NCBI GenBank assembly: GCA_047495785.1
Contig: JBLDXI010000055.1
Location: 62,001 to 126,000 of the forward strand
DNA from: Lepidodermella squamata
Taxonomy: Eukaryota > Animalia > Gastrotricha
Reading direction: 5' to 3'
DNA: 64,000 bases
Both the position numbers and the translations under genes were made by a program. The first letter of the stretch is position 1. Every line of letters starts with the position of its first letter. The notes below the pieces were generated by a model, which was not told where the DNA came from, made no database searches, and saw only the letters and a list, made by a program, of their open reading frames with translations. Below, piece after piece: positions 1 through 64,000 of this stretch.

Positions 1-2315
1 CGCACAACAAGCCGTCGTAGTGGCGTCAGAGGCGCCATCATCCAGCTCGGATTCGGGTTTCCTGAAAGCGGAAAAGCAGAAGTTCTTTCTTGACCATTTG
101 AAGAAAGATAGCATTCATTTCGCGCGTAAATATGCCGTTCGAACCACTTTTATGGCTTTATTTCGTTTTTATTTATTTTCAAGGTGTGGGTGTTACGTTT
201 TTTAAACGTGGTTTGTTTGAAGAGGCGTCTGAAGCTTTCTCGAAAGCGATTGAAAAATATCCGGCTGAGCCGTTATATTTTGGAAATCGGGCTCTTTGTT
301 TTTTGGAGTTGGGAGAATATGAAAGGTTCTTAATTATGCTTATTTTTTTCAAGTTTTTTTCATGAGCTTTTTTTAATATTAGAGCGGCATCTGATTGTGA
401 AACTGCCCTGCAGCTTGGCCCGAAAAGTGTGAAATTTTACTACCGGCAAGCATTGGCGTTATATGGATTGGGGGTAAATTTCGTGTTTTTTTCTCCTTGT
501 TCTAGCTCATTTCTGTCGCCTATAGTCGGTAGCGCAGTCGATTCAGTCTTTGTTGCTCGCTTATTCCTTGGCAGTGAATTCAGTTGTGAACAGAACTGAT
601 GAAATTGACTCGTTATTGGAAGAAATCGACGAAATTAAAGAGCGCATTGACTTTTTCTCGCAGTCGCTTTCGTTGGGCGATCGCGAGCTTGTTGAGCAGC
701 AAATGGCTAATATCGAGAAGGAATGTGACTTCTCAGCTTGCAACCGAAACAGCACGTCCACGGACAGCAGCCACGAATCGATGTTTTCATTCCGGAAATC
801 TGAGTGCCTTGAAAATGATCCCTATGCCGAGTAAGTAAAAATTTGAAAAAAAAAAATTCTGATTTATTTCATCTAATTTTTAGTCCCTCAAATCCATTAC
901 AAGCATACATGCTTTGGATTGGAAATTTTTCAGGCCCCCATGCAACCGAAAAAGAGTTGAAGCGACTTTTGAAAAGGTTTTGTCACTTTTTTGATAATAT
1001 TATTTTTGTTGAAATGAATTGTTGCCTTCAGCTTTGGTGGAAAGACTCTGTCTTGTACGGTTTTTCCTCAAACTAGTTGCGCCCTAGTAACACTGCAAAG
1101 CGCTCATGCTACGGGTCAAGTTATGCAAAAGTTACAAGTTTGTCATTTGAAATTTTTTCGATTTCTCCATGTCTTAATTTCGGATTTTAGGGCTATGATT
1201 TTCATGGAACATCCCTGCTGGTCCGTTACAAAATGCGTGCTGGCGAAAAAGCACCAATCCCGACAAAGGAAAGACGACGAGAAAATAGTTATAGCGCACC
1301 TTGGCGAAGGTTGGCTAACATTAAGTTGGATGAAATATTCCGTGAATTTTTAATTCAGGACTGTCCCGTCTGAAGGAGATTCGAACGTGATTACCGGGGA
1401 CGCATCGGATGATGAACCCGACCAAGCTGTTAGCAGCGACGCGCTGTTTGAAAATGGATCGAAACCGAAAGCGAAACCGTTGTTCGGCCAGCCGGGCGAG
1501 TCGCGAACTGTTTGGGTTGGGAAATTGTCCGAGGAATGTTCGGAGGGCGACCTGCGTAAGTTGCTGTCTGCCGCGGGTCCCGTTTGCCGGGTCAACTTGT
1601 TGAGCGCTACCCGTTGCGCGTTTGTCGAATTCGGCGACCCCGACTCGGCTGAAGCAGCTGTTCGAGCTTTTAGCGGGCGACGTTTTTTCGGCAAGATTAT
1701 CCGTCTCAACCTGGCGTGTGACCTGGTTTCGACCTCAGCGAAACACCGCAACTCGGTTGATCGGCAGATGAGTGATACCAGCGGCGGGGATGGGACTGAG
1801 TCGCCGACAAGTGATACCGAGCAGTTGGATAAAAGTTTGTTGATGGATCACCAAATGCCTCAATCGCCACCGGACAGCCAGCTTAATAGCTCGACCTCCT
1901 CGTCCGAGGGCAAAGACTCCGAGGAAGAGGGTAAGGATTACAAGGCGCTGTGGCTCGGCAGCTTGGACGACCCTACGCTAAGTGAAGCTGATATTCTGAG
2001 AATTTTCCAAAAGTAACACCTAAAATTCGCGGAATCGTTTTATATCAGTTAATTTTTAGGTACCGCCCGATTTCTGCTAATGTTATTACGAAAACGAGCT
2101 GTGGCTTTGTGAACTTCCGTACGGAATCGGACGCAGCGGAAGCGAGACGTGAATTGAATGGCCTGGTTATTGCCGGTAACAGCAAACGCCCGATGCGAAT
2201 CGAATTCAAAGTCATCGGCGGTTTCAGCACGACGACGGGCAAACCGGTGCCAATTGTGGCCGAAGTCAAACCTGTGAAACCTGCGAAGCAAGTCAAAGGT
2301 GCCACGAAAAAGTGA
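1..2315 (+). CDS. TPR + three RRM protein (TTC31-like architecture), multi-exon, 5' end outside the window
   Basis: Spliced reading gives TPRs (FFKRGLFEEASEAFSKAIEKYPAEPLYFGNRALCFLELGEYE; AASDCETALQLGPKSVKFYYRQALALYGLG) and three RRMs with RNP2/RNP1 (LWIGNF..CALVTL; VWVGKL..CAFVEF; LWLGSL..CGFVNF). Short GT-AG introns (e.g. 126-183); stop TGA 2313-2315. Confidence 0.8.
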
Positions 2316-3556
2316 GCGATGAAACAAAACACGCGGCTGCGATTTCAAGCCGCATGACTGAAAAAGTGATACAAACTTTGAGAGAGAATCTTTTGTTTTC
2401 GCCTATATCGATTATTGGAGAGCATGGATTGAAGCGAAGCATGTGATTATTATTAACCGCCAAAAATTATAAATTTAGGCGTCTTCCATTGCTCATTATC
2501 ATTAATATCATAATTATGTAACGAAATCGACTGCAAAATGCGTAAATCCTACTATCGTATTATTATTATTATTATCTTTATTATAGTTTTGCAGATGGAT
2601 CAACGAGGATACATGATTATGTGAAGAGACATTATTTGATGACGAAGAACGTTGATACAAAGCATGCCTTGTTTTTCTTTTTTTCTTTTCTTTCTGAAAC
2701 GCTCATACGGTTCGAATTACTTTTGTGCGATATCCCCAACATTGCTGACTTGGTGCTCGAACGTCTTATTTTGAAATTATAAACCTTTAGCCTTTGTTTA
2801 GTTCCGTGGTTTGGGAGAAGTGTTACTTGTGATGATTTTTTCGGATGTGTTTTATGTGGATACGATTGATATTTTGGTGAATTTCGATGTGATGACGTTA
2901 AACGTGAGCCGACGATGAAAGGTGAGTGAAACAAATAACTCCGGCATAAAAATCATGTGAACTGAAATGACAAAATGACTGGTCACCTACTACGATGTGC
3001 ATGAGATGCTTGCAAATCTTCGAAATAAATTGCATGCTTAGGATTTTTGGTTCGCAATTCACGCATAAGTCATGCATCAATCGGTATCGCATATATGAGG
3101 CACAACAGGCATATGTTCCTTGAAAGTTCAGGAAATGCGGAAGAAACTGGTGGAGGAAAGGCTCCAATCTACCAGGCAGTGAAAACTGGGAACCCTAGTG
3201 ATTCGGAACTTGGAATTTGGGCATAAAACAATGGTTGAAAAAGCTATCATGCTTCAACAATCGTATGACGCTCGAAAGAGCTCAACCATATAATTTAAAA
3301 TCAGGATCTTCAAAGGTACAATGAGAGGGATCTGTGATAGGGTCCGAGTGATGGCGATTTACAACCGCGGACTACGCGAAACTCTGCGCAGAATCAGCGG
3401 CTTCTACTGTGGCCAATTCATTGAACTTCGCGCGTTAAAAGATGTTAATGTTGACGATACGTTGATTTCTTTTGCGAAGAAGCTAAATACGGACGCCGCG
3501 AAAGCCAACCCGCCCTCAATATCGCCGCTTCGTGCGGCTAGCGGCTAGACGTGAAA

Positions 3557-3615
3557 TTGACGAAATCCGATCTTCGCTAATCAAGCTGTTGTCGCTGACC
3601 TCAAAACGAGCTCAC
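3557..3615 (+). repeat. ~59 bp direct repeat, copy 1 (copy 2 at 7535-7593)
   Basis: ttgacgaaatccgatcttcgctaatcaagctgttgtcgctgacctcaaaacgagctcac versus ttgaagaaatccgaccttcgctaatcaagctgttgtcgctgaactcaaaccgagctcac; 4 mismatches. Confidence 0.85.
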
Positions 3616-4064
3616 GAGGCTATAAACATCACGCAAAAACCATCACGGATCACACGGAACATGCGTTTCTAAGTTTTCATCGATCTAATATCTAATGCAT
3701 ATCTTTTAAACCGAAATTAACAGGCAGTTGCTTGCCATTTCTGCACAGCTTGGAGAATGACACCCAAGGCCCAAGGACAGAAAATGTATTTCACATATTT
3801 TTTCCGGAGTAGCGTCGCTTCAACGCCCACCTGTAGAGTATAGTGTCCCATAAGCTATGCTATTTTCTCAAACATGCAATTTTCTTATTAGCACGTTTTA
3901 CGTGAGGGCTTTGAATGAATCCACCAGATTGAATGAAAACTGAAAAATCAATCAAAGCAAAAATCCGTAGAAAACAACTTGATAGAAAAATCGGAACTTT
4001 TGCATTGATGTTAAACTAAAATCGCTCGTTCTTTGGTGAAGGTTTCCATGAAAAAATTGACATT

Positions 4065-4136
4065 TAGCAGAGCGTAGTTTCGATCTACAGACCTCTGGGT
4101 TATGGGCCCAGCGCGCTTCCACTGCGCCACTCTGCT
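4065..4136 (-). tRNA. Initiator tRNA-Met (CAU)
   Basis: Reverse complement AGCAGAGTGGCGCAGTGGAAGCGCGCTGGGCCCATAACCCAGAGGTCTGTAGATCGAAACTACGCTCTGCTA: A1:U72 pair, G-C-rich anticodon stem, CAT anticodon and the ATCGAAA T-loop diagnostic of eukaryotic initiator tRNA. Confidence 0.97.
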
Positions 4137-4312
4137 TGTCTAAATTTCGAACTCTGATGGGCTCTGATGTAGCACGAAAGCAAGAATCTAATTATTATTC
4201 ACTCTTGGCCCAATTTTTACTCAGGATTTTATTGAGAATTTGATTAAGAATTCCTAACTGAAGCTTCAGCAGTGCTAGGAACTTGAAGTGTATCCAAGGA
4301 TTCCAACATGGC

Positions 4313-4384
4313 GGCTCAGTAGCTTAGTGGTAGAGCGTCTGTCTCGTAAACAGAAGATCGCGGGTTCAATTCCCGCCTGGGCCT
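4313..4384 (+). tRNA. tRNA-Thr (CGU)
   Basis: GGCTCAG/CTGGGCC acceptor stem, A box TAGCTTAGTGG, anticodon arm TCTGT-CT-CGT-AA-ACAGA, B box GGTTCAATTCC; T4 run at 4393-4396. Confidence 0.95.
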
Positions 4385-4461
4385 ATCCTCTATTTTATAC
4401 TCGCTCCTAGAATTCAAGAGTGAAACTAGCAAACTTGATTAAGTTTATTGAAGCCTCTCAT

Positions 4462-4760
4462 GGCTGGAAGCAGTGGCGCGCTTCTGTAACTCAGCGACTT
4501 GAGAGCCGGGCTTGCCGAATGGCTGGCCGGTGGGAGCCCTGTCTCTGGATGTCACATGTCGATCGAGCGCCCCGTGTAAGTACGCCATCAACATGGTCGG
4601 TGCGGCGGAGGCCGTACTGCCCAGGTTGCGTAATGACACGTCAAAGGTCAGGTCCTAACGGAAGCAGCCTAACGATGTGCGTGGTGAGCGGTACCGGGAC
4701 AGTGCTTGTGAATGTGCGCCTTAGTCAGCCCATCGGTTCAGCTGGACGCAAACCTTTTTT
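4462..4760 (+). ncRNA. SRP RNA (7SL), copy 1
   Basis: ~295 nt. Alu domain with TGTAA motif; helix 6 GTGCGGC-GGAG-GCCGTAC; helix 8 CAGGTCC-TAAC-GGAAGCAG with the SRP54-binding symmetric loop; conserved CATCAACATGGT and CCAGGTTG segments; T6 terminator at 4755-4760. Confidence 0.93.
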
Positions 4761-5013
4761 CAGCATATTTTTTAATTTTTAATTCAACCATTTCAACGGT
4801 ATTTTTCAAAATATGACTGACAGCCAGTAAAAAATGCCATGTCCTTACAAAATGTGGGTGACTAGCAACTGACAAGGAAACTAATGAATTCCTAAAGAAT
4901 TCCAGAAGGAGGTTACGCACTGATTGGTGAAATTATAAATTGACATTAACTGAGAAATTATTTTTCGATTTTATGAAGTCATTTAGGCTCTATGAATGAC
5001 AAGTATAGCTTGC

Positions 5014-7463
5014 TTAGCCTGAGACATCGATTATCACGGTTTGCTTCAGCAGAGGAATGACCCAGGTCAGGCCAGTCGTGGCGGAAATCAAGCAAGTAGT
5101 AAACCCAATGACTAATTCTTGGCTGACAAGATTACGAACAACCACTACAATCAAAATAGTCGCTAAGAAGATAGTAGCGGTGTTGATGAACCCTAATGTG
5201 ATGAACGTGAACTCAGGAATAGTTCTAGGACCTCCCATGTGCTTCAATTTGAAGGTTGTCAGCGCTCCAATTGCCAAAAGGACGATATTGATGACAACTA
5301 CAGCCAATATCCAAGCGGAATTCGAAGACGATTGGCAAGTTATGTAAACAGTTTCAATCATAGTGTCTTCGTCAAAGTCGTAATATGGCGTTTGTCTAGC
5401 TTGAAAACATTGGAAGTTGTCGCCAACAAGCCAAGCGGTAACGATCCAGCCAATCACCCCGGCGTAAATAAGTACTGCCTTGGCACACGATCTATCGATG
5501 AAAACCGTCAAAACATCCAACGACGCTGTGTCTCTCTCGGCATGGCTCGACGGACGGGTTGCTGAGTTTCGACGCGGTTGTGAAAACGAAGATACCCTGC
5601 CTGATGGTCGCAAATTTGAACCAAGGTGCGAGTTTTTGTCATTTCGAGAGGAAACGGCAATCTGTGTGACAACATGCGCGCCGCTTTTTATCAGATACAT
5701 TGTTGGTCTCAAACAAATCACTGCATTCATCAACGAGAACCCAATCGACAACAAGATGATGCGAGCTATCCATATATTTCTGGTTCCAGAAGTCAAGTCA
5801 GCAGTGAAAAAAACTCCGCTCGCATTTACCGCCACTCCACCGATGAATCCGAGCAATTTTGTGAAAAGCATGGCTCTGTCGGTATATCTGTTACACAGTT
5901 GAGAGCGTAGTAGTTTAAGAGCCCCGATTATATGAATACAAGACGAAATAGCTGCCAGAACGAAAACAACTATGAACACCTCGTTCGAAACCCCGGCATA
6001 AATCGTCACAAAACGCCTGTCATCTCGCGGCGGCTTACCGTCACTTGTCTGCCAAACCGGCTCGCGGATCTTTTTCATCCAATAATGCTTGTAATGATAG
6101 CCATTCGTGTCTGGATACTGATAAACGTTGTAAATGTATCGCAGTCGATCCATTGGCGTCCAATAGCTGATGTAATTGATGTCGCCGTGAACTTCGCCAA
6201 GTTCGTTGTACCGCATTCGACCCATTCGAAGTCCGAAATAATCGACGGCTATTGCAGATTTGTTCACGACATCTGCGACAATGTCAGGCCTGTCACGCAT
6301 GTTTCTCAGAGACATGTTCTGAGCTTTCAAAGCCAAATCTGCGTTATGTAAAATTATCAAGCCCTGCATCATCGCGTCATGGCATAGGAAACGCCGCTCG
6401 TAGTCGTAGACCTTTTCTTTGGTGTTGTTAGTGTACCTATCGTAGATCTCTTCGAATTCAATCAGGTTATGCCCAAGTATCGTTTTCGTGTTCGGCTCGT
6501 TATTCGTCATGATTGGGGCAATCCAATACGAATATTTCATTTGTTCAACAATCGCACTTCGGAAGCAGCCGGGGAAAACTTCGTTGGCAAGGCCTAACGG
6601 ATCGCCGAAGCTGATGCCGAGTAAGATGAAGATGTACCTAGGTCCAGTTATTCCGAATTTATAAGTTTGACAGAGAAATTTCCAAATCCAGGTTACGCTT
6701 GAAGCTGAGAGCAGGATTATTCGAATGTCGCTCTTTTTCATAGACTTCATAGCCTCGTCATCGACATCGAGGACAATTTCAAAATATCTCAGCGACATGG
6801 CGACCTGTTCCAACGCGAGTTTCTCAAGCGCAGCCGCCAAGGTGTAGTCGAAAACGCTACCAGCATTACTCAGCATACCGAACCGATTCCAACCACCCGA
6901 TTCCACTATGAAGTGAGCGATTGTGTAAGACAGAACTCGACCGGTTGATCGCATCAAGTAGAGATTTGGATACAGGGTTCGATCCGATAGAAACGGTGCG
7001 GCGCAGGCTATACTCATGCTTACTGAATACAGGTGCTTCAGTGGTGGGGCCATTGCTTTGCAGCTTGACGACATTTGAGGACCAACGATTACTGGTGATT
7101 GATAGCTGTTTCGATCTACGCCTTCAAAGCTCCGTCTGAACGACGCAGCAACTCTAGCAGCGTAAATGCCCGTGTTTTCATCTTCGAACTGTATCTAAAG
7201 ATTCAGAAAAAGCCTTGTATTTAGTCTAACATCTAAGGAAATCTTCAAACAATCACCTCGATGTGATAGTCGGGGAGAAAGTCAGGTAGGCTGTTCGCCA
7301 CATCGACCGCGATTTGGGATCCAGTTCGGCAGGCGAAGCCATTCGCCGGGGCATTTCCAGTGAACGACATCATTTCGAGCATTGTCATTCGATATGGCTT
7401 AACAGCCCATATCGAGGCAGGAAATGCCGCCGTTGCAAGCAGAAGAAGAATAATATCTTTCAT
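5014..7463 (-). CDS. Divergent GABA-B-like class C GPCR (Venus flytrap + 7TM), 2 exons
   Basis: Signal peptide MKDIILLLLATAAFPASIWA; ACRTGSQIAVDVANSLPDFLPDY; intron 7195-7256 restores the frame; KKSDIRIIL, GITGPRYIFIL and linker WQTSDGKPPRD; seven hydrophobic segments; no Cys-rich domain. Confidence 0.85.
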
Positions 7464-7534
7464 ACTTGAAATACTCTGAAATTTCAAGAGGGGAAATTAG
7501 GCTAAATACTGAAATAATAATTATTCATTATGCA

Positions 7535-7593
7535 TTGAAGAAATCCGACCTTCGCTAATCAAGCTGTTGTCGCTGAACTCAAACCGAGCTCAC
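7535..7593 (+). repeat. ~59 bp direct repeat, copy 2
   Basis: Near-identical to 3557-3615 (4 mismatches), same orientation. Confidence 0.85.
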
Positions 7594-8944
7594 ATATATA
7601 TAATATACATAATAATGAAATATTGACATGGATGTAAATAGTCGATACAGCATTTTTTTCTTTGGTTTCAAATATAACATAGGTTGGGCGAATATTCGAA
7701 ATGACAAGTGAAAAGTGGGAGCATCTTAGAGGTCTGAAATTCGAAAATTTAAACTCAGAAAAACTTAAATGTCAAAAAACTGAGTAAGGACATCTAGGAA
7801 TCCAAGAATCGTCCCTCTCCAAGTGAACACACTTTTTGCTATTTACTGGAAAATACAGAAAATTCGCCGAACCCCACTTTTCACTTGTTACCGGTCAAAT
7901 GTTATCGTTTCTGACCGAATTCTCGTCCAAAGACTCTCAGAACAAAAAATTGAGACAGCTATTTGTACGAATAGGTGGATATTTAGTAGATGGTTCAATT
8001 ATAAGCTTTGGCTTAAGCCTTGACATGTGTTGAAGTGCTCGAACAGGATATCCGAAGCGCCTCCGATTCCTAAGGAAATGATCGACATTTACGTTTAAAT
8101 GTAAGTATGTTTTGAAGTGTGGAAAATAAAAGTCAAGCCTCAATTTAATGCCAAAATATGAAAGCCACCACCTCTTGAAGTTAAACCTAACTGTCGAAGG
8201 CTCGCGTGTCTGCAAAAAATTAACAAGTTTTCCTGTTATAGATGCTGCTAAGAAAAACCTGCACTCTCAGCTTCTTGTCGATAAACAAAATTAATTTCCG
8301 AAGTAACATTAAATAGCCTGCTGCAGAGAGGGAACTTATCTGACGACCAATGAATGTGAAACAGGTAATTATCTCCGTAGTACAAATCTCGATCATGAAT
8401 GTGTCTTCTAAACATTGCTAGTTCGTGATGCTCGAGCTGATCATGTGCCTATCGTATAGGTCGTAAACATATCATCAACAAGTTTGAACGACATGTCTGG
8501 GGTCTATAGCCTCGTCGGGTTCTGCACGATCTTCCCCAATAATTTTACCACCTAGTTTAATTCATAATCCTTGCACTTGCTGATCGCAAGGCGAATTACG
8601 AAGTCGACGCGAAAAGATCAGCATGAAAAATAACCGGCTTGTATGTACAGCAGATCGAAAGATGAGCAAAAAGACAGCTCGCACAATGTTTTTTTATTTC
8701 AGGACGGGTTTGTTCACCAGGTGAGTTTTGAAAGCGAGATAACCACTAATTTAACATGTTGCTGAATTATGTTTTTTACAACAAAATTCATTTTTGTATA
8801 GTTCGGTCATTGCAGCATTTTTATAGTCATGCATTATACTTCAAGGTGATAACACAGCACTTCACCTCAGTTTTTTAGCTCATTTTCACAACATATTAGT
8901 TAGCACTCAGTAGTGAAATCATGGTGATCAGTCTTACAAAAAAA

Positions 8945-9781
8945 TCACGAGATGTAACAGCACGACGGCCTGTGGTGATGATGATGGTGGTGATGGCTGC
9001 TGCGGTGTTTTTCGGCAGCAGCTTTGATTGCTCGAGGAATCACCAGCTTATTAGCGACCGTGTCGTGAAACATGGTGTACGGCGTTAGATTTCGATTTGA
9101 TAAAATATTTCTCGCCAACGCGATGAAAGCCTGCATTACGTATGTATTTTCCTTAGCACTCGTCTCGTAGAATAGCGACCGGTTCATTTGAGCCAGATTG
9201 CGGCCATCGGCTTGTTTCACTTGGCGATAATCTTCCATATCCGCCTTATTGCCAATGATGACCTTTTCAACATTTTCAGAGGCAAACTAAAACAGAAAAA
9301 AACACGTTTGAGTTCAAATTAATGAAAAATGCTTCGAAGCTAACCTCGTCAACTATCTGCAACCAGCCTTCCAAGTTGTCAAAAGTTTCTTTGTCGGCAA
9401 TGTTATAGACCAAAACAATGCCGACAGCGTGACTGTAGTAGGCTGGCGTAACCGTGTTCAATTTGGCGATTCCAGCAGTATCCCAAATCTGGAAAATATT
9501 AGCACATTTAGCATGAGTAAATTATCATAAGTATTTATTTACCTGCAGACGAATGCGCACTCCGTCTATGTCAATAGTTCGAATTTTAAAATCAATGCCA
9601 ATCGTTTCGACGTGCCGTGAATTGAAAGGCGTTGAGCTGTCGGAAACAAGGCGATTTGCTAGAGCTGTTTTCCCGACAAATGTATCTCCTAAAAAGTCAG
9701 GATTAACTCGCAAGAACGTCGAAATTTCTCAGAAAACTCACCGATGACCAACAATTTAAACAAATGATCGTACGATGGCAT
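8945..9781 (-). CDS. Atypical Rab GTPase (Rab8/10/13-like), 4 exons
   Basis: [14 protein letters not shown]|[28 protein letters not shown]|[18 protein letters not shown]..|..[29 protein letters not shown]; G1-G5 boxes, RabF1 IGIDF and a C-terminal CC motif. Confidence 0.88.
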
Positions 9782-11382
9782 GGCTCTTTAGACAACGTCC
9801 CTACCTTTCGGGCACTTATTCGCATTTATTTCTCTGTTTTAACCGGCTAGAAATGAAAGAAAAGAAATGTCAATGGCGAGTTCACAAGAGAGAAGAAAAA
9901 TGCTGGGAATAATAACAATAAACAACAAAAAACTGGCCGTTTAGTAATCGCGTATGGTGCTTCTCTGTGAGAGAGATCGTACGAACGGAATAGAGGCTTT
10001 TGTTGGGAAAGAGCGTTGAGAAGCAGCACACAAAAAACCAACACGTGCGCGGTCAGCTCGCATGCGAGAAATAATAATAATAAATCATAATAATTGAAAA
10101 CGCAGCAACAACGCGATGAAGAACAACGAGATGAAGAAGCGAGAAAATGAGGCGGTATGAAGTGTGCCTATGTTTCTTCATTGTGTGTGCTCGCAAGGCC
10201 GCTGGCCATGCTGCTCTTCGAGAAAAAAACACATAAAACAAAACACGGCTGGTTGTGAAGAGTCATTCGCCCAGTTTTCGGGCTCGATCGCATTACCGGC
10301 GATGCACCTAACATTCTAGTAGGCTTATTCTAGGCGAGGCATGTGCACGTGTCGCTCGTGCCTAACTATTACAGTACTATTAATACATAGACGCTGCCGA
10401 CAGCTTGCGCCCATGCGGACATACTTGTTTTATTGCATACTAGTTACGTAGCTCATGGCTAGAGAGACAATGAATGAAAATATCCAGACGCTCATTCATA
10501 AAATAGCCATGTGACCACTAATCATGAAAAAATTAGAGGTCATGTCGGCTTTTTTTATGCAGCAAGTAAACAAAAACAAGATCAGATTAAGGAGGACTTT
10601 TCGTCCTTGTGCTAAATGCAAACCGAGAGAAATAAATGACAGTAAAATCGCAGTAAACTGCTTTTAGCATAGATTAACGGCTCGGTATTCTTAGTACCAA
10701 GGTGGAGGGCGGAGTGGAGTGTAAGTTCGACCATGCGAAAAAAACCATTATGCCGGAAATACCAACCGGGGCTTTCAGGCAAGTTTGGAGGGCTGAAAAG
10801 TGGGCTTCTATCAATGGGTGGGCTTGTGAGAATATCAAATCTACGCTTATGTTTTTAATTGTTTTTCGACGAAATAGCGTTATTATCATTATGAATGATA
10901 AATGATAGAACTTGCAATATGACTAATAGAATTTGTTGAACGTGACGGAGGTGTCTGCTTTATCAGGTGACACGAGTGAACCTCTTGGTATTGTTTGCCC
11001 ACAGGAATGTGACTAGAGCACTTATAATTATATTTATATACAGCCACTGTTTACTCAATCGATTTTCTTTTTTGAACATCTGCGTGCGTGCCTATGCGCG
11101 ATAAAAACTCGATGAAGTTTTGGTGGATAAAAAAATCATGAAAATGGGGGAAGTACGGGAACCTAAAGAGCGACCTGAAACGAAGTCAAAAATTTTCAGC
11201 GGTCAGGGTGATATTCGATGTTCACTTAGCTGTAATTACACGGCAGAAGATATATAGTCAATAGAATCCTCCTACGTACCCAAAATTAGCCATATGACTT
11301 GACCATGCAGAATCCGATGGCACACTCGGAATTCATTCCCCGGTTTATTTGAGGCTATAATATTTGAGAATTTTACAACGCA

Positions 11383-13806
11383 ATGTGGCAAATCCTGCTG
11401 TTTTGTTGTTTCGGTTTCGGATCATCATCAGCGGTGACGAAGAAATCAAATACATTGCTGCTGTTTACAACAGCAACTTGGACTGGTTATGCTCCGAGAG
11501 ACGGCCGAGTTTGTCAAGCGGCTATGCAGGTAGCCCTTGACGATGTCAACTCGCGATCTGATATTCTGCCTGATTACCACATTGCTCCCGATTTCTACGA
11601 CGAAGGCGCGCTAGCTACGCTTGTCCCAAAACAGTACATGACTTTCTTGCGCCGCGCTGAGGCGAATAACTCGTTGATCGCTCCAGCAGTAGTCGGTTCT
11701 ACTCAAAATTGCAACACGATGAGTGGACTATCTCGAATTTTCAAACAGGTCCAATTCACACCGGGCTGCAGTGGTTCACTCTTCACGGCTAACAGACGTG
11801 ATTACCCTTTACTTTACAGGAACAGAATTACTTCAGACGTCGCGTTCGTTCCCCGGTTATATTTTACGCTTTACATCGCTAAATGGCGACAGATTGGCAT
11901 TTTGACCTACAGCAGTAACGCGAATGATTTTGTGAGCAGTAGGCAGAACCTTGATATTGCTCGATCTGTTGGTTTACAGGTCGTTTTCTTCGGGGCCTAT
12001 ACCGAATTGACTGATAATGACATGGTTGATGTTAAAACGAGTGACGCACGCATTTTCGTCCTTCAAATGGGTAACGTCAATCAATTTGTGGAGACGATTT
12101 GCAAGGCCTACAAGCACGGAATCCGCGGATCAGCGTACGTTTTCTTCACAACTTCTTCAAACTACATCGACCCGACGAGCAGCGATCTCAAATTACCGCT
12201 GGGTTGCACAAAATCGATGTACGTCGAACAGCTGCGGATCATATTTTGGGGCTCAGTATTCGATTTCGCGGTAGAGCCTGTGAACACGACGTCATTAGGC
12301 TTCGGCAACGACGAATTTGAGGCACGCCTCGATAAACTAACTAATAGATCACGATCTGCTGACTACGTAAGGCGCCATCGATGCTTTGATACGATGCTTC
12401 AAACGCTCTTGTCATTAGACAAGGCAGATCGATCGCTCAAAATAATGAAAAATTTGACCCTTAAAGACTTTCAAAACCAGCCCGATGATGTGCTAGATGC
12501 TGTTAACAAGAGTGCGGCGGAAACAGATTTAGTTGGACTAAGAATCGGCCGAATTGTTTATACAAAGCGGCTTGAACTCGACTACGAGCAGCAGTATTTT
12601 TCTCAATGGAGAGACGGGGATTTGAAGCATCTCTATAAGTTTTGGTTCAATAGCAATGATACTCAAAACTTGCTCAATGTTTCTTTCTACACTTATACGA
12701 AACTTGCGGATCCCATTTGGTACACGAAGAATAATAAGCCGCCTAAAGATTTGTCGCAGAAAGAATTGCGCCAACTTCGATATCCGACATTTATTCCGAC
12801 GCTAGGCGCGGTTTTAGTAGCTATCCCTCAACTATTCATTGTTCTCAGGTTTTTGAAAGCAATTCTCGTCAAACCATGCGGGAGATGCCTTGTTTTCCCT
12901 TCAGCTGATTTATCTCTAATTTTCGGAGCGACTCTTGCAAATATTTCGGCAATCCTCTTTGCAACTGACCCAATTTACTTTAACAGTGGCGTCGCGTGTG
13001 TGGCACAAATTGTCATCGCTATCTCAGGCATTTCGATAATCACTAGTGGGCTAACGCTGCGGATGATAGCTATCGTTCGACTTTGGATCGAAGAGACAAC
13101 GGCTAGAAGTCGCCGAAAATTCCGGAAAATGTTTAAATACAAAGTACCCCGGTCGAGTCATCAAAACAATCAGGGAAGGCCGACGGTTAAAATTGACAAC
13201 ATTACAGCTGATTTTATTCTTCACGCGTTATCAATCAAATCAGTTGATGGCAGAAATTGGGATCGTACCATCGCTTTAGGGTCTGTCGCTTTCTTCTTGT
13301 TCAATATCGCGATAATGATTGGAATATTGCTGAAAAGTCTACCCGCTGCGCCCAAGGTTATAACTTTCGATCTTCCCGTAGAATACGACAAAGAAGAAGA
13401 TGTATACTATCAGTTGTCTTATAGTGAGTGCTCATCGAACGCCAATGCTTATCTACCATTAGCTTCAGCTTTTCTCATCATCAACGCATTGCCGCTTGTA
13501 GTTGGAACCTTTCAAGCCTACGAAGTTAGCCATGCAACGCCAAGTAAGAAACTAGCGCCGCATCTGATTTTCACTCGAATATCCCTGCTGGTCAGTTCGA
13601 CAATTTACGTCGCCGTCGCAAGTTTACTTTTGATCATTCCGACTGCGGTAGATAACCGTGACCTATTCGCTGCGGTTTTGACCTTTGGCATCATTTTTTA
13701 TGCCAATTTCGCGGCATTGATCTGCATCGTACCGTCGATGCTCGTGAGGAAAAAACGTCGCGTAGATTCAATAGTGACATTCAAAAATCTTGAGCCTGCC
13801 CTATGA
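11383..13806 (+). CDS. Divergent GABA-B-like class C GPCR, single exon, 807 aa
   Basis: Signal peptide; GRVCQAAMQVALDDVNSRSDILPDY matches the GABA-B1 N-terminal flytrap motif; KTSDARIF, CKAYKHGIRGSAYVFF, linker WYTKNNKPPKD; seven TM segments and a short tail. Confidence 0.88.
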   Translation: MWQILLFCCFGFGSSSAVTKKSNTLLLFTTATWTGYAPRDGRVCQAAMQVALDDVNSRSDILPDYHIAPDFYDEGALATLVPKQYMTFLRRAEANNSLIAPAVVGSTQNCNTMSGLSRIFKQVQFTPGCSGSLFTANRRDYPLLYRNRITSDVAFVPRLYFTLYIAKWRQIGILTYSSNANDFVSSRQNLDIARSVGLQVVFFGAYTELTDNDMVDVKTSDARIFVLQMGNVNQFVETICKAYKHGIRGSAYVFFTTSSNYIDPTSSDLKLPLGCTKSMYVEQLRIIFWGSVFDFAVEPVNTTSLGFGNDEFEARLDKLTNRSRSADYVRRHRCFDTMLQTLLSLDKADRSLKIMKNLTLKDFQNQPDDVLDAVNKSAAETDLVGLRIGRIVYTKRLELDYEQQYFSQWRDGDLKHLYKFWFNSNDTQNLLNVSFYTYTKLADPIWYTKNNKPPKDLSQKELRQLRYPTFIPTLGAVLVAIPQLFIVLRFLKAILVKPCGRCLVFPSADLSLIFGATLANISAILFATDPIYFNSGVACVAQIVIAISGISIITSGLTLRMIAIVRLWIEETTARSRRKFRKMFKYKVPRSSHQNNQGRPTVKIDNITADFILHALSIKSVDGRNWDRTIALGSVAFFLFNIAIMIGILLKSLPAAPKVITFDLPVEYDKEEDVYYQLSYSECSSNANAYLPLASAFLIINALPLVVGTFQAYEVSHATPSKKLAPHLIFTRISLLVSSTIYVAVASLLLIIPTAVDNRDLFAAVLTFGIIFYANFAALICIVPSMLVRKKRRVDSIVTFKNLEPAL

Positions 13807-14213
13807 AGAATTATTTGCGAATAAAATGGTTTTTTCTTAGAATTCTATCTACTATTCAGAGCTCTTATTGTGTTGCGTTTTGACCGTAATATGAAGGAAA
13901 AATCGGAATCCGCTAGAACGTGAGCCTGAATTAAATGAATAATTCAACTGTGTGTCGCAGCTCCGTTTTCAATCGATTTTCGACAGTGCAAGCCTCATCG
14001 CATATACCGACGAGGTATTCACAAAATATTACAATAGTAGGAGCAAACCACGCGCACATACAGGGTCATTTTTCACAATCACCATATAAAAAATTACCTT
14101 TATGTAGCTCAAATAATCGCATTTATTTTGGACGCGCATTTTAATACTTTAGATGGACATTATTCTAGTGTGAAAACCGGTGAATGCGAATTGCCTAAAA
14201 GCGGCTGTTATCG

Positions 14214-15549
14214 ATGGTGGAAACAGGGCCACCAGCTGACTCTGTGGCTATCAACATGCCAGATGCAGTTGAACCTACGGCACCTATCGCCCTGAAAGAG
14301 CTACCTGTCAGCGAGAAAAGTAGCTCAGTTCTAGAACGCAGCCATCGATGCTTCGACGCCGAATGTGACCCTATGATAGGAATCCTTAACGAGTCAGCTT
14401 CAAAAGCCGCTTGTTGCCCTTTCAAAAGTTATATGAACCATAAGCCGAACTCGGAAGAGCTGAAAGCATCCTTAACGCCGTTCGGCCGTCGAATGGCCGC
14501 AGTTGCCAGTCATTTTCAGACCGATATACATAAAGACATTTTGCAATGGTCGCGTTGGTCCCCGATTTCAAACGATAAAATCGTATCTTTCCTACGTGAA
14601 AACTTTCGCAGTGTTGAAAGCATTTACAAAGATGATGATCGAGTTGAATGGCTGTTCAGCGATTGTGCTATTTGCTCCTCAGCATGCCGCTTCGTTCGCC
14701 GGCCGCCTTGCTGTCGAAAGGCGATTTGTCAACTCTGTTGGAGCGACTACCTGAAAACTGGAGCTAAACAGATTTACAGCGGCATCAAGCCGTCAAGTTA
14801 TGATTTAAGGTGTTACGGCTGTAATTCCTTGGTGCCTTATCAGCAAGCCTTGGTGGCGACCGAGCCCTCCGAACTGACCCTACTACGTCGCGACGGAAGT
14901 GACCTATTAGCCATATGTCCCGTATGTTTGAATGAACTGCAAGAGGTCACGAAGCAGTCTTTCATCAATGCGAAATCTAATGACAAGTATCTTCAAGTGA
15001 CCTGTGACAGGTGTAGCCATGTTTTCTGTGCTCGCTGTGGCACCATGCCGCACCCGAAAAATTCTTGCTACGAGGTTCAGCACGCCGATGCCGGGCTGGA
15101 CCTATGGATGCGTGAGCAACATCCTATGCATGCGGATTTTCAGGTAATTTTAGTGAATCATCTCCGAATTTGTGATATACATCCAAGTTATTCAGAACTG
15201 TAGATTTTGCCCTAATTGTCACATTCCTATCAGTCATAATGGCGGCTGCCCTTGGCTAAAATGCGTGTGTGGGACCGAGTTCTGCTTCGCATGTGGCACC
15301 CGTAAATCCCGTTGGAACGGCTGGCACCGCCAGCACTCCGCAAAGTACATTCCTATCATAACTTGCAACAAGTTGTGGGACTCTCAGCCCGTTCGCGTGA
15401 TTGTTCAAATCATTTTTTCGATAGCGGTTATTACGATATTAGTGCCGCTGGTTGTTGCCTTCTTTCCGGTGATAATTGTCGCTTTCCTCTTCATTCTTGC
15501 CTGCTTTATCAGAATGCCTAACCATCATCATCAAGTCACCCCGGCGTAG
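14214..15549 (+). CDS. RNF217-like RBR E3 ubiquitin ligase with C-terminal TM (paralogue 1)
   Basis: RING1 CAIC..PPCCRKAICQLC..CYGC; IBR CPVC..CDRCSHVFCARC..H..C; intron 15144-15195; RING2 NCRFCPNCHIPISHNGGCPWLKCVCGTEFCFACG; hydrophobic tail. Confidence 0.85.
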
Positions 15550-15815
15550 ACTTACTGCTGACGTGGCGAAAACACAGCAGAATAAATATTACGATCATTT
15601 ACTTGATATGCCTTTATTGCAATAAAGGAGTTGATGAAAGCAATTGTCAAACACGGTTGGCAAGACTCGATAAATTATGCAAGGGAGTTAAATTCAGCGT
15701 AAAGATCAAACATGGTCGTGTAAAGTATAAAGCAAACTTGGCGAAATAAATAAAGCTGTAATTCCTGTAATACCAACAACCAAATAGAGCAGTGAAAAGG
15801 TAGGTGCTAACAGAC

Positions 15816-18030
15816 TTATTCAAATCGTTTAGGACAAATTATTGGAGCTAGAAGAGTCCAAATGTAAAACAAAAATGCAGCCCATGACGTGGCAACTTTG
15901 ACCCACATTGCTGTCACGTTAGTGTTGAGACTCGTCAGGTCGGGGGACAATCTGGAAAAAAACGAATTAAAAAATCTAAATTTTCTATTTGACATGCAAA
16001 ATTTACTTGAACCAATTTGTGAGCGTCATCATGATGTACATTGAGGACAGCATCATCATGACATGAAACGAGGTGTAATTGTAAGATGTACGCTCGCTTT
16101 CATCGTCCCATACTGCTTGGCCGTGTTGTTTGTTGTTGCCTGATCATTTAACATTTAACCAACGATAAATACGATAAAAATCAAATACCATCTTCGCAGG
16201 TGGAGTAGACGACAGGTTCCGCCTTGCTAACATCTTGGAAGATCAGTCGAGCAGCTGTTGCAGATCTTGAAGATCTGAGGCTAACGAGATATCACTTGGT
16301 TGGGAATGGGCAAAAGCTCATGCAAACCTTACCAAGAAAACAAAAGGCTGCATATCCAAATAACCAAACTTAGAATTTGTATCGGATCCACACCGGGAAC
16401 CGGAGCATTGACAGGTACATCAGAAGATGAATTAATTGAGTTGAAATTCAAATCGGTATCGGAAAATAACAAGTGACGAAGTAAGTTCGGATTGCATTTT
16501 TTATCTATCGATTGACAAAGATTATAGAAACAAGTTTTCACCAGAAAAAATTAAGTACCAGGGTTATTTGACATTCCATTCCACAGAACGTAAAGTGAAT
16601 ATATAGATACAGCAGACGATGGCAACACGCCGGAGTAGGGCAGTCGTTTCCGAACCACCGGGAGCTCCGATATAATTGAAACCAGCACCGTGAGAACAAT
16701 ATTGATCGAAATAAATGCTTGGTTTTCAATGCAACCCTGTAAAATTGACCGCTAAATTCACCAGGTCACCATTCCATAGAAAATCCACAAACCGGTTTTC
16801 CATAGTAGATGTAAAGAACTGCCGCAAATCCAACTATTCCAGCATAAAATAATATCACAAATAGGGCGATAACTAGAAAATCGAATGAGAAAATTAAGAA
16901 TTTGTATCCAAGTAATTGTGGGAATTTTACAAAAGTTCCATCGATTCCGACCGGTTTTGCATTGATTAGCCCGATTCGACCAGTTTTCATTCCAGGAGTG
17001 CATAGTGTCAATGAGTTGAATAAGCTGGATGACGAGAAAGACAACACCTCCGAACATTCCAAACCACATCCAAACTGTGATAAAAATAAAATTGAAAGCC
17101 AGAGGTGATAAATAGGTTGGTGAACCTTTAGCGAAATCGACTTCGTCCGGATCCCCATAGGGTACGAAGAAAGCTCCAACGATAAAGCCAATCAATACCA
17201 GCAATTTAAAACCCCAGAAGCTGAACAGAACTGATATCACTTAAACCTGAATGCAAATCGAATTTCGACGACTTACCCGTTCTGAATGTTTGCTCTAGGA
17301 TCGGCAGATGATTTAACATTGATCATCAATACGGCGAACAAAAAGTAAAAACAGCTTAGTGCGAAGCAAATCCGATACACAGCCTCGTATCCAACAATCT
17401 TATCGCAAGCTGAATTAACATCCGTTCCGTTGGGGAAAATATCTTCATCGCAAAGAAATGGGATCTAAAATGTAGAAACGCATACAAGTCAACAACATGT
17501 ATACTTTACGCATCTAGAACTGGCGGGCCGCAAAATTTGGTTACTAATTTTTTTAATGAATATGAAATAATTTTTTTCAGATACCTGATACTCACTAGTT
17601 ACAAATTTGAGATGTTGAGTTTTTGGCAGTCCAATTAAAGGACGCGAGACATTTCTATAACTGATTTATCAGCAATTATTGAATATAAATGTGCTGAAAT
17701 TAAATTCCACTGCAAAAATACCCAAATTTCGTGGCTTACCAGTCACTCGATTACGTTAAGACTTTCCAGTGCTACTTACCTTGCGAATATGACTTTTCAT
17801 GCTAGGAATCATTACAACAAAGCACAAGCTCGCGCAAAGAATAATGAATCCTGCAAATCCCAAACGAGTGGACGTCGAATATTTGCATGATGGCAAGCCT
17901 GAACAGCAAAAATGACAAGCTGCAGTACCAAAGCAACAGGAAACCTGTTAAATATCAGATAATTGATGATTCAACTCGAAATTCTCGATGAACTCACCGT
18001 AGAAGCTATCGGAGCTAAGACGCAGCCCAT
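15816..18030 (-). CDS. SERINC: Serine incorporator (SERINC/TMS1 family) membrane protein, multi-exon
   Basis: [30 protein letters not shown]; [16 protein letters not shown]; DPRANIQNG|FWGFKLL; [17 protein letters not shown]; [22 protein letters not shown]. Confidence 0.93.
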
Positions 18031-18717
18031 TTTAAATACTCATTAGTCGAATATTGTCAAATCGTCCAACCTACAAGAGGCACGGACTATAGTCCAGTAC
18101 CTTTGAAAAGTTATAGAGACAAGAGACACTTATAGAAGTTGAGCTCTAAGCAATAACGGCGATTTATCAAAATACTCTAAAGGGACACATCGTCAACAGA
18201 AACTACGATACTCCACAAGCTAGAGACCGAGGCATACAGAGCTACTATGGGTGCATCTGCGTTTTATCTGAATGTCGAGATCACAGCGCTAGAATTTAGA
18301 CCAAGGATCAGGAGCGATAAGTTATGAGTAGCGCAACAAAAATCTTCAAAATGAGAATGACTCAGGCTCGAGCGACTTAGCGGTAGCAGATGCAGACAGT
18401 GGGAAAACTTGTATGTACCCAAGCAAAAAAGCTCACACACACTCATGCATACTCTTTTCTCGGCCAGGAACAAGCAAAAAAAGCTCACAGAGCAAGAATT
18501 AGCGCAAGTTTAAATTTGAAAATTTCCCGGTAGAATACAAGGTCAAAATTAAGACATCGTATTTTGCTTCCAATTAGAGAAATAAATAATTTTTAATTAA
18601 TTTTTAATATAAATTTCCTTTGCAATTCGCCGTGGTTGTTCCAAGTTATTGGTCACTTGTTTCCAGACCTCCAAGTGCTTCGCCACCTTTGCCATGCCAA
18701 TTCTCTTAGTTAGGTAA

Positions 18718-19239
18718 CTATTCAACCACCACGTAAAGAAAAATTAACTTTTCAATAGCTGTGAGCGTTGATAGGCTGTTCAAGGCCGTTGATGGCTGCT
18801 GAAGAGCAAAGAGATCGAAAATTTCAACCTCTTTCGAGCCGAATCTTTTTGCTAAAGCCTGAAGTCTCAACGTGACCGAATGAAACTGCTTTATCTTGTT
18901 AGCGCGATCTGAATTGATCAACTGCGCATTTTTGTCAATGAAACCAATCGCACTGCTATAACTAAAGTGTTTGAGCCGGAAAGGCTTATTCATTATCTCA
19001 ATGTGAGCCCCAAACTTCAGCAAACTTCGGCAAACTTTCAGAGGTTTAATGTGATCGAAATAATGCTTCTCATTAGCTGTCACGGTCGTCATGTCACTAT
19101 TAGGTGACGAGGCTGCAATAGCAGCAAAACTGTCACTCCAAAGCGAGCAAAAGAGTTTTGAGATTTTCTTGGTGTCGGATTCGATCGGGCACAAATTGAT
19201 GCATGAAGTCTGCTCCCCCATGAAATAAATAGGCATCAT
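18718..19239 (-). CDS. Unassigned ORF (173 aa from the first ATG; frame open up to ~19387)
   Basis: Long stop-free frame in otherwise AT-rich DNA, with a possible acceptor (atttag) near 19388; no recognisable motif. Confidence 0.25.
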   Translation of the reverse strand: MMPIYFMGEQTSCINLCPIESDTKKISKLFCSLWSDSFAAIAASSPNSDMTTVTANEKHYFDHIKPLKVCRSLLKFGAHIEIMNKPFRLKHFSYSSAIGFIDKNAQLINSDRANKIKQFHSVTLRLQALAKRFGSKEVEIFDLFALQQPSTALNSLSTLTAIEKLIFLYVVVE

Positions 19240-20554
19240 ATTTACAGTTTGGTCAGTATATGATACGGTATATGATAAAAGCCGAATAAGAGTCCCTTTT
19301 GGTAAGAAATTGGTAGAAATTACAAACAGGATTAGCCACGGGATTTTGTCTAAGCTTCTAGCATACTGCTTGGCGCGAAAATATCGCTAAATTCCCTCTC
19401 GAGGTTAATAGCCTGTCTCCTCGATTAAAAAATGCAATTCACAGATCGATGTGGCATTGATTCTAGATGCTTCAGCTGGGCATAATACATATGCATGTCG
19501 CCATGGATTCCCGCTACCAATGAACAAACCAAATAGACAGAACACGAGATTTGGAAAATCATGTCATTCATTTATTCTGAGTCGACTTCATTCGAATCCG
19601 GAAACGATTTTTACATAATATATTTTCATCACGACGGTTTCCAGCGCATATCTCATTGCTTCCCGTCGTCATTGTAGAAGGCGCTTTGTCCAGCGCTGAA
19701 ACAAAAAGCTAAAAATCGGCAAGCGCCAGACTGTGAACATCGCTTAAAATTATAGAAGATATCTCAACATTTTATACAGAAACGGCAATCATTTGACTTG
19801 TTCAAAACTATTACAGCAAGAAATTTCTTCGCATAACTGCACTTTGACGAGCGATTTGGCAAAGCAAACGCTCAAAAAACAGACTATACAAATGGCAGAA
19901 ATGGCACACGTAAACATTGCAATTTACCGAGCGCAGCAAGCTTCGAAATATTTGAGTAGTTTTCCAACTTGTTATTTACACTAACGAATTGCGAAATTTG
20001 TCTACTTCGTAGATTTAAACCACAACAAAACTACTCGCGAGAACTGTATGGGTATTCAAGAAATCGAAAAGGAGTGTCGGAGAAACCGGAGCAATTATAG
20101 CAGAAAAAATTATCGGTGATTAGGAGTGTGTTCACTTTTCGAAGGCTGTTTACTCTAGATGGTACAAAAAGTAGAAAGAGCAATGCTGTCGTAGCACGTC
20201 CAGAAAATTAACTCAGCTGTGTTAATCAAATTCAAGAGGGGAATCATATCTCGGAATAGTGCGTCTTTTCCATGCAACTTTGGGAAAATTTACGAGGAAG
20301 AGTTGCATATAAAACGTAACAGCAAAAGCCTCATGAAGCACCATACCATAGACGGAATAGAAAGGTGATGTGTCCGACGAACCGGCCAGATAACAATGTT
20401 AATTACTTAGCAAACGACACGCGTCGATCCTCGACATCATAGCGCCAAAAGTACAACACAGCATGAACTCATAAAAGAATATTTAATTGTATAATATAAT
20501 AATATTTAATCATCATCTCGAAAGCCGGGATTGGACACGCCGGCTGTCACGGGT

Positions 20555-21340
<786 letters not shown>

Positions 21341-21747
21341 TCACTGAGATGATGGTAACAGCAGCAGAACAATGACGACACAACAAAAACTTCAATTAAA
21401 CGTGTACAAATTGCAGTGTTTGTAGTATTGTAACGTAAAAACCTAGAAGTAGCTATGAATAAAAGAGCAATAATTATTACGGCAACGCGGTATTACAGCT
21501 TTTATTTCCTTGCGAATAAAACCGCGCTTAGCCGACGTGTTACTTCCAATTATTACTGTACTACTTCAGCGTGCCCCTAATTCTGTAGGCGAACACGCGC
21601 ACACGAGGCGCTGAATGGCAGGATGATGATAAACATTAAGAATCATACGCGTGTGGGTACTTCAGTAGTGGTAAGTAGAATACGGGCTCAATTATACAAT
21701 TACAGTAGTGCGCGAAAGTCCGCTTTAATTTAGCCGGGTGCGCTGGT

Positions 21748-22178
21748 TCAAGGCCAATTTTGCGGAATACCCAGTTCTTGATCCGTCCATTTGCGCGGGT
21801 CTGGTGGCTGAAACGCCGAGTGGCCCTAAAGGAAATAAACCAGTCTGCACTAATCAGGCTCGCTGTCAGTATAGTAGCACTTACGAAAACGTGGCCGGGA
21901 TCTGCGTATATGCCGTAGAATACCCACCACCATAAGAATGTCATAGCGACAAGGCCGCCGACGCGCGAGCGCTTATTGTCGTAGCCTGGTCTCTGTCGAT
22001 AATGCGATTCGTAGTGGGCCGGGTCGGGTAGGTGGTCGTAAGTGAAACGATGATCTCTCCAGAAGGCGATCTGACGTGTTTGAGTAGCCATCACAGCTGG
22101 CACTACTTGAGTCGCATCTCGACGCGCAGATGCAATCAAGGCGCCACGCAGAATCGCCGGGCAATGAGCGAATCGCAT
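21748..22178 (-). CDS. NDUFB2: Complex I subunit NDUFB2 (AGGG), 2 exons
   Basis: Arg-rich transit peptide; YRQRP..MTFLWWWVFYGIYADPGHVF|GHSAFQPPDPRKWTDQELGIP; intron 21826-21884. Confidence 0.88.
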
Positions 22179-22447
22179 GCCCAAATTCGATTATTAAATC
22201 CTAATATAAACAAAACATTGATATTATCATGTGCATCCGTTTTATAAACGGCACTACATACTAAAGCTGGTGAGGAAAAAATATGGCCAAAATTGGCACC
22301 CATTTCTGAAAGAAATTTTCGCCACCAAAAAAAAACGATTGATAATTAAAGCAGATACCACAACCGGGACATTCACCGATAATATTGCATATTTGTGAGC
22401 TTGATGTCAATTGTTAACAAGAAATAATGATATATTTCAAAGGAAGT

Positions 22448-23390
22448 TTACAACTCCTTGTTGACTTTCTCGAAGTACTTGAGCTTGTCTTGGGGGTCAG
22501 GGATGATAGTATCAGAACCAGGTTTCCAACCAGCTGGGCAAACTTCACCGTGCTTGTCCGTGTATTGGAAGGCTTGGATCAAACGCAAAGTTTCATCAAC
22601 CGAACGGCCGACTGGAAGATCGTTCATTGTGATCTGACGGAGGTTGCCCTTAGCATCAATGATGAAGAGACCGCTAAAGAGTACAAAATAATATTTAGAG
22701 CGATGTTGAAAAATGAAGGCCAGTAATTACCGAAGAGTGACACCACTATCTTCCATGTAAACGCCATAGGCTTTCGAGATTTTGTGAGTCATATCAGATA
22801 GAAGAGGGTATTTGATCGTTCCAAGGCCACCCATGTTGCGGGGAGTCTTGAGCCTGTAAAAAAACATCGTTGTAAAAATTATGGCAGGCAGGCAATCGGC
22901 AAAAGTACCATGCAAGGTGAGTGAAAGGCGAATCCACTGAGCAAGCAACGACCTCAGTATTGAGCTTCTTGAATTCTTCGATTCTATCAGAAAAAGCGAT
23001 GATCTCGGTGGGACAGACGAATGTGCTATATAATAATTAATTTAATGTATGCGTGTCAAAAATAACATCAGGTATTATACAAATCCATCGGATAGAAGAA
23101 GAAAACCAAGTATTTGCCAAGAAATTGCTTCAGGTTCATATCCTGAAAAGTAAGCAATGGAAATAATAATACTACCTAATATCAATATTCGAAGAGCTCA
23201 CATGAAACTTGCCGTCGATCACAGCTGTACCCTCCCAATACGGGGCTGGACGAGTGATTTGTGCCTTGCTATCGTAGCCATGGCCTTTTCGAGGAGCATC
23301 ATCGTCTTTAGGCTTCTGGCAGGTCCCTTCTGACGAGAAGGCTACCTGTGCGAAGCAAGCTACTGTCAAAGCAATGAAGATCTTCGACAT
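22448..23390 (-). CDS. PRDX4: Typical 2-Cys peroxiredoxin with signal peptide (PRDX4-like), 5 exons
   Basis: Signal peptide; FFYPMDF|[14 protein letters not shown] (peroxidatic Cys); GGLG; GEVCPAGW (resolving Cys); YF motif; ends NKEL*. Confidence 0.92.
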
Positions 23391-24670
23391 GATAAAGAAT
23401 CTATAAATTGATATTCAGAAGGGAATCAATAATTTTTCCAAGCGAAGAACCGTCTCCAGTATATCAAGTAAAATAATGTGAGTTGCGAGCTAGCCAGCGA
23501 ACAGCAATGAGCAATGATTCACTGGACAGTGCTGCCATTGAATAGTAAATTACCAGCCATTAAAAGTCGAATTATTTTCAAATATGAGCATTTCTGACTC
23601 TTCATCGCTCAAAAAATATACCTAATTGCAGTTGATTTATGGAGCACAACCTTTCAAAAATTGCCATTAGAGTCAAAATAACGATAACAGATTCACGTAC
23701 TTATCGACGTACAATGTTATACAATGCGAACACGAAAGGGAGATCCTGATGGAAAGTATTCACAGACTTGAGAGTTCCTTATGTTTACAAAAAATCGAAA
23801 CTAGAGAGAGCCGATTATGAAAGTCGTTCATTTCACGGAGTGACACAGCAAATATAAATAAAAATAATCGCAGTGAACATTCACTGAACAGGATTTCAGG
23901 AGTTATCCTTCAACTTTATGATAATTTCAGCATTTCCGTAAGGCCAATCTGTCGTAGCAATTTACTACGCTATGAATATTGTGCTCGACACTTTTGACAT
24001 CTAATCGTCACTTAGCGCCCGGCAAGCTCTCACACAAATACCTTCACCACCAGGTAATCAGCGCCTATGTTTTGATCAGCGAGAAAATGATAGCGGTCAA
24101 CTGCATTTAACTCGTCTCGCTCGTCACGTACGACAAATCCGCAACTCGATTTTTTTCATTTACGCAATTTTGCATTTACGCAATTTACGTGAAGGATAAC
24201 TGGTCAATGTTATTGCTTAGTAACTATTAATTTTAACAAACAGATTTGTTTTTGTGCTTATGTCATTTTCGTCCTTGAACTTTAATTTGGCGCGCAACTA
24301 TATCTGGGCGTTGGAGGCTGGAGCGAACCCTGAAAGCTGCCCAGGTTAAGACCGGGTTATGTTGAAACACATCCGGGCTCGTGACGGTATCCAGGCTTTG
24401 AGCGCGAGTGTATTTAGCAGAGGAACCCGAGTCTCGAGTCTCCGCCATTATTCATTGGATCAGGCCCGTCTATAGTCTCCATTTTTAAATCTTTCGAAGC
24501 TTCAAAAATGAATCAATCTATTGACTTTTGCCTCTTCACATACTTTCTTGGTTTACTAGGCATTATTCTCCCGTCAATGCCTTACTCTGAACTTCTTGTC
24601 TTATTTTAAATGGTCCTATATTATGAGGAATAGTTTTGAATAATTAATTGCTTTCTTCGGCTATTCTCGA

Positions 24671-26495
24671 ATGTCACCACAAAGTGATAAGTTTGAGGTT
24701 GGTTTTTTCTTTCTTGCTCTTCTATCTTATCATTGACGTTATACATTACGCAGAGAGCCAAAGAGGTCATCCACCAGCTGGAATTAAGTACTGAACACCT
24801 CGATAAACTGGCAGAGATTTTCAATGAGCAAATTAACTTTGGATTACATTCTGATGAAGCAATCCGGAAGAAAACTATACTTCCAATGATAAAAACTTTC
24901 CTACACGAAACTCCCGAGAATGGTATGGTAATTTGATACTTAATTTATCAATTTTTTTTAGCTATTTCTCGCCTCAGCTCAGGGATATTACCTCGGAATC
25001 GACCTTGGCAGCTCCAACTTTCGAATAATACTGGCCGATCTATCTCATGCCGACCCGAAATTTGATACCGAATGTGAACCGTTACCGAAGGAATACTACA
25101 GCACATCGTGCCGTAATGTCAGTCTAACACATAAAAAATACCTTTGTTGAAACTTCACTATAAAACAGCTTTATGACTTCATGGCGACTCGTCTATCTTC
25201 ATTTTTGAAAAAAAGAAATTTGGACAAGCGACCGCTTAAGCTCGGTAAGCACAGATAAACGTACCTCATAAATTTAGTGTATAGCTATATTTTTTCAGGG
25301 TATACTTTTTCCTTTCCCTCCGTTCAAGAGAGCGTGAATTGCGCGAGGTTAATCACTTGGACGCAAACTTTTCATTGTCCGGATGGCGTTGGCGAAGATG
25401 CTGGCAAGTTATTGCAAGAAGCTATCAACAAACGTGGGGTCTGTTGAAATCGAATTTTAGATGGCGAGGAACATTCGCAATTTTGTAATGTTGACAGGAT
25501 TGCAACGTTACTGTCGCATGTGTGTTGAATGATACAACTGCTACCTTGGTCGCTGGGGCATTCGTTGATCCTAAATGCGCCATTGGTGTTATTATTGGTT
25601 TGTTCGCTAATTTTTACTTTTTTATAGTTTAATTGCTCTTTAATAGGAACTGGAGCCAATGCGGCTTATTATGAGTCAATGGATCGTCTAACATGGTTCG
25701 CTGAGAAGCACTATCCTACTAATCCCCCGAGAAAAGTAAGTGGCGATATTTCCATTTCTTGTCTCTGAAAGTTGACCGTTATATATCAGATGATTGTCGA
25801 CATTGAAGACGGCTGCCTTGGAGATGACCATATTTTAGATTTTATCAAGTCTAAATACGATTTTGAACTCGACCGCACATCATTGCACCCTGGTTCTTAT
25901 ACTTTTGAGAAAATGTATAGCGGTCACTTCTTCGGAGAGCTTTGTCGGCTCGTTCTGGCTGACTTGGCGTCTCACAAGCTTTTCGTGCAACCTGAAGTCA
26001 TTCCTCGCCCTTGGATGCTGTCTAGTTCCCAAGTTTCGCCGATTAATCGGTTAGCTCATGAACTATTTATCCATACATTTTGCAAAATTAAGCTTTAGTG
26101 ACCCCGAGGAGGGCGATCTTCCCGCCACCCGCGCTGCCTTGGAGCAGATGGAATTGCTGCCATTTTGTGATGAAGATGACATTCGCATTATTCGTTTGGT
26201 CGTTTTGACCCTTACAAAGCGAGCCGCTGATGTTGTCGCCGCATCCTTGGCAACTCTGGTCCGCCATATCAACGAACCTGAAATAACGATCGCATTCGAT
26301 GGATCGTTTTACCGCCACCAGCCTCACCTGGCCCGGTATATTGATCAGCGAATTTCAATTATGTGCCCTAAACATAAGGTACTTCATATATACGCAAAAT
26401 TCGTCCGATATTAATATTTTGACTTTTAGGTCAAGTGCTTTGCCATTCATGACGGATCTGGACGAGGTGGAGCTTTGGCGGCTGCTACGGTTTAA
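24671..26495 (+). CDS. Divergent hexokinase-family protein, ~9 exons
   Basis: MSPQSDKFE|RAKEV.. ; LGIDLGSSNFRI, LGYTFSFP, LITWTQTF, LNDTTAT, IIGTGANAAY, FEKMYSG, AFDGSFY, DGSGRGGALAAA; stop TAA 26493-26495. Start exon is inferred. Confidence 0.88.
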
Positions 26496-27875
26496 CCAAC
26501 CTCTGAATGGTTCAGAAGAGAATTACTCAACGCTTATTTGACAGCAAAAAATGACAAAACCTTTATTTTTCCGGTAAATTGTGCCCTTCCGATGTCCCGC
26601 AAACTTGTGCCTTCATCACCATGATACGGACTCCTTTTTTACGAAGGTGTATATATTAACAAATGACTCAATTATTGTGCATCAGCGATTTTGCTCATAA
26701 TCAACGAGTTTTTGAACGTGATGGCCTGGTATTTTTGCTTCTTCATGACATAACTTTCACCCGTGTGATTGAATAAAATTATAATAATTCATACATTAAA
26801 CTAAATGCATTAATTTGATTGATTTTTTTGTCTTATAGAAGTTTAAATTGTCCTGATGAGATACTGAAATGACGCATCCTTTATAAACGATTCGCGGCCT
26901 CGGCCACTAGGACGAGCTTGACTGATTACGCGTTCCGAGAGAATGCTCAGTAGTCATGGCGAATCTGTTTTTTCAGGTGGCCAAACGCGTTTGTCAACTA
27001 CATTATTTTGTTTTCTTTAAGCTTTGCCGATGGTTTGCGACGTTCGCTTTGCGATATTAGCATAATTAGGTATACTCGTTAACCGTAGGTATTGGCTGTT
27101 ATAGAAACAGCTGGCAACGTTTCTTTACCCATCGAGGCACTCGAATAAAAATATGCGAGCAACTTGTGATATCTTTTATGAATTGAGACACTAATCTAGA
27201 CTAGAGATGAAAGATGATCATTTTCGCACGCAGCCCGATTTTTCCGAGGTGACAGAGCTTCACATTGTTGTTTTCACGCTGTTCTTTTGGAATATCTCTG
27301 CTCAACGACGGTGTATATTTATCGCCAATTAATGCGCTTTACTTGAATTCAGATGTTAGCATTTGAAGTATGTGTTTACTTTTTGTTTGCGAGAAGTGAT
27401 GCTGAATGTGAACACGTTCGTTGCCGCGCGCTGCCTTTGTCGCCGACTGACCTGTGCCGCGTGTGCCGCGAGGTGACGCGTCGCGTCGGCGCCGAGCCTA
27501 GCCTGAACTCGCGGTTGCCTTTTGACGGCTCTCCGCTGCACCAGGCCTCACGCAGCTTATTCGTAGAGTCAACGCGCCGCATTGTCCCTCCACCAAGGCC
27601 CACTTGAATGTCTCTCTCTCATCATCTACTACGACTACTCTGAACCTTTAATGTGTTTGTACGTTCTACATTTATCACACATTATTCTCTAGCTAAAAAT
27701 AAGGTGGCGCTATCTTAGCAGCAATCGGGCATTTCTTGGCTGATACATGATGTTGTCATTTTGACTGGAAGTACTGTGTTAGGATAGCTCAGACCAGAAT
27801 CAAGATAAGTTTTCCCACCACACGTTTATTGATAATTTAAACAGTTTCATTAATAGCTAATACTCTTATCTAGTG

Positions 27876-28698
27876 CAGCGGTTCTCATGAGGGGGTTCGC
27901 GACCCAAAATTGGGTCGCAGAGGCTTTTCTGATGGGTCGCTAGGTGGACCGCGGGTCGCATGGGTCGAAAGGCAAAAACATGTAAAAAAACTAAATAAAT
28001 GATGAGTGATGAGATTTAAGTGAAAAATTACTTATTATCAACTTTTCCAGTGCTATAGAACATGCTTTTTCAACACTTTTAGCTCTGAAGCTTAACTTTA
28101 TCCTTCAGTTTAGTCAATTTTAACAGGTTTTAGAGCGGTTTTTAGTGAAAAATCTTCAATATTTCCTCGCTTCGCTCGTTTTTTGGTTCAAATCATTGTG
28201 TGGTCAGGGTGGGGGATTGGGGGATCGGGAATAAAACACCCCCCAAAAAATTCCTGAAAGTGGTCTCCAACTACAATTTTCCTACAAATCCTCCATATTT
28301 TACTGCATTTTAAGCCCATTTCCGGTTTGAAAATGCCCAAATAAAGCGTCAGCTAAAGCTCGCTTCGCTCGCAAATAGACTTTTTGAGTATGTTTTAGGC
28401 CGCAAAATCTTTCCAGCTCGAGGGTGAAAACTTATCACCCCCAAAAAAATATCCTGGCTACGCCACTGGTTGAAATCACTAGTCATTTTGGGTAATATAG
28501 CACAAAATTATTTTCAGCCCCGGCAGCTGCAGGATCCATGTTCCAAGCGTTTACAAAATTGATGCATATAATTAGTATAAAAAGGAAGAAATTAAAAAAA
28601 TGCACCCCCCAAAATTGAAAATTATAAGCGCCAGGGTCGCACAATTTTCTTGAAAGCCACTTTTAGGGTCGGGAAATGCCCAGTCGTGAGAACCGCTG
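27876..28698. mobile_element. Non-autonomous hAT (Charlie-type) element, 823 bp
   Basis: TIRs CAGCGGTTCTCA...TGAGAACCGCTG; perfect 8 bp TSD ATCTAGTG (27868-27875 and 28699-28706); repeated GGGTCG subterminal motifs; no transposase ORF. Confidence 0.92.
28194..28468. mobile_element. Nested hAT-like MITE inside the Charlie-type element
   Basis: Right end CCTGGCTACGCCACTG; degenerate left end CATTGTGTGGTCAGG; flanking 8-mers GTTCAAAT / GTTGAAAT (7/8 match). Confidence 0.65.
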
Positions 28699-28835
28699 AT
28701 CTAGTGGCTTGTTGCAGTGGGTTTTTATGAGTATTTCCGCTGTCTTACCAATTTCTTGGATCTGTCCTGGGAATCTAACTAAATACAGCTGTAATTTATG
28801 GCTTATCTCTTAGTGTTTTATCTATACATTGGGCT

Positions 28836-30494
28836 ATGAATTTTCCTGTGAGACATACGGAGCTGCATGATTACCTCAAACAGCTTCTTTCAACATTGGT
28901 AAATTCAATTTTTTTATAAGTATTTTACGTTTGAAATTTCGAACTTCCATAGAACGCAATAAAATGTGGATCTGTCTTGCCGGATGCTTTGAAAATCGTA
29001 TTGTGCAATGAAACCTGTGATTTGGACTCAACAGCATGTGCGTTAACCTACGCGTTTTTCCTGCACAAAGTAGGTTTTTTTTGATGTCACAATATATCCA
29101 GTCTAAAGATCTAATTTTTAGTCAAAATCGAATGATCAAACTGTGGTTATACCGGTTTTAAATACTAGTCGAGCTGATTTCCCGTTGCGATCCGATGTCG
29201 TCTCCTTACTGTGCCACTACGAAATCGCGGTTGAATCACTCTTATTTATTGAAGATATTTCATTCGTTCTTGAAAACGAGAAATTGCTCGAAATTCTGCA
29301 AGTCGTGTTAGTTGATCACAACTACCCTTCAGAATGTTGCATGGCATTGATTGAAAAAGTTGTGGAAGTCGTTGACCATCATGAGGAGCTGCCCCATTCT
29401 GTTCCAATGAAAAACTGCCGGCGATCGGTAATAGAAAAAGTCGGCTCTTGCTCAACCTTGGTCGCAGAGCAAATGTCGAAACACGGAGGTGGACGAGGTT
29501 ACGAAAAGAGAAGCGAATCAGGCGACGAGCCTCATTCATACCATATTGATTCGACCAGTGCTGCTCTACTTCTAGGCAAGTTTTATCTGAGCCTTTTTAG
29601 GAATTGCATTTAATAGAAGGCAAACAGATCGAAAATGCAGATAGCCATCAATTCCATATAATAGACCCATTTTAATTCAAATTTTAGCTGCTATTCTTGT
29701 GGATACTGTTTGCGGATCCCCATCTGCTGGTCGCGAAACACCGAAAGATTCTGAAGCGGTTGCGAAACTCGATGAAACTGCCCAGTTGCCGTACAACCAT
29801 GGCCGATTCTACGAATGGCTGTTGTCGGCAAAATGCGATATTTCAAGTAATTTTGTCTTCTTCAGTAAAAATTAGGGTGACTTACACAAATTTCTCTCTT
29901 CAGGGCTTTCGACCGCAGATCTGCTTCGAAAGGATGCGAAGCTGCTCTCGGTTGGAAACACTCGAGTGATGACCTGTTCCTTACCAACTGGTTTCAACTG
30001 TACATCGAATAGAACCGATCTAGCCCAATCTCTAGAACAAGTTCTTATCCGCTCAAACGTTGCCGCCGTGGTTTTACTATGGTACACAAATCCTGCTTTC
30101 CCAGACGATGCTAAGAGAGAGCTTGGGATTTTTTCTGACGACTGCGATTTGCTAATTTCGGTAACAATTTTTTGAAATTATTGAAATTCCATTTCGAAAT
30201 TTCCGATCTTCAAATTAGTTGGCGTCGTGGTTGCAGACTAACAAAAAAGTTGACCTTATGCTTTCGCCGCTGAGTGGCACCAGCAATGGGGTAGCTGAAA
30301 ATGGCCGAGTTGAGTTGCTTTCGAACAATAATTCCCACGACGATAGCGGAACCACGTCGCCTGTCTTTGTGAATTTGATGCTGGGCGACCGAATGATTGC
30401 TTTTTCGCAGGGTAACGTTCGCGCGTCTCGGAAGCAAATTCTACCACTTGTCGAAGAGTTTTTGCGCACTCGCAATGGCAAAACCGATAAATAA
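28836..30494 (+). CDS. PRUNE: Prune exopolyphosphatase (DHH family), multi-exon
   Basis: VLCNETCDLDSTACAL, PVLN..RADFPLRSD, LVDHN, VVDHH, VGSCSTLV, ILVDT, LLRKDAK, QGNVRASRKQILP. Confidence 0.9.
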
Positions 30495-31129
30495 ACACGC
30501 TACCCATCCTAATATATATGATGCGCTCTGTGCCACGTTAATTGTTTATACACCTCGATCGCTATGGAAGATCTGGAATCTAACCGGTGTCATTTTTCGA
30601 ATTTGTTCCTTCCCACTTGTGTGCTATATACCCATTCACTCTCCGCATGCATTTGCAATAAATGTCCGGGATTATTATCAAACCAAACACAAATCTTCAA
30701 GCTATGCATATTATTATAAAATATTATTTCATCGTTACATTATCAGCATTCTACCGTCGGCAAGGCTTTATTTTTGTTGATCGCGGTTTTCTGATCATTC
30801 ATTCTGATCACGCTCTTTCTTGTGATACATGTTACATTATAGATTATTTGAGAATTATAGAAAAAGCTATTAACGCAATTTTTGCCATATTTTTAGCAGT
30901 TGTGACGTCGGGCGGATGCTATCTTCCCCGTCAATGCCCCCTGTGCTATCGTAAAATGTGATGTTGTCAAAAAAAACACAGAAATCGTTTCCTCCTTACT
31001 ACTGTTTTTCACTTACTGGAATTTCGGGTTCGGCTTTTGGTAGTAACAATAATTTCAAGAATAAATATTGCAGCAATCACTGTTAACTTTTCTCACTGTT
31101 TTAGGTGGATTATTTAAGTATCAATACAA

Positions 31130-34100
31130 ATGGATTCGGCGAGTGATCAAGTTGAACCAGAACAACAACAATCGGATTTGGCAGCCGATAATCCACCTCA
31201 GCCCGATCAGGTCGAATCGGAAAGCCATCAGGAAGCTGCTGTTGGCGATCTACTTTCGCTCAATGATTCTAATCAAGTCGAACAACCCATCGAAACAAAT
31301 AGTGATGAGGCTAAGGACGATTCTGAACAGAATCAAGTCGAGGAAGGTGGGCTGATTGATTTGGGTAATGACCCACAGCCAGAAGCTGAAGCTCAAATAA
31401 ATTCTTCTAACCGCTCGTCATCGAACGACGGACCATCTAATGCGACGGAAACGTCGAAAAGTTCCGAGTCATTTTTTCAAGTTGAAACAGCCGACGGCAA
31501 TCATTTGGAGGACAATTTGGTTTATTTTACCAAAGATACATCCGATGACGCAGTTCATAGTGAAAACAGTGGCGATAAGGAGGCGTTCGAAGAAATCGTC
31601 ACATCTGAGCCTCGCATCGAATCTATGGCTGAATCGATGATTGATCAAGATGCTGCTCCAGAAGAAGCTCAAATCATGAGCTCTGAGCAGGTTGTCGAGG
31701 AATCGAGCAAAGCCTCGGAACAAAACCTTCTCGATATAAATGAAACAGCTGCTGAGCCGGAAATCAAAGAAGTTACTTCAATCGAAGAACAGGAGACGAG
31801 CGTGAATCAGGAACAGCCGTTACTTGATTTGGATAACGACCCGAATGACGATATATCTAATCAAATGGCGCTGGCTGCCGTTTCCGCTGGGCAATCTGGC
31901 CAAACTGTTGAGCCTGTCAGTCTAGAGGACGACATTTCGGTTCAAGAGCCGCCAAACCCGGAAGAGGAGGATTATGTCGCAAAAACAGAGGCCGACGTTG
32001 ATAATTGTTCGGTCGAATTTGAAGAAGACATTGAGCGAGTGGAATCGGCTGAAAATGAGTTCAATATTTCTATGCCGACAGATGAGGTCCCGAGAGAAAT
32101 CAGCCCTGCTGTTAGCTTGAAAGACATAACCGAGGAACCTGCTGAGGAAGAGATCATCGAGCCAGCAGATGAAGTGCAAGATGAAACCGAACCGCGTCAA
32201 GCCGATTTCGACGAACCTGAAGCAGACCCAATCAGCTCTAGCGATAATGAACCCAATCAAGAGGTGGAAGTCGATCAAATTCTAGTACCTGTAGAAGCCG
32301 ATCAAGTTGAAGAAGAGGTCGAAACGAGGCAAGCTGAACCCGAGCCTCAACCCGAGGTTGAAATTCGGGAGCCTGAAACCGATAATCAGAAGCCAGTCGA
32401 GCTTATCGAGGAGACTCTAGACAAAAATGAAGCAGATCCAATTAGCTCTATCGAAAATGAAGCCGAACAAAAGATGGAAGTCGAGCAAATTCTGGAAGTG
32501 GATCAAGTTGAAGAGGTCGAAATAAAGCAAGCTGAACCGGATCCTCAACCCGAGGTTGAAGTTTCGGAACCCGAAGCCGATCATCAGAAGCCGGTCGAGA
32601 TTGTCGAGGAAACTCGGGACGAGCCACATACGGATGAAGCAAATCCAGTGAGCTCTATCGATAATCAAGAACTGGAAGTCGAACAAATTCTAGAAGCTGA
32701 AGAAGAAGTCAAAACAAACCAAACTGAACCCGAGCTTCAAACCGAGGTTGAACTTTCGGAGCCTCAAACCGTTAATCAGTCGCCGGTCGCGCCACATACT
32801 GATGAGGTTGAGTTGGATCAAGTTCCCGATGTTGATACGAAAGATCCAGAAATCGTTGAATTGAAAATCGATGCAAGCCAAGATTTTCAACCTTTTGGAG
32901 AGCCATTCGAGCCGCAAAACATCTCGGATGAGCCCGAGGTCGATTCGGCTCCTATTGATATACAACCAAGTGAAGTCGAAAACACTTTACCGCAAGCTTC
33001 CTCACCTTTATCCATTCCTACTATTTCGATAACTGATGCTGACGAAATTGAGGCTCTGCCGGAAACTGGTGAAACAAATGCTGGTGTGTTCGAAGAAAGC
33101 GCCGAGCAGACGTCAGGTTTCATCGAGTCGCAATTATCAGCTGTCGAAATATCAATCAACGATGAGAAATCTGATGACGAAATCGTGGAAAACGTGCTTC
33201 ACTCGGCCCCATCGCCATCTGATAGTGCAATCGTTGCAACAGATGAAGAGTCAAGAAGTGCAACCAGCCCTGAATCTAACAAAGAGAACACCGCATTTCA
33301 TCACGATTTATCAGACCACGGAGACTCGCAAAATGCCATCGACAGTGATAGTCCTGGCTCTCCGGTCAAAGACGAATGGAGCGAATCAGAAATATCTAAA
33401 ATTGAATCGCAAAACGAATCCGCCGAAGGAGTGAAATCCGAAGTGAACCAAACAGAAGAGCCACGGCCAAACTTAGCGCCCGATGTTACCTCTCAACTAA
33501 ATTCGGCTGTAATTACACCATCCGACGCCGGATTTTCAGTTCGATACAGCGCGGGATCGGAAGACGGTGACATTCCGAATGAAGATGACAAAGATCGATG
33601 GCTGAAGGCTACTATCAAAGGAGCTCCGTTTATGGTCGATCTTAAAGCTATTACGCCGTACAAGAAATTCCTTTCTTTTGGAGGTAAAACCGTTTGATTT
33701 AGTGACTGAAAATGTATAATTTACCTAATTTTCAGGATTTACTGAGAAGAAAGAGTCGATTATAGTTTTAACTGCTGCTTACTTGCCTCTGCCGTCAGAG
33801 CAGAACTACAACTATATAATCCACCATCTCTTCTGCTACGTCACTAGTGCCATTGATCTATTGGCCCCGAATGAATATATTATTGTTTACTTTCACTGTC
33901 ATCGTTCCAGCGGCGACATGCCTCCACTTGCCTTCTGCACGTCTTGCTATAGTCAGCTGGATTTCCGACTTCGAAAGAGTGCTAAATCGTTGTACGTCGT
34001 TCATGCTAACGCTTGGGTGAAAACAGCCTCGGCGTACCTGTATGCATTCAAGTAAGATCTCATAGCTTTCATATCCCTAATAATTTGCAACTGTTCGCAA

Positions 34101-34244
34101 CTTTTCAGACAATTTGCTCGTCGGAAGTTGGTTTACGTCCAAAATCTCGCCAATTTGAAGGCATTGATACCTACCGAGTTTATATATTTCCCTCAAGAGG
34201 TTCTTGATGCCGATCGTCAAAAGGGTGGTGGTAATATGAGTTGA
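31130..34244 (+). CDS. Long acidic disordered protein with C-terminal BNIP2/BCH (CRAL-TRIO-like) domain, 3 exons
   Basis: ~800 aa E/D/S/P-rich region, then VDLKAITPYKKFLSFGG|..AAYLP..YNYIIHHLFCYV..YIIVYF..LDFRLRKSAKSLYVVH..|..KLVYVQNLANL; stop TGA 34242-34244. Confidence 0.85.
32210..32790 (+). repeat. Three imperfect coding tandem repeats (~55-70 aa) in the acidic region
   Basis: Unit EADPISSxxNE..EVEQIL..VEE.E..QAEPEPQPEVE.SEPE.D.QKPV occurs three times, with similarity at the DNA level. Confidence 0.8.
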
Positions 34245-34676
34245 TAAACTTGCGATTGTTGAAAAGTATTTCGTTTAATATTGTATTACACATATTTATT
34301 TATCATTCCAAAATATTTTGTGCAATGGTGCTTGCTGATGTTCTTATTCGCAACAATTACACGTAAACTGTTCCTCGTTTTTGATTCGAGAGACGAGCCC
34401 TTCAGAGAAATTTTAGTCTGTGATCTTCCGACATAGTTTGATAACTTATCACCTTGTTCGCCATTGTTGCTGCTGATGTTTTAACCCAAAGAAACTTATG
34501 TACCTATTGCGCTGTTATTTACGTCATTCAAAGCTGATTGCTCATTCTATTAAAAAGCCTGCTATTCAAACCAATTATCGAATAAATTTTTCTACGAAAA
34601 AGTCGCCTTTTTAACAAAAAACGTCGTTTATTTTCACATGAAATACAACTCAGAAAGAAACACGTCGCCTGAATTT

Positions 34677-35821
34677 TTAGCGAGGTACCGGTGGTGGAGG
34701 CGGCGGCGGAGGTGGGGGAGGCAGACCAGGTGTACCTATCTGCCGGCCCCATTGTTGGTCGAATTGCGGTGGGTAAGGCGAGGGAGCCGGAGGTGGCGGC
34801 GGTGGCATCATTCCAGGCGGATACATACCTGAAAATACATAAATTTCATCATAAAATTTGAACAATTTTTTGCAACAAACCTGGAATGGCAAGACCAGGA
34901 GTTCTAACAGGAGCATAACCAGGGGGAGGAGGAGGAGCTGCCGCCAATCCAGGATAGCCATATGCTGTAGGATGAACAAGTGCAGCCAAGCCGAATGGTT
35001 GCGCTGGTGGAGGCGGAGGTGGCGGTAACATGACGGGAGGACCAGCCGAAGCAGCTGATGGAGCATCGGCGAAAATGGTATGAGGTCGTGCCGCGAGAGA
35101 CAGAGGGTTTTTAGCGGCAAGAAGTCGCTCAGCTGCACTTCCATGGCGCTCGCCTTTGCTTTCTTTTTTAAAGGCATAGGTGACTTGAATGGGTCGGTTA
35201 CACAAATACTGGCCGTTCATGGCTTCGATGGCGGCATCGGAAGCATCGAAACTGGCGTAAGAAATAAATGCGAAGCCCTTCGAGCTACCAGAATCTGGAT
35301 CCCGCATAATTTTGGGTACTTGTAGAATAACGCCAAAAGCGCTGAAAGTATCGTAGAGAAGCTTTTCGTCGACCTCGGGGTCAAGGTTGCCAATGAATAT
35401 ATTTGCGCCCACGTCGAGATTTTTCTGATGAGCCGACGCCTTGTTAACTCGGATGGGCTTGCCGTATAATTTGATCATGTTCATTATTTTAATAGCGTAA
35501 TCAGCGTCATCCTCAGCCATAAATTCCACAAATCCGTAACCCTGATGCGCGCCAGTAATTCGGTCCTTTGGCATGTGTACAGAAACTGAAATCGAGAAAA
35601 AAACGACGAGTTATTAGTCTGAATTGAGTGATCAACGATTGACTCACCGACTGGTCCGGATTGTAGAAATAGTTCCCATAGCAATGATTCATTGACTTTC
35701 TCATCCAAGCCGCCTACATAAATTGTAGCATCTGAAAAATAGGTAAAATTAAGAATTTAAGAAATAACCTTCAGAAGCTTCGCTTACCTTGATTTCGCTC
35801 CTGGATTGGACCAGCAGCCAT
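34677..35821 (-). CDS. SF3B4: Splicing factor 3B subunit 4 (SAP49), 4 exons
   Basis: [11 protein letters not shown]|[87 protein letters not shown]; Pro-rich tail. Confidence 0.97.
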
Positions 35822-36432
35822 ATTTTAGTAAAAACTAAGAGAAATTGCACTAGCTATTAAGATAAGTTTCTCAATGTATGCGTAAACAACATTTTGACTT
35901 TTTTCAAACACTTAGGAAATAAATCTCACAAATGCGCCACTCATTTGAACTCTTGGGTGCTTTTTAAACCTAAGCGGCATACTCAGTTTTCTTGATCTTG
36001 CGAAAACGTCGCATATCAACAGATTAGTTCTTACGTCGACGCTGCAAGTAGGTAATCACGACACGAGCTAGCTGATGCCACTCGACCGAGAGACGATGAA
36101 ATAGAAAAGCCTCCAAAACCACATCTTGATGAAGTTCTGTATCGTCCACTTTAAAGCCGCCAAAGAGCGAAAAACCAAGTAAATACATCGCATCGCCACC
36201 TCACACGGCTCCAAAATGACTCCGTGATAAACCTGTGGCTAGTATTTCATGTTCCTCTAGCAAGACTCTAGCACGAAGAAGCAGTGAAACCGAGCGAAAC
36301 CGAGAAAATCACCGAGTTTTTCTGTTTCCGTGTTTTTACAGGTATTTGCGTACTTATGCGTGCTAACTGAATACATCTGTATACTATTAAGCAACTATCA
36401 AGGAAAAGATAAATTTACTATGTCCACTTACT

Positions 36433-37006
36433 ATGTCCACTTCTATACAAGCGAAACGAACGCTGAACCGCGAATACCGAATATCAACTACACCTGACGT
36501 CACCTTAACGATTCCAGATGCGTTGCCACCACTTGCCAATGGCGAATGGTTAAGGGAAGCAGCTCGAATCAATAGTTTGGAAATAGTGGACAACCCTGGT
36601 CAAGGCGATTGCCAATTCTAAGCGGCCAGGCGTGTTGGAATTCTGTATGACTTAATGCAGTTGAGGAGATTAGTCTAATCTCGCCTTTCTACAGGCGCCA
36701 ATGACCACCGGTGGGCCTACGACCCTAAAACGATGCAGGATGCGAGAAATTGCGGCGAGCCTTTGCCTGGTACAAGTATCGCCGAGTTGAAACGGCTTAT
36801 CTGCGTGCCAGCGAGGCAAGGCAATAACCTATCCTTATTATCGGTTGCAGATGGTATTCAGTCTTCAGGTTACTATCAAGGTGTTTGATGCTCACAGCCA
36901 AAACATTGTTTCCTGCGAAAATGGCCCGGCTGTTCTCCACAATGCGCAAGACGGTAGACGGCACTATGTTGCTTTGTTACCGCTGATAGATAAATTCCGC
37001 ACCTGA
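36433..37006 (+). pseudogene. Disrupted OTU deubiquitinase-like domain
   Basis: Cys box IVDNPGQGDCQF followed by TAA; second in-frame TAA; GNNLSLLSVAD then a frameshift into LQVTIKVF..RHYVAL (His box). Confidence 0.65.
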
Positions 37007-39367
37007 CAGACCTGAAAATTTCTCAAATAGCAGCCCGATGGAAATGCTGGCTGCAATATCCGAGGAGTCTGCACTTATTTCGCGCAGTAACAGGTAACAG
37101 GCATCAGGCAAAGTTAGCGGCAATTCCAAGGCAGATAACATTTTTCAAACATCTCGAGTTTTCCGCGTCGCTTCTTGAAAATAACCATTCGACCTCAAAA
37201 ATAAGAATAATATAAAAACATAATTTTTCAAATTGAAAATTGGGTTTCAGATGTTGCTTAATGTAGATTCAATGTATTAATATTATTTATTTGCCGCAGC
37301 TTTATTGTGATTTGGCGGATCCAAGCCGGACTTTGAAAGGTTGAGTTACCAGTCAAGGCAGAGAGCTGAGGGAGCAGATGTGGCTTTGCGAAGTTTTGCT
37401 CTTCGCATGTACTTGTTTTCGCCAGTATTTTTTGAAATTTACAGGTCTTCAGTAAAAACCAGGCATGGATTTTATGGCAACTGACCCTAGCCTAGTCAAC
37501 CCTGGCGTTTTTCGACCTGACGATTTGTCGATATGACAAAAGGCCAGTCGCCAACCCTCGTTCTGAATCAAGCCGAGTTCGATAAAACTTTGACAGAAAT
37601 TACACTTTTAACGATGAGGAATGTTCGAATGGCAGTTTTGTCCGATTCCTACGACTGACTGAGCGCTGAGCGGCTTTATCGGAATTGAAATTTATTTTGG
37701 CGTATGGCTTTTACCCCGCTGACTAGGCCTGGCCTGGTCTGCGTCGGAAATAGAAACAGAAAAACTGTCAACAGTATTGTTATAATTCGAAATATGCAGT
37801 TTCAATTTCAGCGGATAAGTCAAACCAGCCTTCAAACACATGAAGTGCATCAGTGCGATTTTGATGCCGGTTTCAAGATAACTATGAAATTCGTTCATTG
37901 TGCAGGATAATTTTAAGACTTGCGGGATGAGTGAAATTTTATTCAGCTTTCTAACTTGAAACTTGAAGCTGTTTTATTTCTACAAGACGAAACATTTTCA
38001 TGATATCAGCCGCGTCGCATCATGTCCGATTTGACTTAATTATGTGTGATTCTGTGGTGCTACCCATTTGACGGAAATCCTGTTTTAATTTTTGCTGTGC
38101 AGTAGAAAAGTCTGTTTAGCGTGACTTCAGCGTAACAGCGCACACCCGAGTGAGTGAGCATTATATGAATCGTGAAGTACATATAATCCATATAATGGCT
38201 ATTTCTTAAACACAAATAAACAGTTAGATGCTGCTGGTAAAATCGTAGCTTGCAAGAATTTTGTAAAACGGTAAAATAGTTACCACCAAATGGAACTTTG
38301 CATTAGCGTTGCTGTGAAGTGAATAATTGTTGCTGAGCGACATCAAATATTTATAGCAGCAGTATAGGTAGCGTTTGCATTTTCTTTCGACCCAATTTGT
38401 TGGACGATTTTGTTTTCACTCAACTTGCGAAGGGTGTCCAACGCTCGCATTACATCAGGCATATTGATAAGATCAGATTCCATCAGTTTGTAATCAGTAA
38501 TCAGTCGTGCTTTCACTAGTACTAGAACATGGATATTTCATTTCTCTTCGTTGTCCAGAAATTTCTTGACAGTGTGGTGTTGTTTTCCTGTGGTGCGATG
38601 CAATTACCTTTCCTTGCCATCCATTGTTATTGCCGAGACCGCGCCAAGAAACGCCTGCTCCTAACAGCTTCAAGTAAACTTTCTCCGGGAGAATTGAATA
38701 AATGAATCCGCGATAATGCCACTAAAATAAAGATGGTCATAGAGCCTGTCTTTGCGCGTTCACACTTACTGCTGCACGTGCTATTATTGTGATAATATTT
38801 TATTACGAAGAAACTTCATCACCTCATAATGAAACTCAAAGACAGGCGAGCCTACTTGGAATAACAAATGGGAAGAAACCAGGCACGCAGTCGACGGGTA
38901 GGTGTGTAAAAGGCAGTCGAAGATTGTCACGGCGTTACTTTTTGTTTGCCCATAACCACCCAGAGATAGCGTGAGTAAATTTAACAATCAGTGGTATAAT
39001 TAATTGAGAATTCACTCTTCAAATAAACAAACCGCCGCACTGCGGACGCCGATTTATTTTATTGCGCGCGCTCACCTCGCACGCGCTTCTGGGTAAGTAA
39101 TAGCCGTATGATTACGATGGCCCGCGGTCCTCGTGTTCTGCGGTGGGTGGCGATGTTTAATTTATTTAATCGCTTTCTCGCGAATAAAATTTGTTTAACA
39201 CCATGCCTGTTTTTCCTTGGCTTTTCTTAGAACACTTGTTTATTGCCCTGGTTTACTTGTATTTAATAAGTGTTTCACCTGAAAATAAATTTCAAAAATT
39301 ACAATCCGTTCTGACCATTTTGCAAATTTTTAAGTTTGTAGTTATTGTGATGTTACTCTGACCTGCG

Positions 39368-42300
39368 ATGAATCCATCGGTTTTAGTGGCCATTGTCTAT
39401 TTCTTCGCCACTCTAGACTTCGTGAACGCAGCTGATGCTTACGGTGAGAGTTAGAAAAATCAGCAAATCAGATCGTCAACATATTTTTTCGATATAGATG
39501 TGTGTCGAGCTGGTCTCACGTCACAAGAAAATCCCTTCACTGAAAGCGACCGGTCGCTGACGATTTTCCTCGACTTGAAATTCAAATGTGACGGTGCTTT
39601 AACTAACATAGAATATTTCAGCGAGCGTTCCGACGGGTCGGTTTTTTACGTCGACGTATGGCGGGCGGGCAGCGGCGAGAATCAGTATATTCTCGTCGGC
39701 TCCATACGCCTGACTGCGGTTTCGTTCGGCCGCCAATCCATCGACGTCGATCTTGATAAGCGTTTCCGCGTTCAGCAAGGTGACATGCTTGGAATACACT
39801 ACGACAGTGGCGGCGATGGTGTTGTGGTGCCCTATTTCACGCCGATGCGCCCTGGCCCCTTCGCCCAGGACCAGTACTCGGACATTGTGACTTTGGGTTA
39901 CTACAACAGCCAAATTTTGTCGACACTTCAAGGCAACCAGTTTATCACCATTCTGCCAATCCAACCGCGATCTCGCATACCCGCGCTGATCGCGACCGTC
40001 TCGCCCGGCAAAGTGCTATTTTCGTGCAATTTTACCGACACCTTGTGCGGAATGGATACTATTGCTGATCCCACTGGTTTCAAGTGGGTCACTGGCCAGG
40101 CGTACCGCGCTCAGCTCAGCCCTGAACAAACCGCAATAGATAACACTATAAAAACGAACCTTGGCTACATGGCTTATACGACTAGCGCATCTGACGTTAG
40201 AAGCGGACGGACAAGTTTGACACGCCGTAGTTTGACATGCCCCAGTTCTGCGACGAATGAGTGCTGCCTCAGCTTCTACGTCATCCTCTACGGAACGGCT
40301 ATTTTAACGGTTAAAATTCGGCGGCAATCAGATCAGATGGCGGAGACGCTTGGCGTTGTAGTCGGGCAAACAGCCGGAAATATGTGGCCCCAAGTTTACA
40401 AAACCTTTTCTTCTACTGGCGGCTTTGATGTAAGTTAAATTTCGATCTTACATTCACTCGAAGAATACGAAAATGTTAAAAAATTAAAGCGAAAAATTGA
40501 TCTTATCGTAATTTTTTTATTTTCGCAGCTCATTTTCGAAGCTGAACGCGGAACCCAAGGGGACTCGACGGCAGCCTTGGACGATGTAGTACTCTCGGAA
40601 GGTCGCTGCCCAACAATTGATGGTAAGAAAATGGCTGGAGATTTTCTAATTAATGCATTAATTTGTTGCCAGATGCTGCTGCAACATGCGGAAACTACTC
40701 ATGCTCATTTGACGACTCAAAGTGCGGTTTTTCGTCTATATCGCAACAAACCGCATTCGAGTGGTCTTGGCAAACCGGCCCGTCGCCAAACCGACCTTCG
40801 AATACCGGCCCTAGCGGTGGTTTGATGAGCCGCGGCGCTTACCTCCTGGCCAGCTCGTTCGGCCGCCTGCCTAACGACAGAGCTCAAATCGCCAGCCGGC
40901 CTCTCGCAATCGGTTGCATGCGCTCCCGCGTGGTCTGTTACACGGTTTCTTTCTACTTCCACATGTACGGACCTCGCGAAGGGCGTCTCAACGTCTACGC
41001 GATGTACAACACGCAGCAAAAGCTTCTCTGGACAACGGCTGGTGACCACGGCGATGGCTGGATTTTCATCGAAACTGACCAACAACCAATCACTGATGTC
41101 CCATTCACGGTTCAAACAATCCGCGTCGTTTTCGAAGCTGTGATCGGCGGCAGCCAGTTTAGCGATATCGCAGTCGATCAAGTTCAAGTAAATTTCCAGG
41201 CTTGCAAATGTAGGTTTTCGAATTTTTCATTTTTTCGTTTGTTTAAACGTTTTCATTGAAAAGCCGTTGAGACGGCGTGTTTCGCCGGACCGGAGTCGAT
41301 CGCTACACCTCCGCGTCAACTCGCCCGGCCGTCGAACCAGCTGACTATTTGCGACTCAATGACCTTCCCATGCGGAGGTCGAGTTCGAGCTTGGGAGGTC
41401 TATTCGACTTATGCGCCATCAACCGTCTTCGCCGCTGCTTTCCGACCAATCGCCGGCGGAAATCGATATCGCCAAGTTGGGCAAAATGTTATAAAGCTGT
41501 CAACTGCTGGTCAGCAATCGGTTAAGATCGAGGACGCTGATCAGTTTGTTGTCCAGCCGGGAGATGGTAAAATTTTTCGCGCTTTCCCGATGAATTAATG
41601 CTAATGATTTATTTAGTGATGGGATTTTACTACGACTCGCGGTTCACTCGTGGCATTCTCGCATTTGACAACTCGAGTGTTGCATCGGTTGGCGCTAACT
41701 GTTGGGAAGCTCCAGTCTGGAAGTCTGACGTAGAACAACTGATGACCACTGACACTTTCGTCGATGTGAATGCCGTAGGCGGAGCTGTGGTGAAACGCCA
41801 ACACTACATCAAGGCATACGTTCTCGGTACCCAAAGCTGTGGAGTTGTGCCTGATATCCTGAACGCCGTGGCTCAGCCTTCGTTCACAGGCCGAACAAGC
41901 GTAGTCGGCGATGCTGTTGTCTACTCATGCTTACCTGGCTTCAACATGGAAGGCCCGTCGACAGTGACTTGCACGTTCGCTGCAACCTGGTCGGAGCTGC
42001 CAGTCTGTGTTGCGACACCGATTTGCGAGGCTGGCCCGCCTAACATCGCCCCGGCCGCTGTTTATTTCACACCAGCTGAACGCTCGTCCTACCTCCACAT
42101 TTGCGCGACCAACTTCGTGCGCTGTGACGGCTTGATCAGCAACTGGCAGTTTTACAGCATTCGAAACGACAATTCGACCGTTTACCTCACTATCTGGCGC
42201 AAGGTTTTCGGAACAAATTTCCAGCTGGTCGGGAAATCTGCAGGTCGAGCTATTCGAGTTGGTCGAGTTCTCATCGACTTGCCGACGAATGACGACCGAA

Positions 42301-45300
42301 TCGCGGTGAAATCTGGCGATGTCCTCGGCATCATGTACCCAACCTCGCAAAGTCAGGCTGTTGTTTCAATTGCTACAGAGAACATGCTGATGGGTTTCTC
42401 CCGGGATGATCTGCATCAATGCTACGTCCAAGCTCTGTTCGATGAAGATGTGGCAAATCGAATGACGATTGATAAATCGGTTCATGTTGATGACATACTC
42501 GAACGACGTATTCTAGCTGTTAAAGCTTCAGTGGATTGTAAGTTTTTGAAAGCTCGGATTAACCTTAAATCATAAATTTTTTTTTACAAAGCTGGAGATC
42601 GATGCCAACCACCGCCGACTATCAGTAATGCAGTCATTCAAAATCAATCGTTCCGCGTGGGTGACATCCCTACGGTCGGTGATAAGGTGGTGTACACCTG
42701 CACTCGTGGTTTTACCATGCTCGGTGGTGATACTATCACTTGTCTATCATCTGGTCGTTGGACCGCCGCCCCGCAGTGCCGTGCCCTTCCAGCTTGCACA
42801 ATCGGCCCGGGCAACGTCTCGCCCGATCCAAGCACCCTAGGCGACCCTGGAACCGCCCTGTTCATCTGCCCAACTAACCGCATCACCTGCCCTGGCGTGA
42901 TTCAAGAATGGCAGTACTATTCGTTGTATGGAACGGGGGCTGCTGTTTACCTCGGCATTTGGAGAAAGCTATCTGAGACCAAGTTCCAGCTGGTCGGATC
43001 CAACATGATTCGACCATCGCAGGCCGGAAAAATGACCTTCGAAGTTCCTGATTTTGACCAGATTACTGTTCAACCTGGCGATATCGTTGGTGTTTTCTAC
43101 GAGGTTGAGTCCCAGGCTGGCGAAATTGCATTTGCAAATGAGTAAGGTCAAAGTTTTTTACATTGAAAATCTCAACAATTATTTTTTCCCAGTGCCTATC
43201 CTGGCGGCTTCCCGCCAAGCGCCTTCTCAGGGCAGCAGTGCATGCTTGCCTCGCTATATAAGAACGACATTTACCGGCAAATGGCGGCAAATTCTTACGT
43301 CTCGATTCAACCAGATCGAGTCGATCAGCGAATTGCTGCTCTGAGTGCCGTGGTCAGATGTAAGTCCGAAAATTTCTGACATCTCCCTAGAGGTTGTGGT
43401 TACATAGGAAACTAACTCAAAATCGGTGGTGGTGGTGGTTAGAGTGATTTTTAAATTTATAAGTTAAGGGGGATGCCGTTGTGTTTTTCCAAGCTGATGA
43501 TGTTTATTCTGTTCGACAACGACGAGCAGCTATCGGCACGTGTGGACCTGCACCGAGCGTGTTGAACGCCGCTGCCGAAGCGTCATTCGACAGCTTCCAA
43601 TCAACCCCAGGCGACTACGTCACATACACCTGCGCGTCGGGCTTCATCATGACGGGCAACATGACATCTCGCTGCAATCCTTCCGGACGCTGGACCGAAC
43701 TGCCGGTATGTGCTGAATTGCCGCGATGCACTCTCGGGTCGTACAACATTCCTGATCTACCGACCGGGCTCGCGCGGCCTGGTAACTGGCTTAACATCTG
43801 CTTGAAGCATTCGCTCACCTGTTCGGGCCAAATCAGCCGCTGGCAGCTGCTGAGCTTGGGCGAGTCCATTGTCTACGCCTCGGTCTGGCGCCGGGTTGGC
43901 GAAGGCGAATACGCCTTGGTCGGGTACAATCGGTTGAACATTTCTCGAGCGGGTCTTCTTACTATGTTTGTCGAGCCGGAGGAGCGAATCTTCGTGAGAG
44001 CTGGTGACTTACTCGGCATTTTCTACGACGACCCTGAGGCGATTGGTGCCATCCCGTATGCCGACCCGCAAAACCTGGGCCCTGTGCCGGTTTCGAACCT
44101 CGACACCTGTCTATCAGCCGCGTACTACCTACCTGAACTGACTCATTACATTTCAATCAACCGATACATCCGTTTTGCTACTGATTCCAAGCCATTTAAC
44201 CGGCGTTTCATGTTGAAGGCTTTTGTTAAGGACGATCAAGGCTGTGGCCCTGTTCCGACTGTAGCCAACGCCCAGTCTGAACACCAGATCTGGAACAGAA
44301 CGAGCCAGTTCGGAGATGTCGCTGTATTCCACTGTGTATCTGGCTATTCGATGGTTGGCGATGCGGCGGTTACTTGTAGCCAGACTGAAGGCCGGTGGAC
44401 TGATGCGCCCAAGTGCATTGAGAAGCCACTTTGCTCCATTGGACCGAAGCAACTGTCTCCGTCGTTGGGCAACGGCGATTTATCAACCTCATTCATTATG
44501 TGCCCTACTTTGACCTTCACGTGTGCTGGCGAGGTTGCGGAATGGGAAATCTACTCGGTTCGCGACGATGGAACAACTGGCTACGTCAGTGTTTGGCGAA
44601 GGTAATTTGATTCACCTTTTCAAAATTTTGCTATTTTTTTACTATTATCCATCCATTTTTCTTTATTTTTTCCGCAGGGTTAACTCCGGGTTCCAACTAG
44701 TTGGGTTTAATAGACTCACTGCTAACCGCATTGGCGTAGTACGCCAAGCCATCCGTCCTTCGGAGAGGATTCAAGTTCAAGCTGGAGACTTTTTGGGTAC
44801 CTTGATTTTTATTAAAAGTGTGAAAGATTTATTTATTTATCTGCTTGTGGCTTTTTTCAGCAATTTTCTACGAGGACCAGACGGTTCCGGCGATTATTCC
44901 ATGGGCTACATCGAATAACCTCGGTGGTTTCACGCGCAACAGCCTGGTCGACTGCAACGTGGCCGACGTATACCAGTCTGGCTTATTGCCATTCGCCTTG
45001 CCTAACACTCGAACCTTCCAAGTCTCGGGCTCAATTTCACGCCGATTGCCCGCTATTCGTGGCTTCATTTACGGGACGGGTGGCTGCGGACCGGTGCCGT
45101 CGTTAGACAATGGCGTTGTCTATATGAGCACCAGCAGCACCCCGAATCAAAGTGTTGTCAACGACTATGCGAAATATCAATGCAACTCGGGTTTCGGTAT
45201 GAAATAACTGATCTCAGAGGACATTTTCTTAATTTTTATTACAGTGCTTTACGGCCCTGAAATCGTTTCTTGCCTCGCATCTGGACGTTGGTCGGCGCCA

Positions 45301-48300
45301 CCCGCTTGTCTGAGCCCTGAAGCCTGCATGGCCGGTGCGCGTACTATTCGAGCTCCTAGTCAAGGTCTCGTCATCGACAAAAATTACATGGCTCTTTGCC
45401 CGGCTGCTGTTTTCCGCTGCCCTGGCGTTCTTGATGTTTGGGAATTTTTCAAGTGAGGCTTTTATTTTCATCGCCACACATGCTGTGTGTGTGTGTAGTC
45501 GCCATAGTATTTTTATGCTAGATAACGTAGTAATAGCATTGTGTGAGCGTCGTTTATTGATTATGTGCAGTAGTTTTTCATGTGCGCGCGTGCTCTTATA
45601 AAGCTCGTATATGAGTCGTATGTTGGCTGGAGGTCGTGGCAGGCCTCTGTAACTCAGCGACTTGAGAGCCGGGCTTGCCGAATGGCTGGCCGGTGGGAGT
45701 CCTGTCTCTGGATGTCACATGTCGATCGAGCGCCCCGTGTAAGTACGCCATCAACATGGTCGGTGCGGCGGAGGCCGTACTGCCCAGGTTGTGTAATGAC
45801 ACGTCAAAGGTCAGGTCCTAACGGAAGCAGCCTAACGATGTGCGTGGTGAGCGGTACCGGGACAGTGCTTGTGAATGTGTGCCTTAGGCAGCCCATCGGT
45901 TCAGATGGACGCAAATCTTTTTCATTTTTTATTTTTTATTTTTTTTATATCACCCATTGAAACTTGTAGCCACAACATTTATAGTATCTTGTGACTTATT
46001 TACCTTTTTTATTTTTTATTTTTATTTTTTTTTATAGCGTGCTGGGTGGAGCTAATTCAGTCTATCTGAGTGTATGGCGTCGCCGGTCTATGAATGAATT
46101 TGTCTTGATCGGAGCTCATCTGGTGACAAGCGTCGATGCTGGGCACAATCTGTTCATGCCGCCCGGCAAGCAACGGATCGTTGTTGAAGCGGGCGATTTC
46201 ATCGGCTTCTTCTACGAGCTGGAAACTTCTGCCGGTGTGATGACTTACGCCGACTCGACTCACCTGGGCGGGGCTTCACCGGTCGACCTAATGACTGACT
46301 GCATCACAGCTCCGTTATACAAGGCTCAAATCTACCAGCAAATGTCAATTCGGGGCTCAGTTCTTATTGACGGCGGCAGCAAAGCCAACCGCCTTTACAG
46401 CCTTCGTGCCTACGTCAAGTCAGAATCTGTTTGCGGCTCGATTCCTCACGTCGACTACGCCACTTCGTTCTACGCGGCTGCTGGACGGCCAATCAGGATC
46501 AATGACACCGTTGAATACTCGTGTGATGTCAATCGATTCCTGATAGGCCAGGCAAACATCACTTGCACGGCTGAGAACGGCTGGACCCAAGAGCCATCTT
46601 GCATCGAAAGTCCGACTTGCTATGCCGGTTCTAATTTGAACCCGCTTAGAAAGGAGGATTTTCTAGTGAATTCAACGACTACGAATGTAAGAGATAAACT
46701 TCTATCAAATTAAGCTTACTTATTGTATTTTCCACAGTTGACTATTTGTCCGAGCGAAGTATTCTCATGCCTGGGCGATGTCTATGGCTGGGAGGTTTAC
46801 TCGTTGGTCGATGATAACAGCCCGATATTCGCCGGCGTTTTCCGACCTGGAGTCGACTCGGATAACAAAACCTTCGAAGTTGTTGGCTACATGCGAGGAA
46901 GTGCGACGAAGATCGGGCGAGTTTACATCGATTCTTCACCTTCGATCTCAACTCGAAAACCTATCCGCGTCAGACCAGGGTAAGAAAGTATATACCGCAA
47001 TTGGGGCATGCTAAATATTTTTTATATCAGCGACTTCATTGGTATTTTCTATGATTACCGCTGGTCGGTTCCAACTGTTGCCACGGTTAATCCGATCGAA
47101 CAAGTCAATATTTCGGCCTGTCCCGAGCAGAATGTGTCGACTACAACAACAATGTTCCCCGTCATTCCGCCTGAGACAACGACAATAAATTGGAGTAATT
47201 ATCTACCTTAATTTTTAATTAATTTTTAATTTCTTTGTTTTAGTGAAATTGAGATCAGCAAATGACTCGGCCGTTCCCAAGCCTTGCGCGGTGAATGATA
47301 CGCACGTTAAAGCCGGTAGTGAGATGATCACTCGTCGAGAATTCGATGCGCTGGTTCAAGAACTTGAAGAGCGATTCACCGGCGATGTCCTCGTCAACTG
47401 TATCACAGCACAAGTCTACCGGTCTTCTATCGATAACGTCTTGTCAAGCGGCATAAACACGTTGCTATCACTACCGCAAGGTGTAATGACTCGCCGACTA
47501 CTTCGAGTCCGCGCTTTTGTCAAAGGCGTACCAGCTTGCCCTGCTCCGCCTAAGATTCGAAGCGGTGTGTTGGTGCCGAGTTTCACCCGACCAACTGCTG
47601 AACCGGGTGACACTGTCGTTCTACGCTGTGCTAGCGGCCTTCGCATTCGCGGCAATCCAGTCATTTCGTGTCTATCCACCGGGAAATGGTCGTCGCCTCT
47701 GCCAAGTTGCGAGCCTGTTCCAACCCCAGCCCCGCGATGCCTTCGAAGCTCTCTGCCATCAGATGTGAGAATAGCTAACTTTATTTTTTAATTTTCTAAT
47801 TTTTTTATTATTAGAATGGTATTCCGAAACTGCTTGTGATGCCGTTGTTTGTCGGCAGTCAGGCGGAACCTGGAGATGCGGCCGAGTTTGCGTGCGCTGA
47901 TTCGTACTATCTCATCGGCCCGTCAAACACGACGTGTCTACCGAACGGCTCGTGGTCTGCACCGCCCTCCTGTTCGGCGACCAGACCCCCGACCACCTGC
48001 GGCCCGCCACCGCCGACCGTCGAACACGCGGTTGTAGTCGAAACCACTCTGGACAATCCTAACTCAATGAAACCCGCCAACGCCGCTGGTGTCGAGGGCG
48101 ACATTGTCGTCTACCGATGCCGCCCTGGCTATGTGATGCGCGGTAATTCCACAGTGCGTTGCCAGCCCTCGTCAGCCTGGTCTCAGCCGCCGGTCTGCGT
48201 TATTGAAACTGGAAGCTGTGGCGATGTTCCAAGCGTTGATAACGCTCGAGCATTGCCCTCGTTCTATTTCCGCCCTAGTCGCATCGGGGATGTTGTCTAC

Positions 48301-51300
48301 TACTCGTGCTTCAACGGCTTCCGTATGCTGGGTAACGCGACTATCAATTGCTTGACTTCGAAAAAATGGTCACGACTGCCGAGCTGTCAACCGTCTGAAA
48401 TCCGGCCGTGTGGCGACCCGCCTCAACTTCGCAACGGATACGTCGTTTCTATGTCGTACCCGAGCAGTCGTCAGGGCGGCGCGGCGGCCAATGATTCAGT
48501 GCAATACAAATGCGCGAGAAATTACCAGTTGATCGGCAATAACCGGGTTACCTGCCTCGGCACTGGGGACTGGACAGATCTACCGACCTGTGGCCCTGTT
48601 CAGAATCAGCAGCAACAGCAGCCGGGCAACCGAGACGTCGCGCAACCCGAGCGTAATTCATGTGGGGCCAGCCCACCGATTCCGAACTCAATCGCAACCC
48701 CGTCATTCACCGGATCCGCTTCGGTCATAGGTGACTCAGTTACCTATGATTGCAAGCCGGGTTACACTTTAAGCGGCCCCGCTTCGATTTATTGTACTGT
48801 TGATCTGGTGTGGAGCGATAATCCGGGTTGTAAGCCTATCAGAGGAAGGTCGAAGCGTTCTGCCGATGACATGACCGGCCGTATGGCTAGTACCTGCGGC
48901 TACCCGCCAGTCGTAGAAAACGCTGAACCAACTGCTTCATACGCTGACGACGCTCGAATGCTTTACCAAAGTGAACCGTTTGACACGGTAGTTTTCAGAT
49001 GCAAAAAAGGACATTTAGTTGGAAGTGCGGTTATCTACTGCCGGGAAGATGGGTCGTGGAGTGGGAAGCCGTCCTGTGCCGTAATGACCCCTCATGCGAG
49101 ACAACGAAACCAGGGTAGAAATTCCTCGGCTCCGGCCAAATCTTGCGGACGGCCTCCTCAGGTCGACAACGCATTCGCTCGGCCGAGCTTCACAGGATCA
49201 AGCAGTATCGTCGGCGACTCAGTTGTTTACCAATGCTCGAACGGGTATACCCTTGAAGGGTACCCGATCGTGTATTGCCTGGATTCAAACTGGTGGTCAC
49301 CCAGCCCATCTTGCCGCGATACCAGCGATTCCCCGCAAAATCAGCAAAACAGTTTTGCCCCTGTTGGCGTCCAGCCGCCACCGCACGGCCACCATGGCCA
49401 TCACGGCCCCCCGAATTACCCGTATCCACCATACCCGTGGGGTGTACCAGCCATGCCAGTTATGCCAGTCATGACTGTCATGCCTCAACCTTTGCCGTTC
49501 GGCTGCGGTCTACCGCCTTCACGGCCTAACACCGTACTGCTAACCCCGACTAAACCCGCCTACCCGGGTGATGCTGCTTTGTTTTCTTGCGACTACGGCT
49601 ATCAAATGGTCGGCGAACCGCTGATTCAGTGCCAATGCTCTCAGCCCATGCAGGGTAGCTGCCAATGGTCACCCGTCGCCCCGATTTGCCACCTCGCCCC
49701 GGGTGATCCGAAGAGCCCGAATTTCGTCAACAACATGGCTGGTATCACGACGACTTCAACCAGCACTACCACGACTACTACACCAGCGTCATGCAACTAC
49801 ATCCCTCAAATCGAGAATGGCAGTTGCAACGTTTCGACTGGCAATGATTTCGCGCTGGTTGGCGAACGAGCGATTTGCGAGTGCAACAAGGGCTACGAGA
49901 TGGCTGGTGCTCGGGACATCTACTGTCAGCGGAATAAGCAATGGACTCCGCCTCCGATTTGCCTGCTGATCACCACAACAAGGTCGACGACAACAGCCAG
50001 GACGACGACTACTCCGAAGATATCGATTAATCAAGCTGGAGCCACGACTACAACGCCTAGGATGCAATCATCGACGGCACCATCTTGCGCTCCTGCCCCG
50101 ATTTGCCAGCAGGCATATGTCCCGTGCTGTGGTGCTCAGACTACCTCATGCGGACCTGCCCCGTTCATCCCGGGCGCAGTCTGTCTGACCCCGTTCACGC
50201 AGCAGACCAGCCCAGTCGGTGCCCAGGCGTCATACTACTGCCAGTCGTCCGGCCAGGTCGTACTCAGCACCTGCCAAGGCAATGGTGGGGGCTGCCAATG
50301 GACGCAGCCTTCTTGTTCTGGCGGCGGTGGCGGCGGTGGGCCGATGATGTTGGCGCCGGGCCAGGGTGTCCAGCCCTACATGTTCGGTCGTAAACGGCGT
50401 GATGTCAACCTAGCTATTTCAAAGGCAGCCAGCAAGTTCATGACAAACTCTACCTGCGGCTTGCCACCAAAAGTTCACTTTGCCGTCGGCGTCTTATCTT
50501 GGGGTGGCCGGCCTAGCCGACCGAAAGATAGCGTCGTTTTCCGATGCATTCGAGGCGAACTTCGAGGACCGATCGCTGCATTCTGCCGTGAAGGTTTGTA
50601 GCCAAAGTTTCACCTGAAAAATGTTTTAAATTTATCTTTATGATCTATAGATGGACGCTGGACAAACGCTCCGTCTTGCAGTGTTGAGTTGACGTCGCAT
50701 GGAATTGGACCAGCATCTACCCCGGCAACTCCCAAAGGCCGTGCCGCTGTGAAACAGTCGAATCGGGGTCCGATGGACGCTGGCCAATGCGGTGACCCGC
50801 CATCGGTTGAAAATGCCTACAGCATGCCGAGCTTTACCGGCGGTCGGGCGGCTGAAACTGGCGATCGCGTTATCTTCTCATGCATGCAGGGTTCATTCTT
50901 AGAGGGCAATTCGGTCATTGTCTGCCAATCTGATGGGTAAAAATTTTGAAATTGCAAATGAATTGATTTTACGATTAAGATTTGTTCAGAACCTGGACGG
51001 CAGCTCCGCAGTGTACGAATACCACAAACACTCCGCCGAATAATAATAATAACCCGAACAATAACCCGAACGGTAACCCGAACGGAAATTCGTGCGGACC
51101 GGCGCCATATGTCGAAAATGCTCAGATCTATCCTTCCTGGGCAGCTAATCAGCGCGAATCTCAGACGGGTGATAGTGTCACCTATCGCTGCGATGATGGC
51201 TATTCCAGAAACGGCTATGCGACCATCTATTGCTTGGCTAACGGTCTGTGGCCGAACGCGCCTGTTTGCGACTACGACCCGAATAGCGCTACGAATAACA

Positions 51301-54300
51301 ACAACAACCCTCCGGCTGGAGCTAAGCCAAAGGCATCCTGCGGCCCGGCTCCAATCATTGCCAATGCGGCTGCGATCCCATCATTCAACCGAGGTTTCAG
51401 CATGGAAGGTGATACGGTTACCTTTCAATGCCAGAATGGTTACAACATGCGTGGTGCGGCGACAATTTACTGCTCGGTATTGGGACAGTGGTCGACGCCG
51501 GCGACTTGCGATGGTGAATTTTCAATGCTTTGATTCATTCGATTTGATTGATTTTTCATTTTTACAGCCAATCCACCTGCCACTCCCACAATTGGAAGCT
51601 GCGGCCCAGCGCCTCGCCTGCCCCATGCTGCCCTAACTACCAGCTTTACCCAGCAACAGAGCAGTGTCGGTGATACTGCGACTTATACCTGTGATAACGG
51701 CTACGTTCTCGAGGGCCCTAGCACGATTTTCTGTGTCGCCCGTGGTTACTGGAGCCCACTTCCAGCCTGTCGCGAGAACCCGACCGCAGCCCCGAAACCA
51801 GCACCCGCTCCCAATCCGAACCCAACGCCTACGAAAACTTGCCCTGAACCACCATTCCTTGTCGACGGCGAGTATTTCAAGGGTTTCACGGGAAATGCCA
51901 CTTCAGGGGCAGTCGTGTATTACCGATGCAATTCCGGGTTCAAGTTATCCGGATCGGACCAGAGCATTTGCACTGATACTGGTATATGGCGATCTGTCAA
52001 CGGCGCTCCTTACTGCACGAAACAGCCTAGTCCTAACCAACCGCCGCCACAGCCAACGTCAATGGCTGGAACTAACGGATGCTTCCCGCCTCCTGAGGTG
52101 ATGAACGGGCAAGCAATTCGTTACTACACGAAGGATCCGCCACAACCCGGGTCGTATGTCGTATACGAATGTGACACTGGTTACCAGATCAGTGGATCCC
52201 CGTCGATTGTTTGCCAGGCTGATTTCACGTGGTCGCCAACGCCTCGCTGTCTCTCCGCGACTCCAAGTTCGCTGACATGCGGCGAGCCGCCTCAGATTCC
52301 CAACGCTAAAGCGGATAAATTTTACAGCGGAACTCGATCAGCCCCAGGTGACTACGTCGCTTATGACTGCACGACTGGTTACGAGCTGCAGGGTGTTCCA
52401 ACCTCTGTCTGCCAGGACACTGGTGACTGGAGCCGCCCACCCGTCTGCCAGCTTGTTTCCTGCGGCGCCGCTCCGGCTACGATTAACGGCGTCATCGCCG
52501 GGCAGACCTTCATCAACCCGAACAGTCGAACTGGCGACCAGGTTCAGTACAAATGCGTCGCTGGCTACATGATGCCGGCTGGTGCGGATTCGATGATCAC
52601 GTGCCAGACTGGCGGCCAATGGAGCCCAGTGCCGCTTTGTATTCCAGAGCCTACGACACCTAGGCCAAGAACTACGCGAACTTCTACAACAAACTCTCGT
52701 AAATTCTAGGATTTTCTTTCGATTTCGAGATTTTTTTAATTTATTTTTTTGTAGCAGCAACTTGCGGCCAACCTCCAGCGGTTGCGAATGCTGTGACGGT
52801 TCCGTTATTCTCGGGTAGCCAGAGTCGCATTGGCGATTCAGTGTCGTACCAGTGCCAGACGCCCAAGTACGAAATGGTCGGGTATCCAGTTATTTACTGT
52901 CTCAGCAACGGAAAATGGTCCCCAACTCCGACATGCCAATGGCACCACCACCACCCGCCAATTGGCATGCCATTCCCGCCACCTCCACCGCCGCCACCAC
53001 CACCGCCTATGATGCAGCAAGCCCCGCCTCGCCCAGCCCTCACCTGCCCCATGCCACCATCTGTCCTAAACGGAAATATCCTGCCGACGAAACAGCCCAA
53101 CTTTGTTACGTTCAGGTGCTTCGATGGTTTCCGCCTAGCCGGAACTCCATTCGCGGTTTGCGAATGCACGACCTCCGACAACGTCTGCATGTGGACACCG
53201 GCGCCGAAATGTGAGGAGGTCAACATCACGACTACGCTGGCGCCTGGAAAGTCGCCTAACGTTCAGGTTAACCAAGCTGCCGTAACGTCAACTACCACGA
53301 CGGTTGCGCCGCCAACCTGCGGCCCGGCGCCGATGATTGCCTTCGGTTCTTGCATGATTGTTCCGCCGGATTTCGACGACACCACCAGCGATAACACAAC
53401 TACTCAAGCGCCGGTTCAGCGGGCTCCGCAGTTGTTGGCTCAGAAGGGCGATCGAGCTCATTGCCAGTGCTACAGCAACTACGACTTGCAAGGACCGCCG
53501 AACGTTTACTGCCAGAGCGAGTGAGTTTTTGGTCTAGTTTTAAGGCGGATTTATATTACTAATCTTTTTCGCAGTTTGACTTGGAGTATTGCGCCAAAAT
53601 GTATCAGCCAAGTTTCGGCGCGTGCCTATCGTGTTTCAACCTCGACAACAACGCAAGCAACTACTCCCAACCTGCAAATCAACGGTAAATCCAGCGAATC
53701 TTTTTGATTTGAAGTTTAATTAGATTTTTATAGCTGCCTCTGGACCGAATAGTGGAACTGCTGGTTGCGGACCCGCTCCAATTGTTCCATTTGGTTACAT
53801 CGTAACGCCCTACTTCACATCAGCCAGCTATTTCGGCGCAGTTGCCTCTTACGTTTGCCAACCTGGCTTCCAGCTGAGTGGGCCATCGCCAGTCGCTTAC
53901 TGCCTTCAGAACGGCTTCTGGTCTACCCCACCTGTTTGCTGCAATCCAATTATGCCTGTTTTGATGTGCTCAGGCGGTAATCAAATGACAACAACTGTAA
54001 TAACTAGCACAACTACGAAACTTGCTATACAAAACTTGGCTGCTGTGACGACAACTGGAACTGTCAAAACTACAACAACAGCGAAAGCTGCGATGGCGAA
54101 CCAGCAGGGTTCAGCTACTACGACGACTGCGAGATCTACGAACGCAACTCGGGCGATTCAGCCCGCCAATGCTGCTGGCCCGTGTTCGCAAGCTGCAACT
54201 ACGACCAGTACTTTGCCGCCTTGCGCTACGACTCCGACTACGACGGCTCAGTCGCCTTGCTCCGGGACAACGCCATCGGCTGGTTGCAGGCAGCAGCAGC

Positions 54301-57260
54301 AGCAACAGCAGGCGACCGGGGTTCCTGCCGGGTTTGCCTCAACAACACCGGGGCTGAGGCGAACTACTATAAGCTCGGATTCGCTCTGTTTGAATTCGTC
54401 AGATAGAAGGCCGTGTCGCGGTAGCCAAATCGCGAAGGCGTGGCGAACCGTTTTCCCGCTAGCCTGGTTTTCGGTCCCAGCTGCCGCCCCTCGCCAGTCC
54501 AATCACGAGAACAATGCTGCCGAGTCCGGCCGTTCGAACCCGAGCGGCTTTGCCGGGTTCTGTTGCGGCCGGCCGCCTATTGTCAACTACGCCACGCCAG
54601 TTGACCTTGAACCGATTCTGCACGACGACTTTGTGGTCAAGACTATAGCTAGTCATGTCCACGGTTTAACCCGGGCCGATTCTAAGACGCAACGCCGCTT
54701 GTCGGCCTTACTGCACGACAGCAAAGCAGCAGAGCGTAGCAAACAATGTAAGTCTAGAAAATCATATAAGATTACCGATGTAATATCTTGACTTTTTTCT
54801 AGCTGCTCCTAAGATTTACTGCGTTGGTGACTCAATCTCATACATCTGTGACGAGGTGAGTGTCTTTTATTCTGATTTTGAAAAGTAATAGTTTTCAAAT
54901 TTTCAGGGCATGGAATTAACTGGCCCGGCCATTGTCTCTTGTCTCATGTCTGGTCGGTGGTCTTTGATGCCTACCTGCCAACCTATCTCTAGCAGTGGCT
55001 TCGACGAGAGCCGCCAAGGATTTAGCGACGTTGACATGGTACTCCGAAACGGTAATGAATTCGTATTTTTTTGCTCGATCCTGTTTCAATTTTTTATTTT
55101 TAGATGTGCAAAATGACGACCGTACTCCACCTCGTGATTCATGCGGCGGGGCGCCTCCGACCGTTTTGAACGGTGTTGTGGTTGACCAGTCCTTCAAAGA
55201 CCGGTTCAGCCGCATTGGCGATACGGCGACGTACGACTGCGAGCCAGGTTTCCGCATGGAGGGCTACAAAACCGTATTCTGCCTGTCGCATGACAAATGG
55301 TCGCCGCTGCCTGTCTGCGAGCGAGATTTGCCTCTATGCAGCGCAACGCCGCCTCATGTGCCCCATTCGAAGGTTACGATCACGCGTGCAGCTGGTAGCA
55401 CGAATAAAACTGCGACCAAAGTCGGCGACAGTGCGACTTATGTTTGCGACCCGGGCTTCGTCTTAGACGGACATCCAGTTTCTTACTGCTTGGCAAACGG
55501 CGAATGGACCCCGCCACCAGATTGCGACGGTTAGTTATTCAATTAAGAATTTTTAAAGGAGGATTTATGTTCATCTTTTATACAGAACTCGCTTGCTCGG
55601 AACCGAAGTTGGAAAAAGGTTCCGTTAACTTCGAATCTCTCGCCATCGGCTCTTCAGCGTTTTTCTCTTGCGACGAAGACTACGAGCTGGTCGGTCCATC
55701 GACAGCTAATTGCCTGCAGAATGCCACGTGGACAGCGTTCCCCAAGTGCGCCGGACCTTTCCGTTGCCGATGGGGAGGCCGAGTGCCTGGCGCAGATGGC
55801 CGCGAAATCAGTATCGATGCGAAAAATACTACGCCTGATAAACATCAAAAACTGCCGAGTGGCTCGTTGGCAATTTTCACGTCGTTGCCTCTTCAATGCT
55901 CGGGTTTGATCAAAAAGTGGAATTTATGGAACGCCGCGGCTGGCAACGTGGTGGTTTACGCTGACGTCTGGCGCTTCGCAAACTCAAGCAATGAATCAGA
56001 AGATCCGGAACAGCCTGGCGAGATGTTCGTACTCATCGGCAGCAACAGGCTTGCTCTGGAGTCTCCAGGCGCGCAATCTATCGCGATCGAGCCGGGTTTC
56101 CAGGTGTTCGCTGAGGTCGGTGATTTCGTTGGAATTCGGTACGAACGCAGCGCATCACAGCAGAACCTCCCAGCCGCGATATCGCTGATACCTAGCTCTG
56201 GTCAGCAGGTCCTTATTAGCAACGTTTACCCATCTACCTTTATGGTCAACACTGGCTATTCGTTTGGAGCAAGTGCTTCGTACAAAACAGGCATTCCATT
56301 GCTATCGGCTGTTGTGGAAGATGGTTAGTTTTCAGAAAAGATTTGATAGATTTAAAGTGACCATTTTTTTATTGCAGTTCAAGAGTTACCTTACGGCCCT
56401 TGCGTTGCTAACAAAACCCGCTGCCCGGCTAATGCGGAATGTATGGCCCGGAGCTGCGCTGGGTTTGGCTGTGTCTGCACTGAAGGATATTGGCCGAACG
56501 GAAACCGAACAAAATGCTTGCGAGCCGTTGAACTCGGCGAGCAATGCACTTCGGGCGACGTTGCCTGCTCAGGCTACAACGTCCAATGCTCGGCGGAAAC
56601 TGGCCGATGCGCGTGCTGGGACGACTGGGTGCCGGCTAAAGACGGCCGTCGCTGCGTTCGCCGCTTGGCCAACTCAGCTGAACCGCAGGCTTTGCTCAAT
56701 GAAACTTGCACGCTGACCTCCGCGCGGGCGTGCTATTTCGGCCGCTTCGACCAGGAGTGCGCGAAGGGCGGCGACTCGGAGCTGCGATGCAGGTGCCGTA
56801 GCGGCTATAGGCCTGCGTCATCGACGGAGCGGCGCGCCTTCCCAGATGACGGCTTTGAATGCCGCCCTAATAGCTACAACCTCGGTGAGTTCTTACATAT
56901 TTCATGAGTCATTTCTTTAACGGCTTTAACAATAATTTAGCCACCTCCCCAACTGACAGCAGCTGCTCTTCGGAGGAGGGCCAAACTGGAGCTCTAACGT
57001 CCAACTTGTATGGCGTCGAGCGGTATTTAGAGAATATGGTTGGGTCTAATGGTGGCCTCGTCGGCGTGTTGGCAATGATATGCGTAATTGCGGCAGTTGG
57101 CACACTGATAATTGTAGCAATGGTTCGGCATCAAAGGCGGTTGGCGAGGAAAAAGTCGCGCCTATTTGTCGCAGTGCCATCGAACCCGACGCAACAGATG
57201 CGGCTGCGCCCGATCGCCGTTATCAGCAATCAGCGCCGAGACTTGTCATCAGCTCATTGA
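39368..57260 (+). CDS. Giant type I membrane protein (~5000+ aa): signal peptide, 9 unassigned repeat domains, 2 MAM, ~34 sushi/CCP, Thr/Pro-rich linkers, ~3 EB/EGF-like Cys modules, TM, short tail
   Basis: Signal MNPSVLVAIVYFFATLDFVNA; MAM motifs (SCNFTDTLCG..CLSFY; CSFDDSKCG..SFYFHMYG..IAVDQV); repeated CGxxP..GD.V.Y.C..G..L.G...I.C...G.WS..P.C; the introns I checked keep the frame through to TM GLVGVLAMICVIAAVGTLIIVAMV-RHQRR and stop 57258-57260. The single-gene model is inferred. Confidence 0.82.
45625..45922 (+). ncRNA. SRP RNA (7SL), copy 2, inside intron 45453-46037 of the giant gene
   Basis: About 96% identical to 4462-4760 (12 substitutions counted by eye); same helix 6 and helix 8 motifs; TATAAA ~28 nt upstream; T5 terminator. 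Confidence 0.92.
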
Positions 57261-59255
57261 AATGCCGTTTGCTCATTTTATCATAAAACGATACCTGATG
57301 ATTTTATTTCAAAGGTGGCAATAATCATCAAATTATAGTATAAATAAAATAATCTATCAGCCTATTATTATTATTACTATTATTAATATAAAAATGTATA
57401 AAATTATTATGATCTCCAAACATTGTGCGCTATTTGCTCAAATCTTGTTAAAGGTTGTTCTAGATTTTAGCGATAATTTATTGCCGTTTAAATCGAAAAA
57501 ATGCTGTTAAACTTGTCTTCTAATGCTCATCTTCTTGTCTTCGCGCTGTGTCATTGTCGTTTGAAATGTCGCAAATTTGTCAGCGATGATTCGGCGCTGT
57601 TTTACGTTCTATTCGAAAATAAAATATGAGGTGTGCTTGTTACAAAAAAACATGTTTTTCAGCAATTTCAAGTCGGCGAGATCAATTATTTGTTCGCTTC
57701 AGCTCGACGATGCATATTAAAGATCCCGACTTATTCACGCTTAGAGATCTGAGCGTTGAAATGTAGGTTTAGCAATTATTTAATCTGGTGGAAGTGCATT
57801 AACCAAAAGTGCCTTACGTAAGCGCTCAACCTTGAAGTTTAACACCAAAAGATGCCACGCTAGTTTTTTGCTGAATTATTTACATGTCGAGATTGGTGCA
57901 TACCGCTTTTTTCGAACGGTGTAAAAAAACAAGCATCAATCATGGTTTGGCGTGATTTTTACATCAGTAATCGTTAGAACGTCTTATCTATTGCGCTTCT
58001 TCGGCTGATCCCTGATGTAAAAGATACTGCTAATAACATAATATCTCATGCGATTTATAACCGCGCGCTGATCGATGATGCGCAGACTAGCAAATTACCC
58101 TGACCTGTTGAAAGACTTTCGCGCAGAAGCTTTCTTCGATCAGTTAATAATTAACGGTATTTTTCATCACCGCAGCTAGTTTCGTCAGCTGATGCTTACG
58201 TTTCAAGGCCCGACGCATGGCCGGCTATCATGTTTTCCCAAAAACATAATGCTGCATGAATGGAGAGCCACTATACTTCTTGACTCTTATAGTTTTATCA
58301 ACATCGCTGTGTCTATCGTTTATTTGTAGCGTTAATGCTATTAGAGTCGATTCCTTATTCTCCGTCTTATAACCGACTCTTATTATACACCTATAATAGT
58401 TTGTCGTCTTCTTCGGTTCGCGACGCTATGAAAGGCACACATACAAGCTAAACAAAAGCTACGTTTTAAACATGCACAGCTGCTGACAGGAAGCTAGAAC
58501 GTTTCCGTGAGGGAAGTCCTATATTCGGCATAATTTGTACGATTATTTTCAGAAAAACCCAGCAGCTGTTCGACCATTACGTTTTTATTTTCTCTTCGAA
58601 TTTTGTTTTCGGTGTCCTGATATCGCATGTTGATGATCTCGCAACAACTGGATAAAAACGGTGTTATTATTTCATATCGCCAATATCACTCGTCCGCATA
58701 AATAATGCATAATTTCGCTAATGTATCATCGGCCAAACACTGACCATAGATTTTTTCGCGCACGCGAGCTTTTGACACTTTAATTCCCAACAGGTGCGCC
58801 GAAATTGATTCTATAAATCGGTGTTCGTAAATTACGATTCGACTGCACTTAGAAATAATTGCACTGGGCGCAGTCGCGTCGCAGTGTAATATTTAATCGA
58901 TGAGCTAGAGCCTGCCGGAAAATGCTGCTTGTGCTTTTCACTGGCCCCCCTCCCGCCTAGTTTGCCGAATCGATAATAGATTTTTGGCGAATAAAAAATT
59001 TTGCTCTCGCAAAGTACAATGGGCGAATACAAGCTTGCTCACACCTAACGTCACGCGATGTAAGAGCCGCGCGTAAAACAAACAAGAAAACCGCGTATGA
59101 CAGTTATACCTGTTGGCGCTCGACAATCGCCACTGATGCCAAATATTACTGCTATATTGTATTGTAAGCAAAAGACAACGGCGCACTTCAGTCCTTCAGT
59201 CCTCCTACTAAAAAAATGCTGTAATCAGTTAGTATTTTTGGGATAACAAAAAAAA

Positions 59256-61423
59256 ATGATTGCGACGATTGAGGACTTTTCGATCGCTGGCAGTCCGTCG
59301 ATGCGAATTGATGGCAAAAAACGCCCAGCCCAGCCGCAGTGGAGGCGAACAACTGCCAGTGGCCAGGACCAGCAACCGCAGCGACAACATCACTGCATAC
59401 TACGCCTCGCTGCTTTCGACCTCCTTTTCCACGGCGACCCATTTGTCGGAATGCTGCGAACCGATCGATCAACCCGAGTTGTTTGCTGTTCAAGAATGGC
59501 ACTTACAAAGTTGTTACTACAGCAATTTGAAGATTTCCCCGAATCCCCGCCTGATCTCAGCTCAATATTAACACCTTTCGGTCGTCGCTTGTTGATGATT
59601 TCGCAAATTCGTGATTTTGACTTGATGTCATTCTGGAAGTTCTACCCTCACAATCAAAGGCCCCGAGACCAACCGGAGCGGCTTGTTGCCAACGCTTTTT
59701 CTTACATTGACGCTGACAACGTGATCTGGGAATTCGGGAAGTGTTCGGTTTGCCCGGCGTTGCCGACTAATCGCCATACGAAGCGATTTATCCGAAAGCC
59801 TCCGTGTTGCCGGCGCTCGATTTGCCAGATATGCTGGCAGTATTATATTCGGTCAAGTAGCAGCCACGATGCGCTTGCCGTTCAGCTTTACGGAATGTAC
59901 TGCCTCCATTGCTATGGCTGCTCAAAATTAGTGCCGTACAGCGAGGCCCTGGTTTGCACAGAACCGGATGATTTGAACCTAGTCCGCCGGCCCGATTACT
60001 ACCCACCTCCTGGTGATGGTGTTCAGAAGCTACGGTGTCCGGTTTGCTTGATCAATGCCCCGCCTATGAGCGAAGAGACGCGACGCAACGGCCGGCGGCA
60101 GAAGGGTGGCAACCCGCACAGGTGTGCCCGCTGTGGTCACGGTTATTGCAGTTTCTGTGGCAATGCGTGGCACCTCAAGGCAACTTGCGACGAAATGACC
60201 GGCGCGAGTGAGATGGCAATAAAAGAATGGGCGAAATCTCAAAATTTCAACTCCGAAAAGTTACAGGTAAATTTCATTACAAATGTTCCTTTACTTTTTC
60301 GCGCTCTTCTTCCTGAAATATCTAAATCACATGGTTATTTTTGGTCACTTGTTTATTCTTTATTCTCCAATTATAAATTTCGCGTTTTTCGCATAGTCGC
60401 GCAATTCTAGCAAAAAGAGGAGAACATATTTTCTTATTTTATTGTCTGAGGGGGTGTGGTCGGCCGTAGCATTCTAGTCTTGACAAATCGCCTTGATTGT
60501 AGCTACCTTTTGGGGACATTAAATCTCTGCGTATTCGCGCATAAAATTGTTTACTCCAAAAATTGATGCCGTAAAATTTCGTATAATTTCAGACTGAACT
60601 TGAGACTCTAGCCGACAAAGAAATTGAAGTTGACAAAGTAAAAACCTCACAAACTTTCGTTTTTCTCTATTGTTCAGCTTTACGTTTCGTGGAGTATTGC
60701 ATATCAGATGATCCTTTTTGCCTAAATTTTCGATTATTATCGTTTCTGCTTTGGTTATATGAGCTTGTTTCAAAATCAAATCGATCTTTGAAAGTGAATT
60801 GCTTGATTTTGAATTATAAGTTATTCACGGCGAAATTATTTCATTCTCAATATATAACAGAGCCCCTGGAAAATGAAAATCCCCTCCACTAGTAGCTAGA
60901 CCCCTGATATCGTTGGAGTTTCCCCGTTATATTGCATACAGTCAAGTTCCTGAGTTGATAAACTGTGGGAAATAGCAAGAAATTGGGGCTTTTGATTCGA
61001 ACTCTATGTTTTGCTCAGAATTCAATTTTTTATTTATCAAATGACCTATATATTATTTTTTGCTAATAGAATGCGCAGCGTTGTCCGAGTTGCAAGATGT
61101 GGCTGAGCCTGACCAGCAACTGCACAGGAATGAACGTTCAGTGCAAATGCGGTACCGACTTCTATTACTGCTGTGGCTGGGAGCGAGGCATCGACTTCCT
61201 TCACTACGAGTGCGCCTACAGCCGGTACATTCCGTTCGTGTCATGCCCCAAATTATGGCAATCATCCCGAGAGCGCATCCTATCTCATATCGCTATTTTG
61301 ATCGGTCTCATCTTGTTCAGTCCGGTTTTGATCATATTATCACCCTGCATCATCATATTTTGCTGCTTTTTCTACAACCTAAAACCAACGTCTTCATCGC
61401 CTCAACCTACAACAAAACGATGA
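59256..61423 (+). CDS. RNF217-like RBR ligase (paralogue 2), 2 exons, 803 bp intron
   Basis: RING1 CSVC..PPCCRRSICQIC..CYGC; IBR CPVC..CARCGHGYCSFC..H..C; intron 60267-61069; NAQRCPSC..NCTGMNVQCKCGTDFYYCCG; TM tail. Start codon uncertain. Confidence 0.82.
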
Positions 61424-62505
61424 CCTCTCAATAAAAAACCTAGTCTGGTTCAGAGAACTCTAAGTTATAATCATGTACAATAAGAATAATATATTATATA
61501 AAGCAGCATAATTTCATTCAGCAAAGGTCATGCTGCGTTTGAAGAGAGTCCCGCTTTTTTGAAGATTCATCAAAAAAGTTCATCAAACTACCTCGAGACG
61601 ATGAACTTGCAATTATACTGTTTTTTGCTTTGATTTGTGAAGTGCGCGTTTCAACAAGCTCGGATATTTTTTTGAAAGAGAGAAGCGTCTGAATAAAAAA
61701 AACTGGCGCAGGACACACCGCGTGTATTTGTTACTATACATAATTTGAATTAAATTGTTTCATGGCAACAGGTAAAAAGAAAGAAATTGCGTCAATTTCT
61801 TGTCCTTTTCGCGTAAATATCGTAATTCTCAATGAGCAGAGCCAGTTTTACAGGTCAATGGGTGTCTGCGCTGTCAAAAAAATAGAATGGACCGTCGTTT
61901 TCCAGTTCGAAGATTTCCCGATCAATTGTTTTTTAGTATAACAAGAGTATTAAATAGCTTTTATATTGCTCATTATTCACTATTTGCAATTCCCAAGTGC
62001 GTTGTTTATTATTTTAAACACAGCCGGCTCGAGTATGGATGTGCGATTCTGCTATACAAAAGCATATCTCCATGATATTAAGCCTGCCTTTTTCAATAAA
62101 AATTGCCGCCCAGAACAAATAAAATATGGGCGCTGTAGTATGGGAACCTGGACGATGCACCTGCAATCGACATTCTAGAGAGCACCCATAAATATTAACT
62201 TCGTTCGTTCTTTACATCATCTAACAAATAGTTTCACCGAAAGGTATGACGGTGCTCAGATGAGAAGTAATCTATATATACCTATAGGGTGATTTTTCTG
62301 TGTTCAAATTCTAAAATTCTGACGGTATGCCTTAGTGCAAACACACTTGATTAATCGGAAGCGAAAGTTCATATAGGCGGTCCATTATTCTTCCTGGAAA
62401 CGAAAGCACGGACAGCATTTTTCGCGTGCAGAGGTGTAGTTCAGCCTTAAAGCGTCCGAATTTTCATGCTTTGATTTTAAACTTTAAATATTTTTTTAGC
62501 TGCTT

Positions 62506-64000
62506 ATGAAGTTTGAAGACAGTTGCGATTACCCGCAACAACCGCGGAAGAGATCGCAATCGGTTCCATCAAATTTCGAATTACCTACAATCAGCACCGA
62601 GTTCCGACTTAGGCGCCTACAGAGTATATCCATAAATGTACTCGAAACTCATGGCAATTCCATCAATGAGTTATCTGACATGGGAGAAGCTGCAGCGATA
62701 CTCAACTCATCTGATGAAGAAGAGGCAGCTGAAATTCGCCAGTTGATTCTGCAACAAAACCAAATTATGGCAGAGAATATATTCCGAGTACCACATAAAT
62801 GCCCTGTTTCCAGCGAGGACGACCCTCTTGCCGGAATTTTCAAGTACAAACCGTCATGTTGCGCAATGCGTGATTATATGGACATGCCCCCTGATCTACC
62901 TGCCCACGATTTGAGGCGAAGATTAACCCAATACGGACTACGGCTTCACACGTATCACATGCAATCCGAAGTTCAGCTCGACAACATAGCGGCCGAATAT
63001 TGGCTAGAGACTGAGAAGCCTATCGACCGAGACGCTTTTTGCAAGCTGCTAAAAGCGACAACTCAGCATACCGACCAGGATAAAGTTCAATGGTGCTTCG
63101 ATAGCTGCTCTGTATGCCTGGCTGATTTTCGTTTCGTTCGAAAGCCTTCGTGTTGTGAAAGCGGAATCTGCCAGATTTGCTGGCAGAATTTCGTTAGAAA
63201 CTCAGCGAAATCTTCAATGCTAACCTACCAAATAACGGGGCTATACAACCTACGATGCTACAACTGTGATAAACTTGTGCCTTATAGCGAAGCTCTCGGC
63301 TGCACTGAGCCGGAAGACATGGTCTTAATACGGCCGAGAAATTCCGAGGGAACCTGGTCAGCACGTTGCCCGGTTTGTCTGAAATTAGCTCCACCTGTGA
63401 TAGCGAACAGTATTGTTCAAACGCCGAAAAGCCGGCGTTTCTCCGTCATCGCCCGATCTGATCTGCGGAAATCGCCTAAATCTGCTGAATCTTTGACACT
63501 CGTTAAAAAGCAGAGGCGAAAGAAAGGTGGCCATCCGTATGCTTGCGACCGATGTGGCAATGTCTACTGCCGTCTTTGTGGTAACTCCAATCATGCAACA
63601 ATGTCATGCGATCAGGTAACAGCAACTGAGGCCGGCCTGATTCAATGGTCCAAACAAAAGGGAGAGTTTTTGAATCCAGATTTCCCGGTTTGTTCACCCT
63701 CTAAACTATGATAGAGAGTGATGTTTTCTTTTTTCAGAACGCTCGGCATTGCCCTTTTTGCGGTATTATGGTGAGTCATTCAGGCGGCTGCCCTCATATG
63801 AAATGTCCTTGCGGGAAAGAATTTTGCTACGCCTGTGGTCATAAATACTACAACCTGCCGTTCCTACGCAGCCATTCGACTTCGAAGCTTCTACCACTAA
63901 TTTCATGCCCGAAGAGATGGAAATCAAAACACCAGCGTCGACTGGTTCATTGCGCTGTTTCAATGGGACTGATTCTCGGGGCAGGTCCCCTTCTCATAGG
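62506..64000 (+). CDS. RNF217-like RBR ligase (paralogue 3), 3' end outside the window
   Basis: RING1 CSVC..PSCCESGICQIC..CYNC; IBR CPVC..CDRCGNVYCRLC..H..C; intron 63688-63737; canonical RING2 NARHCPFC..GGCPHMKCPCGKEFCYACG. Confidence 0.85.

What the first reader, a model, noticed from the sequence alone, without database searches (positions are those of the whole stretch)
39498..56330. Nine copies of an unassigned ~150 aa extracellular domain, alternating with sushi domains in a giant receptor
Seen: a unit recurs at about 39501, 41278, 42023, 42794, 43727, 44432, 45325, 46618 and 55765. Consensus: C-x-x-G...C-x(4-5)-[FIL]-x-C-x-G-x-[IV]-x-x-W-[QE]-x-Y-S...[VF]Y-x-x-[VI]W-R...[FY]-x-L-[VI]-G-x-N...R-I-x-V-x-x-G-D-x-[LI]-G-[IF]-x-Y...R-x(3-4)-[LVI]-[KR]-A-x-V. 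Copies 2-8 alternate strictly 1:1 with single CCP domains. I cannot match the unit to a named family; the pattern suggests an all-beta jelly-roll. Inference: a binding module (glycan, pathogen or matrix) displayed on CCP spacers. The architecture X-MAM-MAM-(X-CCP)7-CCP27-X-EB3-TM matches no receptor I know (not CSMD, SVEP1, furrowed or CR1).
Basis: partly seen in the sequence, partly recalled or inferred. Interest (0 to 1): 0.75.

Follow-up and report, generated by a model that had tools for sequence, protein, structure and literature searches.

The report
Unnamed lectin-like domain in giant sushi receptor
An invertebrate gene encodes a giant cell-surface protein carrying nine copies of a real ~170-residue beta-sandwich domain that Pfam does not model; the domain occurs in many invertebrates, a choanoflagellate and some bacteria, is shaped like bacterial and phage sugar-binding modules, and so probably binds glycans or another outside ligand.

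Summary
A profile built from 17 copies finds exactly nine copies of the unit (X) on the + strand between 39.5 and 56.3 kb. The six copies not used to build it score E 1e-15 to 1e-37.

- **Sequence assignment:** X matches no Pfam, PHROG or PDB sequence model.
- **Distribution:** X is not rare. This genome has at least 108 hits, mostly next to sushi. There are 1275 protein clusters elsewhere, from molluscs, annelid, nemertean, echinoderm, hemichordates, a choanoflagellate and bacteria, nearly all "uncharacterized".
- **DUF4082 link:** weak hits in a constant register hint at a distant tie to Pfam DUF4082, but this is not proven.
- **Orthologues:** a related species keeps each copy at 64-88% identity.

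Best reading: a CSMD-like giant receptor in which a lectin-like module replaces CUB. The ligand is unknown. The scan already reported this domain in another gene of this genome (s1-430886).

The parts
39368..39443 (+). Exon 1: start codon and predicted signal peptide (about 20 hydrophobic residues). A GT donor follows, and the phase fits the acceptor at 39497/39498.
   Evidence: Reading of the sequence
39498..40000 (+). X copy 1, in a single exon. It lacks two of the four usual cysteines.
   Evidence: X HMM E 1e-50. The orthologue P0026 is 86% identical.
40025..41208 (+). Two MAM domains, at 40025-40414 (continuing in the next exon) and at 40702-41208.
   Evidence: Pfam PF00629, E 6e-9 and 5.5e-22
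41269..47710 (+). Seven X-CCP pairs. X2 is 41269-41565 + 41616-41822, X3 is 42012-42533, X4 is 42789-43142 + 43233-43355, and X5 is 43718-44230. X6 is 44423-44602 + 44655-44798 + 44860-45069, X7 is 45316-45450 + 46030-46419, and X8 is about 46618-46713 + 46735-46980 + 47032-47118 + 47369-47524 with an insert. Each X is followed by one sushi domain, for example at 41838-42008, 43547-43711, 44240-44419, 46432-46602 and 47537-47710.
   Evidence: X HMM, Pfam Sushi, CCP regex. The orthologues P0002, P0003 and P0028 splice the same exons.
47836..55740 (+). A run of about 27 sushi/CCP domains, interrupted by Pro-, Thr-, Gln- and Asn-rich linkers. It includes a possible mucin-like Thr-rich stretch at about 53950-54400.
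   Evidence: Pfam Sushi gave 9+1+2+4+1+2+1 stretches. The regex found 23 CCPs intact in one exon, and about 4 more are split by introns, counted by eye.
55765..56328 (+). X copy 9, the most divergent, next to the membrane.
   Evidence: X HMM E 1e-16 over 55825-56172. It is collinear with the last X of homologue P0006.
56443..56907 (+). Cys-rich EB/EGF-like region.
   Evidence: Pfam EB PF01683, 26.6 bits against a cut-off of 24.3, one stretch. P0006 has EB in the same place.
57051..57260 (+). Transmembrane helix (about 57051-57125), a basic stop-transfer sequence, a cytoplasmic tail of about 45 residues and the stop codon.
   Evidence: Reading of the translation

Best explanation
**The gene.** The region most likely encodes one giant type I membrane protein of an invertebrate. 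Its order is signal peptide, X, MAM, MAM, (X-CCP)x7, about 27 CCPs, X, EB-like region, TM and a short tail.

**The domain.** X is a genuine, independently folding extracellular domain of about 170 residues. It has up to four cysteines, probably forming two disulfides, and a beta-sandwich fold with one short helix. X belongs to a large unnamed family found in many invertebrate phyla, a choanoflagellate and some bacteria.

**The fold.** It is the fold of the Cwp84 'lectin-like' domain, of the CBM-like domain fused to SGNH carbohydrate and polymer esterases, and of phage tail-fibre, receptor-binding and capsid-decoration domains.

**How it probably works (inferred).**
- Each X is a ligand-binding head, most probably for a glycan or other polymer on a cell surface, matrix or microbe.
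- The interleaved CCPs hold the heads apart as semi-rigid spacers.
- The long CCP and mucin-like stalk projects the array far from the membrane.
- Binding would therefore be multivalent, and the short tail suggests adhesion, capture or co-receptor function rather than enzymatic signalling.

**Design.** The plan is that of CSMD proteins (CUB-sushi alternation, sushi run, TM, short tail) with X in place of CUB.

**Shown versus inferred.**
- Shown: the copies, domain order, fold class, family size and spread, and orthologue conservation.
- Inferred: a single transcript, disulfides, glycan ligand and multivalency.
For: **The copies and the gene**
- Nine copies are found; the six not used to build the model score E 1e-15 to 1e-37.
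- Exon 1 carries a signal peptide and the last exon a TM segment.
- MAM, Sushi and EB are confirmed by Pfam.

**The fold**
- The AF2 model has pLDDT 92.3 and pTM 0.88.
- In PbeAcXE the CBM-like domain supplies Arg25, Asn26 and Arg139 to the bound sugar (PMC9105624).
- The phi812 leg domain is read as a possible receptor-binding site (PMC13433997).

**Bacterial relatives**
- The bacterial sequence relative P0124 joins an SGNH/GDSL esterase to X. This is the same partnership seen in the structural neighbours.

**Context in other animals**
- X sits among glycan-binding or adhesive modules: WSC in polycystin-1-like; F5/8C, SUEL lectin and VWD in Patiria; C-type lectin, ApeC, CUB and Kringle in astacin mosaics; PAN; SEA in mollusc perlecan.

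**Conservation**
- Orthologous copies in a related species are 64-88% identical, while paralogous copies within the gene are 25-38% identical. Each copy is therefore kept individually.
- A distant homologue, P0006, carries CCP-X...X-EB-TM-tail in one ORF.

**Other**
- The ESM Atlas's nearest named clusters are Lectin_like, PHR and DUF4082.
Against: - No ligand, expression or transcript data exist.
- The residues conserved across the family (Cys, Gly, Trp44, Trp61-Arg62, Asp101, Tyr107 in HMM numbering) lie in strands and may be purely structural. No sugar- or Ca-binding motif was recognised.
- The AcXE authors note that their CBM-like domain has no canonical binding pocket.
- CUB, the analogous module in CSMD, binds proteins, so a protein ligand is as plausible.
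- One-gene status rests on collinearity only. The orthologue predictions (P0002, P0003, P0026, P0028) are fragments.
Confidence: 0.5

Rival explanations
1. X is a protein-protein interaction module, like CUB in CSMD, complement and Sez6 proteins. The receptor would then bind protein ligands such as complement-like factors, matrix proteins or a homophilic partner, not glycans.
For: - The layout is the CSMD plan with X where CUB sits.
- CCP-rich proteins usually take part in protein recognition (established knowledge).
- Each copy is individually conserved between species but highly diverged from its neighbours. This suits distinct protein partners.
- No conserved sugar-binding motif was found.
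Against: The nearest folds and the bacterial relatives sit in carbohydrate, polymer or cell-surface binding contexts. The co-occurring domains in other animals are largely lectin-type.
Confidence: 0.28
2. The X-CCP genes are a diversified non-self recognition repertoire (immune pattern recognition or allorecognition). The gene in the window would be one member.
For: - This genome has at least 108 X hits, clustered on contigs C15, C19, C55, C21, C32 and C13, mostly with sushi.
- The fold is shared with phage receptor-binding proteins.
- In other animals X occurs together with ApeC, C-type lectin and SUEL lectin, all known immune lectin modules.
Against: Orthologous copies are well conserved, at 64-88% identity and similar to the flanking CCP and MAM domains. 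This is not the pattern of a fast-evolving recognition locus. No polymorphism or expression data are available.
Confidence: 0.15
3. The 18-kb stretch holds two or more adjacent genes rather than one receptor. One possibility is an X-MAM-(X-CCP)n secreted protein plus a CCP-X-EB-TM protein.
For: - There is no transcript evidence.
- The low-complexity stretch at about 53.5-54.9 kb has unclear exon structure.
- Public gene predictions for the orthologue are all fragments.
- P0006 shows that a shorter CCP-X...EB-TM protein can exist on its own.
Against: - Coding is continuous on the + strand, with only short introns.
- Only one signal-peptide exon was noted (39368), and only one TM segment (57051). 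I did not scan systematically for internal ones.
- GC content is raised across the stretch from 40 to 56 kb.
Confidence: 0.15

Closest known systems
CSMD1/2/3 (CUB and sushi multiple domains proteins)
   Same: Both are giant type I membrane proteins. A roughly 110-170-residue beta-sandwich module alternates 1:1 with single sushi domains, followed by a long run of tandem sushi domains, one TM and a short cytoplasmic tail.
   Different: The alternating module here is X, not CUB, and Pfam finds no CUB. This gene also has two MAM domains, a membrane-proximal X and an EB-like region. There are seven alternations rather than fourteen, and about 27 trailing sushi domains rather than about 15. The CSMD numbers are from my own knowledge.
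[quoted passage not shown]
   Different: There is no detectable sequence match. The PDB profile search returned nothing at E<=10, and PF18560 has no hit in this genome. X adds an N-terminal Cys loop, disulfides and an N-glycosylation sequon, and sits in animal extracellular mosaics.
Pfam DUF4082 (PF13313)
   Same: Weak matches occur in a constant register, with the X core from 'C.G.I..W.FY' to 'GD..G..Y' aligned to DUF4082 positions of about 22-125.
- The only PF13313 hit in the 121-Mb genome falls on an X copy (E 0.077, 19.1 bits; E 0.001 as a single protein).
- 4 of 93 homologues hit it, the best at E 1.2e-5.
- P0143 scores E 0.004 and P0102 E 0.03.
- The ESM Atlas lists DUF4082 among the nearest named clusters.
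   Different: - Every score I could read (four of the hits) is below the curated cut-off of 28.4 bits; the bit score of the best hit (E 1.2e-5) is not shown.
- hhalign against 14 cyanobacterial DUF4082 domains gives only E 0.02-0.12 and probability 0.5-2.3%.
- DUF4082 itself has no known function.
Selectins
   Same: A lectin-type head is displayed on a CCP stalk, with one TM and a short tail.
   Different: The head is not a C-type lectin and no EGF module follows it. There are nine heads, interleaved with the stalk, rather than one at the tip.

Membership tests
Sushi/CCP-containing membrane protein | Pfam PF00084 matches above the cut-off, plus a TM segment | tested here: met
   Sushi matches from E 1e-5 to 3e-71 in many exons. 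About 34 CCPs in all. TM at 57051.
MAM domain proteins | PF00629 above 26.4 bits | tested here: met
   36.3 and 78.7 bits
CSMD family | CUB domains alternating with sushi | tested here: not met
   No CUB match in any exon at E<=0.1. The alternating module is X.
CSMD family | Alternating block, then a tandem sushi run, TM and a short tail | tested here: met
Pfam DUF4082 (PF13313) | HMM score at or above the gathering cut-off of 28.4 bits | tested here: not met
   The best score on an X copy of this genome is 19.1-19.5 bits. Homologues P0143 and P0102 score 17.6 and 14.7 bits. None of the 17 A1 members hits it at E<=10.
Pfam DUF4082 (PF13313) | Significant profile-profile similarity, indicating a shared superfamily | tested here: inconclusive
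   hhalign gives E 0.12 at 0.5% probability, and E 0.021 at 2.3% over 65 columns with a 171-sequence X alignment. The register is the same as in the HMMER hits.
Cwp84 Lectin_like (PF18560) / esterase CBM-like fold group | Sequence match to PF18560 | tested here: not met
   No hit in the own genome at E<=1, and none for A1 members.
Cwp84 Lectin_like (PF18560) / esterase CBM-like fold group | Same three-dimensional fold over most of the domain | tested here: met
Lectin / carbohydrate-binding module (functional class) | Demonstrated or motif-predicted sugar binding | not testable with these tools
Selectins | N-terminal C-type lectin domain plus EGF | tested here: not met
   No Lectin_C or EGF match in the gene.

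The most novel reading that the evidence does not exclude
X-CCP proteins are an undescribed, lineage-expanded class of surface recognition receptors. Their binding heads descend from the same ancient module that bacteria fuse to polysaccharide esterases and that phages use in tail fibres. The animal would deploy dozens of differently tuned heads (at least 108 X copies in at least 15 loci) to read glycan patterns on microbes, food or conspecific cells. That would be a new family of pattern- or allo-recognition receptors reaching back to the choanoflagellate-animal ancestor.
Probability: 0.15. Interest if true: 0.75.

Novelty: new variant of a known kind. Interest (0 to 1): 0.45.

Why it matters
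**An unmodelled domain.** Pfam (2025 copy) has no model for this extracellular domain, and my paper searches found no description. Yet it occurs in more than a thousand protein clusters from at least six animal phyla, a choanoflagellate and bacteria. It sits in well-known proteins such as mollusc perlecan and hemichordate polycystin-1-like. Defining it would improve annotation of many 'uncharacterized' invertebrate surface proteins.

**A lead to function.** The structural tie to bacterial and phage binding modules gives a testable lead to ligands.

**Domain shuffling.** The CSMD-like plan with a different head shows that the 'module-sushi alternation plus sushi stalk' design arose more than once, or tolerates module replacement.

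**Scale.** This is an incremental discovery of a new domain family and a new mosaic architecture. It is not a new principle.

Tried and rejected
**Searches that found nothing**
- Pfam scans of every exon and of 17 X copies up to E 10 gave no consistent family. SPRY hit 2 of 17 at E 0.003, which I take as chance.
- PHROGs gave only single weak hits.
- A PDB sequence-profile search gave 0 hits at E<=10.
- The word-index protein search with A1 scored nothing. It is limited to proteins of 97-308 aa.
- Foldseek against PDB gave nothing below E 1e-3. VIA-align was needed to find the fold group.
- PF18560 has no hit in the own genome.

**Dead ends**
- I tried the phage Bxb1 route to obtain DUF4082 sequences, but gp29 and gp25 carry no DUF4082 by Pfam.
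- The search for related loci with A1 failed because no stretch was conserved enough. With P0129 it found no relatives.
- hhalign of X against cyanobacterial DUF4082 was inconclusive.
I therefore had no orthologue DNA, no dN/dS and no species name for the ENA orthologues.
- Paper searches for DUF4082, PF18560, sushi with novel or uncharacterized domains, and the esterase and Cwp84 names found no description of the animal domain.

**Readings rejected**
- ApeC, NIDO, CUB, F5/8C, LamG and PHR membership are rejected, as there are no Pfam hits.
- A chance repeat or pseudogene is rejected. The frames are intact, orthologues are conserved and the fold is confident.

All searches were exon by exon, by reference.
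- The organism was not identified. It is not human.


Full report
**What the region is.** The window is G000:C55:62001-126000 of a 121-Mb, 151-contig eukaryotic assembly. From 40 to 56 kb the GC content rises from about 43% to 50-56%. The + strand there carries a dense series of open exon-sized frames separated by short introns. Nothing suggests a human contig. The neighbours are ordinary animal genes: two ANF-receptor/7TM-like ORFs, RRM proteins and a DHH protein. Every search used single exons by reference.

**Checking the observation.**
- Two copies of the unit lie whole in one exon, at window 42009-42536 and 43712-44251. They match each other at BLASTP E 2e-18 and 28% identity.
- I aligned 17 single-exon copies, three from this gene and 14 from paralogous loci of the same genome, to give alignment A1.
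- An HMM built from A1, run on all six-frame pieces of the window, finds nine copies.
- The six copies not used in the model score E 1e-15 to 1e-37 for their largest exon.
- The only other hits in the window are weak ones at 28938-29018 on the minus strand (E 7e-4) and at 6751-6891 (E 0.43). I take both as chance.
They also hold in a 75-domain alignment of homologues from other organisms.

**Anatomy of the gene.**
- An ATG at 39368 opens a short exon encoding a hydrophobic signal-peptide-like segment. Its GT donor and phase fit the acceptor just before 39498, where X1 begins.
- Pfam confirms two MAM domains after X1, a sushi domain after each of X2 to X8, and many further sushi domains.
- A CCP signature search finds six of the seven interleaved CCPs and 23 of the trailing ones intact in single exons. 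By eye I count one more interleaved CCP and about four more trailing CCPs split by introns.
- After X9 comes a Cys-rich region with one Pfam EB match (26.6 bits against a cut-off of 24.3). Then come a TM helix, a basic stop-transfer sequence and a tail of about 45 residues ending at 57260.
- The stated architecture therefore holds at the domain level. Pfam supports one EB module rather than three, and no transcript proves that it is a single gene.

**Support from other species.**
- Four public protein predictions (P0002, P0003, P0026, P0028) are fragments of the orthologous gene of a related species. They splice the same exons and are 61-79% identical in tblastn.
- Per domain, X copies are 64-88% identical to their orthologous copy, and CCP and MAM domains are 70-91% identical. 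Copies within the gene share only 25-38%.
- The duplications are therefore old, and each copy is kept by selection.
- A more distant protein, P0006 (1442 aa in one ORF), reads CCPs, several X, X, EB, TM and tail. Its last 345 residues before the TM align collinearly with window 55705-56877 (E 4e-34). The membrane-proximal X-EB-TM unit is thus a conserved arrangement.

**Is X a known family by sequence? No.**
- Pfam finds nothing at E<=0.1 on the exons.
- Pfam finds nothing consistent at E<=10 on 17 copies.
- PHROGs finds nothing.
- A profile search of all PDB chain sequences finds nothing at E<=10.
- The 30 nearest ESM Atlas clusters are 'hypothetical protein' clusters, the top three from Porifera or Annelida. 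None of the 30 has a Pfam family.

- a PBCV-1 capsid protein (8h2i_bG)
- a cyanophage A4 capsid protein (9jwb_Z)
- the mycobacteriophage Douge central fibre gp20 and the Bxb1 tail tip
- the phi812 baseplate protein
- the Cwp84 lectin-like domain (4ci7, 4d59)
- the N-terminal CBM-like domain of the SGNH acetyl-xylan esterases PbeAcXE and CspAcXE
- a PVA esterase

In PbeAcXE the CBM-like domain contributes Arg25, Asn26 and Arg139 to the bound MeGlcA-Xyl. The authors note, however, that it lacks a canonical CBM pocket (PMC9105624). The phi812 'leg' domain is read as a possible receptor-binding site (PMC13433997).

**How widespread is X?**
- In this genome a single copy finds at least 108 exon-level matches on more than ten contigs. 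Big clusters lie on C15, C19 and C55, and the sampled paralogous ORFs again combine X with sushi.
- A profile search of 1.84 billion cluster representatives finds 1275 clusters at E<=1e-3 and 211 at E<=1e-10.
- Of 30 clusters looked up, the named ones come from these organisms:
  - hemichordates (Ptychodera and Glandiceps 'polycystin-1-like')
  - a starfish (Patiria)
  - gastropods (Bulinus 'perlecan', Physella, Babylonia, Haliotis)
  - a nemertean (Tubulanus)
  - an annelid (Owenia)
  - a choanoflagellate (EukProt UC4)
  - bacteria (Candidatus Entotheonella LamG protein, a PEP-CTERM protein, an SGNH-lipase protein)
- Almost all are labelled uncharacterized.
- Partner domains include WSC, PKD and REJ; F5/8C, SUEL lectin and VWD; astacin, ApeC, CUB, Kringle and C-type lectin; PAN; SEA; and LDLa, Ig and laminin.
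- X is thus a mobile extracellular module, usually found among adhesive or lectin-type domains.
- The bacterial versions cover only the core (HMM positions of about 20-127) and lack the cysteines.
- I did not see a vertebrate among the names, but only 30 clusters were looked up.

**A possible tie to DUF4082.**
- The Atlas listed DUF4082 among the nearest named clusters.
- Searching the whole 121-Mb genome with PF13313 gives a single hit, and it lies on an X copy (C55:515683-515934, E 0.077, 19.1 bits; E 0.001 as a lone protein).
- Four of 93 homologues hit DUF4082, the best at E 1.2e-5. P0143 (E 0.004) and P0102 (E 0.03) align in the same register.
- I fetched 14 true DUF4082 domains from cyanobacteria and ran profile-profile comparisons. 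They gave E 0.12 and E 0.021 over 65 columns, again in the same register but with probabilities of only 0.5-2.3%.
- Every score I could read is below Pfam's cut-off; the bit score of the best hit is not shown. I therefore record a plausible distant relationship, not membership. DUF4082 has no known function in any case.

**Interpretation.**
- *Shown:* X is a real, confidently folding, individually conserved domain of a large unnamed family. Its fold class is that of bacterial and phage surface-binding modules. The gene's domain order is as stated.
- *Inferred:* the heads bind an extracellular polymer, most likely a glycan. The CCPs space them, and the long CCP and mucin-like stalk projects them. 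The protein would work by multivalent binding in adhesion or recognition.
- *Design analogue:* the closest is CSMD, with X replacing CUB. That analogy equally allows protein ligands, which is my main rival reading.
- *Repertoire reading:* the genome-wide expansion makes an immune or allorecognition repertoire conceivable. The good orthologue conservation argues against rapid diversification of this particular gene.

Finding s1-430886 reports 13 copies of the same kind of domain in another gene of this genome. It reached the same reading, an unnamed lectin-like beta-sandwich with no Pfam model. My results on this gene agree. They add the taxonomic spread, the bacterial relatives, the specific fold group, the DUF4082 test and the CSMD parallel.

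**Limits.**
- The organism remains unidentified.

Noticed in passing
G000 contigs C15:4.984-5.041 Mb, C19:0.853-0.875 Mb, 2.476-2.498 Mb, 2.829-2.833 Mb, 3.239-3.250 Mb and 3.431-3.443 Mb, C55:146-150 kb and 515-530 kb (loci L002-L013): Large clusters of further X-domain exons lie here, giving at least 108 hits in the genome. The sampled ORFs again combine X with sushi; one 877-aa exon has three X and four sushi domains. The X-CCP design is a gene family, not a single gene.
   Followed up: partly
P0065 / L015 (Candidatus Entotheonella), L016 (Trichormus), P0129 (PEP-CTERM protein), P0124 (SGNH lipase + X): Cysteine-free bacterial relatives of the X core exist. They are fused to LamG, SGNH esterase or a PEP-CTERM anchor. 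One host, Entotheonella, is a sponge symbiont. The direction of any transfer between bacteria and animals was not examined.
   Followed up: partly
P0102, P0113, P0127 (gastropod perlecan-like proteins): In gastropods X appears near the N-terminus of proteins annotated as perlecan. It directly follows a clear SEA domain in Physella P0127, with only a weak SEA match in P0102. This sub-family has its own motif (NNWANL..NNAFPC.GKV.AWEYYR).
   Followed up: no
window 5014-7074 (-) and 11383-13806 (+): Two long single-exon ORFs have an ANF_receptor ligand-binding region followed by multiple hydrophobic segments. They look like class-C GPCR-like receptors, diverged from each other.
   Followed up: partly
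window 28938-29018 (-): An isolated weak match to the X profile (E 7e-4, HMM positions 38-64) lies next to a DHH-domain gene. It is probably chance.
   Followed up: no
window 53950-54800 (+): A Thr-, Ala- and Gln-rich low-complexity frame sits inside the CCP run. It may be a mucin-like O-glycosylated spacer or intronic. The exon structure here is the least certain part of the gene.
   Followed up: no
window 31130-33697 (+): An 855-aa ORF is extremely rich in Glu, Asp, Gln and Pro, contains internal repeats and has no Pfam match.
   Followed up: no
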